Shown here: one piece after another, positions 1-64,000 of the stretch
Layout of the letters: every line of letters begins with the position of its first letter
How positions within the stretch are numbered: position 1 is the first letter of the stretch
Assembly: GCA_903861715.1 (NCBI GenBank)
Contig: CAIOVI010000019.1
Location: 5,936 to 69,935 of the forward strand
Direction: 5' to 3'
DNA from: an uncultured bacterium
Lineage (GTDB): Bacteria; Patescibacteriota; Minisyncoccia; Moranbacterales; GWC2-37-73
DNA: 64,000 bases
Notes under the pieces: generated by a model
What the model saw: only the letters and a program-made list of their open reading frames with translations
Databases searched by the model: none
Told to the model about the DNA's origin: nothing
Position numbers and translations under genes: made by a program

Positions 1-1
1 G

Positions 2-400
2 TTGGGAGTTGAACGAGGTTTGTTGTCTGTGCTTTTATCTGCTTTTGAGAATCAAGTGCTTGAGGATGGAAGCTCAAGGACAGTGCTTCACTTTAAACCT
101 GAAATAGCACCAGTTCAAATAGCAGTTTTTCCGCTGATGAAAAATAAAGAAGAATTAGTTGAAAAAGCAAAAAATATTTTTGAAGATCTTAAACAAAATT
201 TTCGTTGCGAGTTTGATGACAATGGCAACGTGGGCAAGCGCTATCGTCGCCAAGATGAAATTGGCACTCCGTTTTGCGTGACCGTGGATTTTGAAAGTTT
301 GGAAGACGGAGCTGTGACGGTGCGTGACCGCGACACCATGGTCCAAGAGCGCATCAAGATTGCCGATTTGCAGAAATACTTTGGGGAGAAACTGAAATAG
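2..400 (+). CDS. glyQS: glycine--tRNA ligase, C-terminal anticodon-binding part (5' truncated by window edge)
   Basis: The translation carries a class II GlyRS C-terminal signature (GKRYRRQDEIGTPFCVTVDF...VTVRDRDTMVQERI). The ORF runs to the window start. Confidence 0.7.
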   Translation: MGVERGLLSVLLSAFENQVLEDGSSRTVLHFKPEIAPVQIAVFPLMKNKEELVEKAKNIFEDLKQNFRCEFDDNGNVGKRYRRQDEIGTPFCVTVDFESLEDGAVTVRDRDTMVQERIKIADLQKYFGEKLK

Positions 401-486
401 TAACTAGTAATCGTTAATTAGTAACTAGAGAATGGAAAATTAATCCAAAAAGAAACCCCTGGATAATTTTTTAGTAGTAGCTTTTC

Positions 487-1326
487 ATGTTGAGCGCAAT
501 CCTGATTTCAATCGGAACATTTCTTGAAGAAATTTCTGACTCAATTGGCAAAATAAAAGTTAATGATGGGGAAGAAAGTGTTTTTGTCATGGCATTCCTG
601 AGTCTTTTTTGGAGCGCTGTTTTTTATATTTTGATTTGTATTTTCAAAAGTGAAGTTTTCGTTTTTAACTTTGCCTCGTTGCCGACTTTTATCATCAGAA
701 CCCTTTTGGAAATAATTCAACTCTATGTTTTAGTATTAGCGATAGCTGATGCTGATCGTTCAGCATATAGTTTTGTGAGAACAGTGACAATCCCATTGCT
801 GCTTCTGATTGATTTTGCGCTGGGCTATAAAGTTGTTCTGTTGTCTGTGATTGGGGTGGCTGTAGTTTTGATTGCAATTTTGTTGTTGTTTATTAATAGG
901 AAAATTGAGAAAAAGGGAATGGGACTAGTCATTTTTTCGGCGATAAATGCAGTGGTGACAATTTCTCTTTTCAAATATGACACAACTCATTTCAATTCCT
1001 TGGTGGCTGAGCAGTTGAGCATTGTTTTAATTTTGCTGGCGTTTTTTGCGCTTGTTTCGATATTCAAAAATAAGGAAAATCCTTTCATTTTTTTGAGCAA
1101 GCCAATTTTCTTTCTGCAATCATTTTCAGTTGGACTCGGTGGCGTTGTTGAAAGTTTTGGCTATAGTTATGGCGTAGCTTCAATTGCGACTGCGGTGAAA
1201 AGATCTTCAGCCTTGCTCTGGTCTCTTTTGACTGGAAAAATTTATTTCAAAGAAAAAAACATAAGTTTGAAATTTGCGATAATGTTCTTGCTGATCATTG
1301 GGCTTGTGCTAATGTCTTTAGGGTAA
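487..1326 (+). CDS. multi-pass integral membrane protein (DMT/EamA-like fold suspected)
   Basis: 279 aa with about 9-10 hydrophobic helices. No catalytic motif was recognised. Confidence 0.45.
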   Translation: MLSAILISIGTFLEEISDSIGKIKVNDGEESVFVMAFLSLFWSAVFYILICIFKSEVFVFNFASLPTFIIRTLLEIIQLYVLVLAIADADRSAYSFVRTVTIPLLLLIDFALGYKVVLLSVIGVAVVLIAILLLFINRKIEKKGMGLVIFSAINAVVTISLFKYDTTHFNSLVAEQLSIVLILLAFFALVSIFKNKENPFIFLSKPIFFLQSFSVGLGGVVESFGYSYGVASIATAVKRSSALLWSLLTGKIYFKEKNISLKFAIMFLLIIGLVLMSLG

Positions 1327-1422
1327 TCCTTCTTGTAATACATTTCCAGCTATGTCTATTCACGCTTGTGCGTCCAAAACCGTGAAAAAGGGCTATTTTT
1401 TGACATTTTTTCACGGTTTTAT

Positions 1423-1450
1423 TGACAAAAACGTGAAAAAGGACTATAAT
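1423..1450 (+). promoter_or_regulatory. near-consensus sigma70-type promoter (TTGACA-16-TATAAT) overlapped by cgtgaaaaag direct repeats
   Basis: ttgaca sits at 1423-1428 and tataat at 1445-1450, followed by GGAG and the ATG at 1459. The decamer cgtgaaaaag occurs at 1381 and 1432, with an inverted copy tttcacgg at 1410. Confidence 0.55.
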
Positions 1451-1458
1451 GGAGTTGT

Positions 1459-2346
1459 ATGACAAGAATAACCAGCGGTTACAAAAAAATAATTTCCTTG
1501 CGGGAAAGATATCACAAAGCGGCTCATGGCAAAGAGGCGCTGCTTAAAATTATTGCTGAGGTGGAAGTTGCTGAGCAGGTTTACAATTCCAACGCCATTG
1601 AAAATAGCACGTTGACCCTTGAGGAAACTGAAAAAATTCTTTTGCAAATTGATTTGGATCGTTACATTTCCGAGCGAGAAATTTTTGAAGCCAAAAACTT
1701 GGCGCAAGTTGTTTCCTATATCGATAAGCGCGCCAAGGAGCAAGAGCTTTCCTTGGAAGTGATTCTATTACTTCACAAAATGTTGATTTCCAATATTCGT
1801 GATGAAATTGCGGGCAGGTTCAGAAAAGAAAATGAATTTGTGCGAGTTGGAAATTATATTGCTCCTGCTCCACAAGAAGTTTTGGGTCGACTTGAAAAGA
1901 TGCTGGTGACCTACAACGCAGAAAGTCATGAAAATATTGTCAGGCGAATTGCAAAACTGCATTTGACGTTTGAAAACACCCATCCCTTTTGTGATGGCAA
2001 TGGTCGCATTGGCAGGGCTATTAATAACTATCTTTTGATTCGCGAAGGTTTTGTGCCAATTAGCATCAAATTTATTGATCGTCTGAAATATTATGCAGCG
2101 TTCAGGGAATTTGATCTGAACAAAGAAACGACGATTATGGAAGAAATTGTGGGCAAAGCGTTGACGAATAGTTATCATAAGCGCTTGGCCTATCTAGAAG
2201 GCAAGGAAATTGTGACTTTGGCTGAATATGCCAAAAGAAAAAAACTTTCTCATTCAAATTTGATCAACAAAGCCAACCGGCAAACTATTGAAGCTTTTCT
2301 CGAAAAAGGCATTTGGAAAATCGGGATTGATTTTGAGAAAAAATAA
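1459..2346 (+). CDS. Fic family protein (class II-like, with N-terminal inhibitory motif SNAIEN)
   Basis: Canonical Fic motif HPFCDGNGRIGR. An upstream SNAIEN sequence matches the (S/T)xxxE(G/N) inhibitory helix. Confidence 0.85.
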   Translation: MTRITSGYKKIISLRERYHKAAHGKEALLKIIAEVEVAEQVYNSNAIENSTLTLEETEKILLQIDLDRYISEREIFEAKNLAQVVSYIDKRAKEQELSLEVILLLHKMLISNIRDEIAGRFRKENEFVRVGNYIAPAPQEVLGRLEKMLVTYNAESHENIVRRIAKLHLTFENTHPFCDGNGRIGRAINNYLLIREGFVPISIKFIDRLKYYAAFREFDLNKETTIMEEIVGKALTNSYHKRLAYLEGKEIVTLAEYAKRKKLSHSNLINKANRQTIEAFLEKGIWKIGIDFEKK

Positions 2347-2349
2347 ACC

Positions 2350-2376
2350 TACTTCCATATATCCATTTATGGAAGT
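2350..2376. repeat. CCATATAT hairpin element (27-nt copy identical to the one at 14841-14867)
   Basis: tacttccatatatccatttatggaagt forms a 9-bp stem with an 8-nt loop. An identical copy lies upstream of comEC. Confidence 0.6.
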
Positions 2377-2586
2377 TGAGCTTGTGGGGTTATTTCTTAA
2401 GAAGAAAAAGATACTAACAAATTATTGGCTTGAAAATGAACAAGAGTATGAAAAAGAATCAAATTATCAGCCAAAATAGTTTCACGGAATTTTTACTTTA
2501 CACTACGCCAAATGGCAAAGTGAAAATGGTTAGTTCTATTTTGGAACATACCACCCAGTATGCTTTCAAGAGTAAGAAATAAAATT

Positions 2587-2709
2587 ATGAAACAATATAA
2601 TCAAAAATCACAAATAGTAATTTATAAATCGCTAACGGGGGAAACTAAGATTGATGTGCGTTTTGATGGTGGAACTGTTTGGCTGACTCAAAAAGAGATT
2701 TTTATATGA
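2587..2709 (+). pseudogene. RhuM-like (Fic-associated virulence-protein family) N-terminal remnant, about 40 codons
   Basis: MKQYNQKSQIVIYKSLTGETKIDVRFDGGTVWLTQKEI resembles the conserved N-terminus of RhuM family proteins. The frame stops after about 40 codons and overlaps the start of the next gene. Confidence 0.35.
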
Positions 2710-3206
2710 AAAGAATTTTAATTTTGGGCTCTGTTGGCTCTGGAAAATCAACTCTTGCTAGTAAGCTTCATGAAAAATTGAAGCTTCCTATAGTCTGCCT
2801 AGACCAATATTTCTGGAGGCCAAATTGGCAATCGACTGAAGATGGTGAGTGGCGTCAAAAAGTTGAGCAATTAGCTCAAACCCGGCAGTGGATTATGGAT
2901 GGAAATTTTTTAAATACCTTAGATATTAGGTTGCCAAAGGCGGATGCTGTGATTTTCATAGATTGCAATAGGTTCATTTGCCTTTATAGATTCCTTAAGA
3001 GAATTGTCTGGAGGAGAGAACAGGGTGTGATTGAGGGATGCCGAGAAAGTTTAAATATAAAAATGCTGATTTGGATTCTTTGGAAATTCCCGCAGTATTC
3101 TAGAAAAAATATAATTACTGAAATTGAAAAGGTAAAAGATAAGAAAAATATTTTTATTTTAAAATCAAACAATGATGTAGAAAAATTTTTATCTAAAATA
3201 AAATAA
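2706..3206 (+). CDS. P-loop NTPase, adenylate-kinase-like 'topology modulation protein' family
   Basis: Walker A motif ILGSVGSGKST at the N-terminus. Size and layout match the FlaR-like AAA family. The start was chosen at the ATG of MKRIL. Confidence 0.55.
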   Translation: MKRILILGSVGSGKSTLASKLHEKLKLPIVCLDQYFWRPNWQSTEDGEWRQKVEQLAQTRQWIMDGNFLNTLDIRLPKADAVIFIDCNRFICLYRFLKRIVWRREQGVIEGCRESLNIKMLIWILWKFPQYSRKNIITEIEKVKDKKNIFILKSNNDVEKFLSKIK

Positions 3207-3272
3207 ATTTTATTTTTATGTAGCCTTTATAGTTTTCAAAAGTCACCATTTACATGGTGGCTTTTTTGTGAG

Positions 3273-6200
3273 CTATTTTTTTATTTTTTTCTCCCACTTC
3301 TTCCCTTCAAAAGTTTGATAGAGAAGTGGAAAGATAATTAAAGTTAGCACGGTTGAAACGGAAAGCCCGAAGATGATTGCCCAAGCCAGTCCTTCCCAAA
3401 CCGGATCAGCAATAATGGTGAGAGACCCAAGGATAGCTGTCAGTGAGGTCAGTAAAATTGGTAGCAATCGAACGCGCCCAGCTTCCATGAGAGCCTGCGT
3501 GAGTTCCATGCCACGTTCCTTGAGTTCATCAAGATAAGCCAGATAGATGATCGCATTTTTCACCACGATGCCAGCCAGCGCGATGACGCCAATCATGGAA
3601 GTGGCATTGAAAAAAGTGCCCTTGATTGCGCCGAGAAAAGCAAAGCCGACCAGCACGCCAATCATCCCCAGGGGAATGGTGGCCATGATGAGCAAAGGCA
3701 CAACAAGCGAACGCAATTGAACAACCAACACGAAATAAATCATGAGCAGAGCCACGCCCATGGCGATGCCAAGATCGCGGAAAATTTCCAAGGTCAATTT
3801 CCATTCGCCATCAATGCGAACGTCAACTTTTTGTCCAATTGAATTTTCATAAGTCAGTCCCATGGGGGACCATGCAGAAATGTGACCAGTGCCATCGGAT
3901 AGTTTATAACTAAAAAGTTTTGGAAATAAATCAAAGATAGCATACATGACGCTGCGCGACCCCATTTCTCCGCTAACATAGACAACTTGCTGACGATTGT
4001 CGCTAGCAATTTCACTTTGTTGGGCTAGGGGTTTTTCAAGGAGTAATTCTGAAATAGGTACGGTTTGGCCAGTAGCGCTTTTAATGGTGAGGTTAGAGAG
4101 GCTGTTTGCGTCGGTGCGGTCTTGCGGTTGCATGCGCAGGATTACGAATTGTTGCTCAGCTTGACGGTCAGGGTAATTAATAATGTTCCTAAAGCGGGCT
4201 ACGTTAAGACCCGAAAGGGCAGTGTGTAATGTTTGAATGACAGTGGCGGGGGCAATGCCGAGTCGGCCAGCCTTATCGATGTCAACTTGATATTGTTTTT
4301 CAAAAGCTCGCTGGGTGATAGTAGTATTTAAATCAACAATGCCATCAATACTCGTCGCCATTTTTTCTAAATCTTGGGCGGTAGCATTAAGTAATTGCTG
4401 GTCGTCGCCTTGAATTTTCAGAAAGAAAGTGCTGCGTACTGGCGGTCCTGGCGGATCTTCCACGACCGTAATTTTTGCATCTGGTTCATCGCTCAAAACT
4501 TCTTGATTCAAAGTTTCTCGCAAGCTGAGCGCGATTTGTTCGGAAGTTTGCTGTCGCTGCGTGTGCGGGATTAAATTTATTTTCAGGGTTGCTTGATTTT
4601 CTTGGGCGCGCATAAAGCTTCCCTTGAAAAGACCATTGAAATCCGTAATGGGCGCCGTTGCAACAAAACTTTCTACACTAGTAATGTTTGGAAAATTAAG
4701 TGCACTTTTTTCAAGAGCCGATGCTACCTGGTTAGTTTTTGCATAGCTGATTGAATTTGGCATATCTAAATAAATGTAAAACTGATTTTTATTGGCTTTT
4801 GGTAGCATGCGAAATTGCACGATTCGAAAAATTGGCAAAAGCATTGAAAGCAAAAGCAACAGTGCGGCGCTGGCGAGCACGATATTTTTTTGACGTTTGT
4901 TGGTGGTGAGTTTGCCAATTAAGCCTGCATAGCTGTTTTCAACTTTGTGAATTATTTGCACAAAAATATTTTCTTTTTCTTCACTATGCGGAGAAGCAAA
5001 AATTCCAGTCAGTGCAGGATTGATGGTGAAAGAAATAAAAAGCGAAACCAGCAAGGTGACAGACACGAAAAAAGGAATTGGACTCATGTATGGCCCCATC
5101 ATCCCACTGACAAATGCCATGGGGATGAAAGCCAACAAAATTGTGATGGTCGACATCAACACGCCCATTCCAACTTCATCCACAGCGGTGATAATCAAAT
5201 CCGAGATTTTTTTGTCAGGATTATTTTTGATGGTTCGATGCACGTTTTCAATGATTACGATGGCATCATCAACCAAAAGTCCCAAGGCTAAAATCAGTGC
5301 AAAGAGCGTAATGCGATTGACGGTTTGGCCAGCTAGTAGGCCGATGCCGAAAGAGGCAAGCAGGGTTAGGGGAATTGAAATTGCTACAATCAAAGAATTT
5401 CTCAGACCCAAAAAAGCCATCAAAATCACCGTCACAATCACAATTGAAAGCACTAAATGTTTGGTGAGCGTGGAAATTTCTTCGCTGGCAGTTTCGCCGT
5501 CATCGCGCAGGACTGAGAATTTTACTGAGTCATATTTGTTTTGTTTTTGGACTTCGGCAAGTTTTTCGCGAACTTTTTCAGTCACACTACTGATATTAGC
5601 CCCTTTAATTTTTGCTAGCGTCACATAGGCAACTTCTTGGGAAGCAGCATTTTTTTCAGTGAAATGAACAGCATTGGTGATTTCGCCAGGACCAAAAGTG
5701 ATAGTTGCCACGTCTCCCAAAGTGAGTGGCTTGTCTTGGTTGGGAATTAGCACAATTCTGGCAGCGTCTTGCGCCGATGTGATGTTTCCACTGATGCGCA
5801 AAGTTTCCGCAGAGCCATTGTTTTTTAAAGATTCAGTCGTATAGATGCCATTGGTAGCCCCCAACATCCCGATGATATCGGAAATAGCTAGGTGATATTG
5901 CGACATTTTTGCGCTATCAAGTTCGATTTGTAAATTGTTTGTCAGCCCTCCGACGACAGAAACTTTCGAAGCTCCAGGGACAAGTTTGAGTTGGTCTGCC
6001 AAATCAAAAGCTAAACTTCGCAGGGCTTGAGGTGAACGTTTGTTCGAGGTCAGCGCAATACTGATGATTGGCACATCATCCGGGTCCATCGTCACCAGGG
6101 AAGGATCATTGGCTCCGATTGGTTTTTGATAAAGATTGTCCCGCAGCTTTTGAGAAATTGAAATTTTTGCATTTTCAACTGGCGTGCCAACTTTGAATTG

Positions 6201-6536
6201 AACCATGACTACACTTTGTCCGCCATCAAAGGAATGCGAAATGAGTTGATCAATGTTGGGAAGCTGGCTCACGACATCTTCCATTGGGCGGGTGACAAGC
6301 TCTTGAACCTGGTCAGCTGTTGCCCCGGGGAAGCTGGTTGTGATGACAAAGGCCGGCGCCACGATTTCAGGATTGTAGGCCTTGGGAATCAAAATGAAAC
6401 TGCCAACTCCCCAAGCGATGATGAAAAGCATGGCTAAAATATTCAGCTCTTTATTTTTAACAAAAACCTGAGCCATTTTTCCGGCAAAGCCTAATTTTTT
6501 CTGAGAGTTGTTTTCTGCTGGGTTAATTTGATTCAT
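3273..6536 (-). CDS. RND family efflux transporter permease (AcrB/HAE1-like)
   Basis: 1087 aa with 12-TM topology, two large periplasmic loops and typical AcrB-like sequence blocks. Confidence 0.85.
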   Translation of the reverse strand: MNQINPAENNSQKKLGFAGKMAQVFVKNKELNILAMLFIIAWGVGSFILIPKAYNPEIVAPAFVITTSFPGATADQVQELVTRPMEDVVSQLPNIDQLISHSFDGGQSVVMVQFKVGTPVENAKISISQKLRDNLYQKPIGANDPSLVTMDPDDVPIISIALTSNKRSPQALRSLAFDLADQLKLVPGASKVSVVGGLTNNLQIELDSAKMSQYHLAISDIIGMLGATNGIYTTESLKNNGSAETLRISGNITSAQDAARIVLIPNQDKPLTLGDVATITFGPGEITNAVHFTEKNAASQEVAYVTLAKIKGANISSVTEKVREKLAEVQKQNKYDSVKFSVLRDDGETASEEISTLTKHLVLSIVIVTVILMAFLGLRNSLIVAISIPLTLLASFGIGLLAGQTVNRITLFALILALGLLVDDAIVIIENVHRTIKNNPDKKISDLIITAVDEVGMGVLMSTITILLAFIPMAFVSGMMGPYMSPIPFFVSVTLLVSLFISFTINPALTGIFASPHSEEKENIFVQIIHKVENSYAGLIGKLTTNKRQKNIVLASAALLLLLSMLLPIFRIVQFRMLPKANKNQFYIYLDMPNSISYAKTNQVASALEKSALNFPNITSVESFVATAPITDFNGLFKGSFMRAQENQATLKINLIPHTQRQQTSEQIALSLRETLNQEVLSDEPDAKITVVEDPPGPPVRSTFFLKIQGDDQQLLNATAQDLEKMATSIDGIVDLNTTITQRAFEKQYQVDIDKAGRLGIAPATVIQTLHTALSGLNVARFRNIINYPDRQAEQQFVILRMQPQDRTDANSLSNLTIKSATGQTVPISELLLEKPLAQQSEIASDNRQQVVYVSGEMGSRSVMYAIFDLFPKLFSYKLSDGTGHISAWSPMGLTYENSIGQKVDVRIDGEWKLTLEIFRDLGIAMGVALLMIYFVLVVQLRSLVVPLLIMATIPLGMIGVLVGFAFLGAIKGTFFNATSMIGVIALAGIVVKNAIIYLAYLDELKERGMELTQALMEAGRVRLLPILLTSLTAILGSLTIIADPVWEGLAWAIIFGLSVSTVLTLIIFPLLYQTFEGKKWEKKIKK

Positions 6537-7650
6537 AGGGAGTTGTTACTGAGCCATTTAAGAGATATTGTTGACCTTCGACTGCAATTTTTTGATTTGC
6601 GCTAAGACCTTCAGTGACCTCGACCAGGCCATTATTCTCAGTGCTAGTTTTCAGGGTTTGTTCTTTAGCAACATTGTTTTCATCCAAAACAAAAACGACT
6701 TGGTCTCCACCGCGAGAAATGATCGCCTTTCTAGGAATCGAAATTGCTTGTCCGTCTCTTGAAACCATAATTTGTCCGCGCAAAAAATCGCCAAGGTCAA
6801 TAGCGTTATTTTCATTATTGAGATGAATACGGACAAGAGTTTTGAAATTGGCAGCATCACTGCCAGCAGCAATCGCTGTGACAATTCCTGAAAGTGGCGC
6901 GCCATTTGAAGTTTGCAAATTTGCAACATTTCCAACTGCGATATTTTTTCCATTAGTGGCTGAAACATAAGTTTCAATTTCCAAGCTGCTGGGAGTGCTG
7001 AGGCTAACAAGCGGCATGGAAAAATTTACAAAGCCACCTTCGCGACTATACACAGTCGTAATGATCCCGGCAAAAGGGGCAACGAGCGTAAAATTATTTT
7101 TGCCAGCGCTGGCGATGCTGGCTGAGCCTTGAGCTGCAATCAACTGATCTTTGGCTCCTTGAATTTGCAAATCTCTGGCGCGCTCGGCGCTTTGCACCGC
7201 TTCATCTGCTGAATCAGAAGGACTGGCATCTCTGTTAGTCCTAGCTTCGTCAACCAATTGATTGTAATATTTTTTGCTGTCACTCAATGTTTTTTCAAAC
7301 GCCGAAACTCCAGCGCTGGCAGCTGCAACTTGAGCGTCAATTTGTTCATTGCGAATTATCGCCAAGACTTCTCCTTTTTTAACTGTCTCTCCTTCATGTT
7401 TCAAAATTTTGACAATTGTTCCGCTTACTAATGGGGAAACATCAGCACGACTAGCTCCTCGGACGAAACCGGAAACTTCAATAATGGTGTTTTTGTCAGT
7501 CTGCTGAGTGAGGATGGTTTTGACAATCGGATTATTCGGTTTAGCCGTTTGGTTATTTCTATTTTTTAACACCAAGGTTGCCGTGAGAACAACTGCAACA
7601 ATAATTCCAGCAAGGAGAAGATATTGTTGTTTTGAAAAATTTTTCTGCAT
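6523..7650 (-). CDS. RND efflux periplasmic adaptor subunit (HlyD/AcrA family)
   Basis: N-terminal TM anchor, a coiled-coil central region and a beta-barrel C-terminal part. It overlaps the start of the permease gene by 14 nt. Confidence 0.75.
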   Translation of the reverse strand: MQKNFSKQQYLLLAGIIVAVVLTATLVLKNRNNQTAKPNNPIVKTILTQQTDKNTIIEVSGFVRGASRADVSPLVSGTIVKILKHEGETVKKGEVLAIIRNEQIDAQVAAASAGVSAFEKTLSDSKKYYNQLVDEARTNRDASPSDSADEAVQSAERARDLQIQGAKDQLIAAQGSASIASAGKNNFTLVAPFAGIITTVYSREGGFVNFSMPLVSLSTPSSLEIETYVSATNGKNIAVGNVANLQTSNGAPLSGIVTAIAAGSDAANFKTLVRIHLNNENNAIDLGDFLRGQIMVSRDGQAISIPRKAIISRGGDQVVFVLDENNVAKEQTLKTSTENNGLVEVTEGLSANQKIAVEGQQYLLNGSVTTPYESN

Positions 7651-7707
7651 GTTTTTTGATTTAAAAATATTAATTATCCAATTAAAAAAGCCTTGCGGCT
7701 GCTACAT

Positions 7708-7737
7708 TTGACATAATACCCCAGGGGGGTATATACT
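7708..7737 (+). promoter_or_regulatory. promoter with imperfect palindrome ATACCCC-N3-GGGGTAT in the spacer (putative operator)
   Basis: ttgaca at 7708-7713, then ataataccccaggggggtat, then tatata/tatact at 7730-7737. It lies in the divergent region between the RND operon and the DUF2892/ferredoxin/trx genes. Confidence 0.4.
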
Positions 7738-7797
7738 GTCAAGGTAGGAAGAGAAAGAAAATAAAAATAAATTAATTAATTTTTTAGCAATAATCAT

Positions 7798-7989
7798 ATG
7801 AAAAATGAAAATGGTTTGGATCGTGTGCTTCGATTTATGGTGGCGATAATATTGGTTGCTTTGGGATTTTATGTTACGGGAATTCTAAGTGTGGTCGCAT
7901 ATATCTTAGTGATTGTTATGTTTGTAACAGCAGTTTCAGGTTTTTGTCCTTTGTATAAAGTTTTCGGAATTAACACTAATAAAAAATAA
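7798..7989 (+). CDS. small membrane protein, DUF2892 (YgaP-like TM domain)
   Basis: 63 aa with two TM helices. LRFMVAIILVALGFY resembles DUF2892. Confidence 0.45.
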   Translation: MKNENGLDRVLRFMVAIILVALGFYVTGILSVVAYILVIVMFVTAVSGFCPLYKVFGINTNKK

Positions 7990-8010
7990 TAAAAATATAA
8001 AATACAAAAT

Positions 8011-8196
8011 ATGAGCAAAGTTAAAGTAGATTCAGCCAAGTGTCCGCAAGATCATCCGTGCCCACTAGTTGGAGTTTGTCCGGCTGGGGCAATCAGTCAG
8101 AAAGGATTTTCCGCCCCAACAATCGACGAAGTAAAATGCATCGCTTGTGGTCGCTGCGTCATGACCTGTCCTTATCATTGTCTTTCTTTTGAATAG
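8011..8196 (+). CDS. small Cys-rich ferredoxin-like / metal-binding protein
   Basis: Eight cysteines in two clusters (CPQDHPCPLVGVCP and CIACGRCVMTCPYHC). Confidence 0.4.
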   Translation: MSKVKVDSAKCPQDHPCPLVGVCPAGAISQKGFSAPTIDEVKCIACGRCVMTCPYHCLSFE

Positions 8197-8410
8197 GTTG
8201 GCGAGGTTTTGTTTTAAATGCTATAGTATTTAGGTGAAAGAGGGATAATAGTTTTCAAAAAATTCACCCTGTTAAATAATTTTAAATTTTTACTAAAATT
8301 TAAAATTAAGATTTGATTAACTTAAAAACAGGATGAGTGTAATTAATAAAATAATACAAATAAGTTTATTTTTTCGGTTAGGAAAAATCAAATCTTATTT
8401 CACAGGATAA

Positions 8411-8734
8411 ATGAGTCAAGAAATGGAATTTACAGATCAAAATTTTGATCAAGAAGTTATCAAAGCAAACGTGCCAGTGTTGGTTGATTTTTGGGCGCCG
8501 TGGTGTGGGCCATGCCAAATGATGGGACCAATCATTAAAGAATTGGCTGAGCAAATGGGAGAGAAAGCCAAAGTTGGGAAACTTAATGTGGATGAAAATG
8601 GTTCTATTGCTTCGCAATATGGCATCATGTCAATTCCAGCGCTGAAAATTTTCAAAGGCGGCAAAGTTGTCAAAGAATACGTTGGCGTGCAAGCTCTCGA
8701 AAATTTAAAGAAAGCGTTGGAGGAGTTGGCGTAA
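8411..8734 (+). CDS. trxA: thioredoxin
   Basis: WCGPC active site with a full thioredoxin fold-length sequence. Confidence 0.9.
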   Translation: MSQEMEFTDQNFDQEVIKANVPVLVDFWAPWCGPCQMMGPIIKELAEQMGEKAKVGKLNVDENGSIASQYGIMSIPALKIFKGGKVVKEYVGVQALENLKKALEELA

Positions 8735-8804
8735 AACATAGAGCATGTAACATAAAACATGTAGCATTAGAAATGCAATATACATTTTTTTAAAAAGCCA
8801 CTTT

Positions 8805-8832
8805 GTAGAAGGTGGCTTTTTGTGGGGCGAAA
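8805..8832 (+). terminator. rho-independent terminator after trxA
   Basis: agccacc / ggtggct stem followed by a T-run. Confidence 0.6.
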
Positions 8833-8857
8833 AAGATGCTATATTTAAGCTACTTGA

Positions 8858-9862
8858 ATGGAAAATGAGAAAATCAGAAAAATAATTCCGTTGCTCATTT
8901 TACTGATTAGTTTAGTGCTGATTGGGTTGTTTTTGGTGGGCAGGAAAACAGCTTCTTTCGAAAATGTTAAGACTGACGTGGTAGTTGAGAAAAAAGCGGT
9001 GGGTATAGCTAAGGCAGTAGCGCTAGCTGAGGTAGCAGGCTCAGTTAAAATTCTTTTTACGGGTGATATTATGCTGGACCGCTATATTAGACAAATTAGC
9101 GAAAAAAGGGGTGGCGGTTTTATTTTTGCTGGCGTCCAAGACCTACTAGTTAAAAATGATTTGGTGGTTAGCAATCTAGAGGGGCCCATTACGGATAATC
9201 CCTCGGTCAGTGTAGGCAGCGAAATCGGCGCCCACGATAACTACATTTTCACTTTCGACCCAATTGTCGCCAGTGAGCTATGGAAAAACAATATCAAGCT
9301 TGTCAATCTTGGCAATAATCATATTTTGAATTTTGGAGCAGACGGGTTGGCGCAGACCAAAGAAAATTTGCGCAGCAATAAAGTTGATTTTTTTGGTGAT
9401 CCGACTGGCGAAAAAAGAATTGCCACTTGGAACAAGAACGGTTTGAAGCTGGCTTTTGTCAATTATAATCAGTTTGAAAAAGATGGCATTGCTAAAGCGC
9501 TTGATAATATCAGTGCTGCCAAGCAATTAAATGTTGACGAAATTATTTTGTATGCGCATTGGGGAACGGAATTTGCAGCTGAGGCTGATGTGAAGCTTAA
9601 AGATTTGGCTCACAGTTTTATTGATGGCGGCGTTGATTTGATCATTGGCAGTCATCCGCACGTAGTGCAAAACAAGGAACAATATCGCGGCAAAATGATT
9701 TATTATTCCCTTGGCAATTTTATTTTTGATCAGTATTTCAGCCCTGAGGCCCAAAAAGGGTTATCCGTTCAAGTTGAAATTGATTCAAGAGATAAAAATT
9801 TTATTTTTATAGAATTTCCAGTTGCTATAAAAGGCAGCGGGCAAACAGTGATAAACTACTGA
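8858..9862 (+). CDS. CapA family protein (poly-gamma-glutamate synthesis-type metallophosphoesterase)
   Basis: N-terminal TM anchor plus typical CapA blocks (GDIMLDRY, NLEGPIT, HWG, GSHPHVVQ). Confidence 0.7.
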   Translation: MENEKIRKIIPLLILLISLVLIGLFLVGRKTASFENVKTDVVVEKKAVGIAKAVALAEVAGSVKILFTGDIMLDRYIRQISEKRGGGFIFAGVQDLLVKNDLVVSNLEGPITDNPSVSVGSEIGAHDNYIFTFDPIVASELWKNNIKLVNLGNNHILNFGADGLAQTKENLRSNKVDFFGDPTGEKRIATWNKNGLKLAFVNYNQFEKDGIAKALDNISAAKQLNVDEIILYAHWGTEFAAEADVKLKDLAHSFIDGGVDLIIGSHPHVVQNKEQYRGKMIYYSLGNFIFDQYFSPEAQKGLSVQVEIDSRDKNFIFIEFPVAIKGSGQTVINY

Positions 9863-10109
9863 TTTTTGGCTTAAATTAGGACAAATTATGAGTTTAAAAT
9901 TGTTCCAAGGGAGGCTTTTTTTGTAAATTTAGCCAAGGTTGGACTTTTTTTGTATTTTATGCAAAGTAAAATGTTCAGAGATTAACTTTTCCTTTGACAG
10001 AGTCGCTCATCTGACTTATGATACTAGCAGGTAAAATCAGCTAAAGAGGGTTATAAATCAGCTCGCTGCGATGAGAGATAATTTTTTGTTAGCTGAAATT
10101 GAAAGCACT

Positions 10110-11195
10110 ATGTTGAAAAAAATCAAAGACAATTTTGCAAAATATCTGGGTGGGCTTTTTAGTAATCTTTCCAATGACATTGGAATTGATTTGGGAACTG
10201 CCAATACGCTTGTCTATGTCAAAGGGAAAGGCATTGTGATCAATGAACCTTCGGTGGTTGCGATTAACAAACGCACCGGACAAGTCTTAGCCATTGGGCG
10301 AGAAGCCAAACGGATGGTTGGCAAAACTCCAGGGCATATTGTGGCCACGCGGCCTTTGGTGGATGGCGTGGTGAGCGATTTCGAAGTGACCACTCAAATG
10401 CTCAGATATTTCATCGAAAAAGTGCACAAAGATTCTTTTTCTTTTTCGCCGCGTCCACGAGTGCTGATTGGCATTCCGTCAGTCATCACGGAAGTTGAAA
10501 AAAAGGCCGTGATTGATGCGGCCATGAATGCTGGTGCACGTGAAGCCTATCTGATTGAGGAACCAATGGCTGCAGCTATTGGCGCGAGACTTCCAGTGAC
10601 GGATGCGCGCGGAAACATGGTGGTTGACATTGGCGGTGGCACTTCCGAAATTGCCGTTATTTCTTTGGGCGGCGTGGTCAGCGCTCGCAGTTTGCGAGTG
10701 GCGGGCGACGAAATGAATGAAGACATCATTCGCTATTGCCGAGATGAATTTAATCTTTTGATTGGCGAAAAAACTTCGGAGGACATTAAAATAGCCGTGG
10801 GTAGTGCCTATGTTTTGAAAGAGCAACTCACCATTGCAATCAGAGGACGAGACTTGGTCAGCGGTCTGCCAAAAGAAGTGATTGTCAATGACAGTCAAAT
10901 CAGAGAAGCAATTTCTCGTTCGATTCGCATTATTGTCAACAATGTGAAAACGGTGATTGAAGAAACTCCGCCAGAACTTTTGTCTGACATCATGCAGCGG
11001 GGAATTATTTTGGCTGGCGGAGGCAGTTTGATCCGAGGTCTGGACAAATTGATTGCCAATCAAACGGAAATGCCAGTTCGCATGATGGAAGATCCGCTCA
11101 CGGCTGTGGTGCGAGGCACTGGCATTGTGCTTGAAGATCTGGAAGTTTTGAAACACGTTTTGGTTGAAGATCAACGCGAGAAATCTTTTAAATAA
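10110..11195 (+). CDS. mreB: rod shape-determining protein MreB
   Basis: GIDLGTANTLVYVKGKGIVINEPSVVA and DIGGGTSE actin-fold motifs. The start was chosen at MLKKIKD. Confidence 0.9.
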   Translation: MLKKIKDNFAKYLGGLFSNLSNDIGIDLGTANTLVYVKGKGIVINEPSVVAINKRTGQVLAIGREAKRMVGKTPGHIVATRPLVDGVVSDFEVTTQMLRYFIEKVHKDSFSFSPRPRVLIGIPSVITEVEKKAVIDAAMNAGAREAYLIEEPMAAAIGARLPVTDARGNMVVDIGGGTSEIAVISLGGVVSARSLRVAGDEMNEDIIRYCRDEFNLLIGEKTSEDIKIAVGSAYVLKEQLTIAIRGRDLVSGLPKEVIVNDSQIREAISRSIRIIVNNVKTVIEETPPELLSDIMQRGIILAGGGSLIRGLDKLIANQTEMPVRMMEDPLTAVVRGTGIVLEDLEVLKHVLVEDQREKSFK

Positions 11196-11204
11196 AAACA
11201 ATAA

Positions 11205-12014
11205 ATGCAAAGATTGACTTCCGTAAAATTATTCAAGGTTGGATTGTTGGCAATTTTTTTTGGATTGCTTATTTTTTTCAATCCGGCTGGATTTTTCAAT
11301 CCATTTAGGAATATTTTTTTGGACGTTGTGCTTCCTTTCAAAAAAATCACCTATACTTTTTCGGCCACTGTCGAAGGGGCGGGTGAATTTTTGGGTTCAA
11401 TCGGACAACTGAAAACCGAAAACGAAAAATTGCTGAGTGAAAATCAAATTTTGTTGGGAGAAAATGCGATGTTGGCGGATCTGAAAAATGAAAATGCTGA
11501 TTTGCGCAGTCAGCTCAATTTGTTGCCAAGAAATCAGTTTAAGCTGCTCCCAACTAATGTTGTTAGTCAGGATTTGAGCGGACCTGGCAATTGGCTGGAA
11601 ATTGACAAAGGCAGTGACGATGGTCTCAGTGAAGGCATGGCGGTGATAATTTCCAAGAGCATTTTGGTTGGGCGAATCGGAGAAGTTGCGCCGAAAAGTT
11701 CCAAAGTAATTTTGCTGACAAACCCCAAAAGCGTTGTCAACGTGGCAACTGTTCAAACTGGAGCCAAGGGAGTGATTAAGGGCGAATATGGGCTGGGCCT
11801 TATTTTTGACATGATTTTGCAAACGGATTCAATTCAAAGTGGGGATGAAATTGTCACCTCGGGCATTGGCGGTCAGCTGCCACGAGGGTTGCTGGTGGGA
11901 ACTGTTCAGAATGTGCATGCCTCTGATGATCATTTGTTTCAGCAAGCCACGGTGGTTTCGCCGCTGCAAATTTCAAAATTGCAATTCGTGTTTGTGGTGG
12001 TTGGAAATAAATGA
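11205..12014 (+). CDS. mreC: rod shape-determining protein MreC
   Basis: N-terminal TM segment, coiled coil and a beta-rich C-terminal domain. Its position after mreB supports the call. Confidence 0.7.
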   Translation: MQRLTSVKLFKVGLLAIFFGLLIFFNPAGFFNPFRNIFLDVVLPFKKITYTFSATVEGAGEFLGSIGQLKTENEKLLSENQILLGENAMLADLKNENADLRSQLNLLPRNQFKLLPTNVVSQDLSGPGNWLEIDKGSDDGLSEGMAVIISKSILVGRIGEVAPKSSKVILLTNPKSVVNVATVQTGAKGVIKGEYGLGLIFDMILQTDSIQSGDEIVTSGIGGQLPRGLLVGTVQNVHASDDHLFQQATVVSPLQISKLQFVFVVVGNK

Positions 12015-12024
12015 TCCAAAAAAT

Positions 12025-12528
12025 ATGCAAAAAAAAATTATCTATAGCGCACTTATTTTACTGGCAATTCTGTTGCAGCTGAGTTTCTTGCCAGCCTTGG
12101 CAGGAAAAAATTTGCCAGGGGATGCAGTCTTGATGCTGGTTTTGGCGATGGCAGTTTTGGATGGTTTTGCGTTGGCCCTGAATTGGGCTATTGTGGCCGG
12201 AATCCTGGTTGATTTTGCCACTTATGGAACTTTGGGTGAGCATGTGATTGTTTTTTTGTTGGTGATTTATGTGGTGAGTTTTTTCTCTCGCAGACTTTCA
12301 GTTGAAGTCAAAGGCACTGGCCGCTTGTTGTTTTTTCTTTTTGTGGCGGCGGCTAGTTTGATTTCAAATGGACTGCTGCTGACTTTTTTGTTTTTGGAAA
12401 ACAAGCTTGTCAAATCGCAGTTGCAATTTTTCAGCAGCAGTAAAGGTTTTTTGCTGCAAATAATTTGTAACACAGTTTTGTTTTTTCTCTGGTATCAGGT
12501 CGTCAAAAAGATTAAGAAAGTGGTATAG
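12025..12528 (+). CDS. mreD: MreD-like membrane protein
   Basis: Small polytopic membrane protein lying between mreC and the PBP2 gene. Confidence 0.45.
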   Translation: MQKKIIYSALILLAILLQLSFLPALAGKNLPGDAVLMLVLAMAVLDGFALALNWAIVAGILVDFATYGTLGEHVIVFLLVIYVVSFFSRRLSVEVKGTGRLLFFLFVAAASLISNGLLLTFLFLENKLVKSQLQFFSSSKGFLLQIICNTVLFFLWYQVVKKIKKVV

Positions 12529-12564
12529 TTAGATGGGAGAGAGCAGTTTATTTTTTCAAATTTT

Positions 12565-14445
12565 ATGAAAACCAAAAGAAACAATTTTAACGCTTACTCC
12601 AGCATGGAGATTGAAGACTATGTTTTGACTGCGACTGAAAAGGAAGCGACCAAGATGGAAAAAGGACTTGAAAAAAAGTGGCTGGACTATTTGTGGTGGG
12701 TCATTGTTTTTTTTGTGCTCAGCTTGGCAGGGCGAGTGATTTTTTTAACGGTCATTAAAGGCGCCTATTATCAAGACATTGCCAAAGGAAATAGCATCCG
12801 ACCGATTGTCATCAAAGCTCCACGAGGCAGAATTTTTGATCGCACTGGCTTGGCCTTGGTCAGCAATATTCCCAGTCTTGATGCGGTGGTTGTGCCAGTT
12901 GATTTGCCGAAAGACCAAACAAAATTAAAAGAGCTTGCTCAAACACTTGCTTCAATTTTGAGTTTGAATCAAGCCCAGGTGCAGACAATTTTGGAAACCA
13001 GCAAAAATGGTTCCTTGGACACAGTTTTACTCAAAGAAAACATTTCGCAAGATGAGTCACTCAACCTTTTGGAAAAATCAAATGTGCTGACTGGGATTTC
13101 CATTGAAAAAACCGCCATCCGAGGTTATTCAGATGCGCAAATCTTTTCTCACCTGATGGGCTATGAAGGAAAAATCCAGCAGAAGGAATTGGATAATGAC
13201 AAAAGTTATCGCTTGACTGATTATATCGGCAAGCAAGGAATTGAAAAATCATATGAAAGCAGTTTGCGAGGAGTTAATGGCGCTGATCAAATTGAAGTTG
13301 ATTCAATGGGCAATGCTCAAAGAGAGGTGGGAATCATCAATCCGAAGCCTGGTAGTGATTTGGTGCTCAATATTGACGCTGGACTTCAGAAAAAAATTTA
13401 TGATAGTATCGGTGCTGTGTTGGAAAAAACTGGTGCCAAGACAGCAGCCGCAGTGGTGATTGATCCGAAAACTGGTGGAGTGTTAGCCATGGTAAACGTG
13501 CCAAGTTATGACAACAATCTGTTTGCTCAAAAAATCTCAGCGGATGATTATGCCAAATTCATCGCCGATCCAAGCAAGCCACTTTTCAATCGGGCAATTG
13601 CTGGAGAATATCCACCAGGCTCAACCATCAAACCTGCAATTGCAGCCGCCGCCCTTTCGGAAGGCACCATCACTCCCACAACTATTATTGATGGCTTGGG
13701 CGGAACGCTCAGAGTTGGCGGTTTTAGTTTCGGGGACTGGAAAGCGCATGGCCCTAGTGATGTGCGCACAGCAATTGCCCAAAGTAATGACATCTTTTTT
13801 TACACAGTTGGAGGTGGCTACGGAAATATTCAAGGCTTGGGCATGGACAGAATGAAAAAATATGACAACCTTTTTGGCTTTGGCGAAAAAACGGGCATTG
13901 ACATTGGAGGCGAATCTGCAGGCTTCATTCCAAGTGAACAATGGAAGCAAGACACTTTAGGAGAAAAATGGTTCATTGGCAATAGCTATCATGCAGCCAT
14001 TGGCCAAGGTTATGTGACAGCCACACCGCTGCAATTGGCAAACTATGTCGCAGCTATCGCCAATGGCGGAACCTTGTACAAACCGCACTTGGTTGCACAA
14101 ATCAAAAAAAGTGATGGCGGGGTGCAAACCATCAAGCCCGAGATAATCCGGAGCAATTTCATTGATCCGGCGGTTTTGAAAGTGGTGCAAGAAGGAATGC
14201 GCAAAACCATCACGGATGGCACGGCTCAAGTTTTGAAAACAATGCCAATTGAAATTGCCGGCAAAACCGGCACCGCCCAATTTGGCACCGCTGGTCAAAC
14301 GCACGGTTGGTTCATTTGCTATGCGCCCTTTGACGATCCCAAAATTGCGATGGCAGTTTTGGTGGAAGGCGGCGGGGAAGGCAATTCCAGCGCCTTGCCA
14401 GTCACCCAAGAAGCCTTGAAATGGTATTTTGGTGGCAGACAATAA
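12565..14445 (+). CDS. mrdA: penicillin-binding protein 2 (peptidoglycan D,D-transpeptidase)
   Basis: Dimerisation domain plus transpeptidase domain (STIKP, SND, KTGT motifs). Located in the mreBCD cluster. Confidence 0.85.
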   Translation: MKTKRNNFNAYSSMEIEDYVLTATEKEATKMEKGLEKKWLDYLWWVIVFFVLSLAGRVIFLTVIKGAYYQDIAKGNSIRPIVIKAPRGRIFDRTGLALVSNIPSLDAVVVPVDLPKDQTKLKELAQTLASILSLNQAQVQTILETSKNGSLDTVLLKENISQDESLNLLEKSNVLTGISIEKTAIRGYSDAQIFSHLMGYEGKIQQKELDNDKSYRLTDYIGKQGIEKSYESSLRGVNGADQIEVDSMGNAQREVGIINPKPGSDLVLNIDAGLQKKIYDSIGAVLEKTGAKTAAAVVIDPKTGGVLAMVNVPSYDNNLFAQKISADDYAKFIADPSKPLFNRAIAGEYPPGSTIKPAIAAAALSEGTITPTTIIDGLGGTLRVGGFSFGDWKAHGPSDVRTAIAQSNDIFFYTVGGGYGNIQGLGMDRMKKYDNLFGFGEKTGIDIGGESAGFIPSEQWKQDTLGEKWFIGNSYHAAIGQGYVTATPLQLANYVAAIANGGTLYKPHLVAQIKKSDGGVQTIKPEIIRSNFIDPAVLKVVQEGMRKTITDGTAQVLKTMPIEIAGKTGTAQFGTAGQTHGWFICYAPFDDPKIAMAVLVEGGGEGNSSALPVTQEALKWYFGGRQ

Positions 14446-14518
14446 ATAAATTGTCACATGGTTATATTGCTATATTGTTAGATTATAAAAGTATTATTTT
14501 ATCGAAGTATTATTATCT

Positions 14519-14676
14519 GGTGAAGTGAACGTCTGGCTAGGGCGGACTGAACAGCCTGGCCGCCTTTGAAGGAAGCGACGATAACAAAAGGTTTTTTGCC
14601 TCACCGATTTTATCGGTGTGAGTCTGAAGGGCACAGGGCCTGCCTACCGGTAGGCAGGCTTGCTCTGGGGTATTAA
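14519..14676. repeat. structured repeat element A (copy 1), containing the 22-bp perfect palindrome gcctgcctaccggtaggcaggc
   Basis: About 105 nt are shared with the inverted copy at 30287-30400. Copy 1 carries an extra insert of about 45 nt at 14530-14575. Confidence 0.7.
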
Positions 14677-14710
14677 TATTCTTTTATTTTACAAAAAAAG
14701 CTAACGCAAA

Positions 14711-14757
14711 AACAAAAAAACCATAAATCATACGATCGTATGTTTTGTGGTTTTTTG
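14711..14757. terminator. bidirectional intrinsic terminator (A-run, long hairpin with catacgatcgtatg core, T-run)
   Basis: aaaaaaccataaatcatacgatcgtatgttttgtggtttttt. Confidence 0.6.
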
Positions 14758-14771
14758 TGAAAAATTTTTTT

Positions 14772-14798
14772 ACACCCATATATTAATTTATAGGTGTG
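14772..14798. repeat. CCATATAT hairpin element (variant)
   Basis: acacccatatattaatttataggtgtg. Confidence 0.5.
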
Positions 14799-14840
14799 AA
14801 GGGAAATTAAAATTGCGAGAAAATTTTTGCAAAATATTTT

Positions 14841-14867
14841 TACTTCCATATATCCATTTATGGAAGT
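14841..14867. repeat. CCATATAT hairpin element (identical to 2350-2376)
   Basis: tacttccatatatccatttatggaagt. Confidence 0.6.
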
Positions 14868-14924
14868 AGTGAAAAAAACGGAAAATGTTATTTTGTTTTT
14901 TGAAATTTTTGCTATAATAAACTC

Positions 14925-16388
14925 ATGACCAAGTCAAAAATACTTTTGTTTTTGCTTTTGAGTTTCATTGGGGCGGTTTTTGTCAGGTCATTTTTTGAAA
15001 TTTCTCAAATTGAAATTTTTCTGCTGCTAATGTTGGCCTTGATAACACTATTCACATTTTACAAAAACAAAATGGCGACACTGGTCGCTTTTTTGTTGCT
15101 CTCTTTCGTATTTGGGTTGTGGAAAACTGACAGCAAAATATCACAGGCCAGCAATTTAACATTTTTGGGAAAAAATTTTCAAGAGCAAGCTGTTGTGCAA
15201 AAAGTGAGCCCTTCGACTTTCGGGCAGAATATTATTGTTGATTTTCAAAACGAGAAAATTTCGGTCCTGCTGCAAGTTCCGCAATATCCGGAATATAAAT
15301 ATGGAGATTTGTTGGAAATAACTTGCACTGTCAAGGCGATTGAAAATTTATCTGCCGGAGAGGCAGGCAAAGATGATAGTTTTGACTATCACATGTATAT
15401 GGCCAAAGAAGGCGTGCTGTATCAATGTGAAAAAAGTAAAATTAAAAAAGTTGGAGAAAACGGTGGCAGTTTTCTTTTGGGAAAAATAATTGCCATGCGC
15501 AGGATTTTTGAAAACAAAATCAATCAGGTGCTGCCTCAGCCAGAAGGCGCTTTGGCTATTGGACTTTTGCTGGGTGGCAGTGGTGGACTTTCCAAGGAAA
15601 TCCAAAGTGATTTTTCGCGCACTGGCATGACGCACATCGTGGCAGTTTCGGGATATAATGTGACGATCATTGCGGAATATCTAATTTTGCTTGGCATTGC
15701 CTTGGGGCTTTGGCGCAAGCAGGCAATTTGGTTTGCGATTGTGGGAATTGCTTTGTTTGTGATCATGAGCGGCTTGCCAGCTTCGGCAGTGCGAGCTGGG
15801 GTGATGAGCGGCATTTTGCTTTGGGCGATGAAAAATGGAAGGCTTTCTTCTTGTGAAAATGCCATCATTTTTGCAGGGGCGATAATGCTATTTCTCAATC
15901 CTTTGCTGCTCCGATGGGATGTGGGATTTCAACTTTCTTTTTTGGCGACTTTGGGCATTGTGCTGACTTCGGATTTTTGGGAAAAGAGTTTTGTGAAGCA
16001 GCACAAAGCCCTGGGAATTTCAGAAGCAATCACTTTGTCGCTGAGCGCTCAAATTTTTGTGTTGCCAATCATTGCCTACAACTTTCATTTGACTTCACTC
16101 ATTTCACTTCTGGCTAACGTTTTTATTTTGCCAGTGATTCCACTCTCAATGCTCTTGGTTTTTTTGGTGATGGTTTTTGGTTTGCTTTGGACGCCGCTTT
16201 CCTTGGTTTTCGCTTGGCTGGCTTTCGTGCTGCTGGCCTATGAAATAAAACTGATTCATCTTTTAGCCGAGTTTCCCTGGGCCAGTGTCGGTGTTGAAAA
16301 AGTCAACGTGTGGTGGATTGCGATTTACTATATAATATTAATAAGAATAATTTTTTGGATAAAAAGTCGAGAAAATTTAGAAGTATGA
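14925..16388 (+). CDS. comEC: ComEC/Rec2 competence protein (DUF4131 plus competence domain; no fused MBL domain)
   Basis: Polytopic membrane protein with the competence-domain block LAIGLLLGGSGGLSKEIQSDFSRTGMTHIVAVSGYNVTII. Confidence 0.8.
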   Translation: MTKSKILLFLLLSFIGAVFVRSFFEISQIEIFLLLMLALITLFTFYKNKMATLVAFLLLSFVFGLWKTDSKISQASNLTFLGKNFQEQAVVQKVSPSTFGQNIIVDFQNEKISVLLQVPQYPEYKYGDLLEITCTVKAIENLSAGEAGKDDSFDYHMYMAKEGVLYQCEKSKIKKVGENGGSFLLGKIIAMRRIFENKINQVLPQPEGALAIGLLLGGSGGLSKEIQSDFSRTGMTHIVAVSGYNVTIIAEYLILLGIALGLWRKQAIWFAIVGIALFVIMSGLPASAVRAGVMSGILLWAMKNGRLSSCENAIIFAGAIMLFLNPLLLRWDVGFQLSFLATLGIVLTSDFWEKSFVKQHKALGISEAITLSLSAQIFVLPIIAYNFHLTSLISLLANVFILPVIPLSMLLVFLVMVFGLLWTPLSLVFAWLAFVLLAYEIKLIHLLAEFPWASVGVEKVNVWWIAIYYIILIRIIFWIKSRENLEV

Positions 16389-16614
16389 TTTTTGAAATAG
16401 TATTTTGTATTTTGCATTTTCCTCTCCGCACATTGCGCAGTGCGTAGGTAAAAGACGAGTGATGAGCGTTAAGAAATTTTGAAACGCAGTGAGGTCAGTA
16501 GGCCGAACGGAGTGTAAATTTTAGCGAAGAGTGAAGTCTTTGCCCCAGCAACAAGCACGTGTCGGGATTTCTTTTGTAACTTTTCTATTAAAAGAAAAGT
16601 TAACCTCTGTAATG

Positions 16615-16650
16615 CTGGATTGCTTCGGATGATTACATCCTCGCAAAGAC
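16615..16650. repeat. family-2 palindromic element, right-arm half copy
   Basis: ctggattgcttcggatgattacatcctcgcaaagac matches the right arms of the full copies at 17627-17718 and 18444-18537. Confidence 0.55.
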
Positions 16651-16687
16651 AAAGCAAGGCTTAATTATTAGTTATCATACATCCCTT

Positions 16688-17566
16688 ATGCTTCATCGCA
16701 AAATATTTTTTCCCATCCTGGGTGGTCTGATTGCGCTCATTGTCATCTTGAGCGTTATCGTTTTTCATGGTCAAAATAACGCTCTGAGCGTGGTGTTTTT
16801 GGATGTTGGCCAAGGCGATGCGATTTTGATTTCGCAAGGCAGTCAACAAGTGTTGATTGATGGTGGCAAGGATGGAAAATTGTTGTTGGAAAAACTGGGA
16901 AAATATATTCCCTTTTGGGATCGTAAATTGGAAACCATAATTGAAACGCATCCCGATCAAGATCACATCGGAGGCTTGGTTGACGTTTTGAGAACTTATG
17001 AGGTTGGTAGTGTGCTGGAAACCAAAATGCAAAACAATTCGCAGACTTTCAAAAAATTGGAAGAAACTGTCGATCAATTGGCAAGTCAGCACAAACTTGA
17101 AAAAATTGAAGCCAAAAAAAACGTGGTCATCAAGTTTTCCAACGGCGCAATTTTGCAAATTTTATATCCTTTGGAATCTGTGACAGACACTAACTCCAAT
17201 GACACTAATCTGGCCAGCGTGGTGGCAAAATTGACAGTTGGGGACAGCCGCTTTCTTTTTACGGGTGATTTTCCAACTTTGCAAGATAGTTCATTGCTCG
17301 GCAGCGGCGAAGATGTGAGTGCGAACTTTTTGAAAGTTGCGCATCACGGTTCCAAATATGCCACCAGCAATGAGTTTCTTGAAAAAGTAAAACCAACCGA
17401 AGCGATTATTTCAGTCGGAAAAAACAATTCTTATGGTCATCCAAGTCCAGAAGTTTTGCAAAGACTTTTGCAACATAAAGTGAAAATTTTGCGCACCGAT
17501 GAAAGCGGGGATGTTGAATATGAATGTCAGAATTTAAATAGTAAATGTTTTTTGAAATCATTTTAA
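16688..17566 (+). CDS. ComEC-type metallo-beta-lactamase fold hydrolase (stand-alone, with N-terminal TM anchor)
   Basis: VVFLDVGQGDAILI and HPDQDHIGG motifs typical of the ComEC C-terminal MBL domain. Confidence 0.75.
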   Translation: MLHRKIFFPILGGLIALIVILSVIVFHGQNNALSVVFLDVGQGDAILISQGSQQVLIDGGKDGKLLLEKLGKYIPFWDRKLETIIETHPDQDHIGGLVDVLRTYEVGSVLETKMQNNSQTFKKLEETVDQLASQHKLEKIEAKKNVVIKFSNGAILQILYPLESVTDTNSNDTNLASVVAKLTVGDSRFLFTGDFPTLQDSSLLGSGEDVSANFLKVAHHGSKYATSNEFLEKVKPTEAIISVGKNNSYGHPSPEVLQRLLQHKVKILRTDESGDVEYECQNLNSKCFLKSF

Positions 17567-17626
17567 GGTTGCAATTTTTCGTATTTTTGCATTTTTGAGT
17601 CCACTTCGCAGTGTATTCTAATTTTT

Positions 17627-17718
17627 GTCATCGCGAGGATTTTGTAATCAAAATCCGTGGCGATCCAGAGCCTTGCAACGCCCTGGATTGCTTCGGAGGA
17701 TTACCTCCTCGCAAAGAC
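17627..17718. repeat. family-2 palindromic element of about 92 nt (full copy)
   Basis: gtcatcgcgaggattttgtaatcaaaatccgtggcgatccag, then a loop, then ctggattgcttcggaggattacctcctcgcaaagac. The arms are reverse complements and contain nested hairpins. Confidence 0.6.
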
Positions 17719-17835
17719 GGATGAGGATTGATTGTCTTTTTGCAAACGAAACTTGCTTTATCTCAAACTTTTGCTAGACTATAAATATCTAGCAAGCTTA
17801 TCGCTTTTTAATTTAATTATAAATAACCAAAAATT

Positions 17836-18438
17836 ATGGCGCACCCAAGCAAAGAAAGAACGTTTGTCATCCTCAAGCCGGATGCAATTCAACGAAATTT
17901 TATTGGTGAAATCATTTCTCGTTTTGAAAAAACCGGGCTCAAAATCACCGCGATGCGATTGCTGGTGCCAAAGGCCGAGCAATGCTGGACACACTATAAT
18001 AAGGACGAGGCTTGGTTTCTGAAAAAAGGTGAAGGAATTGTGAAAGCTCGTCAGGAAAATAATATGCCAGTGGAAAAAGAGGCGATTGAATATGGTCGCG
18101 ATATTATTGGCCAATTGGTGACTTTTATGACCTCCGGTCCAGTTTTGGCCATGGTGATTGAAGGCAATCAAGCGGTTGGCATTGTGACTAAATTGGTTGG
18201 GGGAACTGAACCGCTGACTTCTGACATCGGCACCATTCGCGGAGATTTGACTTTGGATTCCTATGACCTGGCTGGCATTGATGGTCGCGCCGTGCGAAAT
18301 TTGATTCACTGCTCTGACAAGCCCGAAGAGGCTGAACGCGAAATCAAAATTTGGTTTACTGAAGAAGAAATCATCAGCTATCGTTCCATTTCAGAGCAAA
18401 TGCTTTATGATGTGAACCTGGATGGAATTTTAGAATAA
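17836..18438 (+). CDS. ndk: nucleoside diphosphate kinase (long form with insertion)
   Basis: ERTFVILKPDAIQR and the NLIHCSD active-site His motif. Confidence 0.85.
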   Translation: MAHPSKERTFVILKPDAIQRNFIGEIISRFEKTGLKITAMRLLVPKAEQCWTHYNKDEAWFLKKGEGIVKARQENNMPVEKEAIEYGRDIIGQLVTFMTSGPVLAMVIEGNQAVGIVTKLVGGTEPLTSDIGTIRGDLTLDSYDLAGIDGRAVRNLIHCSDKPEEAEREIKIWFTEEEIISYRSISEQMLYDVNLDGILE

Positions 18439-18443
18439 ATAAA

Positions 18444-18537
18444 GTCATTGCGAGGATGTAATCATCCGTGGCAATCCAGAATGTTGCCAGGCCCTGGATC
18501 GCCACGTATTTCCGAGTACAGAAATACTCGCGAAGAC
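18444..18537. repeat. family-2 palindromic element of about 94 nt (full copy)
   Basis: gtcattgcgaggatgtaatcatccgtggcaatccag ... ctggatcgccacg ... ctcgcgaagac. It begins 6 nt after the ndk stop. Confidence 0.6.
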
Positions 18538-18624
18538 GCGTAGCTATCTAGAATACACAAAAATCGACCATCGTGGTCGGTTTTTTGTTTTGCTTTTTTT
18601 CCTCAAGCTTGATATTCTGGAGAT

Positions 18625-19812
18625 ATGAAAAACTTTCTGAAAAAAATATTCATTGTCATTCTGGAACTGGCTTTCATCGCGGGCGTGCTTTGGTATATTG
18701 CGGAAAAAAGAGGCATTCACAGTTTGCAACAAGTTGCGCCGACCTTGGGAAGTCGATTTGAAAAAATGGTGCAAGCGCCTTTTCCTGCCTTGGAACAACC
18801 AGTTACAAAAACTTTTCAGTGGAAATACAAAAATGTCCAATATGAATTGCCGTTGACGCTTTATCAATCGGTCTATGTCTATTATCAAAAGCAACCCAAA
18901 ATTTTTTCCTACACCGGTGACTTGCCGGCCAACTGGGAAGAAAGCTATTATGGCATGTTTTTGAAAGCCAACGACAATGATTCGACCATTGCCAATCTTG
19001 CCAGTGGTTTGCAACAATTGGGCACCCAGCATCGCTTGAGCAGTGACCAAGTCGTGGAACTTGCCTTGGCTTTTGTGCAGTCCATCACCTATGATGACAC
19101 AAAAGCTAGCAACATTTTGGCCAAAGCTGACAATGAAACCATGCTCTATCCATACGAAACACTTTTTGAACAAAAGGGTGTTTGCAGTGACAAGAGTTTG
19201 TTGGCAGTTTCAATTTTGAGAAAGCTGGGCTATGGTGTGGCAATTTTTGCTTATGAGCAAGACAACCATATGGCCATCGGGGTGCAATGTCCTCAAAATT
19301 ATTCGACCTACAATAGCGGTTATTGCTTTGGCGAAACCACTAGCGTCGGCAACAAAATTGGCCTTATTCCGCAATTTAACACTCAAAGTCAGAAAACTGC
19401 CGATCTTGCCGAACTTCCAACTTTTGATCAGGCGCAGCAACAAATCAAAAATTTGCAAGACCTTGGGCAAATGACAATTTATCAAATTACTCCTGGCAAA
19501 GAATATACGGGCATCATTGAAACGAAAAGAATTGAAACTGAGTTAACCAAGCTGAAAACCGATTTGAAAAATTTGATGGCGAAATTGGAAGCGCAGAAAA
19601 AAGTTGTTTCGGGAGAGGTTGCTGATTTGAAGAAGCAAAAAGACAACCTGGATAGTTGGAAAAATGAGCAAAACTTTGAAAAATATAACGCTGCGGTGGA
19701 GGATTATAACTCGCTGTTGGAAAAATACAAGCAAGACGTGAAAAGTTACAATAATTCGATCCCGCTTTACAATCAGACGGTGGCGAGGTATAACGAGTTA
19801 ATCAAGCAGTGA
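18625..19812 (+). CDS. membrane-anchored transglutaminase-like (Cys-His-Asp) protein with C-terminal coiled coil
   Basis: GVCSDKSLLAVSILRKLGY fits the transglutaminase-like catalytic Cys context, and NHMAIGV supplies the His. The C-terminal 100 aa are coiled-coil and Lys/Glu-rich. Confidence 0.45.
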   Translation: MKNFLKKIFIVILELAFIAGVLWYIAEKRGIHSLQQVAPTLGSRFEKMVQAPFPALEQPVTKTFQWKYKNVQYELPLTLYQSVYVYYQKQPKIFSYTGDLPANWEESYYGMFLKANDNDSTIANLASGLQQLGTQHRLSSDQVVELALAFVQSITYDDTKASNILAKADNETMLYPYETLFEQKGVCSDKSLLAVSILRKLGYGVAIFAYEQDNHMAIGVQCPQNYSTYNSGYCFGETTSVGNKIGLIPQFNTQSQKTADLAELPTFDQAQQQIKNLQDLGQMTIYQITPGKEYTGIIETKRIETELTKLKTDLKNLMAKLEAQKKVVSGEVADLKKQKDNLDSWKNEQNFEKYNAAVEDYNSLLEKYKQDVKSYNNSIPLYNQTVARYNELIKQ

Positions 19813-20405
19813 TGGAAATATTAAGCCATAAAATTGAAGAAATGGGTATAACCAAGAAGATAACGCTTAATAGTGAGAAAATTGAATATACCGTCCGCAA
19901 ACACCGAACCGCAAAAAGGCTTAAATTGGCCATTTATTGCGATGGAAATTGTGTGGTGACTTTGCCATGGCGAATGGGTTTTTGGAGTGCCGATGATTTC
20001 ATCAAGAAAAACGCCACTTGGGTTTTGGAAAAAATGAAGGCTATGAAGAAAATTGGCCGCAACAGTCTGTTTGCTCGCCATGACCATGTGGAATATCTCA
20101 AGCTCAAGGAGCATGCCCGCGAAATGGTGGCCAAGCGACTGGAGAAATTCAATGAGGTGTATGGTTTCAAATACAAAGGAGTTGCCATTCGTAATCAAAA
20201 AACCCGCTGGGGCAGTTGCTCATCCAAAGGCAATCTTAATTTCAACTACAAAATCCTGCTCCTGCCGCAACGTCACGCTGACTATATCATCGTGCACGAA
20301 CTTTGCCATCTGAAGGAATTTAATCATTCCAAGCGCTTTTGGAACCTCGTGGCTCAAACAATTCCAGAATATGAGAAGATTGTGGAACAACTGAGAATTT
20401 TATAA
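19809..20405 (+). CDS. DUF45/YgjP-like (SprT/WLM-type) zinc metallohydrolase
   Basis: HELCHLKEFNHSKRFW contains an HExxH motif. The gene overlaps the upstream gene by 4 nt (ATGA). Confidence 0.65.
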   Translation: MMEILSHKIEEMGITKKITLNSEKIEYTVRKHRTAKRLKLAIYCDGNCVVTLPWRMGFWSADDFIKKNATWVLEKMKAMKKIGRNSLFARHDHVEYLKLKEHAREMVAKRLEKFNEVYGFKYKGVAIRNQKTRWGSCSSKGNLNFNYKILLLPQRHADYIIVHELCHLKEFNHSKRFWNLVAQTIPEYEKIVEQLRIL

Positions 20406-20599
20406 AAATGCCAAACATAGTGATGGCATTTTTTTGTGCTATAATATAAAAGTAAACACTAAAAAATAAACATTATGCCCAGTAGTGAGAATTCGAAAAT
20501 TATTCACTGTGGCTGAAAGAGTTTAAGGGTTAGAAAATAATAATCTAATTTAAAATAAAAATTGTTTGAGCATGGCTCATTCGAATTTCTACTACTGGG

Positions 20600-21283
20600 A
20601 TGCGGAAAATATTTTTAGACATCGAAACTTTGCCGGCAGGCGAGGATAAGTTTGAAATTTTGCAAAAACTATATGACAAGAAAGTCGCCAAGCAAGGAAG
20701 CGAAAAAAGTGAAGGCGAAACTTTTGAAGATTTCGTCGGGGCGACCAATTTTGATGGCGCTTTCGGGCGCATTTTGTGCATCGGCTTTGCCATTGACGAT
20801 GGCGCGCCAGAAACGCTTTATCACGAAAACGATGAGCGCCAAACGCTGAAACGCTTTTGGGAAATTGTCGATTCCATCAGTTCGCCTTCACGGGGTGGCT
20901 ATGGCGGTCCAGATTATGGTGTGCAATTTGTTGGACACAACGTGATGGATTTTGATTTGCGTTTCATTTATCAACGCTCGATTGTGCTGGATGTTAAACC
21001 TGCCTACGAACTGAATTTTGCTCGCTATCGAAATTATCCAATCTTTGACACGATGCGGGAATGGTCCAAATGGAGCAGTGGGATGATTGGTTTGGAAAAG
21101 TTGGCGTTGGCCTTGGGCGTGCCTTCGCCAAAAGATGAAGGCATCGACGGCAGCCAAGTCGCTGAGTTTTTCGCCAACGGAAAGGTGAACGATATTTTAG
21201 AATATTGCAAACGCGACGTGCAGACGACCAGAGATGTCTATCGCAAAATGACTTTCGACAAACCCGCCAATAAACTTTTTTAA
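20600..21283 (+). CDS. RNase H-like DEDDy 3'-5' exonuclease (PolB-exonuclease-related family)
   Basis: Exo I FLDIET, Exo II FVGHNVMDFDLRF and Exo III YCKRDVQTT motifs. Confidence 0.6.
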   Translation: MRKIFLDIETLPAGEDKFEILQKLYDKKVAKQGSEKSEGETFEDFVGATNFDGAFGRILCIGFAIDDGAPETLYHENDERQTLKRFWEIVDSISSPSRGGYGGPDYGVQFVGHNVMDFDLRFIYQRSIVLDVKPAYELNFARYRNYPIFDTMREWSKWSSGMIGLEKLALALGVPSPKDEGIDGSQVAEFFANGKVNDILEYCKRDVQTTRDVYRKMTFDKPANKLF

Positions 21284-21296
21284 GCGTTAATTTTTT

Positions 21297-21335
21297 ATGG
21301 AGGCTCAACCTCCATAATGGAGGTTGAGCCTCCAT
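21297..21335. repeat. GGAGG-hairpin palindromic repeat (copy 1): atggaggctcaacctccat a atggaggttgagcctccat
   Basis: Perfect 19-bp inverted arms. Each arm is itself a ggagg/cctcc mini-hairpin. The element is flanked by a T-run and an A-run. Confidence 0.7.
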
Positions 21336-21344
21336 AAAAACACT

Positions 21345-21668
21345 ATGCAACAAATCAAAGAAAAAATTGTGACCCTCAAAGATAAAGGTGCGGAACTTGA
21401 AAGGGAAATTCGTGAAAAAACCTTGGGCTATATTCTCACCAGTTTTGGACTCGTCGCTGGCCTGGCTTGGAACGAAGCCATTAAAGCTTTCATTGAAAGA
21501 TTTTTCTCTGATTCAAGCGGCGGTCTGCTGGCTAAATTTCTCTACGCAATTGTTGTGACCATCGTGGTGGTGCTGATTTCACTTTATTTGACCAGACTTT
21601 TCAAGGTCGACAAAAAAGCCAAAGGCGTTGAAAAAGAGGAGGCAAAGACGGCGAAGAGAACGAAATAG
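21345..21668 (+). CDS. small membrane protein (coiled-coil N-terminus, one or two TM helices, Lys-rich tail)
   Basis: ORF with an ATG start, followed by a clean terminator. Confidence 0.4.
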   Translation: MQQIKEKIVTLKDKGAELEREIREKTLGYILTSFGLVAGLAWNEAIKAFIERFFSDSSGGLLAKFLYAIVVTIVVVLISLYLTRLFKVDKKAKGVEKEEAKTAKRTK

Positions 21669-21678
21669 TTTTTTACTG

Positions 21679-21709
21679 CCACACTACTTCATATGGTAGT
21701 GTTTTTTTG
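21679..21709 (+). terminator. rho-independent terminator
   Basis: acactac / gtagtgt stem followed by T7. Confidence 0.65.
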
Positions 21710-21896
21710 GGTTAAAAAAGTTTAATTTTTGAGAATAACTTGCGTATGGTGGATTGCTTGCATTTTGGGAAAAATTGGGCGATACTGAGCTATGAAATAT
21801 TGACTAGTTTTAGGAAGTTAATTTAATAGGTGGAAATAAGGCAAAGACTAAACTTTCAGAGCACTGAAGGTTCAGTTTTTTTGAAAAAAATTTTCC

Positions 21897-24800
21897 ATGG
21901 AACAAGGAATTTTCAGCAAGCAACAGCTCAAAGATGAACTCAGGCGAATGGTGGGAGCGACGGTATATTCGCGAGGGGTGAGTTATTATCGAGACGATTT
22001 GGTTGGGCAAATCACGTCGCAACTTTTGCAGGGAGGAAAAATAAAGCTCTCGGCTTTTGTGATGGGTTCTGATGAATATAAAACGACTGCAGTTTTTGAT
22101 TTTAGCAAAAATAGTTTCCAAAAATTCATTTGCAGTTGTCCCTATGATTGGGGAGATTGCAAGCACGCCGTGGCGTTGGCGCTCAAATTTTTGGATTTTT
22201 ATGCACAATTTCTGGAGGAAGAAAATATTGTTGAAAATGAAGGCGAAGATTTTGGAGGCAGTTTAGTTTTGTGGCTGAAAAAAATTGCACAAAACAAAAC
22301 ACAAAGCTGGGAAGATGCAGAATATTATGCGGATGAGGATGAGGAAATAGCTGAAGAATATGCGCCAAGAAGCAAAAGTAAAATCAAAATCAAAGATGCG
22401 GAAATTGTGACCTCAAAAAAACAAGAAAATAATGAAATTGCAGATTTGAAAGCTCGGCTCAAATCCATCGGCATTGATGCCGAAAATATTCCGGATTTTG
22501 TGTTGAAAGAACTTGAGAAAAAAGTCTCCGTTGGGAGTTTGCAGCTTGGCGTGCAAGCAGAATCGCTAGAAAAACCAAGGGTGGTGGAAAATCTCGGCGA
22601 GCGTTTTTTGCAAAAATATTGTTTGGTGCTGAAAACTGATTATCAATTCAAAATCGAATTACACGAGAAAAACAAGCCCAACGATAGTTATTGGATGGTT
22701 AATGCTGGCGAATTGTTGGGGCGTGAAAAAAATCAACTTACGGGAAAGCAGAAAGAATTATTGTCAGCCTTAAGTGATGTTAGTGCTTGGTATAATGATG
22801 ATGAGTCAAGTGACTATGGGAAAATTTTAAGCTTAGCGAAAGAAATAGGGGTTAGTATTTTTGCGAATAGCAAAGCTGCTAGCAGTCGGGTGACTTTCAG
22901 GGATGATGGATCCAAATTTAAAGCAAAATTATTTTTCAAAAAAGAATATGATTGGCAGGGCACAGAAAGAGTTGAGCAAGAAAAACTTTTGTTTGGTTTA
23001 GCTGGAGAATTTTTTTTGACCAAGCAAAATAGGATGTATTTGCGAGGGCAATATTTAATTGTGCTTGATAATTTTCAATTAGCAATAATTTCTTTGCCAG
23101 AAATTTTGGCTGGAGCTGTTGGGAAAATTATGAAAAGCATTAGTTATTATCAAAATTATTATTATCAGCCTAATGACAACGAGCTGCTGAATAGAGCTGA
23201 GACAATTTTGGAAGACACGGAAATAATTCGACTTAATGAATTTATCGAAAAAGTCAGGGAACTTTTTGAATTAGAAACTGATTTGTCTGCGAAATTTGAA
23301 ATTAAAGAATTTAAAAAGCTTGGACCTGCAATTATGGTCGACTATGACAATGCTAACCATTTTTTGCAATTGCGCGCCACGATGGATTATGGTTTTGCCA
23401 AGTTTGATGTGGCGCAAATAGTTTATAAATCAATGCGGGGTGGCAAACCAAGTTTTCAAAAAAGATATTTTTCCGGACGCGAAAAATATCACTTGGAAAT
23501 TGTGGGCGACAAAATCAATTATGCGAAAATGGCCTCCAAGGCTGAAATTGCCTTGTTTCGAAAATTTTCTCAAGAGGAGCAATTGGGTTTTTCGAAAACG
23601 GTGCATTGCGTGAAAAAAAGCGTCAAACAAATCGAAAAATTTCAAAGCGAAAATTGGACAAATGTGAAAGCCCTCGGTTACCCCTTGGAATATATTCATG
23701 ACAATTTTGATTTCGTGGAAGAAAACTTCAAAGTTGACTATGACGTTTCTTTTGACAAATCCAATGATTGGTTTGAATTTGATGTGGCTTGCTATTGTGG
23801 GGAAAATAACATCACCCTAGAAGATTTGCAAAAATATATTAAAGATAAACAACAATTTTTGAAATTAGCTGACGGTCGAATTTTAAAAATAACCAACCGT
23901 GCGGAATTGGAAAAATTCGTGCGGATGTTGGAAAGTTTTTATCAAAGAGAAGGCCAAAAATTTGAAGGCAAACTTTTTCACGCCCCAGAACTGGAAGATG
24001 TGCTAACAAGTTCACCGTATTATAGCGGGAAAATTGCCAAGAGTTTTAAGAATTTTATGGCTGAAGCGCAGAGTGGTAAGCCAGTAGAGAAAGTGGCAAT
24101 TCCTGCCAAAATTAAAAAACCTTTGCGCGACTATCAGAAAGATGGCATCAACTGGTTTTATTTTTTGCGCAAATATCGCTTTGGTGGAATTTTGGCTGAT
24201 GACATGGGGTTGGGCAAAACGTTGCAGGCCCTGAGTTTGATTGAAATGAACAAAATCAAAAAGAAACCTTCAATTGTGATTTGTCCGAAAACATTGCTTT
24301 TCAATTGGGAAGATGAAGCCATCAAATTTTTTCCAGCGATGAAAGTTTTGGTCATCAGTGGCGCACCGACCGAAAGACAAGCTCAACTTAAAACTTTGAA
24401 AAAAGTTGACTTGGTGATTACTTCCTATCCTTCAGTCAAAAAAGATCAACTTGAATACGATAAACTGAAATTCAATTATTGCTTTTTGGATGAGGCGCAA
24501 TATATCAAAAATCACAAAACCCAGAACGCTAAAGCCGTTAGAAAAATAAACGCCGACTATCGTTTGGCGCTCACGGGCACACCTTTGGAAAATTCTGTTT
24601 CAGAAATTTGGTCGCTGTTTGAATTTTTGATGCCAGGATTTTTGGGCACTCAGCACGCTTTTGCAGAAAAATTTGAAAGACCCATCATGAAAGAGGCAGA
24701 TAGCACAGCCTTGGAAGCTTTGCGCAAGAAAACAGCCTGCTTTGTGTTGCGTCGCACGAAGGAAAAAGTGCTGAAAGAATTGCCAGCGAAAATTCAACAA

Positions 24801-25511
24801 GTTTCGCATTGCCAACTTGGAAGCGAACAAAATATTTTGTATCAAGAAATTTTGAAGAATGTGAAAAATGATTTAGCCGAGGTGGTGGCGGAAAAAGGTT
24901 TTGCCAAATCGCAGATTCACATTTTGGCAGGGCTGACCAAGTTGCGTCAAGTTTGCAATCATCCAGTCTTGCTCCTGAAAGACAAAAATCACAAAAAATA
25001 TGCTTCCGCTAAATTGGAATTATTCTTGGAATTGGTTGGCGAAATTGTTTCGGCCGGCAGAAAAGTTTTGGTCTTCAGTCAATTCACGCAGATGCTGGAT
25101 ATTTTGGCCAAAGAATTAGAAGAGCAGGAAATTGGCTATCATTATCTGTCTGGCAAAACCAATAACCGCAAAGAATTGGTGCAAGATTTCAACAGCAATG
25201 AAAAAATCCCGGTCTTTTTAATAAGCTTAAAGGCTGGTGGCACGGGGCTTAATCTGACTTCGGCTGACAATGTGATCATCTTTGATCCTTGGTGGAATCC
25301 TAGCGTCGAAAATCAAGCCATTGATCGGGCTCATCGTATTGGTCAGAAAAATTCTGTCAATGTCTATCGCCTGATTGTCAAAGGCACGATTGAGGAAAAA
25401 ATCGTGGCCTTGCAAAACAAGAAAAAATCACTTTTCGACAATATGATCGGCGAAAGCAATGACCTTTTCAGGAAACTCACCTGGTCAGACGTGAAAGAAC
25501 TGTTCCAATAG
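21897..25511 (+). CDS. SNF2-family helicase with N-terminal SWIM zinc finger
   Basis: SWIM CxC...CxH motif (CSCPYDWGDCKHAVA). SNF2 ATPase motifs (LADDMGLGKT, DEAQYIKN, TGTPLEN) and helicase C motifs (QAIDRAHRIGQ). Confidence 0.85.
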   Translation: MEQGIFSKQQLKDELRRMVGATVYSRGVSYYRDDLVGQITSQLLQGGKIKLSAFVMGSDEYKTTAVFDFSKNSFQKFICSCPYDWGDCKHAVALALKFLDFYAQFLEEENIVENEGEDFGGSLVLWLKKIAQNKTQSWEDAEYYADEDEEIAEEYAPRSKSKIKIKDAEIVTSKKQENNEIADLKARLKSIGIDAENIPDFVLKELEKKVSVGSLQLGVQAESLEKPRVVENLGERFLQKYCLVLKTDYQFKIELHEKNKPNDSYWMVNAGELLGREKNQLTGKQKELLSALSDVSAWYNDDESSDYGKILSLAKEIGVSIFANSKAASSRVTFRDDGSKFKAKLFFKKEYDWQGTERVEQEKLLFGLAGEFFLTKQNRMYLRGQYLIVLDNFQLAIISLPEILAGAVGKIMKSISYYQNYYYQPNDNELLNRAETILEDTEIIRLNEFIEKVRELFELETDLSAKFEIKEFKKLGPAIMVDYDNANHFLQLRATMDYGFAKFDVAQIVYKSMRGGKPSFQKRYFSGREKYHLEIVGDKINYAKMASKAEIALFRKFSQEEQLGFSKTVHCVKKSVKQIEKFQSENWTNVKALGYPLEYIHDNFDFVEENFKVDYDVSFDKSNDWFEFDVACYCGENNITLEDLQKYIKDKQQFLKLADGRILKITNRAELEKFVRMLESFYQREGQKFEGKLFHAPELEDVLTSSPYYSGKIAKSFKNFMAEAQSGKPVEKVAIPAKIKKPLRDYQKDGINWFYFLRKYRFGGILADDMGLGKTLQALSLIEMNKIKKKPSIVICPKTLLFNWEDEAIKFFPAMKVLVISGAPTERQAQLKTLKKVDLVITSYPSVKKDQLEYDKLKFNYCFLDEAQYIKNHKTQNAKAVRKINADYRLALTGTPLENSVSEIWSLFEFLMPGFLGTQHAFAEKFERPIMKEADSTALEALRKKTACFVLRRTKEKVLKELPAKIQQVSHCQLGSEQNILYQEILKNVKNDLAEVVAEKGFAKSQIHILAGLTKLRQVCNHPVLLLKDKNHKKYASAKLELFLELVGEIVSAGRKVLVFSQFTQMLDILAKELEEQEIGYHYLSGKTNNRKELVQDFNSNEKIPVFLISLKAGGTGLNLTSADNVIIFDPWWNPSVENQAIDRAHRIGQKNSVNVYRLIVKGTIEEKIVALQNKKKSLFDNMIGESNDLFRKLTWSDVKELFQ

Positions 25512-25702
25512 TAAAATTGATATAGGAAAATTATTCTTTTCAAGCAGCAAAAATGGGAGCAGAGTGGGGATGCGGGTTAATTATGGTTGCTGCGTAGCAG
25601 GCTACGTAACAAACGTAGCAAAATTAAAATAACCCTTATTAGGTAACAGCGTGGTGTGATAAATTACCACATTATCAAAAGTAAAGCGCATTTTTCAAAT
25701 CT

Positions 25703-25742
25703 GACATTTACTTTGATACTCGAAAGTATCAAAGTAAATGTC
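25703..25742. promoter_or_regulatory. perfect 40-bp palindrome (18-bp arms around cgaa) 30 nt upstream of the SEC-C gene start
   Basis: gacatttactttgatact cgaa agtatcaaagtaaatgtc. A second, imperfect copy lies at 26373-26411. Confidence 0.6.
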
Positions 25743-25771
25743 ACCAAATTTAAATTCATAAAAGGAGCACC

Positions 25772-26314
25772 ATGAGCAACAAATTTAACAATCTGAAAGA
25801 AGAAGATTTGATCAAATTTTTGGATGAGGGAAGTTTAAAAGAGGATGAAATTGCTGATTTTATGCAGGCCATGCAGAACAGGGGGCTGGCAGGTTCGATT
25901 ATGCAGTTGGATGACCCAAATTCCAGAGAGGGAAAATCAACTATTGAATATGTGAGCTATCATGAGAAAATTCCGCGGGAATATTTTTTGGAAATGCCAG
26001 AAGGTGAAATCATCAAAGCGCAGAAAACTTTGCTTTCGCAGGATTCCCTGATTGAAGATAAGAAAGTGGCATTGCTGGTTCTGGCTCATGCGAAAAAAGA
26101 GGTGGCACGTGAAGCCTTGCAAAAATATTCTGAAAATCCAAATGAAAGTCTGCGAACTTGGGCAACTTTGGCCTTGCAAGAATGTGAAAGTTTTTTGGAG
26201 AAAAATGAAAATGAAAAACCAAAAATTCTTTTTCAAAAAATCAAAAGCACCAAGCGAAATGACCCTTGCCCATGTGGGTCTGGCAAGAAATTTAAAAAAT
26301 GTTGCTTGGAATAG
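25772..26314 (+). CDS. SEC-C motif protein (helical N-domain, C-terminal CPCGSGKKFKKCC metal-binding tail)
   Basis: Canonical SEC-C motif at the C-terminus. It shares an ALxECExFL helical block with the protein at 40777-41418. Confidence 0.6.
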   Translation: MSNKFNNLKEEDLIKFLDEGSLKEDEIADFMQAMQNRGLAGSIMQLDDPNSREGKSTIEYVSYHEKIPREYFLEMPEGEIIKAQKTLLSQDSLIEDKKVALLVLAHAKKEVAREALQKYSENPNESLRTWATLALQECESFLEKNENEKPKILFQKIKSTKRNDPCPCGSGKKFKKCCLE

Positions 26315-26372
26315 CCTTCAATTTTAATTATTCAGGTTAACAGCTGATCTAGCTTTTCTTTTTTCAAAAGTG

Positions 26373-26411
26373 GCAAACACTTTGATACTCGAAAGTATCA
26401 AAGCAAATGTC
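26373..26411. repeat. second copy of the tttgatactcgaaagtatcaaa palindrome (imperfect outer arms)
   Basis: Core of 24 bp identical to the copy at 25703-25742, followed by the same aaatgtcaccaaa. Confidence 0.6.
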
Positions 26412-26546
26412 ACCAAACTGAGGAAGCTTTTTGGAAAATTATTGTGTCTGAATTCACAGGTTAATATTTTTGGATTATTTTGAAATTGTGTGGTATAATA
26501 TCGATATCAGTTTTTCAACTTTTAAAGGGCTTGGCTTAAAACAAAA

Positions 26547-26969
26547 ATGAAAATTCTTGGCATTATTTTGGCCTCTCTTGCGTTTGCCGGCGTGATCATC
26601 TCACCGTTTTTTTGGTTGGGTTTTTTGCGGGCGAAAAGCGTGGGGCGATATTTGGTTGTGAGTTCAATTTTAACCTTACTATTTTTCTGGTTTTCTTTGA
26701 CATGGCTGTATGATTTTTTATTAAAGCCTGTAAATAGTTATGACGTCCTTTATTATTTTGATAACATATCTTTAGGATATTCATTTATGGTATTTTTTTT
26801 CATAATTATTTCTCCTTTGATTTTCATTAAAATTGTCCAACAAAAATTCACGCTGAAAAGTTTTGCGGGCGGGCTGCTTCTTTCTTTGGTCCTTTTCATT
26901 TCGATTTTCTTGTTTTGGGCGCTGGTGCTGTTGCCACAGGCTTTCAATCAATTGCACAATTATTTTTAG
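26547..26969 (+). CDS. small polytopic membrane protein
   Basis: 140 aa with four hydrophobic helices. Confidence 0.4.
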   Translation: MKILGIILASLAFAGVIISPFFWLGFLRAKSVGRYLVVSSILTLLFFWFSLTWLYDFLLKPVNSYDVLYYFDNISLGYSFMVFFFIIISPLIFIKIVQQKFTLKSFAGGLLLSLVLFISIFLFWALVLLPQAFNQLHNYF

Positions 26970-27060
26970 TTTCTGATCTTAAGCTAACTGCACCTAAAGA
27001 GGCTAAGCCTCTGAGTAATAATTATTTTTTGTTTTCAAAAAGAGGGGGAGCGCATTAGAT

Positions 27061-30000
27061 ATGCGAAAGAAAATTTTTCCAGGACTTCACTTGGGAATTG
27101 CAATGCTCGTTTGGATTTTTTGGGGCGTCAAAGTGGCGCAGGCTTTGGTTTTGGTGACCAATGATGTCATTGTGCCAACAACTTGGACAAAGGCCAATAG
27201 CCCTTATGTCATTCAAAATTTCATTGAAATCAAAGCACCGCTGGTCATTGAAGCTGGCACCGTGATCAAATTTCAAAATTTTGAAAGTGATGGCGGACCG
27301 ACAGTGCCCGGCCTGGGCATTCAAAGTGCTTTCACGGCTGTGGGCAGTCCTTTGGAAAAGATTGTGTTCACAAGTGCCTGTGACTCTAATTATGGTGGGG
27401 ACACGCAGCAAGATTGTTCCTCCAAAATGCCTAGTCGCAGCGGAAGTTGGGATAGCCTCAGGGTTTGGGTCGGATTTGGTCAGCCAGTTTTGATTGAATA
27501 TGTCAAAATTTTGAATGCTAGCAATGGCGTAACTTATGTAAATTCTCAGTGCAATTTTTCCTATCGGGATTTGACGGTCAGAAACACCGAAATCAGTTTT
27601 GCTTCTTCTGCTGGAATAGCGCTTCAATGCGTTCAGCCAATTTTGGACAGCTTGAAGCTAACGTTTAATTACGACGGGATTTATGTTAGTAACTCGGTTT
27701 ATAATTACACGCCGAAAATTAGAAATAGCATCCTTAGCGACAACCGGAATGCTGGCGTAGAGGCATATCGGTACACTTACTTTGATGCCAGATATAATTA
27801 TTGGGGAGATGCTAGTGGGCCATATTATGGTTATGATAATCAAGGCAACACAGAGGGCCCCAATAAAAGCGGTTCGGGCAATCGTATTGTTGGAACCAGT
27901 GTGCTGTTTCGACCTTGGGACAAAAGCGATCCAACCATTCCGAAAAAACCAGTGATTTTCATTCCCGGCATTGGCGCTTCCATCAACCCAGATTTGATGA
28001 TTGGTGGAGTTTTCGCTGACAATTGGACGATGTTTGATCACACCTATGACGGCATCCTCAAAGCTTTCAAGGTCATGGGTTATCAAGAAGGCAAGAATTT
28101 TTTCATTGCCTATTATGACTGGCGTCAAGGCAACGGCGAGTCAGCGGAAAAATATCTCAAGCCCCTCATCAAAAAAGCGCTGACACTGAATGATGTGACG
28201 CAGGTGAACCTCGTGACTCATTCCATGGGATCGTTGGTGGCGCGCAGCTATGTGCAAAGTTCCAGCTATGCCAACAACGTGGACAATTTGATTATGATTG
28301 CGCCACCCAATCGAGGTTCTTCAGATGTTTATACTTTGTGGGAAGGCGGTTATATTCCAAAAAATTGGAGTAGTAGAACAGCCATGGTTTATTATCTTGC
28401 ATATTTGCAGTTAATAAATTTAGAAACTAGTAGATATAATATTATTCATAAATATATTCCTTCCCTCAAAGATTTGCTGCCAGTTTATGATTTTCTTTTT
28501 CCAACTGGCAAGGCAGACGAACTCAAAAATTTTTTTGACATGCAAGAGCGGAATGATTTTTTGCTGGATTTGAATAAGTCGGTTGCTGGCTTGAAAACCA
28601 AAACTGATTTGAGCATCATTTTGGGCGACAAACAGCCGACTGTGAGCAAAATTCCATTTGTTGATTCTGATCAAGCGGGGCTTTGGTTGGATGGCAAGCC
28701 GAGTCCGCTCGATCCAGTGCGAGATGATGCCAGCGGTGATGGCGAAGTGCTGAGATTATCTGGTGACATTCCCAGCAATTTTTGGGCAGTGCTGAACTAT
28801 GACCACAGTGCAATTGTCAGCAAATCGGAGAAAATTGTGGCTGATCTGCTGGGCGAAACTTTGACTGACACTTTCGATTCACCAGAAATTAAAGATGAAA
28901 TTATTTTTTGGACCGATGCACCAGGAGATTTGAAAGTATCTGACCCAGATGGAGCCTCGGCGCCCAAGGATAACAATGAAGACACTGATGTCCGCTATGC
29001 GCAGGAGGAAGGCAAGGATGGTTTCAAAATCGTGTCAGTGCCGAATGTGAAAAATGGGCAATATCACGTTGAGCTTCAAGGTCATGAAAATGGGAACTAT
29101 CATTTAGCAACTGAATATGTCGATCACAAAAACGAAAATCAGCAAGAGGCAGTTCAAGTCGTTCAGACTCAGAAAGATCAAACGCAAAATTTTGTGGTGA
29201 CAGTTGATCCGAAAAATCCAGTCACGCCAATTCAAGATGTTCAATTGCAAGATGAAATTGCGCCAACCATCACATTGCAAGCTCCCGAGGATGGCAAGGC
29301 ATATGCCAATGATCAAATTTTGCCAATTGTTTTTTCAGTTTCGGATAATGTTTCCAAAGAAGAAGATCTTGTGGTTGAAAAATATCTGGATGATGACAGT
29401 CAGCTGTTTGAGGCGGACTCGATTGATTTTGCAAAGCTTGCGCTGGGCCAGCATGTTTTTTGGATCAATGTTTATGATGAGGCAGGGAACTACAACTCCG
29501 TCGGAGTGTCGTTTGAAGTCAAGCAAGCTGAAACTCCAAGCAATCCGCCGGCAGACAATGGCAGTGGCAATCAAGACCAGACTGGTGGAAGTGGCGGCGC
29601 TGGCGGCGGAAATCAAAACAATGGAAATACTGATCCAGATTCAGGTTCTAATTCAAATGGTGGCTCTAATTCTAATTCTAATTCTAATTCTAATTCAGGC
29701 AGCCAGCCAGTGACGGAAGCTGTAGTTGCGCCAACCCAGTCAGCGGCGGCTCAGGAAAATTCTGGTTCAAATCGAAAAAAAACAGCCAGCCACAAAAAGA
29801 AAAAACAAATCAAAACAATTTCAACAACAACGAAATTTATTGAAGGTGGTGGCGTGACAAAATCCAGTGAGCCAATAAAAGTGCTTTTCAGTTCAAATTT
29901 TAATTTGTCGAAAAATTCTGAAGAGCAGCAGAATTTGTTTTATCAAGTCCTGGAAGAAAATCTCAAAGGGCAGTTGCTAGCTATGGAGGAAAATCCAATT

Positions 30001-30282
30001 CAAGATGAAGAAACTTTCGTTACTTTTCAAGCAATGCGACAAAGAAATTCTTTTTTCGCCATACTGGCTAGGGCTGACAAAAATTTGTTTAAATTTCTTG
30101 GCGGGCCAATCGTGTTGGGCGCAGAGCGCAATAGCAAACAAGCGGATGCAAATTTTGAGCAGTTGCGTGCTGCTCAAAAAAAGGCTGAAAAAAGCAGGCT
30201 AGCTTTATTGCTCGAATTTGCATTTGCCTTGGCCGCCACAATTTTCTTTGCCCTTAGTTTTTTCAGGGCTCGTTTCAAATAA
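27061..30282 (+). CDS. large secreted / surface-anchored protein with parallel beta-helix N-region, lipase-like alpha/beta-hydrolase domain (GHSMGS), Ser/Asn low-complexity linker and C-terminal TM anchor
   Basis: Signal peptide. Beta-helix-like repeats (NASNG..., SDNRNAG...). VIFIPGIGAS ... VTHSMGSLVAR lipase/PGAP1-like motif. (SN)n tract. Hydrophobic C-terminus. Confidence 0.65.
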   Translation: MRKKIFPGLHLGIAMLVWIFWGVKVAQALVLVTNDVIVPTTWTKANSPYVIQNFIEIKAPLVIEAGTVIKFQNFESDGGPTVPGLGIQSAFTAVGSPLEKIVFTSACDSNYGGDTQQDCSSKMPSRSGSWDSLRVWVGFGQPVLIEYVKILNASNGVTYVNSQCNFSYRDLTVRNTEISFASSAGIALQCVQPILDSLKLTFNYDGIYVSNSVYNYTPKIRNSILSDNRNAGVEAYRYTYFDARYNYWGDASGPYYGYDNQGNTEGPNKSGSGNRIVGTSVLFRPWDKSDPTIPKKPVIFIPGIGASINPDLMIGGVFADNWTMFDHTYDGILKAFKVMGYQEGKNFFIAYYDWRQGNGESAEKYLKPLIKKALTLNDVTQVNLVTHSMGSLVARSYVQSSSYANNVDNLIMIAPPNRGSSDVYTLWEGGYIPKNWSSRTAMVYYLAYLQLINLETSRYNIIHKYIPSLKDLLPVYDFLFPTGKADELKNFFDMQERNDFLLDLNKSVAGLKTKTDLSIILGDKQPTVSKIPFVDSDQAGLWLDGKPSPLDPVRDDASGDGEVLRLSGDIPSNFWAVLNYDHSAIVSKSEKIVADLLGETLTDTFDSPEIKDEIIFWTDAPGDLKVSDPDGASAPKDNNEDTDVRYAQEEGKDGFKIVSVPNVKNGQYHVELQGHENGNYHLATEYVDHKNENQQEAVQVVQTQKDQTQNFVVTVDPKNPVTPIQDVQLQDEIAPTITLQAPEDGKAYANDQILPIVFSVSDNVSKEEDLVVEKYLDDDSQLFEADSIDFAKLALGQHVFWINVYDEAGNYNSVGVSFEVKQAETPSNPPADNGSGNQDQTGGSGGAGGGNQNNGNTDPDSGSNSNGGSNSNSNSNSNSGSQPVTEAVVAPTQSAAAQENSGSNRKKTASHKKKKQIKTISTTTKFIEGGGVTKSSEPIKVLFSSNFNLSKNSEEQQNLFYQVLEENLKGQLLAMEENPIQDEETFVTFQAMRQRNSFFAILARADKNLFKFLGGPIVLGAERNSKQADANFEQLRAAQKKAEKSRLALLLEFAFALAATIFFALSFFRARFK
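29671..29700 (+). repeat. hexanucleotide microsatellite (aattct)x5, in frame, encoding SNSNSN
   Basis: Read directly from the sequence. Confidence 0.8.
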
Positions 30283-30286
30283 AAGT

Positions 30287-30400
30287 GTATTAATACCCCA
30301 GGGCAAGCCTGCCTACCGGTAGGCAGGCCCTGGACCCTTCGGGCTCACATCGATAAAATTGGTGAGGTATCAATCTTTTGTTATCGTCGCTCACTTCGCT
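30287..30400. repeat. structured repeat element A (copy 2, inverted relative to copy 1)
   Basis: Its reverse complement matches 14572-14676, including the 22-bp palindrome. It starts 5 nt after the stop of the upstream gene. Confidence 0.7.
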
Positions 30401-30547
30401 AGATAATAAACATCCAGCCAATGAGCTTAATTATTTTCTGTTACAATATTTCAGTATATTGTAATATCCCACAATTGAAATTTTTAGCTATCGCCCGCCT
30501 GTCACGATATGACATTTCGGGCAGGCAATTATTTTCAACTCTAAAAG

Positions 30548-30619
30548 CTTTTGACTTTGTTACCATACAACTACATATGGTAACGAAGTCAAAAAGTCCA
30601 TTCAACCACATAAGGACAT
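30548..30619. repeat. long hairpin (19-bp arms) plus GTCCAT...CCACATA...GGACAT hairpin, inside a 225-bp segment bounded by 21-bp direct repeats (30474-30494 and 30699-30719)
   Basis: cttttgactttgttaccat ... atggtaacgaagtcaaaaag, then gtccattcaaccacataaggacat. Confidence 0.5.
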
Positions 30620-30754
30620 CTCGAAAAGCTAGTGGTATTTAATGGTAAATTGGTTTAGTTTGTTTTAATTTTTTTAGTTTTTTATTTCGGGGTGCATAAT
30701 TGAAATTTTTAGCTATCGCAATTTTTTTCAACTCTTTTAAAAATCAAAACCAAA

Positions 30755-30786
30755 AATCCCCAGCCTTTCGGCAGGGGATTTTTTGA
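30755..30786. terminator. bidirectional terminator (tccccagcc tttc ggcagggga flanked by A- and T-runs), probably serving rpmB
   Basis: aaaaatccccagcctttcggcaggggatttttt. Confidence 0.6.
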
Positions 30787-30886
30787 AGTCGCTTTCAATA
30801 AGAAAAATTTTATTATCTAGAGAAGCGAGAGAAACGAAAGTAATCTTTCATTTCCGAGCGAGCGACGATAGCAAGGCGTAATCGCC

Positions 30887-31054
30887 TTATTTGCTTTCAG
30901 TCTTCATGCACTTGGTGCAAATTTTGGCTTTCTTTCCGTCAATCTTTTTGGATTGAATATTGATTGCAAATTTTCTTTTGGAGGCGATGTTTGAATGGCT
31001 TCGGGAATTTCCAGCTGTAGTTCCACGACCGCAAACGCTGCATACTCTACTCAT
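30887..31054 (-). CDS. rpmB: 50S ribosomal protein L28
   Basis: MSRVCSVCGRGTTAGNSRSHSNIASKRKFAINIQ... is a typical bL28 sequence with a Zn ribbon. Confidence 0.85.
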   Translation of the reverse strand: MSRVCSVCGRGTTAGNSRSHSNIASKRKFAINIQSKKIDGKKAKICTKCMKTESK

Positions 31055-31260
31055 AGTTATGAAACATGGAACATGAAACATGAAACAAGAAATCAATCTT
31101 CTTATGTTCTAAGAAAAATATGCTTCGTGTTTTATGCTACGTGTTCTATGATGATGTTGATTTATTACAAGGTTTACTGTATCATAGCTATTGAGTTTTG
31201 ACAAGACTAAAGTCATATAACATAAAACACATAACATAAAGCAGGGCTCATCCATGTTCC

Positions 31261-31992
31261 ATGCTTTGTGATCTATGTTCCATTTCTGTGGACCTAAATT
31301 CAATTGTTTTAATTGCTTTTTATATCCTCATTCTGATTTATTCAATCGTGATTCATGAAGTCATGCATGGCTTTGTGGCGCTTTGGTTGGGCGATTCGAC
31401 GGCCAAATATGCCCAGCGGCTCAATTTCAACATTTTTAATCACATTGATCCAGTTGGTTCAATTTTGGTGCCGCTCATCATGTTGGTGACTTCCGGTTTC
31501 CACTATGCCTTTGGTTGGGCCAAGCCAGTGCCTTACAATCCCTTCAATTTGAAAAATCAAAAATTCGGGCCGATGTTGGTGGCGCTGGGCGGACCTGGTT
31601 CGAACATTGTGTTGGCCTTGGCGGCCGCAATCGTGGGCAGAATGATCACGCTGCCAACAGCCGTCAAAGGCGACATTATTGTCAGTGTGGCGATGGGCAA
31701 TTGGACTCAGCTCTCAGCACTGGTAGCTGGTTCTCTTGGGGCGATTGTTTTCACTTTGATGACAATGGTGATTTTTTGGAACGTGCTGCTGGCTTTTTTC
31801 AATCTAATTCCTTTTCCGCCGTTGGATGGTTCCAAGATTTTATTCACTTTTCTGCCAATCAAAACTGAAACCATGCTCATGCTTGAACAATATGGCTTCG
31901 TGCTCCTTTTGATGTTCATCTTCATCTTTTCAACTCCGCTTGGAATTTTTCTCAACACCATGCTGAGTTTGTTTTTCAGCGTGACTATCTAG
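31261..31992 (+). CDS. site-2 protease family (peptidase M50) membrane metalloprotease
   Basis: HEVMHG (HExxH in a TM helix) and a downstream NLIPFPPLDGSKI motif. The exact start is uncertain. Confidence 0.65.
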   Translation: MLCDLCSISVDLNSIVLIAFYILILIYSIVIHEVMHGFVALWLGDSTAKYAQRLNFNIFNHIDPVGSILVPLIMLVTSGFHYAFGWAKPVPYNPFNLKNQKFGPMLVALGGPGSNIVLALAAAIVGRMITLPTAVKGDIIVSVAMGNWTQLSALVAGSLGAIVFTLMTMVIFWNVLLAFFNLIPFPPLDGSKILFTFLPIKTETMLMLEQYGFVLLLMFIFIFSTPLGIFLNTMLSLFFSVTI

Positions 31993-32081
31993 AAAGTTAC
32001 TTGGGTTGAAATTTTTTTTGAATAAAAAAAGAAAGGCAGAGCAACTAGGTTGGTACCTTTCTTATAATAATGCTTCTTTTT

Positions 32082-32339
32082 TTAAAATTGTTCCTTCAAC
32101 TTAGGAATTATTTTAAAACCTTTTTTAAAGGATTTGAAATCTGGCTTCTCAGGGCCAAATGTAACTGTATAAGTTTTGCAATTTTGTTTTTGATGACAAT
32201 TGTCACCAGGATTTTCTTCTTTGAGGGAATAAATAAATCCACCATCAGCATCCCGTATGCCGTCGCCATTGTAATAAGCCTCCTCTGCTTCTTCAATGGT
32301 TGCTGTTTTTGTCCGGGTTTTTATTTTAAGAAGTTTCAT
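32082..32339 (-). CDS. hypothetical small protein (85 aa)
   Basis: Only non-overlapping ORF with reasonable composition in the 32.0-32.4 kb gap. No recognisable motif. Confidence 0.25.
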   Translation of the reverse strand: MKLLKIKTRTKTATIEEAEEAYYNGDGIRDADGGFIYSLKEENPGDNCHQKQNCKTYTVTFGPEKPDFKSFKKGFKIIPKLKEQF

Positions 32340-32520
32340 TTCTCAAACATTTATGGTTATTGGAATTTTTTCAAAAAAATAAAAAATGCAAAACTCTGGT
32401 TGTTAAAGACCTAATCTTTTCGTCTTGCTATTATATTTCAAAATGACTCAATAGTTTGGCATATTTTGGAAAATAAGTCAAGCTACGGCCTTCAGTGGTG
32501 TTTTGACGTCACTTCGTTTG

Positions 32521-32549
32521 ACATATTTACAAAAGTTAGGTAAACTACT
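32521..32549 (+). promoter_or_regulatory. candidate promoter for rpsL-rpsG-fusA (TTGACA-17-TAAACT)
   Basis: ttgacatatttacaaaagttaggtaaact lies about 240 nt upstream of rpsL. Confidence 0.4.
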
Positions 32550-32742
32550 TTTGTTAGTCAAGTAGCCAAATTTTTGGCTGTTTTGTTTTAGAAAGTAGTC
32601 AGTCGAGGTTCGTTTCGTTCTGGACGGATTTCCCACAGGCTATGCTTAATTAAAAAATGAACTTATATTTTTCAATTTTGATTTTTGAAATTTAATTCTG
32701 AAAAAGGAGGAATTTCAGCCAAGGGCTGATCAACCTTTGGCG

Positions 32743-32777
32743 GAAATTAGAAATTAGAAATTAGAAATTAGAAATTA
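32743..32777 (+). repeat. tandem heptamer (gaaatta)x5 immediately upstream of rpsL
   Basis: ggaaattagaaattagaaattagaaattagaaattaaag, ending 14 nt before the ATG. Confidence 0.8.
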
Positions 32778-32791
32778 AAGCGAAGCGCACT

Positions 32792-33214
32792 ATGCCAACA
32801 ATCAATCAGTTAGTGAAGAAAGGACGCACATCGTCAACCAAAAAATCAAAGTCACCAGCGATGATGACAATTTTTAACACGCTTCAAAACCGACCGAAGC
32901 AAACTTCGAGTCCGTTTAAGCGTGGAGTTTGCATTAAGGTCAGCACCACCACTCCAAAGAAACCAAACTCAGCGCTGCGAAAAATCGCTCGTGTTCGTTT
33001 GACCAATGGCATGGAAGTCACAGCTTACATCCCAGGAGTTGGACACAATTTGCAAGAGCATTCAATCGTGATGATCCGCGGAGGAAGAGTTAAAGATCTT
33101 CCAGGTGTGCGCTATCACATTGTGCGTGGAGTTTTGGACAGCGCCGGTGTTGACAAACGAAACCAAGGTCGCAGCAAATACGGAGCCAAGAGACCGAAGG
33201 CAAAAACCGAATAA
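32792..33214 (+). CDS. rpsL: 30S ribosomal protein S12
   Basis: [12 protein letters not shown] ... [10 protein letters not shown] is canonical uS12. Confidence 0.95.
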
Positions 33215-33321
33215 TTATATTTAACAGATTAACACTGATATAAAACTGATAAACACTGATCACGGATATCCGTGCTCCGTAAAAATCCGTCAAGGATCTG
33301 TTAAAATCAGTATAAAAAAAT

Positions 33322-33789
33322 ATGGCACGAAGAAAAAGAGTATATAAGAAACAATGGAAAGCTGACTCGAGATATGGAAATGTCTTGGTGGGTCGTTTCA
33401 TTGGCAAAATTTTGCAAGATGGCAAACGAAGTGTGGCTGAAAAAGTTATCTATGAATCTTTTGATATTATTCATGAACGAACCAAAAAAGGCGGTCTGAA
33501 TGTTTTTGAACAAGCAATCAAGAATGTTTCTCCCCTTTTGGAATTGAAATCAAAGCGAGTTGGTGGCGCAAACTATCAAGTTCCGATTCAGGTTTCTGGA
33601 GAACGCCGTCAGACTTTGGCTGTGCGTTGGATTTTGGCAGCTTGCCGCGCGAAGAAGGGCAAGAAAATGGCTGAGAAATTGGCTGATGAATTCATTGACG
33701 CATCAAACAAGGTTGGCAGCGCGATGAAGAAACGCGATGACACTCACCGCATGGCCGAAGCTAACAAAGCTTTTGCACATTTCGCCTAG
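33322..33789 (+). CDS. rpsG: 30S ribosomal protein S7
   Basis: MARRKR ... canonical uS7 sequence. Confidence 0.95.
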   Translation: MARRKRVYKKQWKADSRYGNVLVGRFIGKILQDGKRSVAEKVIYESFDIIHERTKKGGLNVFEQAIKNVSPLLELKSKRVGGANYQVPIQVSGERRQTLAVRWILAACRAKKGKKMAEKLADEFIDASNKVGSAMKKRDDTHRMAEANKAFAHFA

Positions 33790-33861
33790 TTTAAATTTCA
33801 ATAAGACCTATATGACTGTATAGGTCTTATAGGTCTTATTTTTTATCTAACAAAAAAAATT

Positions 33862-35946
33862 ATGTCTCAAGAAAATGACATTTCCAAATTAAGAAACATT
33901 GGCATCATCGCTCACATTGATGGCGGAAAAACCACCACCACGGAGCGTATTTTGTTTTACACTGGGATCACTCACAAAATCGGAGAGGTGCATGAAGGCG
34001 CTGCCACGATGGACTGGATGGAACAAGAACAAGAACGCGGCATCACCATCACTTCTGCGGCCACTAAATGCAGTTGGAAAGGTCATCCAATCAACATCAT
34101 CGACACTCCTGGTCACGTGGACTTCACAGTGGAAGTTGAACGCTCATTGCGCGTGCTGGATGGCGCCGTGGTTATTTTCGATGGCAAAGAAGGCGTGGAA
34201 CCGCAATCTGAAACAGTGTGGCGACAAGCTGACAAATATCACGTGCCGCGTATTTGCTTTGTCAACAAAATTGACAAAGAAGGCGCTGATTTTGATTTTG
34301 TGTTGGGCTCAATTTGGAATCGCTTGACTCCTAATGCTTTGGCGCTGCAAATTCCAATTGGCGAACGCAGTGAATTTTCTGGCGTGGTTGATTTGATGAA
34401 AATGAAAGCCTACACTTTTGAAGGCGAGATGGGCATCAAAGTGGTGGAAAATGAAATTCCAGCTGAACTCGTGGAAAAAGCCAAACAGTGGCGAGAAAAA
34501 ATGATTGAAAAAATTTCTGAAACTGATGATGCTTTGACTGAAAAATATTTGAGTGGCGAAGAAATTTCAACGGAAGAACTGAAAGCTGCTCTCCGTCGAG
34601 GCGTGCTGGCTGCCAAACTTGTGCCAGTTTTCACGGGAACTGCCCTTCGCAACAAAGGCGTGCAATTGGTGCTGGACGCTGTGGTTGACTACTTGCCATC
34701 ACCTTTGGACGTGCCTCCAGTGATTGGAACTAATCCAAAAAATGGCGAAGAAGTTACACGAGCCGCTGATGACAACGAACCTTTTTCAGCCTTGGCTTTC
34801 AAAGTTGCCACCGATCCTTTCGTGGGACAACTAACCTTCTTTCGGGTTTATTCGGGAACTCTCAAGGCTGGTTCATATGTGGTTAATGCCACTAATGGAC
34901 AAAAAGAAAGAATTGGACGAATTTTGCAAATGCATGCCAATCATCGCGAAGAAATTGATGAAATTCGAGCTGGCGGAATCGGCGCCTTGGTGGGACTCAA
35001 AAGCACGACCACTGGTGACACGCTTTGCGATGAACAAAAGCAAATCATTTTGGAAAATATTGTTTTCCCAGAACCTGTGATTGACATTGCGGTGGAACCG
35101 AAGACTAAAGCTGATCAAGAAAAAATGGGACTTGCTCTTCGCAAATTGGCTGGAGAAGATCCAACCTTGCGATTGCGCACCGATGAGGAAAGTGGGCAAA
35201 CCATTATTTCCGGAATGGGCGAGCTTCATCTTGACATCATTATTGATCGCATGAAACGAGAATTTGGAGTGGAAGCTAACATTGGTCAACCGCAAGTGGC
35301 TTATCGCGAAACCATCAAAAGCGAAGCGCAAGCTGAAGGAAAATACATCAAACAGTCTGGAGGACGTGGACAATATGGACATTGCTGGCTCAAAGTGCGT
35401 CCGCAAGAAGAAAAAGGCAAGGGCTATGAATTCTTCGATGAAATTAAAGGTGGAGTTATTCCTCAAGAATACATCACTCCGATTAATAGGGGAGCCAAAG
35501 AAGCTTTGGAAAATGGTGTGTTGGCTGGTTATCCAATGGTGGACGTGATTGTGACCCTTTATGATGGATCTTTCCATGAAGTCGACTCCTCTGAAGCCGC
35601 TTTCAAAATCGCTGGTTCAATGGCCGTGCAAGAAGCGGTCAAACGCGCCAACCCAATCATCTTGGAACCTATTATGAAAGTGGTGGTGACTGTGCCGGAA
35701 CAATTCATGGGTGACATCGTGGGCGACATTAATGCTCGTCGTGGGATGATCAAGGAAATTAATGATCGCGGAGAGGGAAATGCTCGCGTGAAAGAAATTG
35801 AATCTGAAGTTCCCTTGGCCAATATGTTTGGATATGCAACTCAAATGCGATCCATGACTCAAGGACGTGCTTCATATTCCATGGAATTTGCGCACTACAA
35901 CGAAGTGCCAAAGAACGTGGCCGAGACGATTATCGCTAAAAAATAG
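33862..35946 (+). CDS. fusA: elongation factor G
   Basis: [10 protein letters not shown]1 motif, DTPGHVDF, and full five-domain EF-G length. Confidence 0.95.
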
Positions 35947-35989
35947 TTTCCGATGCGAAACTACGAATGAAATACGAATCTACGAAATT

Positions 35990-36016
35990 AAAAAACAGCC
36001 TGCGGGCTGTTTTTTG
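35990..36016 (+). terminator. rho-independent terminator after fusA
   Basis: cagcc tgcg ggctg followed by tttttt. Confidence 0.7.
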
Positions 36017-36058
36017 GTGGGGAAAATAAATAAATCTAAATTTAGCCAACCAACTGTT

Positions 36059-36092
36059 GGAGGCTCAACCTCCATATGGAGGTTGAGCCTCC
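36059..36092. repeat. GGAGG-hairpin palindromic repeat (copy 2)
   Basis: ggaggctcaacctcc atat ggaggttgagcctcc. Confidence 0.7.
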
Positions 36093-36190
36093 TTGCTAGC
36101 ACGCAACTTTATTTGATTTGGCATGCTTGGGGAGATAAAAAAGTTTTCATCATAAAGTAAACTTTCTTGATATTTCAAAAAGTTTAGCTT

Positions 36191-37153
36191 ATGATGAAAA
36201 CAGTGAAATGTGAAATAAATTTTTATTGTTCAAAAAATATGGCACTCTATAATTTACAAAATCATAAGCTTGTAACTATCAAAGAAGAATCATTTAAATT
36301 GGAAAAAGAAATTCAAATAATTACTGAAAAAAATCTTGAATATGTTTTTGGTTTGAAATTTGTAAAATCAGAACTAGCGTTACATAATTTGAGATTTGAT
36401 ACTTTAGCATTCGATGCTGAGAATAAAAGTTTCGTGATCATTGAATATAAAAGAGACAAAAATTTCAGTGTCATAGATCAAGGGTACGCATATCTTTCAT
36501 TAATGCTGAATAATAAGGCCGATTTTATTTTGGAGTATAATGAAAGTGCTAATACCAACTTAAAACGAGATGATGTCGATTGGTCTCAATCAAGGGTGAT
36601 ATTTGTTTCACCAGTTTTTTCAAAATATCAACAGCAAGCCATAAATTTTAGGGATTTACCGATTGAACTGTGGGAAATCACAAAATATCAAAATGATTTA
36701 ATTCAATACGATAGACTGAAGTCTCCAGAAACATCTGAGTCAATCAATAAGATTAGTAAATCAAGTGAAACAGTAGAAAGGGTAACTGAGGAAGTTAGGG
36801 TTTACACGGAAGATGATTATTTAAAAACTGCTGATGAAGAAATAGTAGATCTTTATGAAGAGCTTAAGAATCAAATTTTGAGCTTAGATAACAAAATTGA
36901 AATTGTGCCAAAAAAGAAATATATAGCATTTAAGGCATCTTCTAATTTTATTGATGTATTACCACAGAAGGGTAAGATTAAATGTTGGCTCAATATGCCA
37001 AAAGGGGAATTAAATGATCCTTATGGAATTAGTAGGGATGTTTCTGGAATTGGACACTGGGGCAATGGAGATTATGAGTTTAGTATATCTTCTTCGTCTG
37101 AGTTTATAAATTTGATGCCTTTAATAAAACAAAGTTACGAAAAGAATAAATAG
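36191..37153 (+). CDS. hypothetical protein with a PD-(D/E)xK-like N-terminal nuclease motif and a DUF5655-like C-terminal region
   Basis: FDTLAFD ... VIIEYK fits a D...ExK nuclease core. The C-terminal region resembles DUF5655-type domains. The assignment is tentative. Confidence 0.4.
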   Translation: MMKTVKCEINFYCSKNMALYNLQNHKLVTIKEESFKLEKEIQIITEKNLEYVFGLKFVKSELALHNLRFDTLAFDAENKSFVIIEYKRDKNFSVIDQGYAYLSLMLNNKADFILEYNESANTNLKRDDVDWSQSRVIFVSPVFSKYQQQAINFRDLPIELWEITKYQNDLIQYDRLKSPETSESINKISKSSETVERVTEEVRVYTEDDYLKTADEEIVDLYEELKNQILSLDNKIEIVPKKKYIAFKASSNFIDVLPQKGKIKCWLNMPKGELNDPYGISRDVSGIGHWGNGDYEFSISSSSEFINLMPLIKQSYEKNK

Positions 37154-37275
37154 TCTTATTTTACCAAGCTATCAAATCCTGCCCTCGAGAACTCGAGCTA
37201 TTTCAAAAAACAAAAAGCGTGTCAAAAAAATGCATATTTAGATAGTAAAGTTTCATTTTGAGCCTGATGAGAACC

Positions 37276-37301
37276 AGACCCATATATTAATATATGGGTC
37301 T
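37276..37301. repeat. perfect 26-bp palindrome of the CCATATAT family
   Basis: agacccatatattaatatatgggtct equals its own reverse complement. Confidence 0.6.
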
Positions 37302-37542
37302 GAATGAAAATTTATTAGGCACTGTAAAATGCACATGAGTTGTGCTGAAAATTTTTCTCTTGAGTTGTTAAAATTTGGCAATTGCCAAAAAATAACAACT
37401 TTTGCAAGCTTGGAATTTTTTTGGATATGTTAATTTTGGTAAATATGCGAGATTTGGCATATCTATTTTTTTAGTTGCATTTACTAGGTTTTGTTGTTAT
37501 TTTATAGGGGTGAGAAAATAATAATTCAGAAAATATAAGCTT

Positions 37543-38649
37543 ATGAAAAAGCATGAACTGCGAGAATGTATTGAAAAAATAAAGACAGGAAGCAAGGAAG
37601 AAATCAAACTTGCCAATAAAGCGCTTGAAAAAATTTGGGATGATTCTGACAGGGAATCGGCTGATCGAAAAGAGTTTCTTGAAATGTTTATTTCTGAATT
37701 CGGAAACTTTGAAGCTATTAAAAATGAGAGCAACAAGATTGCCTTCATTGGATCTTTGAAATATGCGTTTATGTCCGTGGATCAAGATGACCGCAATTTT
37801 GAAGCTTGCGCACGATTCGTGTTGTATTGTATGACAAATCCCTCTGGGCATATAAGGCAAGCTATAATCCATGTAGGTATCTATCTGATTCATTTTTTGC
37901 GTGCGTCTTTCAGCGATTTCAGAAAAAATGAGCAAGATGAGAAACTTATTTTGAAAAACCAAGAAAGAATTGGCAAGTTCATAACTGAATTGGATGCAAT
38001 GCTGGAACATTTTTATGAGAGAAAATACAAACGTTTTAAATACATTAGCAGTTTGCCACCGAGTGCGTATAAAAGTTTGGAAATCCTTAGAAATCAGCTT
38101 CTTTGCAGTGAGTACTATCAGAAAATATTTGAGGAATATCAAAACAAGAGATTGCGCACGGTTTTGCCGCAGCTTGTTTTGAAATATACGCAATTAGGTA
38201 TTAATACGGTTGAAGACGGATTTGTCTGTTCTCTTTGCCAGCGCAGAAAAAAGCGTTTAGGATCTTCAAATCCGTTGGCTAAAAAGCCATTGATAATTTG
38301 CGAGGACTGCACAATTGATGAATATATGAAAGATTATGGCTACAAAACTCGAGCCGCTGCCGCAGCTCGCAGAAGAAGAATTTTTGATGTGGGATATTTG
38401 TTGCAAGATTTACTAGTGGATCGATATTTAGCTGAAAATAATAAAAAACATATTAGGGAATTAAGTGAGCATGAGACTGAGCAGCTTTTTATGCTTGGGG
38501 CAGGTATGTACAATGAGCTTTTTGATAAAGGCGATAAAATTTTTCTTGAGGAAATTTTTAATCAAAAAGAAATCGAAGAAAAATTACAAGCAACTTTGGA
38601 TAAAGGTGAATTTGATTGGGATTTTTTCAAAGCTAATTTGGAGCAATAA
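37543..38649 (+). CDS. hypothetical protein (368 aa) with an internal CxxC...CxxC zinc-ribbon-like segment
   Basis: CSLCQRRKK ... CEDCTIDEY. No catalytic motif was recognised. Confidence 0.45.
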   Translation: MKKHELRECIEKIKTGSKEEIKLANKALEKIWDDSDRESADRKEFLEMFISEFGNFEAIKNESNKIAFIGSLKYAFMSVDQDDRNFEACARFVLYCMTNPSGHIRQAIIHVGIYLIHFLRASFSDFRKNEQDEKLILKNQERIGKFITELDAMLEHFYERKYKRFKYISSLPPSAYKSLEILRNQLLCSEYYQKIFEEYQNKRLRTVLPQLVLKYTQLGINTVEDGFVCSLCQRRKKRLGSSNPLAKKPLIICEDCTIDEYMKDYGYKTRAAAAARRRRIFDVGYLLQDLLVDRYLAENNKKHIRELSEHETEQLFMLGAGMYNELFDKGDKIFLEEIFNQKEIEEKLQATLDKGEFDWDFFKANLEQ

Positions 38650-38718
38650 AAGGGGGATGGGAATATAATTTTAAAGGAAGAGATTGTCTTAAATTTTAAA
38701 ATGTGCTAGATTGTTACT

Positions 38719-39039
38719 ATGGAAACGCAGATAACCGACCAAAAAATAGCTGAAATTGCCAAGCAAATTGCTGAGCAACAACAACCAGAAAAGATTATTC
38801 TTTTTGGTTCTTATGCTTGGGGAAAACCGCACAAAGATTCTGATGTGGATTTGTTTGTGGTGAAAAAAACTAACGACACTCGAAAAACTGCTCAGGAGAT
38901 TAATCAATTGTTTTTTCCCAGATTCTTTCCAATGGACGTGGTTGTTTACACTCCTTTTCAATTGGAAAAGGAGCTTAATTTGGAGGAACCTTTTGCTTTG
39001 AAAATAATCAACGAAGGCAGAATTTTATTTCAAAATTAA
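38719..39039 (+). CDS. minimal nucleotidyltransferase (MntA/HI0073-like antitoxin-type NTase)
   Basis: LFGSYAWGKPHKDSDVDLFVV contains the GS...DxD NTase fold motif. Confidence 0.75.
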   Translation: METQITDQKIAEIAKQIAEQQQPEKIILFGSYAWGKPHKDSDVDLFVVKKTNDTRKTAQEINQLFFPRFFPMDVVVYTPFQLEKELNLEEPFALKIINEGRILFQN

Positions 39040-39044
39040 AAGCA

Positions 39045-39446
39045 ATGAAAGAAGAAAATAAAAAAATTGTGCTTGAGCGTTGGTTTAAGAAAGCCCAAGA
39101 AGATGAGCTTAATGCTGATTCTATTTTGAGGCATCGCGATGGCACTCCTGGCGTAGTGTGTTTTCTTGCACAACAATTGGCAGAAAAATATTTGAAAGCC
39201 TGTCTGATTTCTTTTGATTTGGAAATCTTGAAAGTGCATGATCTTTTGAGGTTGATTTCAGTTTTGGAAAGCAGTGCTTCAGAAATAAAAATTTTAAGCA
39301 ATGAGGCAAATCTTTTGAATCAATTTTATATCGAAACTCGCTATGTGGGTGATTATCCCGATTTTTCCTGGGAGGATGCAGAGAAAGCCTATGAAGCAGC
39401 CAAAAAAATCAAGGAGTTTGTTTTGAGGGAAATCACGGAGAAATAG
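39045..39446 (+). CDS. HEPN domain protein (HepT-like partner of the upstream NTase)
   Basis: Helical protein of about 130 aa immediately downstream of the NTase, with a 5-nt gap. The Rx4-6H-like region is near the C-terminus. Confidence 0.65.
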   Translation: MKEENKKIVLERWFKKAQEDELNADSILRHRDGTPGVVCFLAQQLAEKYLKACLISFDLEILKVHDLLRLISVLESSASEIKILSNEANLLNQFYIETRYVGDYPDFSWEDAEKAYEAAKKIKEFVLREITEK

Positions 39447-39710
39447 CTTTCATGAAGCATGGAACACAAAACATGGAACATGGAAGCAAAAATTCAAATA
39501 TACGTTTAAAGGCAGTCTCGTAAGGACTGTTTTTTTGTTGCGAGCAAGCCATTTTTTGGACTTATCCACAGGTGGCGATTGACAGTGATATTGAAGAAGT
39601 GTTAAACTATCATTATTGGGCAAGCGGCCGCAAGCTCAGGCTAATAAAATTAAAATTAAAAATCCAAGTTAAGTTTTAGCTTTGATAACAAAATAATTTC
39701 GTTACCATTT

Positions 39711-39745
39711 GGGAGTTCGACTCCCATTGGGGGAGTCAAACTCCC
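39711..39745. repeat. GGAGG-hairpin palindromic repeat (copy 3, variant gggag/ctccc)
   Basis: gggagttcgactccc attgg gggagtcaaactccc. Confidence 0.65.
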
Positions 39746-39801
39746 TTGAGATGATAACGTTTGCTATCTTGATATAAAATAGAATTTAACTGGGCAAAAA
39801 A

Positions 39802-40056
39802 ATGAGCAACTATCAAAACTCCGCTCAAGGCGGAAACAATGTGTCTGAAAAAGTTTTTTCCAAAATGCTTCGCGCAGGAGGCAAAAATTATTTCTTTGAT
39901 GTCAAAAAAGCCAGCAATGGCAGCAACTATCTGACCGTGGCAGAGTCCTACAAAAATCAGCAAGGCCAGCAAGTCACCAATCGAGTGATGCTTTTCAAAG
40001 ATCATTTTCAAGATTTTTTCGCTTCACTGCAGGAAGCCAGCAACTTTTTGAAGTGA
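39802..40056 (+). CDS. DUF3276 (bacterial PUR-alpha-like ssDNA/RNA-binding) protein
   Basis: KNYFFDVKKASNGSNYLTVAES is the typical PUR-like repeat signature. Confidence 0.55.
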   Translation: MSNYQNSAQGGNNVSEKVFSKMLRAGGKNYFFDVKKASNGSNYLTVAESYKNQQGQQVTNRVMLFKDHFQDFFASLQEASNFLK

Positions 40057-40535
40057 AAATTGACATTGTTAATTGGCAGTTATATTATATCAATATGAAA
40101 AACCAAACCAAAAAAACTGAAGAAAAAGTTTATACCATGGGAGAAGTCGGCTCTTTGCTGGAAAGCATGGACGGTACCATGAAGATGATGTCAGAAAATT
40201 ATGTCGGTCTTGTGAAAACTCAGGATAAAATTCTTGCGGTTCAGTATGATATGAAAAATCAACTTGAACGAGTTGAAATTAGACTCAGTGGCGTCGAGGG
40301 CGGGCTTATTGGTGTCGAGGGCAGGCTCAGTGGTGTCGAAGGCAGGCTTAGTGGTGTCGAGGGAAGATTGGATGGAGTTGAGCACCGACTTGAAAAAGTT
40401 GAAACCAAAATCGACAGGCTGCAAGATGATATGGTGGAAGTGAAGTTTGAACTCAAGAAGAAAGTTGCTGTGGATGATTTCGAAAAATTGGAAAAGCGAG
40501 TCGTCAAGCTCGAAAAACTTTCCTATTCGCATTAG
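40053..40535 (+). CDS. coiled-coil protein with tandem heptad repeats (GVEGRLS)x5
   Basis: RLSGVEGGLIGVEGRLSGVEGRLSGVEGRLDGVEHRLE is encoded by 21-nt tandem repeats at about 40279-40385. The start could instead be the ATG at 40095. Confidence 0.5.
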   Translation: MKIDIVNWQLYYINMKNQTKKTEEKVYTMGEVGSLLESMDGTMKMMSENYVGLVKTQDKILAVQYDMKNQLERVEIRLSGVEGGLIGVEGRLSGVEGRLSGVEGRLDGVEHRLEKVETKIDRLQDDMVEVKFELKKKVAVDDFEKLEKRVVKLEKLSYSH

Positions 40536-40698
40536 CAACTTTGCGCCAAAAAATCTTCAGTCAAAATACCTCCAACTTTTTGCTTGGTGGTATTTTTTAT
40601 GGACCAGTCGCAATTTTTTTCAATTATGCTAAAATAAAATCGTGGAAATAATTTTTAAACTAATACAGAATCAACTTAATTAGTTGCAGCTATACGTT

Positions 40699-40733
40699 GG
40701 AGGTTCGACCTCCATTAGGGAGGTCGAACCTCC
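40699..40733. repeat. GGAGG-hairpin palindromic repeat (copy 4, variant ttcga/tcgaa)
   Basis: ggaggttcgacctcc attag ggaggtcgaacctcc. Confidence 0.7.
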
Positions 40734-40776
40734 TTGTAACCAACAGTAATTTAATTGATTTGGTATAAGTAAAAAT

Positions 40777-41418
40777 ATGACAAAAAAGTTAAAAAAAGAA
40801 GCTGAAATTAGTTTGGCAAAGCTTGAGGATAAAGAACTCTTGATAAAAGAGCTTAAAAAATTGGCACATGCTGGCACCAAGGAGGCGGTGGCAAAAATTG
40901 AAAAATATCTTGAAACAGAAAAAGATGCTGAAAGACGAGCTTACGGCGAAATGGCTCTGGAGGAATGTGAATTTTTTCTGTATGAACCAAGGAATGAAAA
41001 AGAGGAAAAGGAGCTGATGCTCTGTGAATTGATCAAGCGTCGCGAGCGTAGAGTTGATGATTTGACGATCAAAATTGACGGCGCTGAAATGAGATTGGAA
41101 AAATTAGCACTAGAAAAGAAGGTGCATAAAAAAGTTTTGGAGTCCAACAAAAGCAAGCAAGAAGATTGGCAGTATTTTTGGTTGGAAGATTTTGTGGGGA
41201 TGGAAAAAAATGAATTGCAAAAAATTGAAGATGAACTTGCCTATGAAGAAGCTTGGATTGAGCAGGCGAAGAAAATGATCACAACCGAAAGATATAAAAA
41301 AATTCCGTTTCGTTTTCTTGGACATTTCGACTTTGGTTTTGATGAAGATTTTCCAGAAGATGATGAGGATGCTTGCGATTGCGGTTGCTGCGAGAGTGAG
41401 GAAGAATTTAAATTTTAA
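40777..41418 (+). CDS. hypothetical coiled-coil protein with acidic Cys-rich C-terminus (paralogous block shared with the SEC-C protein at 25772)
   Basis: The MALEECEFFLYE block matches LALQECESFLEK in the SEC-C protein at 25772. The C-terminus is DEDACDCGCCESEEE. Confidence 0.5.
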   Translation: MTKKLKKEAEISLAKLEDKELLIKELKKLAHAGTKEAVAKIEKYLETEKDAERRAYGEMALEECEFFLYEPRNEKEEKELMLCELIKRRERRVDDLTIKIDGAEMRLEKLALEKKVHKKVLESNKSKQEDWQYFWLEDFVGMEKNELQKIEDELAYEEAWIEQAKKMITTERYKKIPFRFLGHFDFGFDEDFPEDDEDACDCGCCESEEEFKF

Positions 41419-41451
41419 AATTGAATCAATGAAATTGCTGTCGTTTGCAAT

Positions 41452-41485
41452 GAGGCTCAACCTCCATAATGGAGGTTGAGCCTCC
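41452..41485. repeat. GGAGG-hairpin palindromic repeat (copy 5)
   Basis: gaggctcaacctcc ataat ggaggttgagcctcc. Confidence 0.7.
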
Positions 41486-41502
41486 AATGGCTGAAGTTAA
41501 AT

Positions 41503-41528
41503 ATGTCCATTCAACCACATAAGGACAT
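41503..41528. repeat. GTCCAT...CCACATA...GGACAT hairpin element
   Basis: atgtccattcaaccacataaggacat is identical over 24 nt to 30596-30619. A variant lies at 42722-42746. Confidence 0.6.
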
Positions 41529-41560
41529 TTTGTTAACTCTGTATCAAACGTCTTATTTTT

Positions 41561-42709
41561 TTGATTAGAAATCCTTTATTATCTATGCTTTCTTACATTG
41601 AAATATCAAAAGAAAATCTGCTACATAATTTTGCGGCGTTAAAATCACTGGTGCGACCGGAAGTTAAAATTATTTCAGTTATCAAGGCCAATGCTTATGG
41701 GCATGGGCAAAATGAGGTTGCGCAGATTCTTGAGGAGGTCACTGACTATTTCCAAGTGGATGATCTGCAAGAACTCAAGCTGCTGCGAGAAGTTTCTCAA
41801 AAGCCAACCCTGGTGCTGGGCTATGTTGCAAATGATGAGATAGCAGAAGCGCTAAGCTTTGGAGGAACACTTTGTGTTTATGCTGAGAAACAAATTTTTG
41901 AAATTGAAAAAAATGCAAACAAACTTGGCAAAATTGTGGATGTGCATGTGAAAATTGATGCCAGGTTGGGCAGGCAAGGTGTGTTGCCAGAAAATGCGGA
42001 AACAATAGTTGAAATTTTGAAAAAGTGTCAGCATATTCGCGTTCAGGCTGTTTATTGTCACTTTGCAAACATCGAGGACACTGCTGATTTTTCACATGCG
42101 CAAAAGCAAATTGAGGTGTTTGAACAAGTTGTGGCTTTTTTTCGAAAAAATGGTTTCGAAAACATCAAAACGCACATGTCTGCCAGTTCCGGAGTTATGG
42201 TGTATGAAAATATTCAGGGAAAATCAGGCTTTATTCGTCCGGGTCTAAGCCTTTATGGAATGTGGCCCTGCGAAGAATTGAAAAAGAAATTGGAGAGTGT
42301 GGATTTTTCTTTGAAGCCAGTGATGAAATGGGTGTCGCACATTGCTCAAGTTAAAACTTTGCCAGTCGGTCATTCAATTGGCTATGGTTTGACATTCATG
42401 ACTTCTCGACCGACGAAGATAGCCATAATTCCCCAGGGTTATAGTGATGGCTATGATCGAGGACTTTCAAATAAGGGTGAAGTCCTGATTGGCGGTTCTC
42501 GTTGCCAAGTTTTGGGTCGCGTGGCGATGAATATGTTTGTGGTTGATGTGAGCCATTTGGAAACTGTCAGTGCAGAAGACGAAGTCGTGCTGCTTGGCCG
42601 ACAAGGCAAGGAAACTATTTCGGCTGAAGAGATAGCTGAAAAAATTGAAACGATTAATTATGAAATAACCACGCGAATCTCGCCTTTGCTGAAGCGGATT
42701 GTTTGCTGA
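41561..42709 (+). CDS. alr: alanine racemase
   Basis: VIKANAYGHG PLP-lysine motif, with the C-terminal domain YGMWP block. The start could instead be the M at 41585. Confidence 0.85.
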   Translation: MIRNPLLSMLSYIEISKENLLHNFAALKSLVRPEVKIISVIKANAYGHGQNEVAQILEEVTDYFQVDDLQELKLLREVSQKPTLVLGYVANDEIAEALSFGGTLCVYAEKQIFEIEKNANKLGKIVDVHVKIDARLGRQGVLPENAETIVEILKKCQHIRVQAVYCHFANIEDTADFSHAQKQIEVFEQVVAFFRKNGFENIKTHMSASSGVMVYENIQGKSGFIRPGLSLYGMWPCEELKKKLESVDFSLKPVMKWVSHIAQVKTLPVGHSIGYGLTFMTSRPTKIAIIPQGYSDGYDRGLSNKGEVLIGGSRCQVLGRVAMNMFVVDVSHLETVSAEDEVVLLGRQGKETISAEEIAEKIETINYEITTRISPLLKRIVC

Positions 42710-42721
42710 GAATTAAAATCC

Positions 42722-42746
42722 GTCCATGGGAGCCACATATGGACAT
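42722..42746. repeat. GTCCAT...CCACATA...GGACAT hairpin element (variant)
   Basis: gtccatgggagccacatatggacat. Confidence 0.5.
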
Positions 42747-42787
42747 CTTGCTAAATGTTTAGGGAAATGTGATATAATTAGCAAGCT

Positions 42788-43663
42788 ATGAATTTTGACT
42801 TACTGTTTCAAATTTTAAACACTTGGCAATTTAACACCATCGCTTTTCTGGTGACGGCGGTTGTCTTTGCGCAATATTACAAGCTGGCTGTTAATGGCAT
42901 TAAAAAGGATGGAGTTGCTTTGGTGATTTTTCAACTGATCGGGGCCGTGAGCATTTTGGTTTTGGTTCCGTTTTTTCCAATAAAAATTTCCAATGACCCA
43001 AAGATTTACGGCTTGCTTTTTGCAGCAGTTATTTTTTATACCATCAATGATAGAATCCAAGCGACTATTAGAAAAAATTTGGAAGTCTCGCTTTATTCAA
43101 TTCTGAACCAGTTTTCAAGAGTTTTTTTGGTGCTGTATGGCATTTTTATTTTTAAGCAAGAAATTGTTTTGTTTAAGTTGCTTGGCGGTGGCTTGATTTT
43201 GCTTGGAAATATAATTCTTTTTTATCGAAAAGGGAGGTTTACTTTTAATAAATATGTATTGCTGGCAATTGTGGCAGCTTTTTGCGTGGCAACTGGGCTG
43301 GTAATTGATGTTGATATTTCGACTAGGTTTAATTTGCCGATATATATCATGCTGACGCTCGCACTTCCAGCGCTGATTATTTTCATTTCAGAACGTTTTT
43401 CTTTCAAGGAAGTTTTTGTCGAGTTCGTCTCCTTCCGGCAGAAAAATTTTCTCATAACGGGAATTTCTTGGGGTCTGATGATCTTGTTCATGATTCGGGC
43501 TTTGCAACTTGGCCAAGTGGTTTTCATCGCTCCGCTGATGGCGGTTTCAGTTTTTCTGAATGTGGTGGCTGCATATTTTTTGCACAAAGAGCACGACCAA
43601 TTTCTTCGAAAGATTTTAGTGGCGATTATAATTATTTTAGGCGTTTATTTAATAGTAGCTTAG
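42788..43663 (+). CDS. DMT/EamA-like membrane transporter
   Basis: 291 aa, about 10 TM helices, two-repeat architecture. Confidence 0.5.
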   Translation: MNFDLLFQILNTWQFNTIAFLVTAVVFAQYYKLAVNGIKKDGVALVIFQLIGAVSILVLVPFFPIKISNDPKIYGLLFAAVIFYTINDRIQATIRKNLEVSLYSILNQFSRVFLVLYGIFIFKQEIVLFKLLGGGLILLGNIILFYRKGRFTFNKYVLLAIVAAFCVATGLVIDVDISTRFNLPIYIMLTLALPALIIFISERFSFKEVFVEFVSFRQKNFLITGISWGLMILFMIRALQLGQVVFIAPLMAVSVFLNVVAAYFLHKEHDQFLRKILVAIIIILGVYLIVA

Positions 43664-43806
43664 TGTTGCAGTATTTTTTAAGAAAAGTATAAAAACAGAA
43701 AGCATATTAAGCAAGGTTTAAAAAACTAACAATAGAGATAAAATCCTTTATTTAAGCCAATTATGAAAGATAAGAAGCTAGGGCCTGAAAAGCTAATTTT
43801 TGGCTC

Positions 43807-43834
43807 TTGACAGGATTTATTTATCGTGTAGAAT
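43807..43834 (+). promoter_or_regulatory. candidate tuf promoter (TTGACA-16-TAGAAT)
   Basis: ttgacaggatttatttatcgtgtagaat lies about 155 nt upstream of tuf. Confidence 0.45.
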
Positions 43835-43989
43835 AAACAAGTATTGAGTTTTTGATTTTCCTCGAAAGGAATTTTTTTAATTGCTTTTTTTGGAATATCA
43901 TGTTAAAATTTTTTAGTAATTAAATTATCTTAAGTAACCGCTGGTTGCGGGGCAAAAATAGCCCCCAGCAAAAGCGAAAAACAATTAAT

Positions 43990-45183
43990 ATGGCAGTAGG
44001 AAAATTTGAGCGAACAAAACCACATGTAAACGTTGGAACAATTGGACACGTTGACCACGGCAAGACAACTTTGACCGCGGCTATTTTGCATTGCCAAAGC
44101 TTGAAAGGTTTTGCGAAAGAAAGAGGTGTTAATGAAATTGACAACGCTCCAGAAGAAAGAGAGCGCGGAATCACCATTGCAACTTCACACTGTGAATATG
44201 AAACCGAGGCTCGTCACTACGCTCATGTTGATTGTCCAGGTCATGCTGACTACATCAAAAACATGATCACAGGAGCTGCTCAAATGGACGGATCTATTAT
44301 CGTGGTTAGCGCTACTGATGGTCCTATGCCTCAGACTCGCGAACACATCTTGCTTGCCAAACAAGTTGGTGTGCCAGCAATCGTGGTTTTCATCAACAAG
44401 GTTGATATGGTTGATGACGCTGAATTGATTGACTTGGTGGAAGCTGAAATTCGAGAACTTTTGACCAAATATGAATTCGACGGAGAAAACGCTGCTGTTG
44501 TTCGCGGCAGCGCTACCAAGGCTTTGGCTGCAACATCTATTGAAGATCCTGCCGCTAAACCAATTTATGACTTGATGGATGCCCTTGATGCAAAAATTCC
44601 AGATCCAATTCGTGACACTGACAAGCCATTGTTGATGCCTATCGAAGACATCTTCTCAATCGAAGGTCGTGGAACGGTGGTGACCGGAAGAATCGAAAGA
44701 GGTGTGATCAACATCAATGAAGAAGTTGAAATCGTGGGTCTTCGCCCAACCGCCAAAACTGTGGTAACTGGAATTGAAATGTTCAACAAATCATTGGACA
44801 AAGGACAAGCCGGAGACAATGCGGGACTTTTGCTTCGCGGAATCAAGAAGGAAGATGTTGAACGCGGACAAGTTTTGGCCAAGACTGGCTCAATCACTCC
44901 CCACACTGAATTTGAAGGAGAAATTTACATTTTGACCAAAGAAGAAGGCGGACGACACACTCCATTTTTCAAAGGATACAAACCACAATTTTACATCCGA
45001 ACAACGGATGTGACTGGTGAAGTTATCCTGCCAGAAGGAACTGAAATGGTTATGCCTGGAGACACAATCAGCTTGACTGTCAAATTGATTGCCCCAGTTG
45101 CGATGGAAGAAGGAATGCGCTTTGCTATTCGCGAAGGAGGACGCACCGTTGGAGCCGGAGTTGCTACCAAAATCATCAAGTAA
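43990..45183 (+). CDS. tuf: elongation factor Tu
   Basis: [18 protein letters not shown] and NKVD motifs. The start is at [12 protein letters not shown]. Confidence 0.95.
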
Positions 45184-45277
45184 GTTCGAGTTTACTATGC
45201 AGACATAAGTCAAATTATGTCTGCTTGTGTTTCCTCAAACAATGTTTAAACAGTAATTTTTATTTCAATCTACTCAG

Positions 45278-45613
45278 ATGGCTTCGAAAAAAATAGAATC
45301 AGGACAAACATCCACCAGAATCAGAATTAAGATCAAAGCTTATGACAATAAGGTGATTGATCAGTCAGCCCGCAAAATTGTTGAAACTGCGGAACGAACC
45401 GGCGCCAGAATTACTGGTCCCGTGCCACTTCCAACAGAAATTCACAAGGTGACTGTCAACAAATCAACTTTTGTGCACAAGGATGCTCGCGAACAATATG
45501 AAATGCGAATCCACAAGCGTTTGGTTGACATCTGGGATCCAACTCCAAAGACAATTGAAAGCTTGACTGGGCTTGATTTGCCAGCTGGAGTTGATTTGGA
45601 AATCAAAATGTAG
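45278..45613 (+). CDS. rpsJ: 30S ribosomal protein S10
   Basis: [40 protein letters not shown] is canonical uS10. Confidence 0.95.
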
Positions 45614-45931
45614 TATGCGAATAGTCGCGAATGAGTGTTACGAATGGATGCGAATTATTTCCGAATAGTCGCGAATTGGCTGAAAAGCTTGCATAAATTT
45701 AAAAATTGGTTTAGGATAAATAGACTAGAAAAAAGAAAAGAAACTAGTTAAAGTCCGGCCTTAAAAAGTCGGATACTCAATTAGCCAAGTCGCGGACTTT
45801 TCCGTTGACTCTGCTGGCTGAGAAGTCAGTTTTTTTAATCCTACGAAATTACGAAAAATATGGAATGATTTATTTTTGTAAATTTGTAAAGAGTTATAAA
45901 TTTTAGAATAAAGTTTAGGATATTTACTGAT
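45614..45931 (+). promoter_or_regulatory. unusually long (318 bp) S10-L3 spacer containing cgaat-rich repeats and two terminator-like hairpins (45759-45800 and 45805-45837, the latter followed by T7)
   Basis: aaagtccggcc ... gtcgcggacttttcc, and tgactctgctggctgagaagtcagttttttt. Confidence 0.5.
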
Positions 45932-46492
45932 ATGAAAAATATTTTAGGAAAAAAAATGGGCATGACAACGCTGTATGATCAAACGCAAGGTGCGCTTAAT
46001 GTTACTTTGATTGAATGCGAGCCAAACACTGTGGCTATTGTCAGGACTTCCGAGAAAGATGGTTATAGTGCCGTCCAACTTGCCACCCAAAAGACCAAGA
46101 AAGTTGCTCACAAGAAAGAATTTCGCAGTGAGCAGGCGGTGACATTGGCTGTTGGGGACAAGATTACCGTTGAAAATTTTGCGATTGGAGATTTGGTCAA
46201 GGTTAGCGGAATTGCCAAGGCAAAAGGATTTCAGGGAGGCGTGAAAAGACATGGGTTTGCGGGTTCTCCTGCATCTCATGGACACAAGCACGATTTGCGA
46301 GCTCCTGGTTCAATTGGTGCTCAGCAACCACAGCATGTTATCAAAGGAAAAAGAATGGCTGGACGTATGGGAGGCAAGAGAAAATCAGTGAAGAATGTGA
46401 AAGTGGTTTATTTGAATGTTGAAAAGAATTTGATCGGTGTGCTTGGCTCAGTGCCAGGTGTCGTCGGAAGAGTGGTTGAAATTAAAGGATAA
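45932..46492 (+). CDS. rplC: 50S ribosomal protein L3
   Basis: GKKMGMTTLYD start and overall uL3 blocks. Confidence 0.9.
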   Translation: MKNILGKKMGMTTLYDQTQGALNVTLIECEPNTVAIVRTSEKDGYSAVQLATQKTKKVAHKKEFRSEQAVTLAVGDKITVENFAIGDLVKVSGIAKAKGFQGGVKRHGFAGSPASHGHKHDLRAPGSIGAQQPQHVIKGKRMAGRMGGKRKSVKNVKVVYLNVEKNLIGVLGSVPGVVGRVVEIKG

Positions 46493-46591
46493 TACGAATG
46501 CTGATACGAATTATGCCCGAATTATATACGAATATAATTTTAGGACAATTCGGATGTAATTAGGATATAATTTGGATTAAAATTAGGATAT
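46493..46591 (+). repeat. r-protein intergenic repeat (type 1)
   Basis: atacgaatgctgatacgaattatgcccgaattatatacgaatataatt ... aattaggatataatttggattaaaattaggatat ATG. Confidence 0.8.
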
Positions 46592-47221
46592 ATGGCTACA
46601 ATTGCCCTGCACAATCTAGAAGGAAAGAAATTGGAAGATTTGAACATTTCAGATGCGGTTTTCGCAGTGAAATCAAACGATGAACTTTTGCACCAAGTTT
46701 TCATGGTGATTGCTGGCAATCAAAGATTTTCAATTGCCAACACAAAAGACAAAAGTGAAGTTGCTGGAACTGGCAAAAAACCTTTCAAGCAAAAAGGAAC
46801 TGGCAGCGCCCGTCAAGGACAGAAAAGAAATCCAGTGATGAAAGGTGGTGGAATTGCTTTTGGACCAACCAGCGATCGAAATTTCAAACGCGATGTGAAC
46901 AAAAAAATGAAGCAAAAGGCGGTGCGGATTGCGCTTTCTGAAAAACTTCGCAGCGGAACTTTGATTGCGGTTGATGCTCTTGAGCTCAAGGACGCCAAAA
47001 CCAAAGCTTTTGCGCAAGTTATCAAAAACCTCAAACTGACTGGAAAGACTTTGGTGTCATTTGCTGATGGAGAAAAGAAATTGTCAATTGCTAGTCGCAA
47101 TCTTCCCAAGATTGCCAATATTGAAACCAAGGATTTGAATGTATATGATTTGCTCAACAACAAAAATGTGCTCTTGAGCAAAGCCTCGATTGCATTTTTG
47201 GAAGAAAAATTTAGCAAGTAA
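46592..47221 (+). CDS. rplD: 50S ribosomal protein L4
   Basis: KQKGTGSARQGQ ... GGGIAFGP uL4 blocks. Confidence 0.9.
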   Translation: MATIALHNLEGKKLEDLNISDAVFAVKSNDELLHQVFMVIAGNQRFSIANTKDKSEVAGTGKKPFKQKGTGSARQGQKRNPVMKGGGIAFGPTSDRNFKRDVNKKMKQKAVRIALSEKLRSGTLIAVDALELKDAKTKAFAQVIKNLKLTGKTLVSFADGEKKLSIASRNLPKIANIETKDLNVYDLLNNKNVLLSKASIAFLEEKFSK

Positions 47222-47323
47222 ATCGCGAATCAACTCGAATTTAAATCCGAATAATCGCGAATAAAAAAGTATTAGAGAAAATTAGTGAAATAATTAGTGT
47301 TGATTAGTGATTTATTTAAACAT
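47222..47323 (+). repeat. r-protein intergenic repeat (type 2: gtattagagaaaattagtgaaataattagtgttgattagtgatttat)
   Basis: About 50 nt are shared with the S3-L16 spacer at 50541-50631. Confidence 0.7.
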
Positions 47324-47707
47324 ATGGCAGTAATAGAAGAGAAAAAAGAGAATATTGCAAAAAAGGAAGTAGCGGCCAAAAAGGCAGTGAAAAAGGTTGT
47401 TCCTCGAGCTGCTGAAAATGCCGACATTGCTTACAAAGTTTTGGTTGAACCTTGGATCACTGAAAAATCCCATGCAGGCTTGGCTGAAAACAAATATGTT
47501 TTCAGAATCACCCAGGATGCTACCAAGGCGCAAGTGAAAAAAGCAATCGAAGGTTTTTATCAAGTGAGTGTCCAAAAGGTTGCAGTTTTGAATTTTATTC
47601 CAAAGAAAAGAGCCTATGGCAGATTCGAAGGCGCAAAATCAGCAATCAAGAAAGCCGTGGTGACTTTGAAAGAAGGAGATAAGATTGAATTGTTCCAAGG
47701 AGCCTAG
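47324..47707 (+). CDS. rplW: 50S ribosomal protein L23 (with Lys/Ala-rich N-terminal extension)
   Basis: YKVLVEPWITEKSHAGLAENKYVFRI uL23 core. The start is at the MAVIEEKK ATG. Confidence 0.85.
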   Translation: MAVIEEKKENIAKKEVAAKKAVKKVVPRAAENADIAYKVLVEPWITEKSHAGLAENKYVFRITQDATKAQVKKAIEGFYQVSVQKVAVLNFIPKKRAYGRFEGAKSAIKKAVVTLKEGDKIELFQGA

Positions 47708-47815
47708 ATGCGAATTATGATGCGAATTATATCCGAATATAATCCGAATCAGCAGGAAAGCTTTTTATGAAAAATTCGGAAATAATTAGGATGTAATTTG
47801 AATAAAAATTAGGAT
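47708..47815 (+). repeat. r-protein intergenic repeat (type 1b subfamily)
   Basis: gatgcgaattatgatgcgaattatatccgaatataatcc ... aattaggatgtaatttgaataaaaattaggat. Near-identical to 52555-52664. Confidence 0.8.
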
Positions 47816-48646
47816 ATGGCAATTAAAGTATACAAAAAGAATACCGCAGGTAGGCGAAATATGAGTATTGTGAAGCCTGATGATTTGACCAAGAAGAAAC
47901 CTGAGAAATCTTTGCTGGCGCCAATGACTCAAAAGGCTGGACGCAGTCACGGCAAGATTTCAACCAGGCATCAAGGTGGTGGACACAAGAGACGCTATCG
48001 CTTGGTGGATTTCAAGCAACAAAAATTTGATATTCCTGGAAAAATTATTGCGATTGAACGAGACCCAAACAGAAGCGCTTTGATTGCTTTGGTTTCATAT
48101 AAAGATGGAGACAAACGATACGTGTTGGCTTCAGAAGGGATGAAGCAAGATGTGGAAATTGTGTCAGGCGAAAGCGCACCAATCAAAAAAGGTAATCGAA
48201 CCGTGCTGCGAAACATTCCTTCGGGAACAATCATCTCGAACATTGAATTAGTGGTTGGCAAAGGCGGACAACTTTCACGTAGCGCTGGATCCGGAGCAAC
48301 TTTGATGGCTATTGATGGAAAGATGGCGCAATTGAAAATGTCCTCGAATGAAATTCGTTTGGTGAGCAAAGATTGCTATGCAACTATTGGAAAAGTGAGC
48401 AACTTCGAACATAGCGCTGAAAAAATTGGAAAGGCTGGAAGAAACAGATGGAAAGGCAAACGACCAGAAGTTCGCGGATCAGCCATGAATCCAGTTGATC
48501 ATCCACACGGAGGAGGAGAAGGCCGACAAGGAATTGGATTGAAACATCCGAAGACTCCATGGGGCAAGCCAGCTCTCGGAAAGAAGACCAGAAAGAAGAA
48601 AAGATACAGTGATAAGTTTATTGTCAAGCGAAGAGTCAAGAAATAG
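47816..48646 (+). CDS. rplB: 50S ribosomal protein L2
   Basis: Canonical uL2 sequence including HPHGGGEG. Confidence 0.95.
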   Translation: MAIKVYKKNTAGRRNMSIVKPDDLTKKKPEKSLLAPMTQKAGRSHGKISTRHQGGGHKRRYRLVDFKQQKFDIPGKIIAIERDPNRSALIALVSYKDGDKRYVLASEGMKQDVEIVSGESAPIKKGNRTVLRNIPSGTIISNIELVVGKGGQLSRSAGSGATLMAIDGKMAQLKMSSNEIRLVSKDCYATIGKVSNFEHSAEKIGKAGRNRWKGKRPEVRGSAMNPVDHPHGGGEGRQGIGLKHPKTPWGKPALGKKTRKKKRYSDKFIVKRRVKK

Positions 48647-48745
48647 ATACGAATGATGATACGAATTACATCCGAATTATATACGAATATAATTTACGGA
48701 TAATTCGGATATAATTAGGATATAATTTGAATAATAAATTAGGAT
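48647..48745 (+). repeat. r-protein intergenic repeat (type 1)
   Basis: atacgaatgatgatacgaattacatccgaattatatacgaatataatttacggataattcggatataattaggatataatttgaataataaattaggat. Confidence 0.85.
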
Positions 48746-49093
48746 ATGTCAAGAAGTTTAAAGAAAGGACCATTTGTTGATGAGCGCGTTGTGAAGAAAG
48801 TTCTCAATGCAACTCCAGGGCAAGGCACAATTAAAACTTGGTCACGAGCCTGCACAATTACGCCTGAAATGATTGGTTTCACTTTTGGAGTGCATAACGG
48901 CAAAGAATTTATTCCAGTTTATGTCACAGAAGAAACGGTTGGACACCGACTGGGGGAATTTTCACCAACTCGCAAATTTGTCAGACATGGAGGTAAAATG
49001 CAGAAAGAAATAGAATCAGCCGCCAAGCAAAAAGCCCAAGATGCAGCCAAAGCAGCCAAGGCTGAGCCAGCAGGAGGAGCGAAGAAGAAATAG
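48746..49093 (+). CDS. rpsS: 30S ribosomal protein S19 (with Ala/Lys-rich C-terminal extension)
   Basis: [11 protein letters not shown] ... [13 protein letters not shown] uS19 core. Confidence 0.9.
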
Positions 49094-49194
49094 ATACGAA
49101 TGTTGATACAAATTACATCCGAATTATATACGAATATAATTTATGAAAAATCCGGATATAATTAGGATATAATTCGAATAATAAATTAGGATAT
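49094..49194 (+). repeat. r-protein intergenic repeat (type 1)
   Basis: Near-identical to 48647-48745. Confidence 0.85.
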
Positions 49195-49779
49195 ATGAAA
49201 GTTAAAGCCTCACTCAAAAATTTAAGAATGTCTCCCCGAAAGGTCAGATTGGTCACCCGTAGTATTGTGGGCATGAATGTTGCTCAAGCCTTGATTCAAT
49301 TGCAAAATTTGGTCAAGAAAACGAGCAATCCTTTGGAGAAATTACTGCGAAGCGCTATTGCTAACGCCGAAAACAATTTTGGATTGGACAAAGACAATTT
49401 GTTTGTCAACAATATCCAAGTTGGTGGAGGACCAAGTTTGAAACGCTGGCTCCCGAGGGCTCAAGGACGAGCGACACTGATTTTGAAGAGAACTTGTCAA
49501 ATTGATCTGGAATTGGAAGAAAGTGTGGAAGGCAAGAATCGCAAATCGAAAGAGCAATTGGAAAAAGAAAGAGCGCAGCGAGAGAAGGCGACGCAAAAAA
49601 CAACTAAGGTGGAAGAAGTGAATGAAGCGGAAGTTGTGGATGAAGCGAAACCAGCGGAAACAGTAACTCAAAAAACAGTCACCAAAAAAACTCCAGTCAA
49701 GAAAGAAGTTCCCAAGAAAGGACAACAGAAAGATGGCAATTTTTTGAATAAAGTGTTTCAGCGAAAATCAGGAGTATAA
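49195..49779 (+). CDS. rplV: 50S ribosomal protein L22 (with long charged C-terminal extension)
   Basis: uL22 core over the first 110 aa, followed by a Lys/Glu-rich tail. Confidence 0.9.
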   Translation: MKVKASLKNLRMSPRKVRLVTRSIVGMNVAQALIQLQNLVKKTSNPLEKLLRSAIANAENNFGLDKDNLFVNNIQVGGGPSLKRWLPRAQGRATLILKRTCQIDLELEESVEGKNRKSKEQLEKERAQREKATQKTTKVEEVNEAEVVDEAKPAETVTQKTVTKKTPVKKEVPKKGQQKDGNFLNKVFQRKSGV

Positions 49780-49883
49780 ATACGAATGAGATGCAAATTA
49801 TGGACGAATTGGATGCGAATGTGGCATAAAGTTTAAAAATTGGGATATAATTAGTATATAATTAGGATATTAAATTAGAATAT
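49780..49883 (+). repeat. r-protein intergenic repeat (type 1, degenerate copy)
   Basis: Starts atacgaatgagatgcaaattatggacgaatt and ends gatataattagtatataattaggatattaaattagaatat. Confidence 0.6.
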
Positions 49884-50540
49884 ATGGGACATAAAGTAAA
49901 CCCAATAGGATTGCGAATAGGTATTACCAACACTTGGAAATCGAGGTGGTTTTCTGACAAGGATTATACCAAAAAGCTCAAAGAAGACATTCAAATCAGG
50001 GAATTCATCAAAAAGAAATACAAGAGTGCTGCTATTGCAGAGGTTGAAATTCATCGCAGTGCTGGCACCTTGAAACTGATTTTGAAAACTTCCAGACCTG
50101 GAGTTTTGATTGGGCGCGGCGGAAATGGAATCGGTGACATCAGCAAAATAATCAAAGATAAGTTCTTCGCTGGTCGAAAGATCGATTTGAAAATTGAAGC
50201 TCAGGAAGTTCGTCAGTTTGAAGAAAATGCTTCACTGGTTGCACAAAGCGTGGCTGAACAGTTGGAAAAACGAGTGCCTTTCAGAAGAATTTTGAAGTCA
50301 ACACTGGACACAGTTGAGAAAAATAGAATTGTCAAAGGAGTGAAAATTGAAGTTTCCGGACGCTTGGGTGGAGCTGAAATGTCTCGTCGAGAATGGCTTT
50401 CAAGAGGAACGGTGCCGCTGCACACTTTGCGAGCAGACATTGATTTCGCCAAGGCAACTGCCTTTACAACCTATGGAGCCATTGGAGTGAAGACTTGGAT
50501 TTACAAAGGAGAGGTGTTTGATGAAAAAAATGCGAATTAA
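49884..50540 (+). CDS. rpsC: 30S ribosomal protein S3
   Basis: GHKVNPIGLRIG uS3 N-terminus and KH domain. Confidence 0.95.
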   Translation: MGHKVNPIGLRIGITNTWKSRWFSDKDYTKKLKEDIQIREFIKKKYKSAAIAEVEIHRSAGTLKLILKTSRPGVLIGRGGNGIGDISKIIKDKFFAGRKIDLKIEAQEVRQFEENASLVAQSVAEQLEKRVPFRRILKSTLDTVEKNRIVKGVKIEVSGRLGGAEMSRREWLSRGTVPLHTLRADIDFAKATAFTTYGAIGVKTWIYKGEVFDEKNAN

Positions 50541-50631
50541 TTTGAATCTGATTTAAAATGATTGCGAGTGTAGCAAAGTATTAGAGAAAATTAGTGACAT
50601 AATTAGTGTGGATTAGGGATTTACCAAATAT
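50541..50631 (+). repeat. r-protein intergenic repeat (type 2)
   Basis: gtattagagaaaattagtgacataattagtgtggattagggatttac. Confidence 0.7.
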
Positions 50632-51045
50632 ATGTTGATGCCAAAAAAAGTTAAACACAGAAAGATTCACCGAGGAGGAGAAATTCGGGGAGTTGCAACC
50701 AAAGGTAATGCCGTGAGTTTCGGCAGCTTTGGACTCAAGGCCGAAACCTCAGGACTGATTTCAGCTCGTCAAATTGAAGCTGCTCGAAGAGCGATGACCA
50801 GATATGTGAAAAGAGGTGGCAAGATTTGGATCAGGATTTTTCCGGACAAGCCAATGACCAAAAAAGGTGATGAAACTCCGATGGGTAAAGGAAAAGGTAG
50901 TGTGGATCATTTTGTAGCTAAGATTAAGGAGGGAAGAATGTTGTTTGAAATGGATGGGATCGATGTTTCAGTTGCCAAGGAGGCAATGAGACTTGCTTCT
51001 CACAAATTGTGTGTCAAAACAAAATTTGTGGCAAAGGAAAAATAG
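50632..51045 (+). CDS. rplP: 50S ribosomal protein L16
   Basis: [15 protein letters not shown] uL16 N-terminus. Confidence 0.95.
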
Positions 51046-51147
51046 TATCCGAATGTTGATACAGATTACATCCGAATTGTATACGAATATAATTCATGAA
51101 CAATCCGGATATAATTAGGATATAATTCGAATAATAAATTAGGATAT
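51046..51147 (+). repeat. r-protein intergenic repeat (type 1)
   Basis: tatccgaatgttgatacagattacatccgaattgtatacgaatataattcatgaacaatccggatataattaggatataattcgaataataaattaggatat. Confidence 0.85.
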
Positions 51148-51336
51148 ATGAAAATTCAGGAAATTAGAGATTTAAATATTGAGCAAATCAAAAAGCTCAT
51201 TGCCGAGAAAAGAACGCAGGCAGTGAAACTTCGTTTTGATATTGCAGCTCGCCAGCTCAAAAATCATCGTGAGTATCGAGCTATCAAGAAAGATGTCGCT
51301 CAAGCGTTGACGGTTTTGAAGCAACTCGAGCAATAA
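51148..51336 (+). CDS. rpmC: 50S ribosomal protein L29
   Basis: Helical protein of about 62 aa with the uL29 pattern, at the expected position. Confidence 0.85.
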   Translation: MKIQEIRDLNIEQIKKLIAEKRTQAVKLRFDIAARQLKNHREYRAIKKDVAQALTVLKQLEQ

Positions 51337-51441
51337 AAGAATAATGTGAATGTCGATACGAGTTATGTCCGAATTATATGCAAATATAATTTAAGGACAA
51401 TTCGGATATAATTAGGATATAATTAGGATAAAAATTAGGAT
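51337..51441 (+). repeat. r-protein intergenic repeat (type 1)
   Basis: ... gtccgaattatatgcaaatataatttaaggacaattcggatataattaggatataattaggataaaaattaggat. Confidence 0.8.
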
Positions 51442-51681
51442 ATGACAAACACCACTAAAAAATTAGCAACCAAAAAAGGAAAAGTTGTGAGCGACTCAAT
51501 GGACAAAACCATTGTGGTTGCAGTTCAAACGCTGAAAACTCATCCGAAATATTTGAAGAAATATCGCTCGACCAAGAAATACAAGGTTCACGACGCAGAA
51601 AACAAGCACAAGGTTGGAGAAGTGGTGGAATTTGTGCAATGCAGGCCATTAAGCAAGGACAAGAACCACACATTAGCCTAA
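51442..51681 (+). CDS. rpsQ: 30S ribosomal protein S17
   Basis: GKVVSDSMDKTIVVAV ... YKVHDE uS17 blocks. Confidence 0.9.
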   Translation: MTNTTKKLATKKGKVVSDSMDKTIVVAVQTLKTHPKYLKKYRSTKKYKVHDAENKHKVGEVVEFVQCRPLSKDKNHTLA

Positions 51682-51781
51682 AATACGAATGTTGATACGA
51701 ATTAATCCGAATTATATGTAAATATAGTTTGAGGACAATTCGGATATAATTAGGATATAATTTGGATAAAAATTAGGATAT
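51682..51781 (+). repeat. r-protein intergenic repeat (type 1)
   Basis: aatacgaatgttgatacgaattaatccgaattatatgtaaatatagtttgaggacaattcggatataattaggatataatttggataaaaattaggatat. Confidence 0.85.
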
Positions 51782-52147
51782 ATGATTCAAGCAGAAACAA
51801 GATTAAGAGCAGCTGATAATTCTGGAGCAAAAGTGATTGAATGCTTCAAGATTCTGGGTGGAACTCGCAGGCGTTATGCCTCTGTGGGCGACATCATTGT
51901 TTGCTCTGTTAAATCAGCTGAACCGAGAGGCTTGGTGAAGAAAGGAGACAAAGTTCGCGCCGTGATTGTCAGACAGAAAAAAGCCTACAGACGCAAAGAT
52001 GGATCCTATATCCGTTTTGATGAAAATGCTGCGGTGATTGTTAATGAAAAAGAGCCGAAAGGAACCCGTATTTTTGGACCAATTGCCAGAGAATTGCGTG
52101 AAAAAGGTTTTGCCAAGATTGTGTCATTGGCGCCAGAAGTATTATAG
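51782..52147 (+). CDS. rplN: 50S ribosomal protein L14
   Basis: [17 protein letters not shown] uL14 N-terminus. Confidence 0.95.
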
Positions 52148-52248
52148 ATACGAATGTTGATACGAATTACATCCGAATTATATTTACGAATATAATTTAC
52201 GGACAATTCGGATATAATTAGGATATAATTCGAATAATAAATTAGGAT
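52148..52248 (+). repeat. r-protein intergenic repeat (type 1; differs at one position from the 53930-54030 copy)
   Basis: atacgaatgttgatacgaattacatccgaattatatttacgaatataatttacggacaattcggatataattaggatataattcgaataataaattaggat. Confidence 0.9.
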
Positions 52249-52554
52249 ATGAGAATTAAAAAAGGAGACCTCGTGAAAAAAATTGCAGGCAAGGATAAGG
52301 GAAAACAAGGCAAAGTCTTGCGAACTGTGCCAAGCGAGGGAAAAATTGTGGTTGAAAAAATGAACATTGTGAAAAAGCACAAGAAGGCTCGCCGAGAAGG
52401 AGAAAAGGGACAAAGAGTTGAAATTGCTGCTCCCTTTGATGCTTCGAACGCAATGTTGATTTGTCCATCCTGTGGAAAAGCAACTCGAACTTCCTATGCT
52501 TTTATCAAAGAAAGGAAAGTGCGAGTTTGCAAGAAATGTGGGAAGGAAATCTAG
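52249..52554 (+). CDS. rplX: 50S ribosomal protein L24 with a C-terminal CxxC...CxxC zinc-ribbon-like tail
   Basis: KOW region KKGDLVKKIAGKDKGKQGKV. The C-terminus CPSCGKATRTSYAFIKERKVRVCKKCGKEI replaces the usual uL24 tail. Confidence 0.85.
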   Translation: MRIKKGDLVKKIAGKDKGKQGKVLRTVPSEGKIVVEKMNIVKKHKKARREGEKGQRVEIAAPFDASNAMLICPSCGKATRTSYAFIKERKVRVCKKCGKEI

Positions 52555-52664
52555 ATACGAATTATGATGCGAATTATGTCCGAATATAATCCAAATCAAT
52601 AAATCAGTTTTTTATAAAAAATTCGGAAGAAATTAGGATGTAATTTGAATAAAAATTAGGATAT
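52555..52664 (+). repeat. r-protein intergenic repeat (type 1b subfamily)
   Basis: atacgaattatgatgcgaattatgtccgaatataatccaaatca ... aattaggatgtaatttgaataaaaattaggatat. Confidence 0.8.
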
Positions 52665-53213
52665 ATGAAAATAACTCCAGCAAAAGAAAAATATACGAAA
52701 ACTGTTGCAGCTCAAATGCAAGAGAAATTTGGATATAAAAGCGTCATGGCAGTGCCTCGAATCAAGAAAGTGGTGGTTAATGTTGGAATTGGCAAGATTG
52801 TGAAGGAAAATGATAAAATTGAGGAAGTCGTCAATACTTTGACCGCTATTACTGGGCAAAAACCTGTCAAAACCAAAGCCAAGAAAGCGATTGCCGGTTT
52901 TAAAACCAGAGAAGGCATGGAAGTTGGCGTGAAAGTGACTTTGCGAGGAGCTCGGATGTGGCAGTTTATTGACAGATTGATTGTGGCTACCTTGCCAAGA
53001 ACAAGAGATTTCCAAGGCATCACCCGTAAATCAGTTGACAGCCATGGGAATATAAACATTGGAATCAAGGAGCATTTGATTTTTCCTGAGATTTCCCCTG
53101 AACGTGTAAAATATACTTTCGGATTGCAAGCGACAGTTTCAACGACTGCCACCTCACAAGCAGAAGGTTTGGAATTATTTAAATTATTAGGATTTCCGCT
53201 GAAAAGCGAATAA
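52665..53213 (+). CDS. rplE: 50S ribosomal protein L5
   Basis: KEKYTKTVAAQMQEKFGYKSVMAVPRIKKVVVNVGIG is canonical uL5. Confidence 0.95.
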   Translation: MKITPAKEKYTKTVAAQMQEKFGYKSVMAVPRIKKVVVNVGIGKIVKENDKIEEVVNTLTAITGQKPVKTKAKKAIAGFKTREGMEVGVKVTLRGARMWQFIDRLIVATLPRTRDFQGITRKSVDSHGNINIGIKEHLIFPEISPERVKYTFGLQATVSTTATSQAEGLELFKLLGFPLKSE

Positions 53214-53233
53214 GTAAAATTGATTAAATAAAT

Positions 53234-53419
53234 ATGGCGAAAACATCTACCCAAGCTAGAGCAGAAAAAAAACCAAAATTTTCGACCCGTGAGGTGCGAA
53301 GGTGTTGGCGTTGTGGTCGGAAACATGGTTATCTTCGAGCCTTTGATATTTGCAGAATTTGCTTTCGCGAGTTGGCAAGTAAAGGAGAACTGCCGGGGGT
53401 AAAGAAAAGTAGTTGGTAA
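53234..53419 (+). CDS. rpsN: 30S ribosomal protein S14 (type Z, zinc-binding, 61 aa)
   Basis: [23 protein letters not shown]. Confidence 0.9.
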
Positions 53420-53524
53420 ATACGAATTATTTATCCGAATTACATCCGAATTATATGAAGATATGATTTGTGAATAATCCAGATAAAAAATAAGATAATT
53501 ATAATTAGGATAAAGAATTAGAAT
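53420..53524 (+). repeat. r-protein intergenic repeat (type 1, diverged 3' half)
   Basis: atacgaattatttatccgaattacatccgaattatatgaagatatgatt ... ataattaggataaagaattagaat. Confidence 0.7.
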
Positions 53525-53929
53525 ATGTTAGATCCAATAGCAGACATGCTCACAAGAATTAGAAACGCCCAGCGAGCGAAACACAAAGAGGTTTCGGTGC
53601 CGTTTTCGAAGTTGAAATATTCTATTGCTCAAATTTTGCAGCAAAGACATTTCATTCAAGCTGTCAAAAAAGAAGATGGAGAGAAATTTCCAGTGCTCAA
53701 CATTACTTTGAAATATGAGGTTGTTTCCAACACGGAGAAAAATCCTGCCATTCGGGAGATCAAGAGAGTGAGTCGAGAAGGTCAGCGGATTTATGTGAAA
53801 AAGACTGACATCAAGCGAATCAAGAACGGCTATGGAATTTCAATTGTTTCCACTTCCAAGGGTATGATGACTGGAGACAGTGCCAGAAAATTGGGATTGG
53901 GCGGGGAAATAATTTGTGAGGTCTGGTAG
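53525..53929 (+). CDS. rpsH: 30S ribosomal protein S8
   Basis: DPIADMLTRIRNA uS8 N-terminus. Confidence 0.95.
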   Translation: MLDPIADMLTRIRNAQRAKHKEVSVPFSKLKYSIAQILQQRHFIQAVKKEDGEKFPVLNITLKYEVVSNTEKNPAIREIKRVSREGQRIYVKKTDIKRIKNGYGISIVSTSKGMMTGDSARKLGLGGEIICEVW

Positions 53930-54030
53930 ATACGAATGTTGATACGAATTACATCCGAATTATATTTACGAATATAATTTACGGACAATTCGGATATAAT
54001 TAGGATATAATTTGAATAATAAATTAGGAT
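53930..54030 (+). repeat. r-protein intergenic repeat (type 1)
   Basis: Differs from the 52148-52248 copy at one position. Confidence 0.9.
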
Positions 54031-54567
54031 ATGAGTAGAATTGGAAAAAAACCGGTAGCTATTCCTCAGGGAGTGACTATTAATGTAGATAAGAACTTGG
54101 TATCCGTGACTGGGCCAAAGGGCTCACTTAAATTTGAACACCACTCCGATGTGGCGATCGAAATCAGTCCAGAAAGTCTTTTGGTTGAAAAGAAGGGCAA
54201 TGGTAAAAATGCACCAGCGATTTGGGGAACCACGGCTAGGGTTATTGAGAACATGATTGAAGGCGTGACTGTGGGTTTCAAAAAACAACTTGAACTCAAT
54301 GGCGTTGGTTTCCGTATGTCAGTGGCTGGCAAAAAAATCAACTTGGCACTTGGATTTTCACATCCAGTGGAGGTGGTAGTTCCAGCTGAACTTGACGTTA
54401 TTATCGAAGGAAATACCATGACAGTTTCGGGGATTGATAAGCATGCCGTGGGACAATTTTCTGCCAACATCAGAGCGCTTAAACCAGTTGAGCCATATAA
54501 GGGAAAAGGATTTAAATATGTTGGTGAACATGTGAGACGCAAAGAAGGCAAGAAATCATCGAAATAA
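54031..54567 (+). CDS. rplF: 50S ribosomal protein L6
   Basis: SRIGKKPVAIPQGV uL6 N-terminus. Confidence 0.95.
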   Translation: MSRIGKKPVAIPQGVTINVDKNLVSVTGPKGSLKFEHHSDVAIEISPESLLVEKKGNGKNAPAIWGTTARVIENMIEGVTVGFKKQLELNGVGFRMSVAGKKINLALGFSHPVEVVVPAELDVIIEGNTMTVSGIDKHAVGQFSANIRALKPVEPYKGKGFKYVGEHVRRKEGKKSSK

Positions 54568-54653
54568 GGCATCCGAAAAGCGCACTACGAAAGCGCCCAT
54601 ACGAAATTTCGTAGATTCGCATTTAATTCGTAGATTCGTATCGGTAAATCATT

Positions 54654-55004
54654 ATGAAAAAAATAAGTAACAATAGCAATCGTTTGCAAAGAAAACGCCG
54701 AGTCAGGGCGAAGATTTCAGGCACCGTTGAGCGTCCTCGACTTTCAGTTTTCAAAAGCTTGAAGGGTATCTATGCGCAGGTTATTGATGATGCAACTGGC
54801 AAGACTTTGGCAAGCGCTAAGCTCTCAGAAATCAAAAAAGCTGCCAACACGATTGAGGGCGCTGGAGCAGTTGGAAAATTGGTGGCTGAAAAATGTTTGG
54901 CCGCGAAAATTGAAACAGTAATATTCGACCGATCAGGTTATCAATATCATGGCAAGATAAAAGCTCTCGCAGATGGAGCTCGTGAAGGCGGACTGAAATT
55001 TTAA
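54654..55004 (+). CDS. rplR: 50S ribosomal protein L18
   Basis: [20 protein letters not shown] uL18 block. Confidence 0.9.
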
Positions 55005-55120
55005 GTTAAGTAAACAGAATTAACACGGATTTTTAACAGAATTAACACGGAAACACGGAAACTATTTTGAATTTTTTTGTGTCGTTCTGTAATTTTCTGT
55101 GTAATTCCGTTATAGTATAT

Positions 55121-55654
55121 ATGGACAAAAGATCAGGAAAAAAACCAATGAGAAGAGAGAAGCCAGAATTTGAGCAGAAGCTTTTGGATTTGGCTCGAGT
55201 TACGCGCGTGGTTAAGGGTGGACGAAGATTTCGCTTTCGTGCAACGTTGGTGATTGGAAATCGCAAAGGTCAAGTTGGCGTTGGAGTCGCCAAGGGCTCG
55301 GATGTTTCCGATGCGATTCAAAAGGCTTTCAATGATGCCAAGAAATCTATGATTACTGTGAAATTGTCTGGAAACACAATTCCCCATGACGTTCACATGA
55401 AAAAAGGCAGCGCAAAAATTTTGCTCAAGCCTGCTGCTGAAGGACGTGGAGTTATCGCTGGAGGAGCTGTCAGAGCCGTGGTTGACTTGGCTGGAATTCG
55501 TGACATTGTTTCAAAATCACTCGGAACTTCCAATAAGCTGAATGTGGCCAGAGCAACTATTGAAGCCTTGCGAAGCCTTAAGGAGCCAAGGATCAAAGTC
55601 GAAGCCGTGAAGGCTGAAGTAGTCGTCAAAGATGAGAAAGTAGAAGTTAAATAG
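55121..55654 (+). CDS. rpsE: 30S ribosomal protein S5
   Basis: LLDLARVTRVVKGGRRFRFRATLVIGNRKGQVGVGVAKG is canonical uS5. The start is at MDKRSGKK. Confidence 0.95.
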   Translation: MDKRSGKKPMRREKPEFEQKLLDLARVTRVVKGGRRFRFRATLVIGNRKGQVGVGVAKGSDVSDAIQKAFNDAKKSMITVKLSGNTIPHDVHMKKGSAKILLKPAAEGRGVIAGGAVRAVVDLAGIRDIVSKSLGTSNKLNVARATIEALRSLKEPRIKVEAVKAEVVVKDEKVEVK

Positions 55655-55775
55655 CATTTTTTCTGTTTTATAAATTATTGGCCCCACAAATCTACAAATT
55701 GACTACAAATCTATAAATGCGCATGAATTTATTTGTAGATTTGTATAAGATTCGTAGATTAGTAGGGATATTGTT

Positions 55776-56210
55776 ATGCAAATTCATCAACTTACGCTCA
55801 AAAAAAGGAAGCCAAAAAAGACCGTTGGTCGCGGAGGAAAACGTGGAACTTATTCTGGCCGAGGAAATAAGGGGCAAAAAGCTCGCTCAGGAGCTTCAAT
55901 TGATCCTTTGTTTGAAGGAGGTCGTTCCTCATTGACGGAACGTCTCAAGAAAGTGCGGGGATTCAAATCTCGAACTCCAAAGAAGACCGTGGTGAAGATT
56001 TTTGATTTGGAAAAGAATTTCAAAGATGGCGAGGTTGTTTCAATTGAAAGCTTGATAACTGCCAAGATTATTTCCAAAAAAGATTCAAAGGATGGCGTGA
56101 AAATTTTGACAACTGGTGAAATCACCAAAAAACTCACAATCGACAAAGAACTTTTGCTTTCACAATCTGCCAAAGATGCTATTGTTAAGGCAGGAGGAAC
56201 AATTTTATAG
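55776..56210 (+). CDS. rplO: 50S ribosomal protein L15
   Basis: LKKRKPKKTVGRGGKRGTYSGRGNKGQKARSG uL15 N-terminus. Confidence 0.9.
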   Translation: MQIHQLTLKKRKPKKTVGRGGKRGTYSGRGNKGQKARSGASIDPLFEGGRSSLTERLKKVRGFKSRTPKKTVVKIFDLEKNFKDGEVVSIESLITAKIISKKDSKDGVKILTTGEITKKLTIDKELLLSQSAKDAIVKAGGTIL

Positions 56211-56316
56211 TCATTCAATCATTTAAACATGCAAACAGTTAAACATATTAGCATTTAAACATGGTTTCAATAGGGTGTTGTTTAAATGATTAGATGTTTA
56301 GATGTTAAAATGAAAG

Positions 56317-57588
56317 ATGTTGGACAAAATAACACAAATTTTTAAGGTCAAAGAACTGCGTGATAAGATCCTCTTTATTTTAGGGGTTCTTATTGTTTTT
56401 CGCGTGGCTGCTAATATTCCTTTGCCAGGAGTTGACAGTGAGCAACTTCGTAGACTTTTTGAGGGCAATCAATTGCTCGGCATGCTTAACGTTTTTTCCG
56501 GAGGCGGCTTGACAAACATTTCAATCGTTATGTTGGGAGTGGGTCCTTATATCACAGCCTCAATCATCATGCAGCTTTTGACGATGATTGTGCCTAGCAT
56601 TGAACAAATTTACAAAGAAGAGGGCGAGGCTGGCAGGCAAAAATTCAACATGTGGACGCGTTGGCTCACTGTGCCTTTGGCAGTGATGCAGACTTTCGGG
56701 CTGGTGACTTTGCTGAAATCGCAAAACGTGATTGGCAATTTAACCCCGTTTAATTTAGCAGTGCTCATTTTGATTGCCACCACCGGAACCATCTTTTTGA
56801 TGTGGCTGGGAGAGCTCATCACGGAGAAAGGCATTGGTAATGGAGTTTCCCTTATCATTTTTGCCGGCATCGTCAGCAGTTTGCCTTCTTCAATCTCCAA
56901 ACTTTTTTTGACTTTTGATTCTTCTCAATTTTTCACCTATGCAATCATTCTGGCAGTCATGCTGGTGACGATTGCAGGCGTGGTTATGGTGACTGAGGGG
57001 CAACGCAATATTGAAGTTTCCTATGCCAAGCGAGTGCATGGCGGCAACACCTATGGCGGAGCTGCTTCGCATTTGCCGCTGCGAGTCAATCAAGCGGGTG
57101 TTATTCCGATCATTTTTGCAATGTCAATCATGCTTTTTCCTGGCATGATTGCAACTTTTTTGATGCGAGTCAGTAATCAAACCGTGGCGTCTTTTGCAAC
57201 TAGCGTGAACAATCTGTTTCAGAATCAAGTTTTTTATGGCAGTGCTTACTTTGTCTTGATTGTGCTCTTCACATATTTTTATACAGCTGTGGTTTTTGAT
57301 CCAGTGAAAATTTCAGAGAATTTGCAAAAACAAGGTGGTTATATTCCAGGTATTCGTCCAGGTAAGACTACGGCGGACTATTTGTTTAAAATCATGAACC
57401 GAATAACTTTGGCTGGCGCCTTGTTTCTGGGAGCTATTGCGGTCTTGCCATTCATTGTGCAGGGCCTGACCAACATTCAAACTTTGCGCATCGGTGGAAC
57501 AAGTGTGCTGATTGTCGTTTCAGTTGTCATCGAAACCATCAAACAAATTGAAGGACAATTAGTGATGCGAGACTACGAAGGATTTTAA
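56317..57588 (+). CDS. secY: preprotein translocase subunit SecY
   Basis: 10-TM protein with SecY blocks (GVGPYITASIIMQLL, GIGNGVSLIIF). Confidence 0.9.
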   Translation: MLDKITQIFKVKELRDKILFILGVLIVFRVAANIPLPGVDSEQLRRLFEGNQLLGMLNVFSGGGLTNISIVMLGVGPYITASIIMQLLTMIVPSIEQIYKEEGEAGRQKFNMWTRWLTVPLAVMQTFGLVTLLKSQNVIGNLTPFNLAVLILIATTGTIFLMWLGELITEKGIGNGVSLIIFAGIVSSLPSSISKLFLTFDSSQFFTYAIILAVMLVTIAGVVMVTEGQRNIEVSYAKRVHGGNTYGGAASHLPLRVNQAGVIPIIFAMSIMLFPGMIATFLMRVSNQTVASFATSVNNLFQNQVFYGSAYFVLIVLFTYFYTAVVFDPVKISENLQKQGGYIPGIRPGKTTADYLFKIMNRITLAGALFLGAIAVLPFIVQGLTNIQTLRIGGTSVLIVVSVVIETIKQIEGQLVMRDYEGF

Positions 57589-57598
57589 AAGTCACAAA

Positions 57599-57658
57599 AC
57601 ATAGAGCATAGAGCATAGAGCATTTTTGTTCCATGTTCCATGTTCCATGTTCCATGTT
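57599..57658 (+). repeat. two adjacent tandem heptamer arrays, (catagag)x3 and (ccatgtt)x4, ending at the adk ATG
   Basis: acatagagcatagagcatagagcatttttgttccatgttccatgttccatgttccatgtt. Confidence 0.8.
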
Positions 57659-57660
57659 TA

Positions 57661-58308
57661 ATGAATTTGATAATCTTCGGTCCCCAGGGCTCTGGCAAGG
57701 GGACGCAAGCCAACAAACTAGCCGAGAAATTTAATCTGTCCCATCTTGAAACCGGACAGATTTTTCGTGATATTGCTAGAGAAGATTCTTCCTTGGGAAG
57801 AAAAATAAAAGAGTTGAATGAAAATAAAGAAATGATTCCAGATCAAATTACAGTTGAAGTCCTGAGGCATTTTCTAGAACTGGTTCCTTCTGAAAAAGGC
57901 GTTATTCTGGACAGCGCTCCGCGCACTTTTGGTCAAATTGAGCCAGTTGAAAAAACCATGCAAGAAGAAGGTCGAACTATAGATAAGGCCATCTATATCG
58001 CGCTTTCATATGAAGAATCCGTAGCTAGAATAACCAAGCGCTTCGCTTGCACCAAGTGTTTCAGACATTTCGTGCTTGGAAAAGACATCCAAGATAGCAG
58101 TGAAAATTGTCCAACCTGCGGAGGTCTAATTATGCAAAGAGGTGACGACACCCCAGATGGAATTGCCAAGCGACTCAAAACTTTTTATGAAGTTACGATG
58201 CCGGTCATTGAGCATTATCGAGCAAAGGGAATGTTGATCGAGGTGGATGGAAAGCAGGGAGTGGAGGAAGTTTTTGAGGATATTTTAAGAGGATTAAATA
58301 AGGAATAG
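57661..58308 (+). CDS. adk: adenylate kinase (with Cys4 zinc LID)
   Basis: IIFGPQGSGKGTQ P-loop, plus CTKC ... CPTCGG in the LID domain. Confidence 0.9.
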   Translation: MNLIIFGPQGSGKGTQANKLAEKFNLSHLETGQIFRDIAREDSSLGRKIKELNENKEMIPDQITVEVLRHFLELVPSEKGVILDSAPRTFGQIEPVEKTMQEEGRTIDKAIYIALSYEESVARITKRFACTKCFRHFVLGKDIQDSSENCPTCGGLIMQRGDDTPDGIAKRLKTFYEVTMPVIEHYRAKGMLIEVDGKQGVEEVFEDILRGLNKE

Positions 58309-58443
58309 AGTTTTATCAATCTATTATAGAAAAACAATTTTTAATTTTTAATTTTTAATTTTCAAAATATTAAATTTTAAAACATTTAATTAAACATTTT
58401 AATTTGATTTCAAATTTCAAATTTCAAATTTAAAATTCAGCAG

Positions 58444-59208
58444 ATGAGTATTCACATCAAAACTGAATCTGAACTTGCCAGCATGCGCTTGGCCGGCAAA
58501 AAGCTGGCTGAGGTGATGCGCGCATTGGAAAAAGAAATCAGGCCCGGAGTTTCAACTCTGCAGCTGGATCAGTTGGCTGAAAAGCTCATTTTGGAGCGTG
58601 GTGGTCGTCCAGCTTTCAAGGGCTATGGTGGCGGCAAAAATCCTTTTCCAGCCAGTATTTGCGCTTCAATCAACAATGAAATTGTGCATGGGATTCCAAG
58701 TGGCGAAAAAATTCTTCAAGCGGGGGATGTTTTTAAGGTTGATATGGGCTTGGAAATCGAGGGCTTCTGTTCCGACATGGCGCGAACTTTTGCGGTGGGG
58801 CAAATTTCGCCAGAAGCTCAAAAATTGATTGAAACGACCCAGCAAGCTTTTTGGCAAGGCATCAAAAGACTTAAAGCCGGAAAAATGCTCAGTGACTATT
58901 CCAAAGTAGCTGAAAAAACTGTCATCAAGGAGGGTTTTTCAGTGGTGCGAAATTTGGTGGGGCATGGCATTGGCAGGGACTTGCATGAGGATCCTCAAGT
59001 GCCAAATTTTTTTGAAAAAAACTTTCGCGATGTCCAGCTTCAAGCTGGAATGACGCTGGCACTGGAACCGATGGTTAATGCTGGCGATTTTAAAACCGTG
59101 CTGGGCAAAGACGGCTGGGTTTTTGAAACAGCCGACGGCTCGCTTAGCGCTCACTATGAAAACACAATTTTGATTACAAAAAATGGAGTTGAGATTTTGA
59201 CGCAATAA
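58444..59208 (+). CDS. map: type I methionine aminopeptidase
   Basis: Pita-bread fold with His/Asp/Glu metal-ligand blocks (FKVDMG, HGIGRDLHE, ALEPM). Confidence 0.9.
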   Translation: MSIHIKTESELASMRLAGKKLAEVMRALEKEIRPGVSTLQLDQLAEKLILERGGRPAFKGYGGGKNPFPASICASINNEIVHGIPSGEKILQAGDVFKVDMGLEIEGFCSDMARTFAVGQISPEAQKLIETTQQAFWQGIKRLKAGKMLSDYSKVAEKTVIKEGFSVVRNLVGHGIGRDLHEDPQVPNFFEKNFRDVQLQAGMTLALEPMVNAGDFKTVLGKDGWVFETADGSLSAHYENTILITKNGVEILTQ

Positions 59209-59304
59209 AATAGATTCTAGAATCTTGATTCTGGATTTTAGAATTTTGGATAAAAAAAGACCCCATGGTTTCTGCAATGAGAAAGGGGGATTAAGATTCT
59301 GGCA

Positions 59305-59336
59305 GTCACGAAATAGCTTATGGTATTTCGTGACTC
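59305..59336 (+). terminator. terminator-like hairpin after map (12-bp stem agtcacgaaata / tatttcgtgact)
   Basis: Read from the sequence. A T-rich stretch follows. Confidence 0.5.
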
Positions 59337-59896
59337 AGATTCATTTGTTATTTCATTGCCGTTTTTTGGACATGAAGGAATTTGTTGCTCCAAAAATAAT
59401 GAGAAAGAGAAATAGTGCAAGAGGTCCTTTTACTATCTCTATGCAGATTTTAAAGGTATTTGGGAATATAATCCCAGATATCATTGTTAAAAAGAGTAAC
59501 AAATAAAGCGTCTTTAGTTGTTTCTGTATCATTTCTTCTTCCTTATTGTTTTTGTAAAGAGACTTCTTTTTTTTCTTCAAAACGCCAGCAAAAATAAAGA
59601 ACCGGGGCTAAAATAAAAAATGGCACCGCCCAAAGCCTTTCACGTAACCAGATATCAGTTTCTATTAACTGAAAGTTTGTACATATCGTGTAGCAAATTG
59701 CTGATAAAAACGACATGCCTTGAATGATAATTAGAAATTTTGTCTTTTTGGATAAATATTTACAGGCATAGAGCATGGATGCATTTTTTTTCATTATTTT
59801 CTTTTTTTAAAAAACATTTTGGGAAAATATGCTATACTATATAAGAACAATTCATATTATATCATAATTATGTCAAAGTCAAGAGGGTGGGAAAAT

Positions 59897-60301
59897 ATGG
59901 CTCAAGCAAGCTCTTTTTTGGGGTTAGATTTTGGGCAATCCAAAATTGGTTTGGCGATTGCTGACGAGGAAACCAGGATGGCTTTCGCTTTGGACGCTTT
60001 TAAAAATGACCAGAGTTTTTTTGTCAAATTGAAAGAAATTGTTCAGCAGAAAAATGTTGCCAAGATTATCATAGGCATGGCTCGACACAGCAATGATTTG
60101 CAAGGCAGTCAGGAAAAAATAGCTTTTGGCCAAAAAATTGAAAATGAATTAAAGCTGCCGGTTGAGTTTGCGGATGAAATGTTTTCAACCAAAATGGCCC
60201 ATGCAAACCTCAAAACGCATGGTGGCAAAAATCTTGCCCAATTTGATGATCAAGAAGCCGCCCGAATTATCTTGCAAGGCTGGCTAGACAAAACACAATG
60301 A
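59897..60301 (+). CDS. ruvX: RuvX/YqgF Holliday-junction-resolvase-like putative pre-16S rRNA nuclease
   Basis: LGLDFGQSKIGLAIADE N-terminal motif of the YqgF family. The start is at MAQASS, preceded by gagggtgg. Confidence 0.8.
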   Translation: MAQASSFLGLDFGQSKIGLAIADEETRMAFALDAFKNDQSFFVKLKEIVQQKNVAKIIIGMARHSNDLQGSQEKIAFGQKIENELKLPVEFADEMFSTKMAHANLKTHGGKNLAQFDDQEAARIILQGWLDKTQ

Positions 60302-60333
60302 TAACCAAGATACAATAACCAAGGTATAATAAC

Positions 60334-60374
60334 CCTGCCTACCTGCCTATCGGCAGACAGGCCGGCAGGCAGGC
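60334..60374. repeat. GC-rich hairpin related to the element-A palindrome (cctgcctacctgcc ... ggcaggcaggc)
   Basis: Shares the gcctgcctacc motif with 14638-14659 and 30307-30328. Confidence 0.4.
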
Positions 60375-60557
60375 AAACAAAATTCAATAATCAAAACTCA
60401 AGCATTCAAAGCCTTTGTATTTTTGGATATTGGAATTTGAAACTTGTTTGTGATTTGTATCTTGTGTCTTGTTTCTTTATAAATTTTCTAGTTACTAGTT
60501 GGCCTAGGCATATTTTAATCCTGTGGTATAATTAGAACATCTAATAAGTAATATAAA

Positions 60558-61319
60558 ATGCAGATGGAAAAAAAACCATATTTGTCAGTAGTAGTTCCTG
60601 CTTATAGGGAACAAGAAAGAATTGGAAGTAATCTTTTGGAAATTGAAAGTTTTTTGAGTGGCAAAAATTTCGACTATGAAATTATTGTGGTGGTGGATGG
60701 TTCCCCGGACAACACTGCTCAAGTGGCGGAAAATTATGCCAGTCAGGTGAAAAATTTGCGAGTGATTAACAACGCAGAAAATCATGGCAAGGGCTTCGTG
60801 GTGCGACAAGGACTGCTTGAAGCCAAAGGTCAATATGTGGTTTTTCTTGATGCAGATGGTTCAACTTCAATCACCCACGTAGAGAAGGCTTTACCAGAAC
60901 TTGAAAAAGGGGCTGGGCTTGTGATTGGTTCTCGCAAAATTAAGGGCGCTTTCATTCAAATTCATCAACCAAGGCACCGTGAAATTATGGGAGAGGGTGG
61001 CAATTGGCTCATCCGCATTGTTTTGGGACTTTGGAGTTTCCCAGACACCCAATGTGGCTTCAAAATGCTCACTGGGCAAGCTGCTCATGAAGTTGCCAAG
61101 CGCATGGTGGTTGATCGTTTCGGTTTTGATTTTGAATTAATTGTGCTGGCCAAGGCCCTTGGATTTAAAGTTGTGCAAATGCCAGTGCGCTGGCTCAATG
61201 AAGAAGGTTCAACTGTGAGCTTGACTGGACCGAATGGTTTTATTCAAGTTTTGATTGATTTATTTAAGACAAAATGGCGACTCATCACTGGAAAATATAA
61301 TATCAAGAAGGTAAAATAA
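60558..61319 (+). CDS. family 2 glycosyltransferase (polyprenyl-phosphate sugar synthase-like)
   Basis: LSVVVPAYREQERI ... VVVDGSPDNT ... FLDADG GT2 (DxD) blocks. Confidence 0.8.
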   Translation: MQMEKKPYLSVVVPAYREQERIGSNLLEIESFLSGKNFDYEIIVVVDGSPDNTAQVAENYASQVKNLRVINNAENHGKGFVVRQGLLEAKGQYVVFLDADGSTSITHVEKALPELEKGAGLVIGSRKIKGAFIQIHQPRHREIMGEGGNWLIRIVLGLWSFPDTQCGFKMLTGQAAHEVAKRMVVDRFGFDFELIVLAKALGFKVVQMPVRWLNEEGSTVSLTGPNGFIQVLIDLFKTKWRLITGKYNIKKVK

Positions 61320-61461
61320 TTGTCGTGAAAAAAAAAGAACGAGATGAGATGTCCAATGCCTAATTTCTAATGTAGGAAAAGAAATTAGCGAGCAAAATAG
61401 AAAATATCGGATGTAATTTTTAATAAAGTATGAATAGGATAAATAGTTTTAGAGGAAAATA

Positions 61462-61503
61462 AAAATTCGAGTCATTCGAGTGAAAATTCGAGTCATTCGG
61501 GTC
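61462..61503 (+). repeat. tandem direct repeat of about 21 nt (aaaattcgagtcattcgRgt x2) ending at the galT-like start
   Basis: aaaaattcgagtcattcgagtgaaaattcgagtcattcgggtcgcc. Confidence 0.75.
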
Positions 61504-61507
61504 GCCA

Positions 61508-62575
61508 ATGGCGATGCAAATAAACATCAACAACACAACTGAAGAAGAGGCTGAAGAAAAAAAGCAGCCTGAAAAGGTGCAGACTTCCCAATTGCGACAG
61601 GATTTGGTGACTGGTGATTGGGTGGTGATTGCAACTGGACGTGCCAAGCGCCCTGATTCTTTTGGTGATTTTGAAAGAATTAAAGATGACAAAGGAATTG
61701 AAAAATGCATTTTCGAAGATCCGGTGGCAAGTGGGCAGCAACCTGACGTGCTGATTTATACTGACAACAACAACGAATGGACTTTGCGGGTTTTTCCAAA
61801 TCTTTTTCCAACCGTTTCTCCAGCTCCGGCAATGAAACCAACCACCGAAGGGCCATATTTTTCAATGCCAGGCGTGGGCTTTCATGAATTGGTGGTGACC
61901 AGAGACCATTTCAAGCAACTGGCCCTCATGAATGTGCTGGAAGTGGCGGAAGTTTTCGATGCCTATCAAGATCGTTATCTTGATTTGATGAACAAGAAAA
62001 ATGTCAATTTCATTGCTATTTTTCATAATCACGGCAAGGAAGCAGGGGCTTCAATTGCCCATCCCCATTCTCAAATCATGGCCATCCCGGTCATTGCGCC
62101 CTATCCGAAATCAGAACTTGATGGCGCCGAAAGTTATCACCGACACAACAAACATTGCGTGTATTGCGTGATGAGTGAGTTCGAGAGTGATTTCAAAGAA
62201 AGAGTGGTTTTTGAAAATGATGAGTTCATCGCTTTTTGTCCTTTTGCCTCGCGTTCAGCTTTTGAAGTTTGGGTGATGCCCAAAAAGCACAGCCCTTATT
62301 TTGAACGAATTACGGACACAGAGAAAATAAAATTGGCCGAAGTTTTCAGCAAAGGCTTGAATGCAATTTACAAGGCACTCAATGATCCTCCTTACAACTT
62401 TTATATCAACACCTCGCCGTGTGATGGCAAAGATTATCCCCATTTTCACTGGCACATTGAAATTTTGCCACACACTTCCATTTGGGCAGGCTTTGAGCTT
62501 GAAACTGGAGTGGAAATTTCAACTATTGAGCCAGAAGTAGCAGCGGAATATCTGCGAAAGCAAGTCAGTAATTAG
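61508..62575 (+). CDS. galT: galactose-1-phosphate uridylyltransferase family protein (HIT-like)
   Basis: IAHPHSQIMAIP contains the HxHxQ active-site motif. An upstream CxxC ... HxH region fits the GalT Zn site. Confidence 0.7.
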   Translation: MAMQININNTTEEEAEEKKQPEKVQTSQLRQDLVTGDWVVIATGRAKRPDSFGDFERIKDDKGIEKCIFEDPVASGQQPDVLIYTDNNNEWTLRVFPNLFPTVSPAPAMKPTTEGPYFSMPGVGFHELVVTRDHFKQLALMNVLEVAEVFDAYQDRYLDLMNKKNVNFIAIFHNHGKEAGASIAHPHSQIMAIPVIAPYPKSELDGAESYHRHNKHCVYCVMSEFESDFKERVVFENDEFIAFCPFASRSAFEVWVMPKKHSPYFERITDTEKIKLAEVFSKGLNAIYKALNDPPYNFYINTSPCDGKDYPHFHWHIEILPHTSIWAGFELETGVEISTIEPEVAAEYLRKQVSN

Positions 62576-62736
62576 TAATCAGTAGCTAGTAACCAATGAT
62601 TAATAATTTCTAAAAAAGAAATGGATTAAAATTGTTATATTGTTATATTGTCATATTGTTTTTTATAAATTTTATTATCAATATATCCGTATATCAATAT
62701 AACAATGTAGCAATGTAGCAATTAAAATTATATTTT

Positions 62737-63216
62737 ATGCACACTATTATAATCAACTTCTTCGCAGGTTTCCCGAAAGAATTGGCAACGTTTTTGATTG
62801 CGCTGATTCCAATCACGGAACTGCGAGCTTCAATTCCCTTGGCTATCAAGGTTTATGGTTTGTCGCCGACAGTGGCATTGCTTTATTCTGTGGCTGGAAC
62901 CTTTTTTGCGATGGCTGTTATCGTGCTACTCTTGGATCCGATTGCAAAACTGCTTTCCAAATACATTCCGATTTTTGAAAAGTTTTTCGCTTGGCTTTTT
63001 GAGCACACTCGCAAAAGAGCAGGTGACAAGATGGAAAAGTATGGCGAGTGGGCGATTTTCATTTTGGCTGCCACGCCAATTCCACTTTTGGGCGGCATGA
63101 CAGGAGCGCTAGCAGCTTTTGTGTTTGGCATTCCTCTCAAAAAATCTTTGCCATTGCTTTTGATTGGCACGATTGTTTCAGGGTTAATCGTGATGGGGGT
63201 AACAATCTATTTTTAG
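62737..63216 (+). CDS. COG2426-type small multidrug-export-like membrane protein
   Basis: 159 aa, four TM helices. The N-terminus ELATFLIALIPITELRASIPLAI is typical of this family. Confidence 0.55.
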   Translation: MHTIIINFFAGFPKELATFLIALIPITELRASIPLAIKVYGLSPTVALLYSVAGTFFAMAVIVLLLDPIAKLLSKYIPIFEKFFAWLFEHTRKRAGDKMEKYGEWAIFILAATPIPLLGGMTGALAAFVFGIPLKKSLPLLLIGTIVSGLIVMGVTIYF

Positions 63217-63256
63217 GGAATTTGAAATTAAAATAAATATAGTTATTGCTTGGCAC

Positions 63257-63568
63257 GTGTTTATGCCTTATAATAAATTTATGCTTAAGCAAGAATACAC
63301 AGAAAGGATAAAAAAAATTCTGAAAAAACAGCTCACCAAAGGTGAAAAAGTTTTTATTTTTGGTTCAAGTGTTAGCAGTGAAAGATTTGGGGATGTGGAT
63401 TTGGCAATTGTCTCTGAGCAGGCGATGGATTTTTCAGTTATGTTAAAAATTAAAGATGATTTGGAAGAGTCAACCTTGCCTTATAAATTTGATGTGGTTG
63501 AGATTAATCAAACTAACGACCCTTTTCGCACCCACGTGATGAAGGGAGAAAAAATATGGATTATTTAG
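63257..63568 (+). CDS. minimal nucleotidyltransferase (HI0073-like)
   Basis: IFGSSVSSERFGDVDLAIV NTase motif. Confidence 0.75.
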   Translation: MFMPYNKFMLKQEYTERIKKILKKQLTKGEKVFIFGSSVSSERFGDVDLAIVSEQAMDFSVMLKIKDDLEESTLPYKFDVVEINQTNDPFRTHVMKGEKIWII

Positions 63569-63957
63569 AAGAAAAATACGCTCAATTGCTGCAAGCAATG
63601 CAAGCTTGGCAAAGAGCACTGGAGGCTCCCTTTTCTGATATTTCCAGGGATGCTTCAATCCAAAGATATGAATTTTCGTTTGAACTTCTTTGGAAAGTTA
63701 TAAAAAAGTATTTAAAAGAAATTGAAGGTTTTGAGCGGAATTCTCCCAAGGCTTGTTTTCGAGAAATTCGGATGACTCTTGATATCAGTGAAGAAGATAT
63801 TGAAATCTGTATGAGTATGATAGAGGATAGAAATTTGTCAGTGCATACCTATTCTGAGGAAATGGCGATGGTTTTGTATAATAAACTGCCTGAATATTTG
63901 AGAGTGTCAAACGTAATTGCTGAAAAAATCAAAGTCAAAGCTGGGCTGGGGAAATAG
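63556..63957 (+). CDS. HEPN-domain nucleotidyltransferase substrate-binding protein (HI0074 family)
   Basis: Overlaps the NTase gene by 13 nt. It has the HI0074-type helical sequence and ends with an NLSVHTY Rx4-6H-like region. Confidence 0.7.
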   Translation: MDYLEEKYAQLLQAMQAWQRALEAPFSDISRDASIQRYEFSFELLWKVIKKYLKEIEGFERNSPKACFREIRMTLDISEEDIEICMSMIEDRNLSVHTYSEEMAMVLYNKLPEYLRVSNVIAEKIKVKAGLGK

Positions 63958-64000
63958 TGGAAAGAAAAAAGCGTATAAAATAGGCAAAAATCCAAAATCT

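Follow-up and report, generated by a model that had tools for sequence, protein, structure and literature searches.

A long palindrome bracketing a SEC-C gene in a Patescibacteria genome as a candidate operator of a TrpR/YerC-like regulator

The window analyzed here, a stretch of 64,000 nucleotides from a Patescibacteria contig, contains two copies of a long palindrome, one in front of and one behind a single gene for a SEC-C protein. Both palindromes are real and non-random. They belong to a family with members in related genomes, in which the palindromes are linked to a gene for a TrpR/YerC-like protein. By a modest preference, drawn from sequence comparison, the palindromes are read here as operators of a TrpR/YerC-like regulator encoded outside the window, with the SEC-C gene as their bracketed target. 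Since such palindromes always flank the TrpR-like gene in Patescibacteria, they are most likely binding sites of that regulator and not of the SEC-C protein.

Copy 1 is located at 25702-25743 (no strand assigned) and reads TGACATTTAC TTTGATACT cgaa AGTATCAAA GTAAATGTCA, a perfect 19+4+19 dyad, in full TGACATTTACTTTGATACT-cgaa-AGTATCAAAGTAAATGTCA. A sequence-only reading of the window had already placed a perfect palindrome, gacatttactttgatact-cgaa-agtatcaaagtaaatgtc, at 25703-25742, and it is indeed present there. The dyad was described as 18+18 bp, ending 30 nt before the ATG, but is one pair longer, and the SEC-C ATG (25772) lies 28 nt downstream of its end, or 29 nt from the earlier end coordinate. 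Copy 2, at 26370-26412 (again without strand), reads GTGGCAAACAC TTTGATACT cgaa AGTATCAAA GCAAATGTCAC; its core pairs perfectly but its outer arms do not, and 14 of 19 pairs are formed. Its existence and its 3' flank had been recognized correctly, at 26373-26411 with a 24-bp core, although the limits require revision and the identical stretch spans 25 nt (25710-25734 = 26379-26403). The distance of 80 nt from the gene was wrong, as copy 2 begins 55 nt past the SEC-C stop codon, which ends at 26314. The 3' flank aaatgtcaccaaa is identical for both copies, which form a direct repeat of 58 nt with 88% identity. The 22-mer core occurs twice in the 64-kb window, compared with 0.00 occurrences expected from 100 shuffles, and no further copy was found there even with 3 mismatches allowed. 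As a single strand, copy 1 has a calculated hairpin energy of -25.4 kcal/mol (z = -6.9). The left arm of copy 2 is of the TGGCAAACAC type, which forms a perfect palindrome in three other loci (L031, L032, and L072), while the right arm is of the other type, so that copy 2 is a chimera. In strain L002, a T at 26404 restores one pair of this copy. Kiruna_bin-03023 (L067) has the 42-mer of copy 1 unaltered, and JBAXHR (L073) has it with a single change.

The bracketed gene (25772-26314, + strand) encodes a protein of 180 aa that combines a HEAT-like helical core with the C-terminal SEC-C zinc motif CPCGSGKKFKKCC. The motif, previously noted by eye, was recovered by Pfam (PF02810, E 6e-11, 42.4 bits against a cut-off of 20.4) and is the sole significant Pfam match of the protein. 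A match to HEAT_2 is weak (E 0.012), as are the YecA-like matches in NCBIfam, all far below cut-off, and the PADLOC match to PDC-S12. The AF2 model has a pLDDT of 67, with a helical core that is confident at residues 77-142. A PDB fold search with this model gave no match at E<0.001, the best partial matches being helical-repeat proteins, and neither Pfam nor the model nor the fold search revealed a DNA-binding domain or fold. Only five full-length relatives are present in a large protein collection. Palindromes of the copy 1/2 type are absent near the SEC-C orthologues, both in contigs with 79% identity (L004-L011) and in relatives with 42-43% identity (L012-L014), whose genes sit in other gene contexts. 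In L010, the SEC-C gene is still downstream of the orthologous SNF2 helicase, with RhuM and MazG genes intervening and with no palindrome. Autoregulation of the SEC-C gene through binding of its product to the palindromes, the main option of the sequence-only reading, draws only on the placement of the two copies on either side of that gene and on the zinc-binding motif. It is contradicted by the lack of a DNA-binding domain or fold, by orthologues that have no palindrome and by the many palindrome loci that have no SEC-C gene, and is thus regarded as extremely improbable. Occurrence of the palindrome at many unrelated loci, which that reading had itself named as contrary evidence, was found in related genomes by a GTDB-wide scan. 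For annotation, the lesson is that a gene between two palindromes need not encode their binder; the inference is tempting but wrong here.

The bracket has a SNF2 helicase, a membrane protein, and a lipase-like protein as neighbors in the window. The upstream neighbor is a SNF2/SWIM helicase of 1204 aa that matches DpdE/ZorD-type models via its helicase core. Downstream, an extended -10 box, TGgTATAAT, was read by eye at 26491-26499 (+ strand) as the putative promoter of the gene for a 140-aa membrane protein (26547-26969). The promoter scanner demands a -35 box and therefore does not list it. The core of copy 2 ends approximately 90 nt upstream of this box, implying that copy 2 does not overlap the promoter of the next gene and behaves like the downstream copy of a bracket.

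The distribution of the family was obtained by scanning one genome per GTDB species with the query TTTGATACT-N4-AGTATCAAA, which has 18 specified core bases. The scan returned 62 loci, 35 of them from Patescibacteria-type MAGs with 3-7 exact-core sites per MAG. About 27 of the 62, from unrelated phyla, share nothing beyond the specified bases and look like chance hairpins. MAGs with sites include Doudnabacteria JBBREH and JBBRWU, Moraniibacteriota JBAXHR, Kiruna_bin-03293, LJ_bin-4100, and JAQTSG. Judging by the names of samples and MAGs (BUCK21-1 in ENA; Kiruna, LJ, AM, and Ja1 bins), the data probably come from stratified freshwater lakes, and the closest relatives carry the name Moraniibacteriota. 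The extended palindrome (TGACAnnnAC...GTnnnTGTCA or the form with the ACGT loop) is found at 26 sites of Patescibacteria-type MAGs. The family element can be written as TGACAnnnAC-TTTGATACT-N4-AGTATCAAA-GTnnnTGTCA with a ttcg/cgaa loop, its three variable positions co-varying. An arm variant TGGCAAACAC...GTGTTTGCCA is also present, as is a second form with an ACGT loop and AAAACAAAAC or CATTTC arms. Different arm sequences coexist in one genome, each still self-complementary. One locus (L022), whose two apparent sites fall within coding sequence of tandem paralogues, was set aside.

Regarding genomic position, 30 of 41 sites have a stop codon no more than 150 nt away. Among close relatives, orthologous positions recur, three genomes having a site behind topA and two a site behind SHMT, and sites adjoin genes of DNA metabolism, namely topA, priA, uvrC, and an SNF2 helicase. 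Several sites lie between convergent genes or right behind stops (priA, uvrC, topA, and, in L085, L093, and L095, the copy that follows the regulator gene), where a promoter is not expected. Among the papers searched, none describes these palindromes or links YerC/TrpR-like proteins to Patescibacteria. Three other origins were considered and set aside. A viral scan gave 7 matches, none with the extended palindrome, which disfavors a phage or mobile-element origin. The half-site ACTTTGATACT has only 5 matches with at most 1 mismatch in the 64 kb, 4 of them within the two palindromes, so it is not over-represented as a DNA uptake sequence would be. A LexA/SOS box was dropped, no LexA-type gene being linked to the sites.

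The symmetry of the element was analyzed in an alignment of 38 distinct sites, chosen for at least 15 of 19 pairs except for copy 2 of the window (14 of 19), which was added by hand. Watson-Crick pairs fill 92.5% of cells compared with 73.7% in shuffles, a percentage that is inflated by the selection at 15 or more pairs, whereas co-variation is not; 13 of the 19 pairs change on both sides. G-U cells number about 14 against 54 other mismatches, no commoner than chance. A dyad T-N3-ATACT-N4-AGTAT-N3-A is nearly invariant, with T11, A15-T19, the mirror positions, and A32 unchanged or nearly so in the 38 sites. Loop orientation is opposite in L038 and L046, two orthologous loci with flanks that are otherwise identical, and the upstream copy likewise differs from the downstream one in L086, L088, L095, and L097. 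Such free orientation fits a symmetric reader of DNA and argues against an RNA tetraloop. No terminator-like site was found in 25300-27200; the stem is A+T-rich and followed by CCAAAT, with no U-tract. In Rfam, the best matches of the two palindromes reach 18-23 bits against gathering scores of 41-245, corresponding to no known RNA family. Taken together, the co-variation, the G-U count, the loop flips, and the missing U-tract fit a symmetric reader of double-stranded DNA and not a selected RNA hairpin. The earlier suggestion that a dimeric DNA-binding protein reads the palindrome is very probably right, in view of the strict symmetry, the absence of a G-U excess, and the free loop. Quasi-palindromes tend to be corrected by template switching, and such correction may reinforce the symmetry. 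Two further candidates were discarded. One was an RNA tetraloop (UUCG on the minus strand), as orthologous loci differ in loop orientation and other lineages have ACGT, TGGT, or CGAT as the loop. The other was a sigma-70 promoter inside the element, for which hand-fitted -35/-10 combinations were unconvincing and the scanner listed no + strand promoter there. Relative to neighboring genes, the asymmetric flanks have no consistent orientation.

All ORFs near the sites were clustered into families, and only one gene family recurs beside them across distinct lineages. It is TrpR/YerC-like and was observed in five genomes (L040, L048, L015, L039, and L071). The proteins are 175-180 aa long and match Pfam Trp_repressor (PF01371) at 40-57 bits against a cut-off of 27. 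Their family comprises 252 clusters at E<=1e-10, and members, named 'YerC/YecD family TrpR-related protein' in the source, come from Moranbacteria, Parcubacteria, and Patescibacteria. The AF2 model (pLDDT 80) has as its top fold matches, at probability 1.00, YerC-like structures (3kor, 3frw, 3g1c) and E. coli TrpR, including TrpR-operator complexes (1tro, 1trr). The protein ends in a conserved extension of about 70 residues (W..KKR.P.Y.WPE) that has no structural match. Loci were also sampled through the protein only, 13 from a metagenome scan and 3 from two contig look-ups, leaving 12 after removal of two duplicates and two that were too incomplete. In 12 of 12, a palindrome ATACT-N4-AGTAT lies 4-48 nt past the TrpR-like stop, and a palindrome lies 9-53 nt before the start in all 10 loci with enough upstream sequence; 9 of these palindromes pass a scripted threshold, and the one in L086 is weaker. 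Elsewhere in the 12 protein-sampled loci, over a further 49 kb, no such palindrome occurs. The inner triplets vary by lineage (TTTG, TTCA, TCTA, TACA, and TATC before ATACT) and sometimes between both copies of one locus. The gene order Ser hydrolase, TrpR-like, NUDIX/pyrH is conserved, so that the TrpR-like gene resembles a resident regulator rather than a transposon. The downstream copy is absent in one strain (L100). In L085, L093, and L095, a convergent gene faces the downstream copy, indicating that this copy is not simply the operator of the next gene. The 64-kb window itself contains no TrpR-like ORF, and look-ups from five family members (P0093, P0079, P0048, P0053, and P0045) led to relatives but not to a copy from the genome of the window. 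In six of the regulator loci (L015, L039, L040, L048, L084, and L089), a -10-like hexamer lies 24-27 nt past the core. A TAAAAG lies at the same 24-27 nt past the core of copy 1 in the window, which is suggestive only.

The similarity between copies extends beyond the palindrome. The extended unit of copy 1 (25661-25747, + strand) carries an asymmetric 5' flank ...attatcaaaagtaaagcgcATTTTTCAAATC and a 3' CCAA. An element of JBAXHR (L073), located between priA and a NUDIX gene at an otherwise non-homologous locus, matches it with 87% identity across 87 nt, and matches to L052, L056, and L040 span 67-74 nt. For the unit of copy 2 (26354-26421, + strand), the counterpart is the palindrome in front of the L040 TrpR-like gene, with 84% identity across 68 nt and the 3' flank CACnAAACTGA included in the match. 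Copies in the closest relatives share asymmetric flanks, ...aaactcATTTTTCAAATC on the 5' side and CCAA on the 3' side of the palindrome. The layout in which two copies bracket a single gene, pointed out from the window sequence, holds and recurs, both at the TrpR-like loci and in L052 (JBAXHR). In L052, the same two element subtypes bracket in the same order a YhcG/DUF1016 nuclease gene, with the imperfect subtype of copy 2 again 3' of the bracketed gene. The proteins of L052 have no homologue in the window and the loci are non-homologous. The YhcG nuclease strongly matches PADLOC PDC-S02. These PADLOC matches (PDC-S02 there, PDC-S12 here), together with the DpdE/ZorD-type helicase, suggest that both brackets may sit in defense-type variable regions. 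No clear target-site duplication was found at the repeat unit, and neither of the attC core motifs RYYYAAC and GTTRRRY is present in the 58-nt repeat.

On these observations, the following process would account for the palindromes. A dimer of a long-form TrpR/YerC-family HTH protein, widespread in Patescibacteria and presumably encoded elsewhere in this genome, would read T-N3-ATACT-N4-AGTAT-N3-A, with outer arms that vary yet stay symmetric. At the regulator's own gene, the arrangement of palindrome, gene, and palindrome is a conserved design in every lineage examined, and a few more copies occupy other intergenic regions. The SEC-C gene, which has the same bracket of one site before the start and one after the stop, is most likely a target under tight repression. 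With just 28 nt between copy 1 and the ATG, the palindrome must overlap the promoter or lie in the 5' leader. The downstream site may act as a second operator through looping or as a roadblock. In the lineage of the window, the operator would travel as a repeat unit of 60-90 nt, with copies placed around different cargo genes. A broader version, that of a phylum-wide bracketing system, is quite unlikely on present data. In it, single genes, namely that of the regulator and defense-type cargo such as the SEC-C/YecA-like and YhcG nuclease genes, would receive a portable operator unit of 60-90 nt on each side, and the bracketed gene would be silenced or insulated and possibly exchanged. Such a system would be a functional analogue of REP/RAYT or cassette systems, with a TrpR fold at its base and no recognizable recombinase.

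Several features count against the operator reading. The palindromes are about 42 bp long and often perfect, far longer than a TrpR-type operator needs. Copies have asymmetric flanks of up to 45 nt in common, which is the behavior of a repeat element, unlike independently evolved operators. Other such features are the sites between convergent genes, the distance of about 90 nt between copy 2 and the next promoter, the strain without a downstream copy, and the window without a TrpR-like ORF. Because of these features, three alternatives keep some weight: a structural, REP-like repeat, which we consider unlikely, a different binding factor, which is improbable, and a cassette, which is more improbable still. 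According to the structural explanation, the palindrome has no dedicated regulator, its hairpin serves as a transcript end, insulator, or mRNA stabilizer, it spreads in the manner of REP or MITE elements, and the TrpR-like link is incidental or analogous to RAYT. The strong hairpin of copy 1, the frequent position near stop codons and between convergent genes, common asymmetric flanks of up to 87 nt, arms that differ within one genome yet stay self-complementary, and a second palindrome family at gene 3' ends in the window would all suit it. However, the scan revealed no terminator-like site and there is no U-tract, G-U is not enriched among the mismatches, and the loop flips freely. The 10-bp center is invariant across class-level lineages, which hairpin function alone does not require. 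Moreover, the copy number is low (2 per 64 kb, 3-7 per MAG), sites occur 9-53 nt before starts, where a terminator would block the gene, and the product of the flanked gene is an HTH protein that lacks a transposase domain.

Binding by a different symmetric factor, such as a nucleoid, segregation, or global regulator for which the TrpR-like gene is merely the best-conserved target, would be consistent with a linkage that is co-location and not binding. The 3-7 long palindromes per genome resemble parS-like site counts, and sites beside topA, priA, uvrC, and an SNF2 helicase would also be in keeping with such a factor. Against it, no other protein family recurs beside the sites, members of the TrpR/HisR family typically regulate their own genes, and their half-sites are similar to those found here. 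To our knowledge, the sites bear no similarity to the parS, matS, or NBS consensus, which counts against this factor as well. The cassette explanation, a second option of the sequence-only reading, holds that the palindromes are recombination sites delimiting exchangeable single-gene cassettes. It gains from the same ordered pair of subtypes around the SEC-C gene here and the YhcG/PDC-S02 nuclease gene in JBAXHR (L052) at non-homologous loci, from the large helicase genes of variable, defense-type regions beside both brackets, from the different contexts of the SEC-C gene in relatives, and from the chimeric arms of some copies (copy 2 of the window and the upstream copy of L040). It loses on the lack of an adjacent recombinase or integrase, a 4-bp center and sequence unlike attC or Xer/dif sites, only two examples of cargo, and a TrpR-like bracket that is syntenic and ancient, not mobile.

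Among known systems, the palindromes are best filed as putative operators of a TrpR-family regulator, with the 42-bp symmetric site, the gene bracket, and the dispersal on a small repeat unit as the unusual features. Likeness to TrpR and HisR (YerC) is found in the TrpR fold (PF01371) of the linked protein, the dyad-symmetric site, and the site before the regulator's own gene. The TrpR motif is GTACT-N8-AGTAC and the HisR motif TTTA-N6-TAAA (PMC9413887). The half-sites look related, ATACT here compared with GTACT of TrpR, and cACTTTG here compared with cacTTTA of HisR/YerC (PMC9413887). However, the half-site spacing is N4 here against N8 in TrpR and N6 in HisR, and the core ATACT-N4-AGTAT matches neither known motif. 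Further differences are the C-terminal extension of about 70 residues, the palindrome length of about 42 bp, the second copy behind the gene, and the dispersed sites with common flanks. The host lineage within Patescibacteria is largely without Trp and His biosynthesis, so the effector and regulon must differ from those of TrpR and HisR. As in REP/RAYT systems, a single-copy gene is flanked on both sides by a palindromic element that is also scattered extragenically, often behind genes. Here, in contrast, the flanked genes are TrpR-like, SEC-C, or YhcG, an HUH/Y1 transposase domain is missing, and the TrpR-like model matches TrpR folds only. Copies are few in each genome, whereas REPs number tens to hundreds, there is no GTAG-type REP head, and the core is conserved across class-level lineages. 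An operator at the promoter, paired with a second copy 0.6-1.3 kb away that lies beyond or within the gene, recalls the looping systems lac, gal, and deo, although looping in the present case is purely inferred. The bracketed protein shares the C-terminal CPCGSGKKFKKCC zinc motif with other SEC-C proteins (the SecA C-terminal tail, YecA, and YchJ), but its N-terminal part is HEAT-like and helical, without the UPF0149 (YecA) or YchJ domains. Patescibacteria have very small genomes and few regulators, and almost nothing is known of their gene control. A conserved regulator with a recognizable 22-bp core site would provide a directly testable regulon in mostly unculturable organisms. Spread of the site on a small repeat unit may show how such small genomes rewire their regulation, and the interest would be higher if the bracketing or the cassette behavior proves functional.

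The gene for a 213-aa protein (40777-41418, + strand) had been joined with the SEC-C gene into a small paralogous family of metal-binding proteins linked to repeat elements, a view that is mostly wrong. The two proteins share one HEAT-like block of 49 residues (LAHaG..eA...le.Y...d..R..a.mALeECe.F), which includes the ALxECExFL motif that had been spotted and is real. BLASTP aligns 47 aa at 40% identity (E 2e-6), and profile-profile comparison gives a probability of 81% with single sequences and 88.5% with family alignments. The block overlaps the weak HEAT_2 match in the SEC-C protein. Both proteins do carry C-terminal Cys clusters, but in BLASTP these do not align, and they are not homologous. 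The 213-aa protein has its own well-conserved family in Moranbacteria/Patescibacteria, with 45 clusters, 0 of which contain a SEC-C domain, and it is not part of the palindrome system. A protein in NCBI (P0162) is 100% identical to it, which places the same species there. The palindrome behind its gene (41452-41484) is a member of another family, GGAGGCTCAACCTCCAT|ATGGAGGTTGAGCCTCC, with further copies at 21292-21340 and 36059-36092, each just past a gene.

Comparison of the orthologous loci L038:2178-2219 and L046:7487-7528, from two MAGs, reveals identical flanks around 42-bp palindromes in which the 4-nt centre is inverted (cgaa vs ttcg). Centres are likewise inverted between the palindromes located upstream and downstream of the TrpR/YerC-like regulator gene in four further loci (L086, L088, L095, and L097). 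The TrpR-like proteins of the strains represented by L100 and L040 are 95% identical, yet at L100:660-700 the palindrome 3' of the gene is cleanly missing and aagaaTGTCAtt is what is left; the hairpin has either been deleted or been lost to a collapse in assembly.

Palindromes of this family are also located 15-250 nt past the stop codons of genes for DNA metabolism, namely topA (L072, L032, and L057), priA (L073), and uvrC (L062), the site behind topA being retained in all three genomes. At L052:3953-5310, in the Moraniibacteriota MAG JBAXHR, both element subtypes known from the window recur on either side of a gene for a YhcG/DUF1016 PDDEXK nuclease, which matches PADLOC PDC-S02 (E 9e-143) and is adjoined by a type-III-restriction-like helicase. 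In L022, the core is matched at 1564-1585 and again at 3178-3199, with the same 3' flank each time; both matches lie within coding sequence around tandem paralogues of a PEP-utilising enzyme, and probably do not belong to the element family.

Upstream of the SEC-C gene in the window is an SNF2 helicase gene (21897-25511) with an N-terminal SWIM-like zinc finger, the helicase core of which matches DpdE/ZorD models. In the related contig L010 (3214-9399), the SNF2 helicase is separated by inserted RhuM and MazG-like genes from the SEC-C orthologue, itself truncated to 136 aa without the SEC-C motif. This arrangement points to a variable region that is possibly defence-related.

The intergenic segment 3' of the helicase gene (25550-25602) is kept in L010 and L011, with 83% identity over 54 nt, and its last two bases are shared with the small hairpin GCTACGTaacaaACGTAGC (25601-25619). 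Hairpins of similar '(A/G)CGTAAC' type are found near elements in L004, L031, and L072. Further downstream, TTATCAAAAGTAAAG at 25672-25686, which precedes the right arm GTATCAAAGTAAATG by 54 nt, has the appearance of an additional degenerate half-site. It sits within the conserved 5' flank of the first palindrome copy and is also found in L073. A parallel arrangement is observed in L071, where an extra partial site lies 47 nt from a full site.

The window also contains a second palindrome family, GGAGGCTCAACCTCCAT|ATGGAGGTTGAGCCTCC, perfect up to 49 bp, with copies at 21292-21340, 36059-36092, and 41452-41484, a short way behind gene 20600-21283, fusA (33862-35946), and gene 40777-41418, respectively. 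An akin motif, ggaggtcgagcctcc...ggaggctcgacctcc, adjoins a 42-bp-family element in L057 of JBAXHR. Furthermore, between 46504 and 53985 the intergenic spacers among the ribosomal-protein genes hold at least nine copies of a repeat of approximately 100 nt, tacgaatgttgatacgaattacatccgaattatat..acgaatataatttacggacaattcggatataattaggatataattcgaat, for example at 46504-46555, 48659-48710, 51370, 52166, and 53948. The repeat contains several TATAAT-like boxes and resembles a reiterated promoter or regulatory cassette.

Follow-up and report, generated by a model that had tools for sequence, protein, structure and literature searches.

The window, i.e., the whole 64,000-nt stretch of DNA analysed, belongs to a member of the Moranbacteria (CPR) with a tiny genome. 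In its classical form, the str operon reads rpsL-rpsG-fusA-tuf. Inside this operon, the window carries nine genes of the same strand, together with four GGAGG palindromes, between the intrinsic terminator of fusA (AAAAAACAGCC-TGCG-GGCTGTTTTTT, 35990-36015, + strand) and the promoter of tuf (TTGACA-16-TAGAAT, 11/12 match, 43807-43834, +). The left anchor fusA (33862-35946, +) is a 694-aa ORF whose product shares 78% and 73% identity with EF-G from Candidatus Moraniibacteriota, and the right anchor is the tuf ORF (EF-Tu, 43990-45183, +). The first-pass annotation had described fusA and tuf as split by accessory genes, with a terminator and a promoter of their own. This holds: both signals are present and all nine ORFs were recovered, on the + strand, at the positions given below. 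The G+C content of the left half of the interval is 0.30-0.37 vs. 0.44-0.47 in fusA and tuf.

The leftmost gene, p1 (36191-37153, +), probably has its true start at 36239. PADLOC assigns it to the candidate defence family PDC-S18 (PDLC04945) over residues 17-316, i.e., full length, with an E-value of 5.9e-131. The earlier label of a PD-(D/E)xK/DUF5655-like protein is confirmed by Pfam for DUF5655 (C-terminal), while its PD-(D/E)xK part comes only from a D70...E85-x-K87 motif in the N-terminal half. Like PDC-S18, p1 is a single gene with DUF5655 and a full-length HMM match; PDC families are, however, candidates inferred from genomic context, and no paper found in our literature search names PDC-S18. 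A conserved promoter-like segment lies at 36133-36218 (+); in it, a 23-nt inverted repeat (36143-36165/36179-36201) surrounds TTGATA-17-TATGAT. This segment is 86% identical in the sister strain L081 despite a different gene downstream. On the 3' side of p1, the window-specific left variable segment holds a 30-nt palindrome (CCAGACCCATATATTAATATATGGGTCTGA, 37274-37303) unrelated to the GGAGG copies.

The second gene, p2 (37543-38649, +), encodes 368 aa, in which a HEAT-like solenoid is combined with a zinc ribbon (CxxC...CEDC) and a helical domain rich in Arg. Pfam gives no significant match for p2 or for p7 (40777-41418), and PADLOC none for p2 and p4. In eight contexts, homologs of p2 are direct or close neighbours of HepT, AbiEii or Fic genes, and the neighbouring genes vary from genome to genome. 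The fusion partners of its two modules are TPR, UPF0149 and SEC-C, with no nucleases or other effectors among them. Next follow p3 (38719-39039, +), an MNT-type minimal nucleotidyltransferase (Pfam NTP_transf_2/Polbeta, weak PADLOC PDC-S09 matches), and p4 (39045-39446, +), a HEPN-domain protein (PF05168, 1.5e-22). The pair is akin to MNT-HEPN or MntA-HepT toxin-antitoxin systems in that a small NTase gene (GSx10DxD motif) adjoins a HEPN gene at 5 nt distance, and true MNT-HepT pairs occur at the same locus in relatives. It differs in that the window's HEPN protein belongs to the PF05168 type, and a motif search of the protein found no Rx4-6H RNase motif; it may not be a toxin. A terminator-like hairpin with T-run (39513-39536, +), conserved in L081, lies 3' of the p2-MNT-HEPN unit.

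To the right of this unit, p5 (39802-40056, +) is a DUF3276 (PUR-like) protein (Pfam 2.3e-15), and p6 (40053-40535, +) a coiled-coil protein with a (GVEGRLS)n repeat (21 nt x 3.7, in tandem), whose repeat number is strain-variable (160 aa in the window vs. 132 aa in L081 and L090). The terminator AAAATACCTCCAACTTTTTGCTTGGTGGTATTTT (40563-40596, +) marks a module junction that is reused in relatives, i.e., it was found in L090-92 and in L093/94 (3' of HepT in L093) and twice in L081. Beyond it, p7 (40777-41418, +) forms a 213-aa coiled coil with a Cys-rich acidic tail. It belongs to a Moranbacteria family with 45 homologs, which elsewhere in Moranbacteria lie in unrelated contexts. Its suggested paralogy to the SEC-C-motif protein at 25772-26314 is based on weak similarity (35% identity over 77 aa, E 6e-4). 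The interval closes with alr (alanine racemase, Pfam Ala_racemase_N and Ala_racemase_C, 41561-42709, +) and an EamA/DMT transporter (Pfam EamA, 42788-43663, +), of which only remnants are found in L094. Pfam reveals no recombinase, integrase or transposase in the island, which also has no tRNA gene and no att repeats. Judged by gene family, the cargo is skewed to toxin-antitoxin and defence functions (PDC-S18, the MNT-HEPN pair, p2), while alr, EamA, the DUF3276/coiled-coil genes and p7 look ordinary.

We compared the fusA-tuf junction among relatives, all of them metagenome assemblies in which mis-assembly at repeats is possible. The window layout recurs in three independent samples. With the sister strain L081 (90-95% nt identity), only 37466-40598 of the interval is common, that is, the + strand core block of p2, MNT, HEPN, DUF3276 and the coiled-coil gene (95% in blastn), with different genes on both sides. 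L081/L082 show the order fusA - B3_4 - MNT - HepT - p2 - MNT - HEPN - DUF3276 - CC - MNT - radical SAM - tuf, so that B3_4, MNT and HepT take the position of p1. In L093/L094 the order is murB - hpf - p7 - MNT - HepT - tuf, with EamA remnants upstream of p7. Between L081 and L093, the MNT gene is 94% and tuf 88% identical. MNT/HEPN or MNT/HepT modules occur at the fusA-tuf locus in three lineages, and modules are bordered by the shared terminator in each of the three genomes (window, L081, L093). As the first-pass annotation had supposed, the interval is accessory; it is strain-variable, and its gene order is not an ancestral one common to the relatives. The breakpoints relative to the sister strain are 36018/36219, 37466, 40598 and 43738, none of them on a palindrome; homology to relatives resumes at about 43731-43738.

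In non-CPR genomes, the fusA-tuf gap spans 3-408 bp and is mostly below 175 bp. CPR gaps measure 211, 469, 629, 781, 1064, 1166, 1375, 1808, 3582, 5078 and >3750 bp, and their contents are unrelated among loci (pilins, glycosyltransferases, small ORFs). None of the nine island proteins has a homolog downstream of fusA in 80 loci from other genomes. A small conserved ORF just 5' of tuf in many CPR relatives is absent from the window. Since the fusA-tuf link is already broken by unrelated fillers in CPR relatives, the island is not one insertion.

The window holds five GGAGG palindromes, each folding at -26 to -33 kcal/mol (z -4.3 to -8.1); the half-site pattern matches 14 times vs. 0.46 expected by chance. 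Copy 1 (core 36059-36092, perfect 17+17 nt) is the centre of an indel of about 114 nt (36019-36132) that is absent from L081 and whose arms align with the long-form family described below, i.e., a degenerate long-form element. Because homology with the sister strain ends at 36018, this palindrome is not the exact left edge of the island, contrary to the initial reading. Copy 2 (39711-39745), a GGGAG/CTCCC variant 56 nt upstream of p5, is decayed in L081. Copy 3 (core 40699-40733) sits in a 102-nt MITE-like element (40664-40765) with TAC...GTA imperfect terminal inverted repeats, which is flanked by duplicated TAA (40661-40663, 40766-40768) and ends 11 nt 5' of the p7 start codon. In L093/L094 this element is cleanly missing: the empty site reads AAACTAA joined to GTAAAAATATG, and p7 is still present. 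Copy 4 (41424-41485, core 41451-41485) has one long-form arm, is inverted relative to copy 3, with which it shares a 64-nt inverted repeat, and is decayed in L094. The fifth copy (21292-21340, core 21299-21333, extended to 24+24 nt) lies outside the island.

These palindromes are cores of a dispersed repeat and not cassette junctions. A metagenome search yielded at least 120 contigs with the repeat in at least 113 distinct flanks. Among the matches listed, the arms are complementary in 125/127 copies, though the search pattern allowed 16 combinations, and T at -1 and A at +1 are found in about 73%. The core is a nearly perfect palindrome of 34-35 nt (about 12 aa) made of two GGAGG-N5-CCTCC sub-hairpins. 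More than 90% of the listed copies are the bare 35-nt core without long-form arms, and no target duplication was detectable for this form. The long form comprises about 100 nt with terminal inverted repeats, and 5/7 of its copies show TWA duplications. ORFs of at least 100 aa contain 49 of the 127 listed copies (about 39%). In ORFs of at least 150 aa, 38/43 listed copies are read in the GGSTS..EVEPP frame, which usually adds the peptide GGSTSxxEVEPP to the host protein (UvrA, MetRS, AlaRS, ArgRS, GatB, UvrC, glycosyltransferases). In alignments with solved structures of MetRS and UvrA, this peptide falls opposite a gap; it is missing from 80%-identical MetRS homologs. We identified no autonomous element, parent IS, transposase or other enzyme moving the repeat, and found no description of it in the literature.

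By analogy, the repeat resembles the Rickettsia palindromic elements (RPEs; PMC10969869, PMC1779305). Both are short palindromic repeats of reduced genomes, found between genes and in frame within unrelated housekeeping genes, where a conserved peptide is added in tolerated loops. RPEs differ in sequence, in host (Alphaproteobacteria vs. CPR) and in size (roughly 100-150 bp vs. the 34-35 nt core), and only the repeat described here is a nearly perfect palindrome of two sub-hairpins whose core is also the centre of longer elements. The long form shares with MITEs of the IS5/PIF-Harbinger 'Tourist' type its imperfect TAC...GTA inverted repeats, the TAA/TTA duplications, an empty site and several copies across genomes. 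TWA target duplication is linked to the IS5/PIF families. The bare cores, without arms or recognisable duplication, do not fit this scheme. RAYT-mobilised REP/REPIN elements are likewise abundant short palindromes, in part as inverted doublets that give long hairpins; most lie between genes, and a use as RNA hairpins is possible. They carry, however, a conserved GTAG-type head that is absent here and are extragenic by definition, in contrast to the intragenic share of the listed copies. No RAYT gene came to light in the sequences at hand.

Given these observations, we consider it probable that 36019-43737 is a recombination/insertion hotspot holding a mosaic of modules, with the palindromes as a separate layer of selfish repeats. 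The hotspot, which the fusA terminator and the tuf promoter enclose, would be neither a single island nor a cassette array. Its separately transcribed modules would be PDC-S18 (p1), p2-MNT-HEPN, DUF3276-coiled coil, p7 and alr-EamA, gained, lost and swapped among close strains. As the island encodes no recombinase, integrase or transposase, we can only infer how modules are exchanged, presumably by homologous recombination at shared intergenic terminator/promoter sequences. The recurrent cargo would be MNT/HEPN/HepT-type toxin-antitoxin modules and a candidate defence gene, i.e., selfish genes that persist where insertions cause no harm; a separate promoter for tuf would make the fusA-tuf site a harmless one. 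Fixed core flanks, strain-specific cargo rich in toxin-antitoxin/defence genes and the lower G+C content of the left half are shared with defence islands and hotspots. The island differs from these in its site inside the str operon, in lacking an integrase, a tRNA gene and att repeats, and in a partly housekeeping cargo (alr). The long form, with its terminal inverted repeats, 3-bp TWA target duplication and filled vs. empty sites, would behave as a MITE, while the short form occurs dispersed between genes and in frame within housekeeping genes. Copies would have piled up in the island's spacers, adding at most stable RNA hairpins to transcripts.

That the palindromes are attC-like or similar recombination sites of a mobile cassette array is highly improbable and largely refuted, although they sit in spacers between gene groups, four of the five window copies lie within the island, and p7 is bracketed by the two inverted copies sharing 64 nt. 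The breakpoints avoid the palindromes; the sister strain lacks one palindrome and has another decayed, and the at least 113 other contexts are unrelated. Furthermore, since the 102-nt element with its own TAA duplication is missing where p7 remains, p7 did not arrive with it. The palindromes, proposed initially as cassette dividers, would delimit segments of 4, 2, 1 and 2 genes, there is no integrase in the island, and the perfect palindrome has neither extrahelical bases nor a GTTRRRY core; the frequent intragenic position of listed copies elsewhere fits equally poorly. We give just as little credit to an ancestral housekeeping order, with genes serving translation or cell-wall functions. The ordinary alr and EamA, the commonly broken fusA-tuf link in CPR, the pre-tuf ORF of many relatives and the position of p7 upstream of tuf in two lineages would agree with it. 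It is contradicted by the sister-strain comparison, where gene content varies even at 90-95% nt identity, and p7 homologs at other sites in other Moranbacteria, the missing pre-tuf ORF and the absence of all nine proteins downstream of fusA in 80 other genomes speak against it too.

Somewhat less remote, but still unlikely, is one new multi-gene defence or abortive-infection system formed by p1, p2, MNT and HEPN (36191-39446). The PDC-S18 match of p1, the p2-MNT-HEPN block kept at 95% identity in two strains, the toxin genes (HepT, AbiEii, Fic) next to p2 homologs and the modular build of p2, as in many defence proteins, are in its favour. However, in the sister strain other genes stand in place of p1; p1 is moreover set apart from p2 by a 389-nt spacer with its own palindrome, and is thus not part of a fixed system. 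The varying neighbours of p2 are more in line with a resident of defence islands than with a fixed partner, its modules are fused to TPR, UPF0149 and SEC-C instead of effectors, and PADLOC is silent on p2 and p4. Of the undescribed defence or addiction module envisaged earlier, the left half (PDC-S18, MNT-HEPN and the toxin-gene company of p2) retains some backing, while no sign of defence functions is found in the right half (DUF3276/coiled coil, p7, alr, EamA) and the HEPN protein has no RNase motif.

We think it similarly doubtful that the palindromes are selected host RNA/DNA signals (terminators, mRNA stabilisers, protein-binding sites) and not selfish repeats. Enterobacterial REP elements have host roles of such kinds. 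The hairpins are very stable, their arms co-vary in 125/127 listed copies, and every island copy lies upstream of a gene. Yet template-switch repair of quasi-palindromes could also yield the co-variation, many copies are translated within proteins, and copies are decayed or missing in close relatives with unchanged gene layout. With T upstream, A downstream and no U-tract 3' of the stem, the palindromes are not intrinsic terminators. The clustering of 4/5 window copies in the island, i.e., in 12.5% of the window's length (post hoc binomial P of about 0.001), could point to a local role rather than passive accumulation.

Nine open reading frames were found between fusA and tuf (about 36019-43737), all on the plus strand and at the same positions as in the first-pass annotation. 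These are p1 (36191-37153; Pfam DUF5655), p2 (37543-38649, 368 aa), the MNT-type nucleotidyltransferase p3 (38719-39039), the HEPN protein p4 (39045-39446, 133 aa) starting 5 nt past the MNT gene, the DUF3276 protein p5 (39802-40056), the coiled-coil protein p6 (40053-40535), which overlaps p5 and contains a 21-nt tandem repeat of 3.7 copies, p7 (40777-41418, 213 aa), an alanine racemase (alr) and an EamA transporter. Pfam identifies p3 to p5 as well as alr and EamA, and yields no family match for p2 and p7. The separate transcription signals of the two flanking genes could be confirmed, i.e., fusA ends in a clear hairpin with T-run (35990-36015) and tuf has its own promoter (TTGACA-16-TAGAAT, 43807-43834). 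An NCBIfam search gave no match above the cut-offs, PHROGs returned only weak coiled-coil noise for p1, p2, p5, p6 and p7, and a tRNA/tmRNA scan for possible integration targets found none. Rfam had no match in the whole window at the gathering threshold, nor in 35900-44000 with E-values up to 1.

The host EF-G is nearest to Candidatus Moraniibacteriota (78% and 73% identity), and we compared the junction in 80 genomes with related fusA genes. The fusA-tuf gap spans 3-408 bp in non-CPR bacteria, mostly under 175 bp, while values of 211, 469, 629, 781, 1064, 1166, 1375, 1808, 3582 and 5078 bp are observed for CPR; it exceeds 3750 bp in the closest relative, and some CPR loci show no tuf within 10 kb of fusA. 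The CPR gaps are filled by pilin-like proteins, glycosyltransferases and large secreted proteins that are unrelated to the window genes, and none of the nine island proteins has a homolog in the 80 fusA loci. Given these unrelated fillers and varied gap sizes, the fusA-tuf link is therefore loosened among these CPR bacteria, with every lineage having filled its gap independently. One of the most conserved gene junctions of bacteria thus tolerates accessory and addiction genes in CPR, where they are readily deposited; this is of relevance to the question of how streamlined genomes preserve their gene order. With fusA and tuf as readily recognised anchors, the locus also allows CPR strains to be compared in metagenomes for their defence and toxin-antitoxin genes. 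Beside these fillers, a small conserved ORF just before tuf is frequent in CPR loci, with an N-terminus like MSKQLKQVINLAKKTGDRIIVFD (L003:3897-4319, L004:13414-13707, L005:5729-6010, L006:12087-12419, L008:12750-13124, L060:12742-13098); a search of the window did not find it.

As a comparison with close relatives shows, the interval between terminator and promoter is a mosaic that varies from strain to strain. Its modules are transcribed separately, and those of toxin-antitoxin type recur. The sister strain (contigs L081/L082; fusA 90% identical at nucleotide level) carries a 99% identical copy of p2 in the order fusA - B3_4 - MNT - HepT - p2 - MNT - HEPN - DUF3276 - coiled coil (132 aa) - MNT - radical SAM - tuf. 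Only the block 37466-40598 is common to window and L081 (95% identity). To its left, the window has the p1 gene where L081 has B3_4, MNT and HepT; to its right, p7, alr and EamA stand in place of MNT and radical SAM. A third relative (L093/L094) shows murB - hpf - p7 - MNT - HepT - tuf, with p7 80% identical to that of the window. Thus, as expected for defence islands or hotspots, the same core genes flank different cargo in both comparisons. The window layout recurs in three independent samples and is therefore not an assembly accident. With regard to the accessory island proposed by the first-pass annotation, its accessory, strain-variable nature holds, while the picture of a single insertion gives way to that of a hotspot mosaic.

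A 134-aa MNT gene is 94% identical between the sister strain (L081:10893-11354) and the third relative (L093:1002-1463), while tuf of these lineages reaches 88%, which suggests recent module exchange and an orphan antitoxin-type gene; the L081 copy has lost its HepT partner. In the three genomes, modules are bordered by one and the same 34-nt terminator (40563-40596 in the window), and we infer that modules are exchanged by recombination at shared intergenic sequence. In such a scenario, homologous recombination at shared spacers would swap modules, the site would tolerate cargo because tuf has its own promoter, and addiction-type genes would stay because they resist loss. The p7 homologs of other Moranbacteria are found in unrelated neighbourhoods. 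Remnants of the start and end of an EamA gene lie upstream of p7 in L094 (1595-1681 and 1705-1796), an order unlike that of the window, which points to probable deletion and rearrangement inside the hotspot.

Some smaller features of the interval were also compared. A promoter-like TTGATA-17-TATGAT at 36133-36218, placed inside a 23-nt inverted repeat (36143-36165 / 36179-36201), is kept in the sister strain despite a different downstream gene and is possibly an operator or recombination anchor. The 355-nt spacer 39447-39801 is near-identical between window and sister strain, apart from a patch at ~39573-39600 that varies; it holds a TG-extended promoter-like site (39579-39608) and the GC-rich GGGCAAGCGGCCGCAAGCTCAGGC, and has no Rfam match. 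The (GVEGRLS)n repeat of p6 (40284-40363) differs in copy number across strains and samples (160 vs 132 aa).

Only part of the cargo is of defence type, i.e., PDC-S18 as well as the modules with MNT and HEPN (HepT). The other genes, which code for alr, EamA, DUF3276, p7, B3_4, radical SAM and the coiled-coil protein, are not of known defence type, and no defence signal was seen for DUF3276/coiled coil, p7, alr or EamA. The match of p1 to the PADLOC candidate PDC-S18 (PDLC04945; E-value 5.9e-131, 434 bits) is full-length, i.e., residues 17-316 cover profile positions 1-301 of 302. We thus consider p1 a candidate defence protein, with PDC-S18 being itself a candidate family on which a literature search gave nothing relevant. 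The earlier PD-(D/E)xK label of p1 goes back to a D70...E85xK87 motif and is tentative. A PDB sequence search with p1 had no match, and the single-sequence AlphaFold model was unusable for the N-terminal 200 residues (pLDDT about 25). The island MNT and HEPN genes resemble MNT-HEPN toxin-antitoxin pairs in being adjacent in one operon, and the MNT protein shows GSx10DxD (pattern GSx(9-12)DxD; GSYAWGKPHKDSDVD at residue 30). On the other hand, a motif search found no Rx4-6H RNase motif in the HEPN protein, such that the pair is only putative as toxin-antitoxin. The undescribed defence module suggested by the first-pass annotation is narrowed to a possibility for p2 and its neighbours, and is putative.

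The close p2 family comprises only 17 members in 5.8 billion sequences, all from CPR, and a profile search extends it to 282 representative clusters of wider relatives. The two halves of p2 also stand alone or are fused to TPR, UPF0149 or SEC-C modules. We examined eight genomic contexts of p2 homologs, which lie beside or near toxin-type genes: MNT-HepT in 3/8, AbiEii in 2/8 (one at three genes' distance) and Fic in 3/8, once at just 4 nt. p2 is linked to toxin-antitoxin and defence neighbourhoods by association, and not as a fixed partner. A weaker proposal than the one on the repeat below is that p2 (HEAT plus zinc ribbon) may be a new accessory partner of the nucleotide-transferring toxins HepT/MNT, AbiEii and Fic. 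The inhibitory motif of Fic antitoxins, [ST]xxxE[GN], was looked for in p2 and is absent.

The GGAGG palindromes reported earlier are real. In copy 1 (36059-36092), two GGAGG-N5-CCTCC sub-hairpins form a perfect palindrome of 17+17 nt. Copies related to it start at 39711, 40699 and 41451, and a fifth is found outside the island (21299-21333). The half-site has 14 matches vs 0.46 expected by chance, and the copies fold with -26 to -33 kcal/mol each. Four of the five are confined to 12.5% of the window (post hoc P of about 0.001). They do not subdivide the island into cassettes as had been proposed, since none of the breakpoints relative to L081 (36018/36219, 37466, 40598, 43738) falls in a palindrome. 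An integron-like array differs from the locus in further respects: none of the nine scanned island proteins matches a recombinase family, such that no intI is seen among them; the palindromes are perfect or nearly so, in contrast to the imperfect attC sites with extrahelical bases; GTTGGAG at 36056 fails the final Y of the attC core GTTRRRY; and the GGAGG-bounded segments hold 4, 2, 1 and 2 genes instead of single-gene cassettes. Intrinsic terminators were likewise considered and rejected, as no T-run follows the stem.

The palindromes are members of a repeat family that is dispersed and polymorphic and shows features of miniature inverted-repeat elements (MITEs). The four copies of the island are of unequal age and condition. 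In L081, the 114-nt indel with copy 1 is missing and copy 2 persists in decayed form, while L094 shows decay of copy 4. A 102-nt element (40664-40765) has copy 3 at its centre; it resembles MITEs in being short and non-coding with imperfect terminal inverted repeats (TAC...GTA), and TAA is duplicated. The element is cleanly missing upstream of p7 in L093/L094, leaving AAAC-TAA-GTAAAAATATG (also given as AAAC-TAA-GTAAAA). A scan of metagenomes for the 34-35-nt core matched at least 120 contigs; among the matches listed, 127 copies with 113 distinct flanks, i.e., at least 113 distinct copies, were counted. The arms are complementary in 125 of the 127 listed copies although the search pattern permitted 16 combinations, and about 73% of the listed copies have T before and A after the core. 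Among the 113 distinct listed copies, 19 extend the palindrome by at least 4 pairs (up to 8 nt) into copy-specific flanks vs 0.4 expected; the core may have entered palindromes that were already there, at their midpoint, or may have been lengthened by template switching. The window has an example of such an extension at 21292-21340.

The long form of about 100 nt occurs on other contigs too, where its arms align over 7 copies, five of which show TAA or TTA duplications on both sides. This TAA/TTA-flanked form is a MITE signature, as are target-site duplication, many dispersed copies of the core and filled/empty sites. A GTAG-like 5' tetranucleotide head, as in REP/REPIN elements, is not visible in the core consensus. 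A second, longer repeat (flanks such as ...TTTAAAACACAAAACCTAATATTATCTC...) with the same 35-nt core at its centre was seen in the metagenome loci L095, L096, L126, L129, L135, L143, L149, L152, L204 and L209. Viral contigs gave no match to the core palindrome. The literature was searched for palindromic elements and MITEs of CPR/Patescibacteria with no relevant result, and no paper describing the repeat was found. Such repeats would build up in permissive spacers and may add stable hairpins to transcripts.

The core is also found within genes: ORFs of 100 aa or more enclose 49 of the 127 listed copies. According to Pfam and PDB, the hosts include UvrA, MetRS, AlaRS, ArgRS, GatB, UvrC, Elp3-like radical SAM proteins and glycosyltransferases. 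Examples of in-frame copies within such conserved genes are L109:2550-2584, L119:6936-6970, L180:4731-4765, L130:1509-1543 and L178:1849-1882, all from the metagenome loci L095-L214. When the ORF length is set to 150 aa or more, 38 of the 43 listed copies are read in the GGSTSxxEVEPP frame. Aligned to solved structures of MetRS and UvrA, the inserted peptide is opposite a gap. Moranbacteria MetRS homologs of ~80% identity lack it, show decayed forms or have different insertions in the loop concerned. A literature search for the peptide gave nothing relevant.

Rickettsia palindromic elements (RPEs) behave as we observe for the core: they are found in frame in conserved genes and add a peptide (PMC10969869, PMC1779305). 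The core shares with them its in-frame position in conserved protein-coding genes and the added conserved peptide; on the other hand, it is far shorter, belongs to another phylum (an unrelated reduced-genome lineage) and has no Rfam match, which leaves an analogy only. With middling confidence, we read the core as an undescribed mobile element of Moranbacteria/Parcubacteria (CPR) that enters intergenic spacers as well as, in frame, the parts of essential genes that code for surface loops (in UvrA, UvrC, GatB and aminoacyl-tRNA synthetases), leaving a GGSTSxxEVEPP peptide that later decays. If true, selfish DNA inside protein-coding genes, as known from Rickettsia, would have a second and independent example here, with the core as a source of loop hypervariability in CPR housekeeping proteins; if confirmed, CPR bacteria have an RPE-like element. 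The repeat, which we regard as the most interesting item in the region, above the island itself, could serve strain tracing, and it could account for those insertions in CPR marker proteins that interfere with alignments and phylogenies. A further question that it raises is by what means a palindrome of 35 nt spreads without an obvious transposase.

The MetRS loop LTGLGWDG-WPADVQLI is hypervariable in Moranbacteria (homologs P0063-P0182), where GGSTSIMEVEPP is found along with decayed forms. Other inserts recur in that loop, for example ILRLSLRKNKGLALEKLEF, AFAKASAGKDGDFDKF and NFFQSPAFPLREQSHRNSSKPDFSKF, and their variety suggests that there may be several intragenic repeat families. The proposed paralogy of p7 to the SEC-C-motif protein of 180 aa (25772-26314) is limited to a likeness in part of the protein (35% over 77 aa). 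Directly upstream of this SEC-C-motif gene, we observe a 19+19-nt palindrome at 25701-25744.

Follow-up and report, generated by a model that had tools for sequence, protein, structure and literature searches.

Results

A repeated module fills the ribosomal-protein gene junctions

The 64-kb window, by which we mean the whole stretch of 64,000 nucleotides analyzed here, comes from an uncultured member of Candidatus Moranbacteria (CPR) and encodes an S10/spc ribosomal-protein cluster in the order rpsJ-rplC-rplD-rplW-rplB-rpsS-rplV-rpsC-rplP-rpmC-rpsQ-rplN-rplX-rplE-rpsN-rpsH-rplF-rplR-rpsE-rplO-secY-adk-map, all on the forward strand (gene map from ORFs and Pfam labels on identical contigs). A hairpin-forming repeat of about 100 bases occupies nearly all of the gaps between these ribosomal-protein genes, extending from the stop codon of one gene to the start codon of the next. 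Twelve junctions carry members of a single polar ~100-nt family, CGAAT/ATTAGG, at the places and with the spacer lengths that an earlier sequence-only reading of this DNA had described (Table 1). A profile HMM and a covariance model (CM), each built from the 12 copies and run over the window, each return exactly 12 forward-strand matches (54-92 bits with nhmmer, 69-122 bits with the CM) and none beyond 46.49-54.03 kb, in agreement with the claim that the element is absent outside the cluster in this window. When up to 2 mismatches are allowed, the 15-mer AATTAGGATATAATT is found 30 times where chance predicts 0.32, with 29 of the sites inside the cluster. The sequence examined does not hold the element in abundance at random intergenic sites, as a generic MITE would.

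Other details of that reading also hold: the repeat is real, hairpin-forming, polar and ATG-terminated, ending 0 or 2 nt upstream of the ATG; the copies at rplN/rplX and rpsH/rplF differ by a single C/T (aattCgaat versus aattTgaat; 99% identity in the alignment); and the L4/L23 and S3/L16 junctions have a separate 49-nt motif in common (94% identity). All 12 window copies, and all copies in the related genome L014, are co-directional with the genes, with forward scores far above reverse scores. The same module arrangement is present in at least five independent ENA assemblies, and is thus not an assembly artefact. We found no published description of a bacterial ribosomal operon with such junction repeats.

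Table 1. Junction modules and related arrays in the window
Feature	Position	Strand	Length (nt)	Remarks
rplC/rplD	46493..46591	+	99	CGAAT/ATTAGG family; 113 bits
rplW/rplB	47708..47815	+	108	long-loop subfamily
rplB/rpsS	48647..48745	+	99	
rpsS/rplV	49094..49194	+	101	
rplV/rpsC	49780..49883	+	104	diverged copy; 79 bits
rplP/rpmC	51046..51147	+	102	
rpmC/rpsQ	51337..51441	+	105	
rpsQ/rplN	51682..51781	+	100	
rplN/rplX	52148..52248	+	101	
rplX/rplE	52555..52664	+	110	paralogue of rplW/rplB copy (83%)
rpsN/rpsH	53420..53524	+	105	shorter CCGAAT hairpin, then native S8 leader; 69 bits
rpsH/rplF	53930..54030	+	101	one base from 52148-52248
Post-stop array after rpsJ	45614..45680	+		six xCGAAT units, no adjacent 3' arm
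rplD/rplW	47222..47323	+		TCGCGAAT/ATTAGTGA family
rpsC/rplP spacer	50541..50631	+		ATTAGTGA-type 3' arm
rplF/rplR	54568..54653	+		TACGAAA/TTCGTAG family
rplR/rpsE	55005..55120	+		ACACGGA / TCTGTG-TCCGT family; dG -28.3, z -2.75
rpsE/rplO	55655..55775	+		CTACAAAT/ATTTGTAG family; dG -31.7, z -3.9
rplO/secY	56211..56316	+		TTAAACAT/ATGTTTAG family
secY/adk	57589..57639	+		short module, CATAGAGC / GTTCCATG family
Probably rpsL/rpsG (from relatives' gene order)	33215..33321	+		same architecture, aacaGAT/aacactGAT ... ATCtgtt/ATCagt
Between two non-ribosomal genes	62576..62736	+		same architecture, TTATATTG x4 ... CAATATAA/CAATGTAG

Module anatomy and related families

The modules show a common anatomy that fills the whole spacer, from the upstream stop codon to the downstream ATG. 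A 5' arm of three to four direct ~11-nt units, the first of which includes the stop codon (TAG-ATACGAAT), is followed by a short loop and a 3' arm of three to four inverted units, the last of which includes the start codon (ATTAGGATATG). Units of the form xCGAAT lie at +6, +18, +29 and +40 from the stop and ATTnGn units at -43, -32, -21 and -8/-10 from the ATG, in register with both codons, and the 11-nt periodicity is evident in the autocorrelation (0.44 at lag 11 and 0.42 at lag 22; baseline ~0.29). The start-proximal unit ATTAGRATATG is nearly invariant. Modules contain no conserved ORF, and their reading frames vary from copy to copy.

Where the sequence-only reading saw a single peculiar element, we find one of many motif families that together form a general class of array-hairpin modules, both in the window and in related genomes. 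Seven more cluster junctions and several other window sites have the same architecture with other motifs, and in each family the forward units pair with that family's own inverted units. The TCGCGAAT/ATTAGTGA family dominates in genomes L013 and L015, and the TACGAAA/TTCGTAG family occurs at other junctions in L014, L013 and L004. Half-modules lacking a partner arm include the array after the rpsJ stop codon and pre-start arrays ahead of uvrB, a sigma-factor gene and monocistronic rpsT. Nor is the CGAAT/ATTAGG family confined to S10/spc: other genomes carry it before nusG, at nusG/rplK, rpsM/rpsK and rpmI/rplT, upstream of rpmJ and at the junction upstream of dnaK.

Readings of the modules as terminators, TIGR arrays or members of an Rfam family were unsupported; the only Rfam hit that the secY/adk module gave was a chance one, to a miRNA hairpin. 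The integron attC core sites RYYYAAC/GTTRRRY are present in 0 of 19 spacers. The window also contains separate GC-rich REP-like palindromes, and other small palindromic repeat families are abundant in the genome.

Modules replaced short ancestral spacers and are under selection

Spacer comparisons across related genomes show the ancestral operon as compact, with spacers of 1-30 nt. Spacers in L017 are of this length, and L014 and the outgroup L016 have homologous short spacers at sites where the window carries a module. At rplB/rpsS these two genomes have a different short spacer, homologous to each other, and on this alignment the window's module is derived in its lineage. The rpsQ/rplN spacer is 13 nt in L014, and at rplD/rplW L014 has 19 nt and L017 has 12 nt; the post-rpsJ array is present in L013 and L015 and absent from L014, L016 and L017. 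These alignments show modules gained through replacement of whole spacers, together with copying between junctions. The same architecture is shown by each genome with a different dominant sequence family, and families swap even between strains of one species; the rpsN/rpsH site has three different families across genomes and strains, each 5' of a conserved leader. Such presence/absence and family swaps at orthologous junctions support the MITE-like origin that the earlier reading had raised. As aligned with relatives, the 3' arm is the conserved leader in front of the downstream gene's ATG: the S17, S8 and S3 leaders persist in genomes without a 5' arm, the rplV/rpsC junction of L013 retains only a 39-nt 3' arm/leader, and the final ~26 nt of the rpmC/rpsQ module (ataattaggataaaaattaggatATG) match the S17 leader of short-spacer relatives with 1-2 substitutions.

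At any one junction, orthologous copies share 90-100% identity (divergence 0.6% within species, 5.8% between the window and L014, and 8.9% between L013 and L015), whereas flanking third codon positions are 53-73% and four-fold sites 47-58% identical. Compared with L014, the rplC/rplD module is 90% identical (98% over its 3' 45 nt), that at rplN/rplX 97%, and that at rplW/rplB 97%, with flanking third codon positions at 63%. This difference shows the copies to be under purifying selection and not neutral MITE debris, and since orthologues are more alike than paralogues, concerted evolution fails to explain the conservation. In most orthologous pairs, with exceptions, the 3' arm is at least as conserved as the 5' arm. 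Predicted paired positions diverge less than unpaired ones (4.1% versus 7.2%, p=8e-4), and both are conserved far above third codon positions; the strong conservation of unpaired positions indicates that primary sequence matters beyond pairing. Of the two explanations first offered for the similarity of the copies, recent homogenization or selection, selection thus accounts for most, alongside some inter-junction copying and short-tract conversion. We conclude that the junction repeats were copied between gaps and then retained by selection.

Predicted folding and start-site context

The sense transcript of a module can be folded into an imperfect AU-rich hairpin of ~28 predicted pairs. In a set of 83 distinct filled spacers drawn from 8 genomes, the widest helix predicted covers 83% of the spacer and encloses 28 pairs, beginning at a median of 7 nt past the stop codon and closing 9 nt short of the ATG. 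Most folding z-scores fall between -2 and -4, the sense fold is more stable than the antisense fold in 56 versus 27 spacers (p=2e-4), and G.U pairs outnumber A.C mismatches in two tallies (29 versus 17 and 36 versus 10). In the core helix 92% of cells are paired, versus 12-57% in slid controls, with a few both-sided changes. RNAalifold consensus structures are weak, half of the substitutions at predicted pairs disrupt pairing, and none are fully compensated between orthologues; the tccgga variants, singled out earlier as a place to look for compensatory change, are likewise uncompensated. In thermodynamic models the initiation region is not strongly masked, and a ribosome placed at the stop codon does not clearly free it (P(unpaired) rises only from 0.49-0.67 to 0.52-0.79).

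A properly spaced Shine-Dalgarno core precedes only 1 of the 23 genes in the cluster and 3 of 37 others. A canonical Shine-Dalgarno sequence needs a larger spacing than the 1-3 nt that separate the AGGA of ...TTAGGATATG from the ATG, and we rejected this identity because the motif is too close and properly spaced cores are rare in the genome. The proposal that the repeat supplies a ribosome-binding context stands insofar as the pre-start context does come from the repeat, but not as a canonical Shine-Dalgarno. The TTGATA/TATATA promoter pair ascribed to every copy fared less well: only two copies have TTGATA-16-TATATT in the scan listing, and the hexamer TTGATA differs from copy to copy, so the pair is not a conserved feature; it is likewise not conserved among orthologues.

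Discussion

We tentatively propose, with somewhat less than even confidence, that these modules are copy-pasted intercistronic RNA elements that act in cis, within the sense mRNA, on translation or mRNA fate. Each spacer would fold into a long imperfect AU-rich hairpin whose base juxtaposes the stop and start codons, hiding internal AUGs and most of the spacer while leaving the last unit and the AUG largely single-stranded. In a lineage poor in Shine-Dalgarno sequences, this fold could keep reinitiation coupled to termination and the start site defined despite an insertion of 100 nt, with the 3' arm doubling as the downstream gene's conserved leader. The modules probably originated as selfish copy-paste hairpin elements; in an essential operon, only insertions that kept stop and start juxtaposed would have survived, and the host may later have come to depend on their folding. 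Cleavage by a double-strand RNase would be a compatible variant. Against this model stand the half-modules that lack a partner arm, the conservation of unpaired positions, the weak RNAalifold consensus, the uncompensated substitutions at predicted pairs and the small shifts in modeled accessibility of the initiation region.

Were the modules instead RNA-processing sites, an imperfect duplex of ~28-35 bp would serve as substrate for RNase III or another structure-specific endonuclease, and the polycistronic transcript would be cut into monocistronic mRNAs whose ends carry stabilizing stem halves, as at T7 early-gene junctions. The length of the predicted duplexes, the sense-strand folding preference, the presence of one site per junction, the conservation of both arms and periodic mismatches that could position cleavage all fit this idea. 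We nevertheless consider it rather unlikely, as the AU-rich stems contain many mismatches and have a weak consensus energy, half-modules cannot be duplex substrates, and the coincidence of the helix base with stop and start codons is left unexplained. Purely selfish, non-autonomous mobility (MITE-, REPIN- or ERIC-like), in which similarity reflects recent spread and placement a target preference for stop/start junctions, would account for the inverted arms, the near-identical dispersed copies, the presence/absence and family swaps even between strains, and the family's appearance at different junctions in other genomes, in a genome rich in other small palindromic repeats. The absence of host function is improbable, however: orthologues keep their identity while flanking synonymous sites are close to saturation and flanks have diverged up to the element boundary, which excludes neutral decay, and the closer similarity of orthologues than paralogues speaks against concerted evolution as its source. 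Moreover, the copies all run in the direction of the genes, none shows a visible target-site duplication, no transposase is found among the 20 window ORFs scanned, and phage, plasmid and IMG/VR collections yield no copies.

The 11-nt period is near the helical repeat of DNA, and conservation even of predicted unpaired positions could point to a DNA-level role, as phased protein-binding arrays or intrinsically curved AT-tract DNA that would give each gene its own promoter and operators, or let gyrase or nucleoid proteins bind and manage supercoiling where transcription of the operon is heavy, as proposed for BIMEs. Each element contains several perfect TATAAT boxes, promoter-like matches exceed those in shuffles (40 versus 27.9 +/- 4.6), and the pre-start half arrays at rpsT, uvrB and the sigma-factor gene are promoter-proximal. 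Yet these matches are symmetric on both strands, -35-like hexamers are unconserved among copies or orthologues, and the canonical TTGACA-17-TATAAT promoter used elsewhere in the genome is not reproduced. Other families differ in motif and have periods of 8-13 nt, making a single DNA-binding partner unlikely, and both the strict alignment of the modules with the direction of transcription and the asymmetry between sense and antisense folds favor RNA; we rate a DNA-level role as marginally more doubtful still than pure selfishness. Finally, the family's occurrence in several genomes almost only beside translation-related or highly expressed genes (S10/spc, nusG-rplK, rpsM/rpsK, rpmJ, rpsT, rpmI/rplT, dnaK), its nearly invariant start-proximal unit and its sequence-level conservation would suit shared sites for a trans-acting regulator of the translation apparatus, imposing regulon-wide control of ribosomal-protein synthesis through a CsrA-like protein on A-GGA-U motifs, a ribosomal protein, or a complementary rRNA/sRNA segment. 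Sister genomes have unrelated motifs at the same junctions (ATTAGTGA, TAGAACA, GACTTGAAAG), so a protein partner would need repeated changes of specificity, and families swap between strains of one species; this is the explanation to which we give least credence, and we regard it as very unlikely.

Several known systems share parts of this architecture. The REP/BIME and REPIN elements of Enterobacteria and Pseudomonas are, like the modules, short repeated extragenic palindromes that often lie just past stop codons inside operons and form mRNA hairpins in lineage-specific families, a REPIN being a ~100-nt hairpin of two inverted REPs. REPs, however, are GC-rich 20-40-nt palindromes with GTAG/CGTC tags, mobilized by a RAYT transposase, whereas the modules are AT-rich, with each arm built of three to four short phased units; they reach exactly from stop to start, include the leader of the downstream gene and are uniformly co-oriented with genes, with no RAYT seen. 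ERIC/IRU and Correia (NEMIS) elements are likewise imperfect palindromes of ~100-150 bp, strain-variable in presence, in transcribed intergenic regions, where the RNA hairpin alters how stable the flanking cistrons are or how they are processed (RNase E / RNase III). They have single long terminal inverted repeats, a TA target duplication (Correia) and both orientations; the modules differ in having no visible target duplication, short-unit arrays in stop/start register and strong purifying selection on orthologues. To our knowledge, saturation of a ribosomal-protein operon by ERIC/IRU or Correia elements has not been reported. Integron attC sites (e.g. Vibrio VCRs) are also homogeneous, species-specific imperfect palindromes of ~60-140 bp between co-oriented genes, with structure conserved above sequence across families, but the modules lack attC core sites, and the genes they separate are not cassettes but core ribosomal genes whose order is universally conserved.

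A structured element at each polycistronic junction is also found in the intercistronic RNase III sites of phage T7 and in plastid intercistronic expression elements, which yield or stabilize translatable monocistronic units; those sites are single, non-repeated and family-specific, whereas the modules are a repeated, copy-pasted family for which processing is only a candidate role. Ribosome shunting in plant pararetroviruses and termination-reinitiation coupling match the topology, with one ORF ending directly 5' of a long stem and the next start directly 3'. Shunting is a eukaryotic 40S mechanism and serves as an analogy only; we know of no case in bacteria where a ~100-nt hairpin sits at the junctions of an operon. 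Mycobacterial MIRUs are, like the modules, intercistronic repeats (46-101 bp) in operons that are oriented with transcription and abut stop and start codons, and a role in preserving translational coupling has been proposed for them. MIRUs consist of direct tandem repeats whose small ORFs overlap the stop and start codons on either side, whereas the modules have no conserved ORF and consist of forward and inverted arrays that form a hairpin.

Results

Twelve junctions of the ribosomal-protein cluster share one quasi-palindromic element

The window's ORF list, together with Pfam labels on identical contigs, defines a ribosomal-protein supercluster with the gene order rpsJ-rplC-rplD-rplW-rplB-rpsS-rplV-rpsC-rplP-rpmC-rpsQ-rplN-rplX-rplE-rpsN-rpsH-rplF-rplR-rpsE-rplO-secY-adk-map. 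Homologues of its L22 protein carry the name Candidatus Moranbacteria, which places the genome in the CPR/Patescibacteria. The gene content at two places in this region is given in the table below; absence of L30 is a hallmark of the CPR.

The sequence-only reading of this DNA had described spacers of 99-110 nt at twelve junctions (L3/L4, L23/L2, L2/S19, S19/L22, L22/S3, L16/L29, L29/S17, S17/L14, L14/L24, L24/L5, S14/S8 and S8/L6), filled by a repeat seen only within the cluster. The spacers measure as described and all twelve align over their full length, and when the window was scanned with two models built from the copies, as that reading had proposed, the profile HMM and the covariance model each matched exactly these 12 sites on the forward strand and nothing else in the 64 kb. 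Every site also yields a much weaker reverse-strand match, and the element is thus a polar quasi-palindrome that is always co-oriented with the genes. A 15-mer of the element is found 30 times where 0.32 would be expected; the copies (n = 12) are 55-99% identical in pairwise comparison and have a GC content of 20-29%. The identical arrangement recurs in at least five independent assemblies, ruling out an assembly artefact; samples that contain this population include those behind the ENA assemblies ERZ18661299 and ERZ27313556.

Each of these copies of the CGAAT family opens with the stop codon and closes with the start codon, with two arrays of short units between them. In the 5' arm, xCGAAT hexamers lie at +6, +18, +29 and +40 from the stop, the first 11-nt unit being TAG-ATACGAAT and the later ones TTG/TAC/TAT-AT(A/C)CGAAT; in the 3' arm, ATT(C/A/T)G(G/A) hexamers lie at -43, -32, -21 and -8/-10 from the ATG, with earlier units of the form ATT(C/A)GGATATA and a last unit of ATTAGGATATG. 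The 11-nt period is visible in the autocorrelation of cluster spacers (0.44 at lag 11 and 0.42 at lag 22, against about 0.29 elsewhere). Because the two arrays are imperfect reverse complements of each other, each spacer can form a long AU-rich hairpin, with predicted folding energies of -13 to -23 kcal/mol and z-scores mostly between -2 and -3.3. In 30 distinct copies, 92% of a 16-pair core is paired, versus 12-57% in slid controls, and a few double changes occur. Consensus energies from RNAalifold are weak, and the tccgga variants, which had been put forward as possible compensatory changes, turned out to be uncompensated.

The remaining junctions of the cluster show the same architecture with different short motifs: TCGCGAAT/ATTAGTGA at L4/L23 and S3/L16, TACGAAA/TTCGTAG at L6/L18, ACACGGA/TCTGTG at L18/S5, CTACAAAT/ATTTGTAG at S5/L15, TTAAACAT/ATGTTTAG at L15/secY, and CATAGAGC/GTTCCATG at secY/adk. 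The design also recurs elsewhere in the window (see table) and in unrelated contigs from metagenomes. In a set of 83 distinct filled spacers from 8 genomes, 83% of the spacer falls within the widest predicted helix, which encloses 28 pairs, beginning a median of 7 nt past the stop and ending 9 nt short of the ATG. Arms within one junction are complementary, whereas adjacent junctions of different families are not; we therefore rejected an arrangement in which a gene is bracketed by inverted arrays, whether as a gene-as-transposon or as a 5'/3'-UTR panhandle. Separately, the forward-only array that follows a GTPase gene indicates that post-stop arrays can exist without a partner arm.

Coordinates of the cluster and of other repeats and non-coding features in the window
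Position	Feature	Observation
1327-1458	Promoter upstream of a Fic-domain gene	Canonical TTGACA-17-TATAAT, flanked by the inverted repeat aaccgtgaaaaa / tttttcacggtt
14587-14689 / 30277-30379	103-nt intergenic repeat pair	Inverted orientation, 86%
16612-16650, 17683-17718, 18444-18511	Repeat family of ~40-70 nt, CTGGATTGCTTCGGATGATTACATCCTCGCAAAGAC	Three neighboring spacers, one copy inverted
21300-21334, 36059-36093, 40700-40734, 41452-41486	GC-rich REP-like perfect palindrome GAGGCTCAACCTCCAT(A)ATGGAGGTTGAGCCTCC	Four intergenic regions
~39.7 kb	Fifth, variant copy of the GC-rich palindrome	Visible only in the raw spacer listing
33215-33321, 62576-62736	Examples of the junction design elsewhere in the window	
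35947-36010	Forward-only array gatgCGAAActaCGAATgaaataCGAATctaCGAAAtt	Followed by a standard intrinsic terminator, no inverted array; 3' of a 694-aa GTPase gene (EF-G by comparison with relatives)
40281-40385	4-5 tandem 21-nt repeats (…GGTGTCGAGGGC…)	Inside ORF 40095-40535; encodes a 7-aa repeat in a small protein with a faint DUF7310 match on related contigs
45.3-59.2 kb	Ribosomal-protein supercluster	Plus strand
45687-45836	Non-coding segment of ~150 nt in the rpsJ-rplC gap	TTGCAT-N17-TAnnAT promoter-like pair; A-rich stretch; hairpins with compensatory changes (e.g. GUCCGG../..UCGGAU vs GUCCAA../..UUGGAU); terminator-like GCUGGCUGAGAAGYCAG+U7
53214-53233	rplE/rpsN spacer	20 nt in the window vs 166-170 nt in L002 and L004 (same species) and L013 (relative); insert edged by an inverted repeat (cccgcaccaa ... 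ttggtgcggg)
55655-55775	Spacer between rpsE (S5) and rplO (L15)	rpmD (L30) missing
59.2 kb onward	Region after map	Unrelated genes, without infA-rpmJ-rpsM-rpsK-rpsD-rpoA

Modules are gained, lost and exchanged between relatives

We compared orthologous clusters from same-species strains (L001-L005) and from relatives at falling L22 identity (L013, 85%; L014 and L012, 82%; L015, 82%; L018, 74%; L016, 66%; L017, 63%). Spacer lengths across these clusters are bimodal, at either 1-50 nt or about 85-145 nt. The most distant relative, L017, is almost wholly compact, with spacers of 1-30 nt, and its S10-secY stretch is 93% coding versus 82% in the window, where modules of ~100 nt at almost every junction lower the coding fraction. 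Few bacterial gene arrays are as compact and conserved as ribosomal-protein operons, and compactness is their general rule; taken with the state of L017, this indicates that the compact form is ancestral. At L2/S19 and S3/L16, L014 has short spacers homologous to those of the outgroup L016, so the window's modules at these junctions are derived and have replaced the whole spacer.

The dominant family differs from genome to genome: CGAAT/ATTAGG in the window, TCGCGAAT/ATTAGTGA in L013 and L015 (about 14 junctions), GTTCTAA/TAGAAC in L018, and GTCCATAAAG/GACTTGAAAG in L016. Modules have been gained, lost and swapped between families among both relatives and strains: S14/S8 carries three families at one place in different genomes, each 5' of an unchanged native S8 leader, and same-species strains differ at four junctions. 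The cluster genes of the window and of L004/L002 form a mosaic of 100% identity (rpsS, rplV, rpsC, rpmC and adk) and 92-96% identity (tuf, rplB, rplN, rplR and secY), which points to frequent homologous recombination between lineages. The insert at rplE/rpsN in some of these genomes resembles an insertion element of another kind.

In other CPR-like contigs from public collections, the CGAAT family occupies sites that include a junction before nusG, nusG/rplK, ssb/rpsR, rpsM/rpsK and rpmI/rplT, a position upstream of rpmJ, and the junction upstream of dnaK, and half elements, consisting of one arm alone, occur as ATTCGGAT arrays immediately upstream of rpsT, uvrB and a sigma-factor gene. Placement follows a simple rule, in that CGAAT-type arrays begin 3-16 nt past a stop and ATTCG-type arrays finish 4-16 nt before a start. 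The element was not found in the phage, plasmid and IMG/VR collections, where a lone 21-mer match, in L051, is unrelated sequence.

Orthologous modules are strongly conserved

Identity between orthologous copies is 90-100%, whereas third codon positions in the flanks reach 53-73%. Between the window and L014, the modules differ at 30 of 514 nt (5.8%), while third codon positions are 45-72% identical per gene and four-fold sites 47%; the corresponding values are 8.9% module differences and 58% four-fold identity for L013 versus L015, and, within the species, 0.6% and 93% (7% divergent) for the window versus L004. Divergence of the flanks reaches the module edges: at L23/L2 the module is 97% identical and the flanking third positions 63%. 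Conservation of the modules is comparable to that of first and second codon positions of the ribosomal genes, and we conclude that, as judged from these alignments, orthologous copies are under strong purifying selection.

The L23/L2 copy is 97% identical to its orthologue versus 55-86% to its paralogues, and given this greater likeness of orthologues, concerted evolution does not account for the conservation. Of the two causes first proposed for the near-identity of copies, recent homogenization or selection, it is mostly selection that has been borne out, by orthologues far more conserved than neighboring neutral sites, with some copying and short-tract conversion between junctions as well.

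Within the module, conservation of the final 45 nt usually equals or exceeds that of the first 45 nt, and loops are the most changeable parts. Differences are fewer at predicted paired positions than at unpaired ones (4.1% vs 7.2%, p = 8e-4), unpaired positions are also strongly constrained, and half of the orthologue substitutions at predicted pairs break the pair. The 3' arm forms the leader of the downstream gene, and genomes without the 5' arm still keep the S17, S8 and S3 leaders (…ATTAGGAT…ATTAG(G/A)ATATG).

Few genes have a properly spaced Shine-Dalgarno core: 1 among the 23 cluster genes and 3 among 37 other (non-translation) genes in the window, and 0-3 among the 23 cluster genes in each genome (L013, L014, L016 and L017 included). 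The suggestion that the repeat supplies a ribosome-binding context stands insofar as its 3' arm is the downstream leader, but not as a canonical Shine-Dalgarno site, since the AGGA of the last unit lies 1-3 nt from the ATG, too close for canonical pairing. The start-adjacent motif ATTAG(G/A/T)ATATG is common to many ribosomal genes and also precedes rplK, rpsK, rpmJ and rpsT in other contigs.

Other non-coding features

The segment in the rpsJ-rplC gap is conserved in all six genomes of the comparison, the compact L017 among them; it has no counterpart in Rfam and may be a leader or attenuator for rplC or a small RNA gene. The GC-rich palindromes constitute a dispersed-repeat family separate from the junction modules, and the genome's load of small palindromic repeats is unusually rich for a CPR organism. 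The promoter with its inverted repeat upstream of the Fic-domain gene is evidence of standard sigma-70 promoters and operator-type regulation in this organism.

Discussion

Our data fit copy-pasted intercistronic modules that are selfish in origin and now functionally constrained in the sense mRNA. In the most economical mechanism, the hairpin would hold the stop and start codons adjacent to one another and conceal the rest of the spacer, with the 3' arm acting as a leader; reinitiation-type coupling and start-site definition would thereby persist in an organism poor in Shine-Dalgarno sequences. Action at the RNA level is supported by module orientation uniformly with transcription, by a sense fold more stable than the antisense fold in 56 of 84 spacers (p = 2e-4, with copies that are not independent), by G.U pairs that outnumber A.C mismatches, the recurrent mismatch being G.A in the sense strand, and by the high pairing of the 16-pair core relative to slid controls. 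A purely structural role is opposed by the weak consensus energies and the disruptive half of pair substitutions, and by partition-function folding, in which opening the stop-proximal 15 nt hardly alters accessibility of the initiation region; by the same calculation, a simple unmasking model of translational coupling gains little support.

Several rivals to constrained mRNA modules can be weighed against these observations. RNase III-type processing would call for an imperfect duplex of at least ~20 bp, and the modules provide one by prediction, a single helix system with a median of 28 pairs. If the modules instead worked at the DNA level, as arrays or promoters, the modest enrichment of promoter-like matches (40 vs 28 +/- 4.6) would be in their favor, but these matches lie on both strands, and the conserved promoter proposed for each element, with -35 and -10 hexamers 16-18 nt apart, did not hold up: the elements do contain TATAAT boxes, yet neither copies nor orthologues agree in their -35-like hexamers (GGACAA, TTGATA). 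The RNA-level signals listed for the sense strand also count against this rival, and a trans-acting regulator is a further one. Most clearly contradicted are purely selfish, neutral elements, for which family turnover between strains would be expected and the conservation of orthologues would not.

A more ambitious reading, which we think unlikely to be right as a whole, is that a CPR subclade has converted its ribosomal-protein operons to a novel kind of junction, in which interchangeable, copy-pasted hairpin cassettes link every stop codon to the start codon after it, that ribosomes cross the base of a ~100-nt hairpin from cistron to cistron with Shine-Dalgarno sequences nearly absent, and that selfish insertions were made indispensable by a constructive-neutral ratchet. 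Such a ratchet would explain rapid family turnover and strong conservation together, and ribosome passage across the hairpin base would be a bacterial analogue of shunting or reinitiation.

The modules join two properties that are usually separate, the turnover of mobile repeats and the sequence conservation of ribosomal genes. Should they act in mRNA, they show how a genome-reduced organism poor in Shine-Dalgarno sequences couples or insulates translation of adjacent cistrons, and they would supply natural intercistronic parts that can be swapped for one another. Should they be addictive selfish elements, constructive neutral evolution in an essential operon has a clear case in them. In both cases, many CPR metagenome contigs carry a recognizable feature that lacks annotation and that gene callers and operon predictors currently ignore.

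Comparison with known element classes

Among known classes, the modules share with MITEs terminal inverted repeats, here as imperfect inverted arrays, and multiple scattered, similar copies that are present in some genomes and absent from others at the orthologous site. Between filled and empty orthologous junctions, the whole spacer is replaced with no visible duplication, the flanks consisting only of the stop and the ATG in AT-rich sequence; no transposase was found among 20 ORFs scanned with Pfam in the 64-kb window. The neutral decay of inserted copies seen in MITEs is absent here, given the gap between modules and third codon positions. REP and REPIN elements are GC-rich palindromes of 20-40 nt with a conserved GTAG/CGTC tetranucleotide, whereas the modules are AT-rich and built from xCGAAT/ATTnGG units. 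Integron attC core sites (RYYYAAC ... GTTRRRY) occur in 0 of 19 cluster spacers. Intrinsic terminators, which have a T-run after a GC-rich stem, were rejected because all 19 spacers lack a run of at least five T near the 3' end and a terminator scan finds none inside modules. TIGR arrays, known in Patescibacteria, consist of tigRNA units with box C/D and spacer pairs beside a tas (Nop-domain) gene (10.64898/2026.09.09.750476). The modules stand singly between ribosomal genes as ~100-nt units composed of 11-nt sub-units, with no consistent box C/D and no tas-like gene in the cluster. A MIRU-type direct tandem repeat, whose small ORF overlaps the stop and start codons on either side, was likewise rejected, as the ends of internal ATG frames differ between copies and indels shift the frame. 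Rfam, ribosomal-protein leaders included, gave no match at the gathering threshold over the entire window, and relaxing the cutoff to E <= 1 over 45.1-57.7 kb added nothing but a chance match to a miRNA; a tRNA/tmRNA scan found none.

The modules therefore match no known family tested in its defining features, and a full-text literature search returned no description of such elements in CPR/Patescibacteria or in ribosomal-protein operons. We regard them as a variant of intergenic repetitive palindromic elements with unusual properties: they fill the spacer exactly from stop to start, with short units in register with both codons; they come in many interchangeable sequence families; and they saturate an essential operon in which their orthologues are under strong purifying selection.
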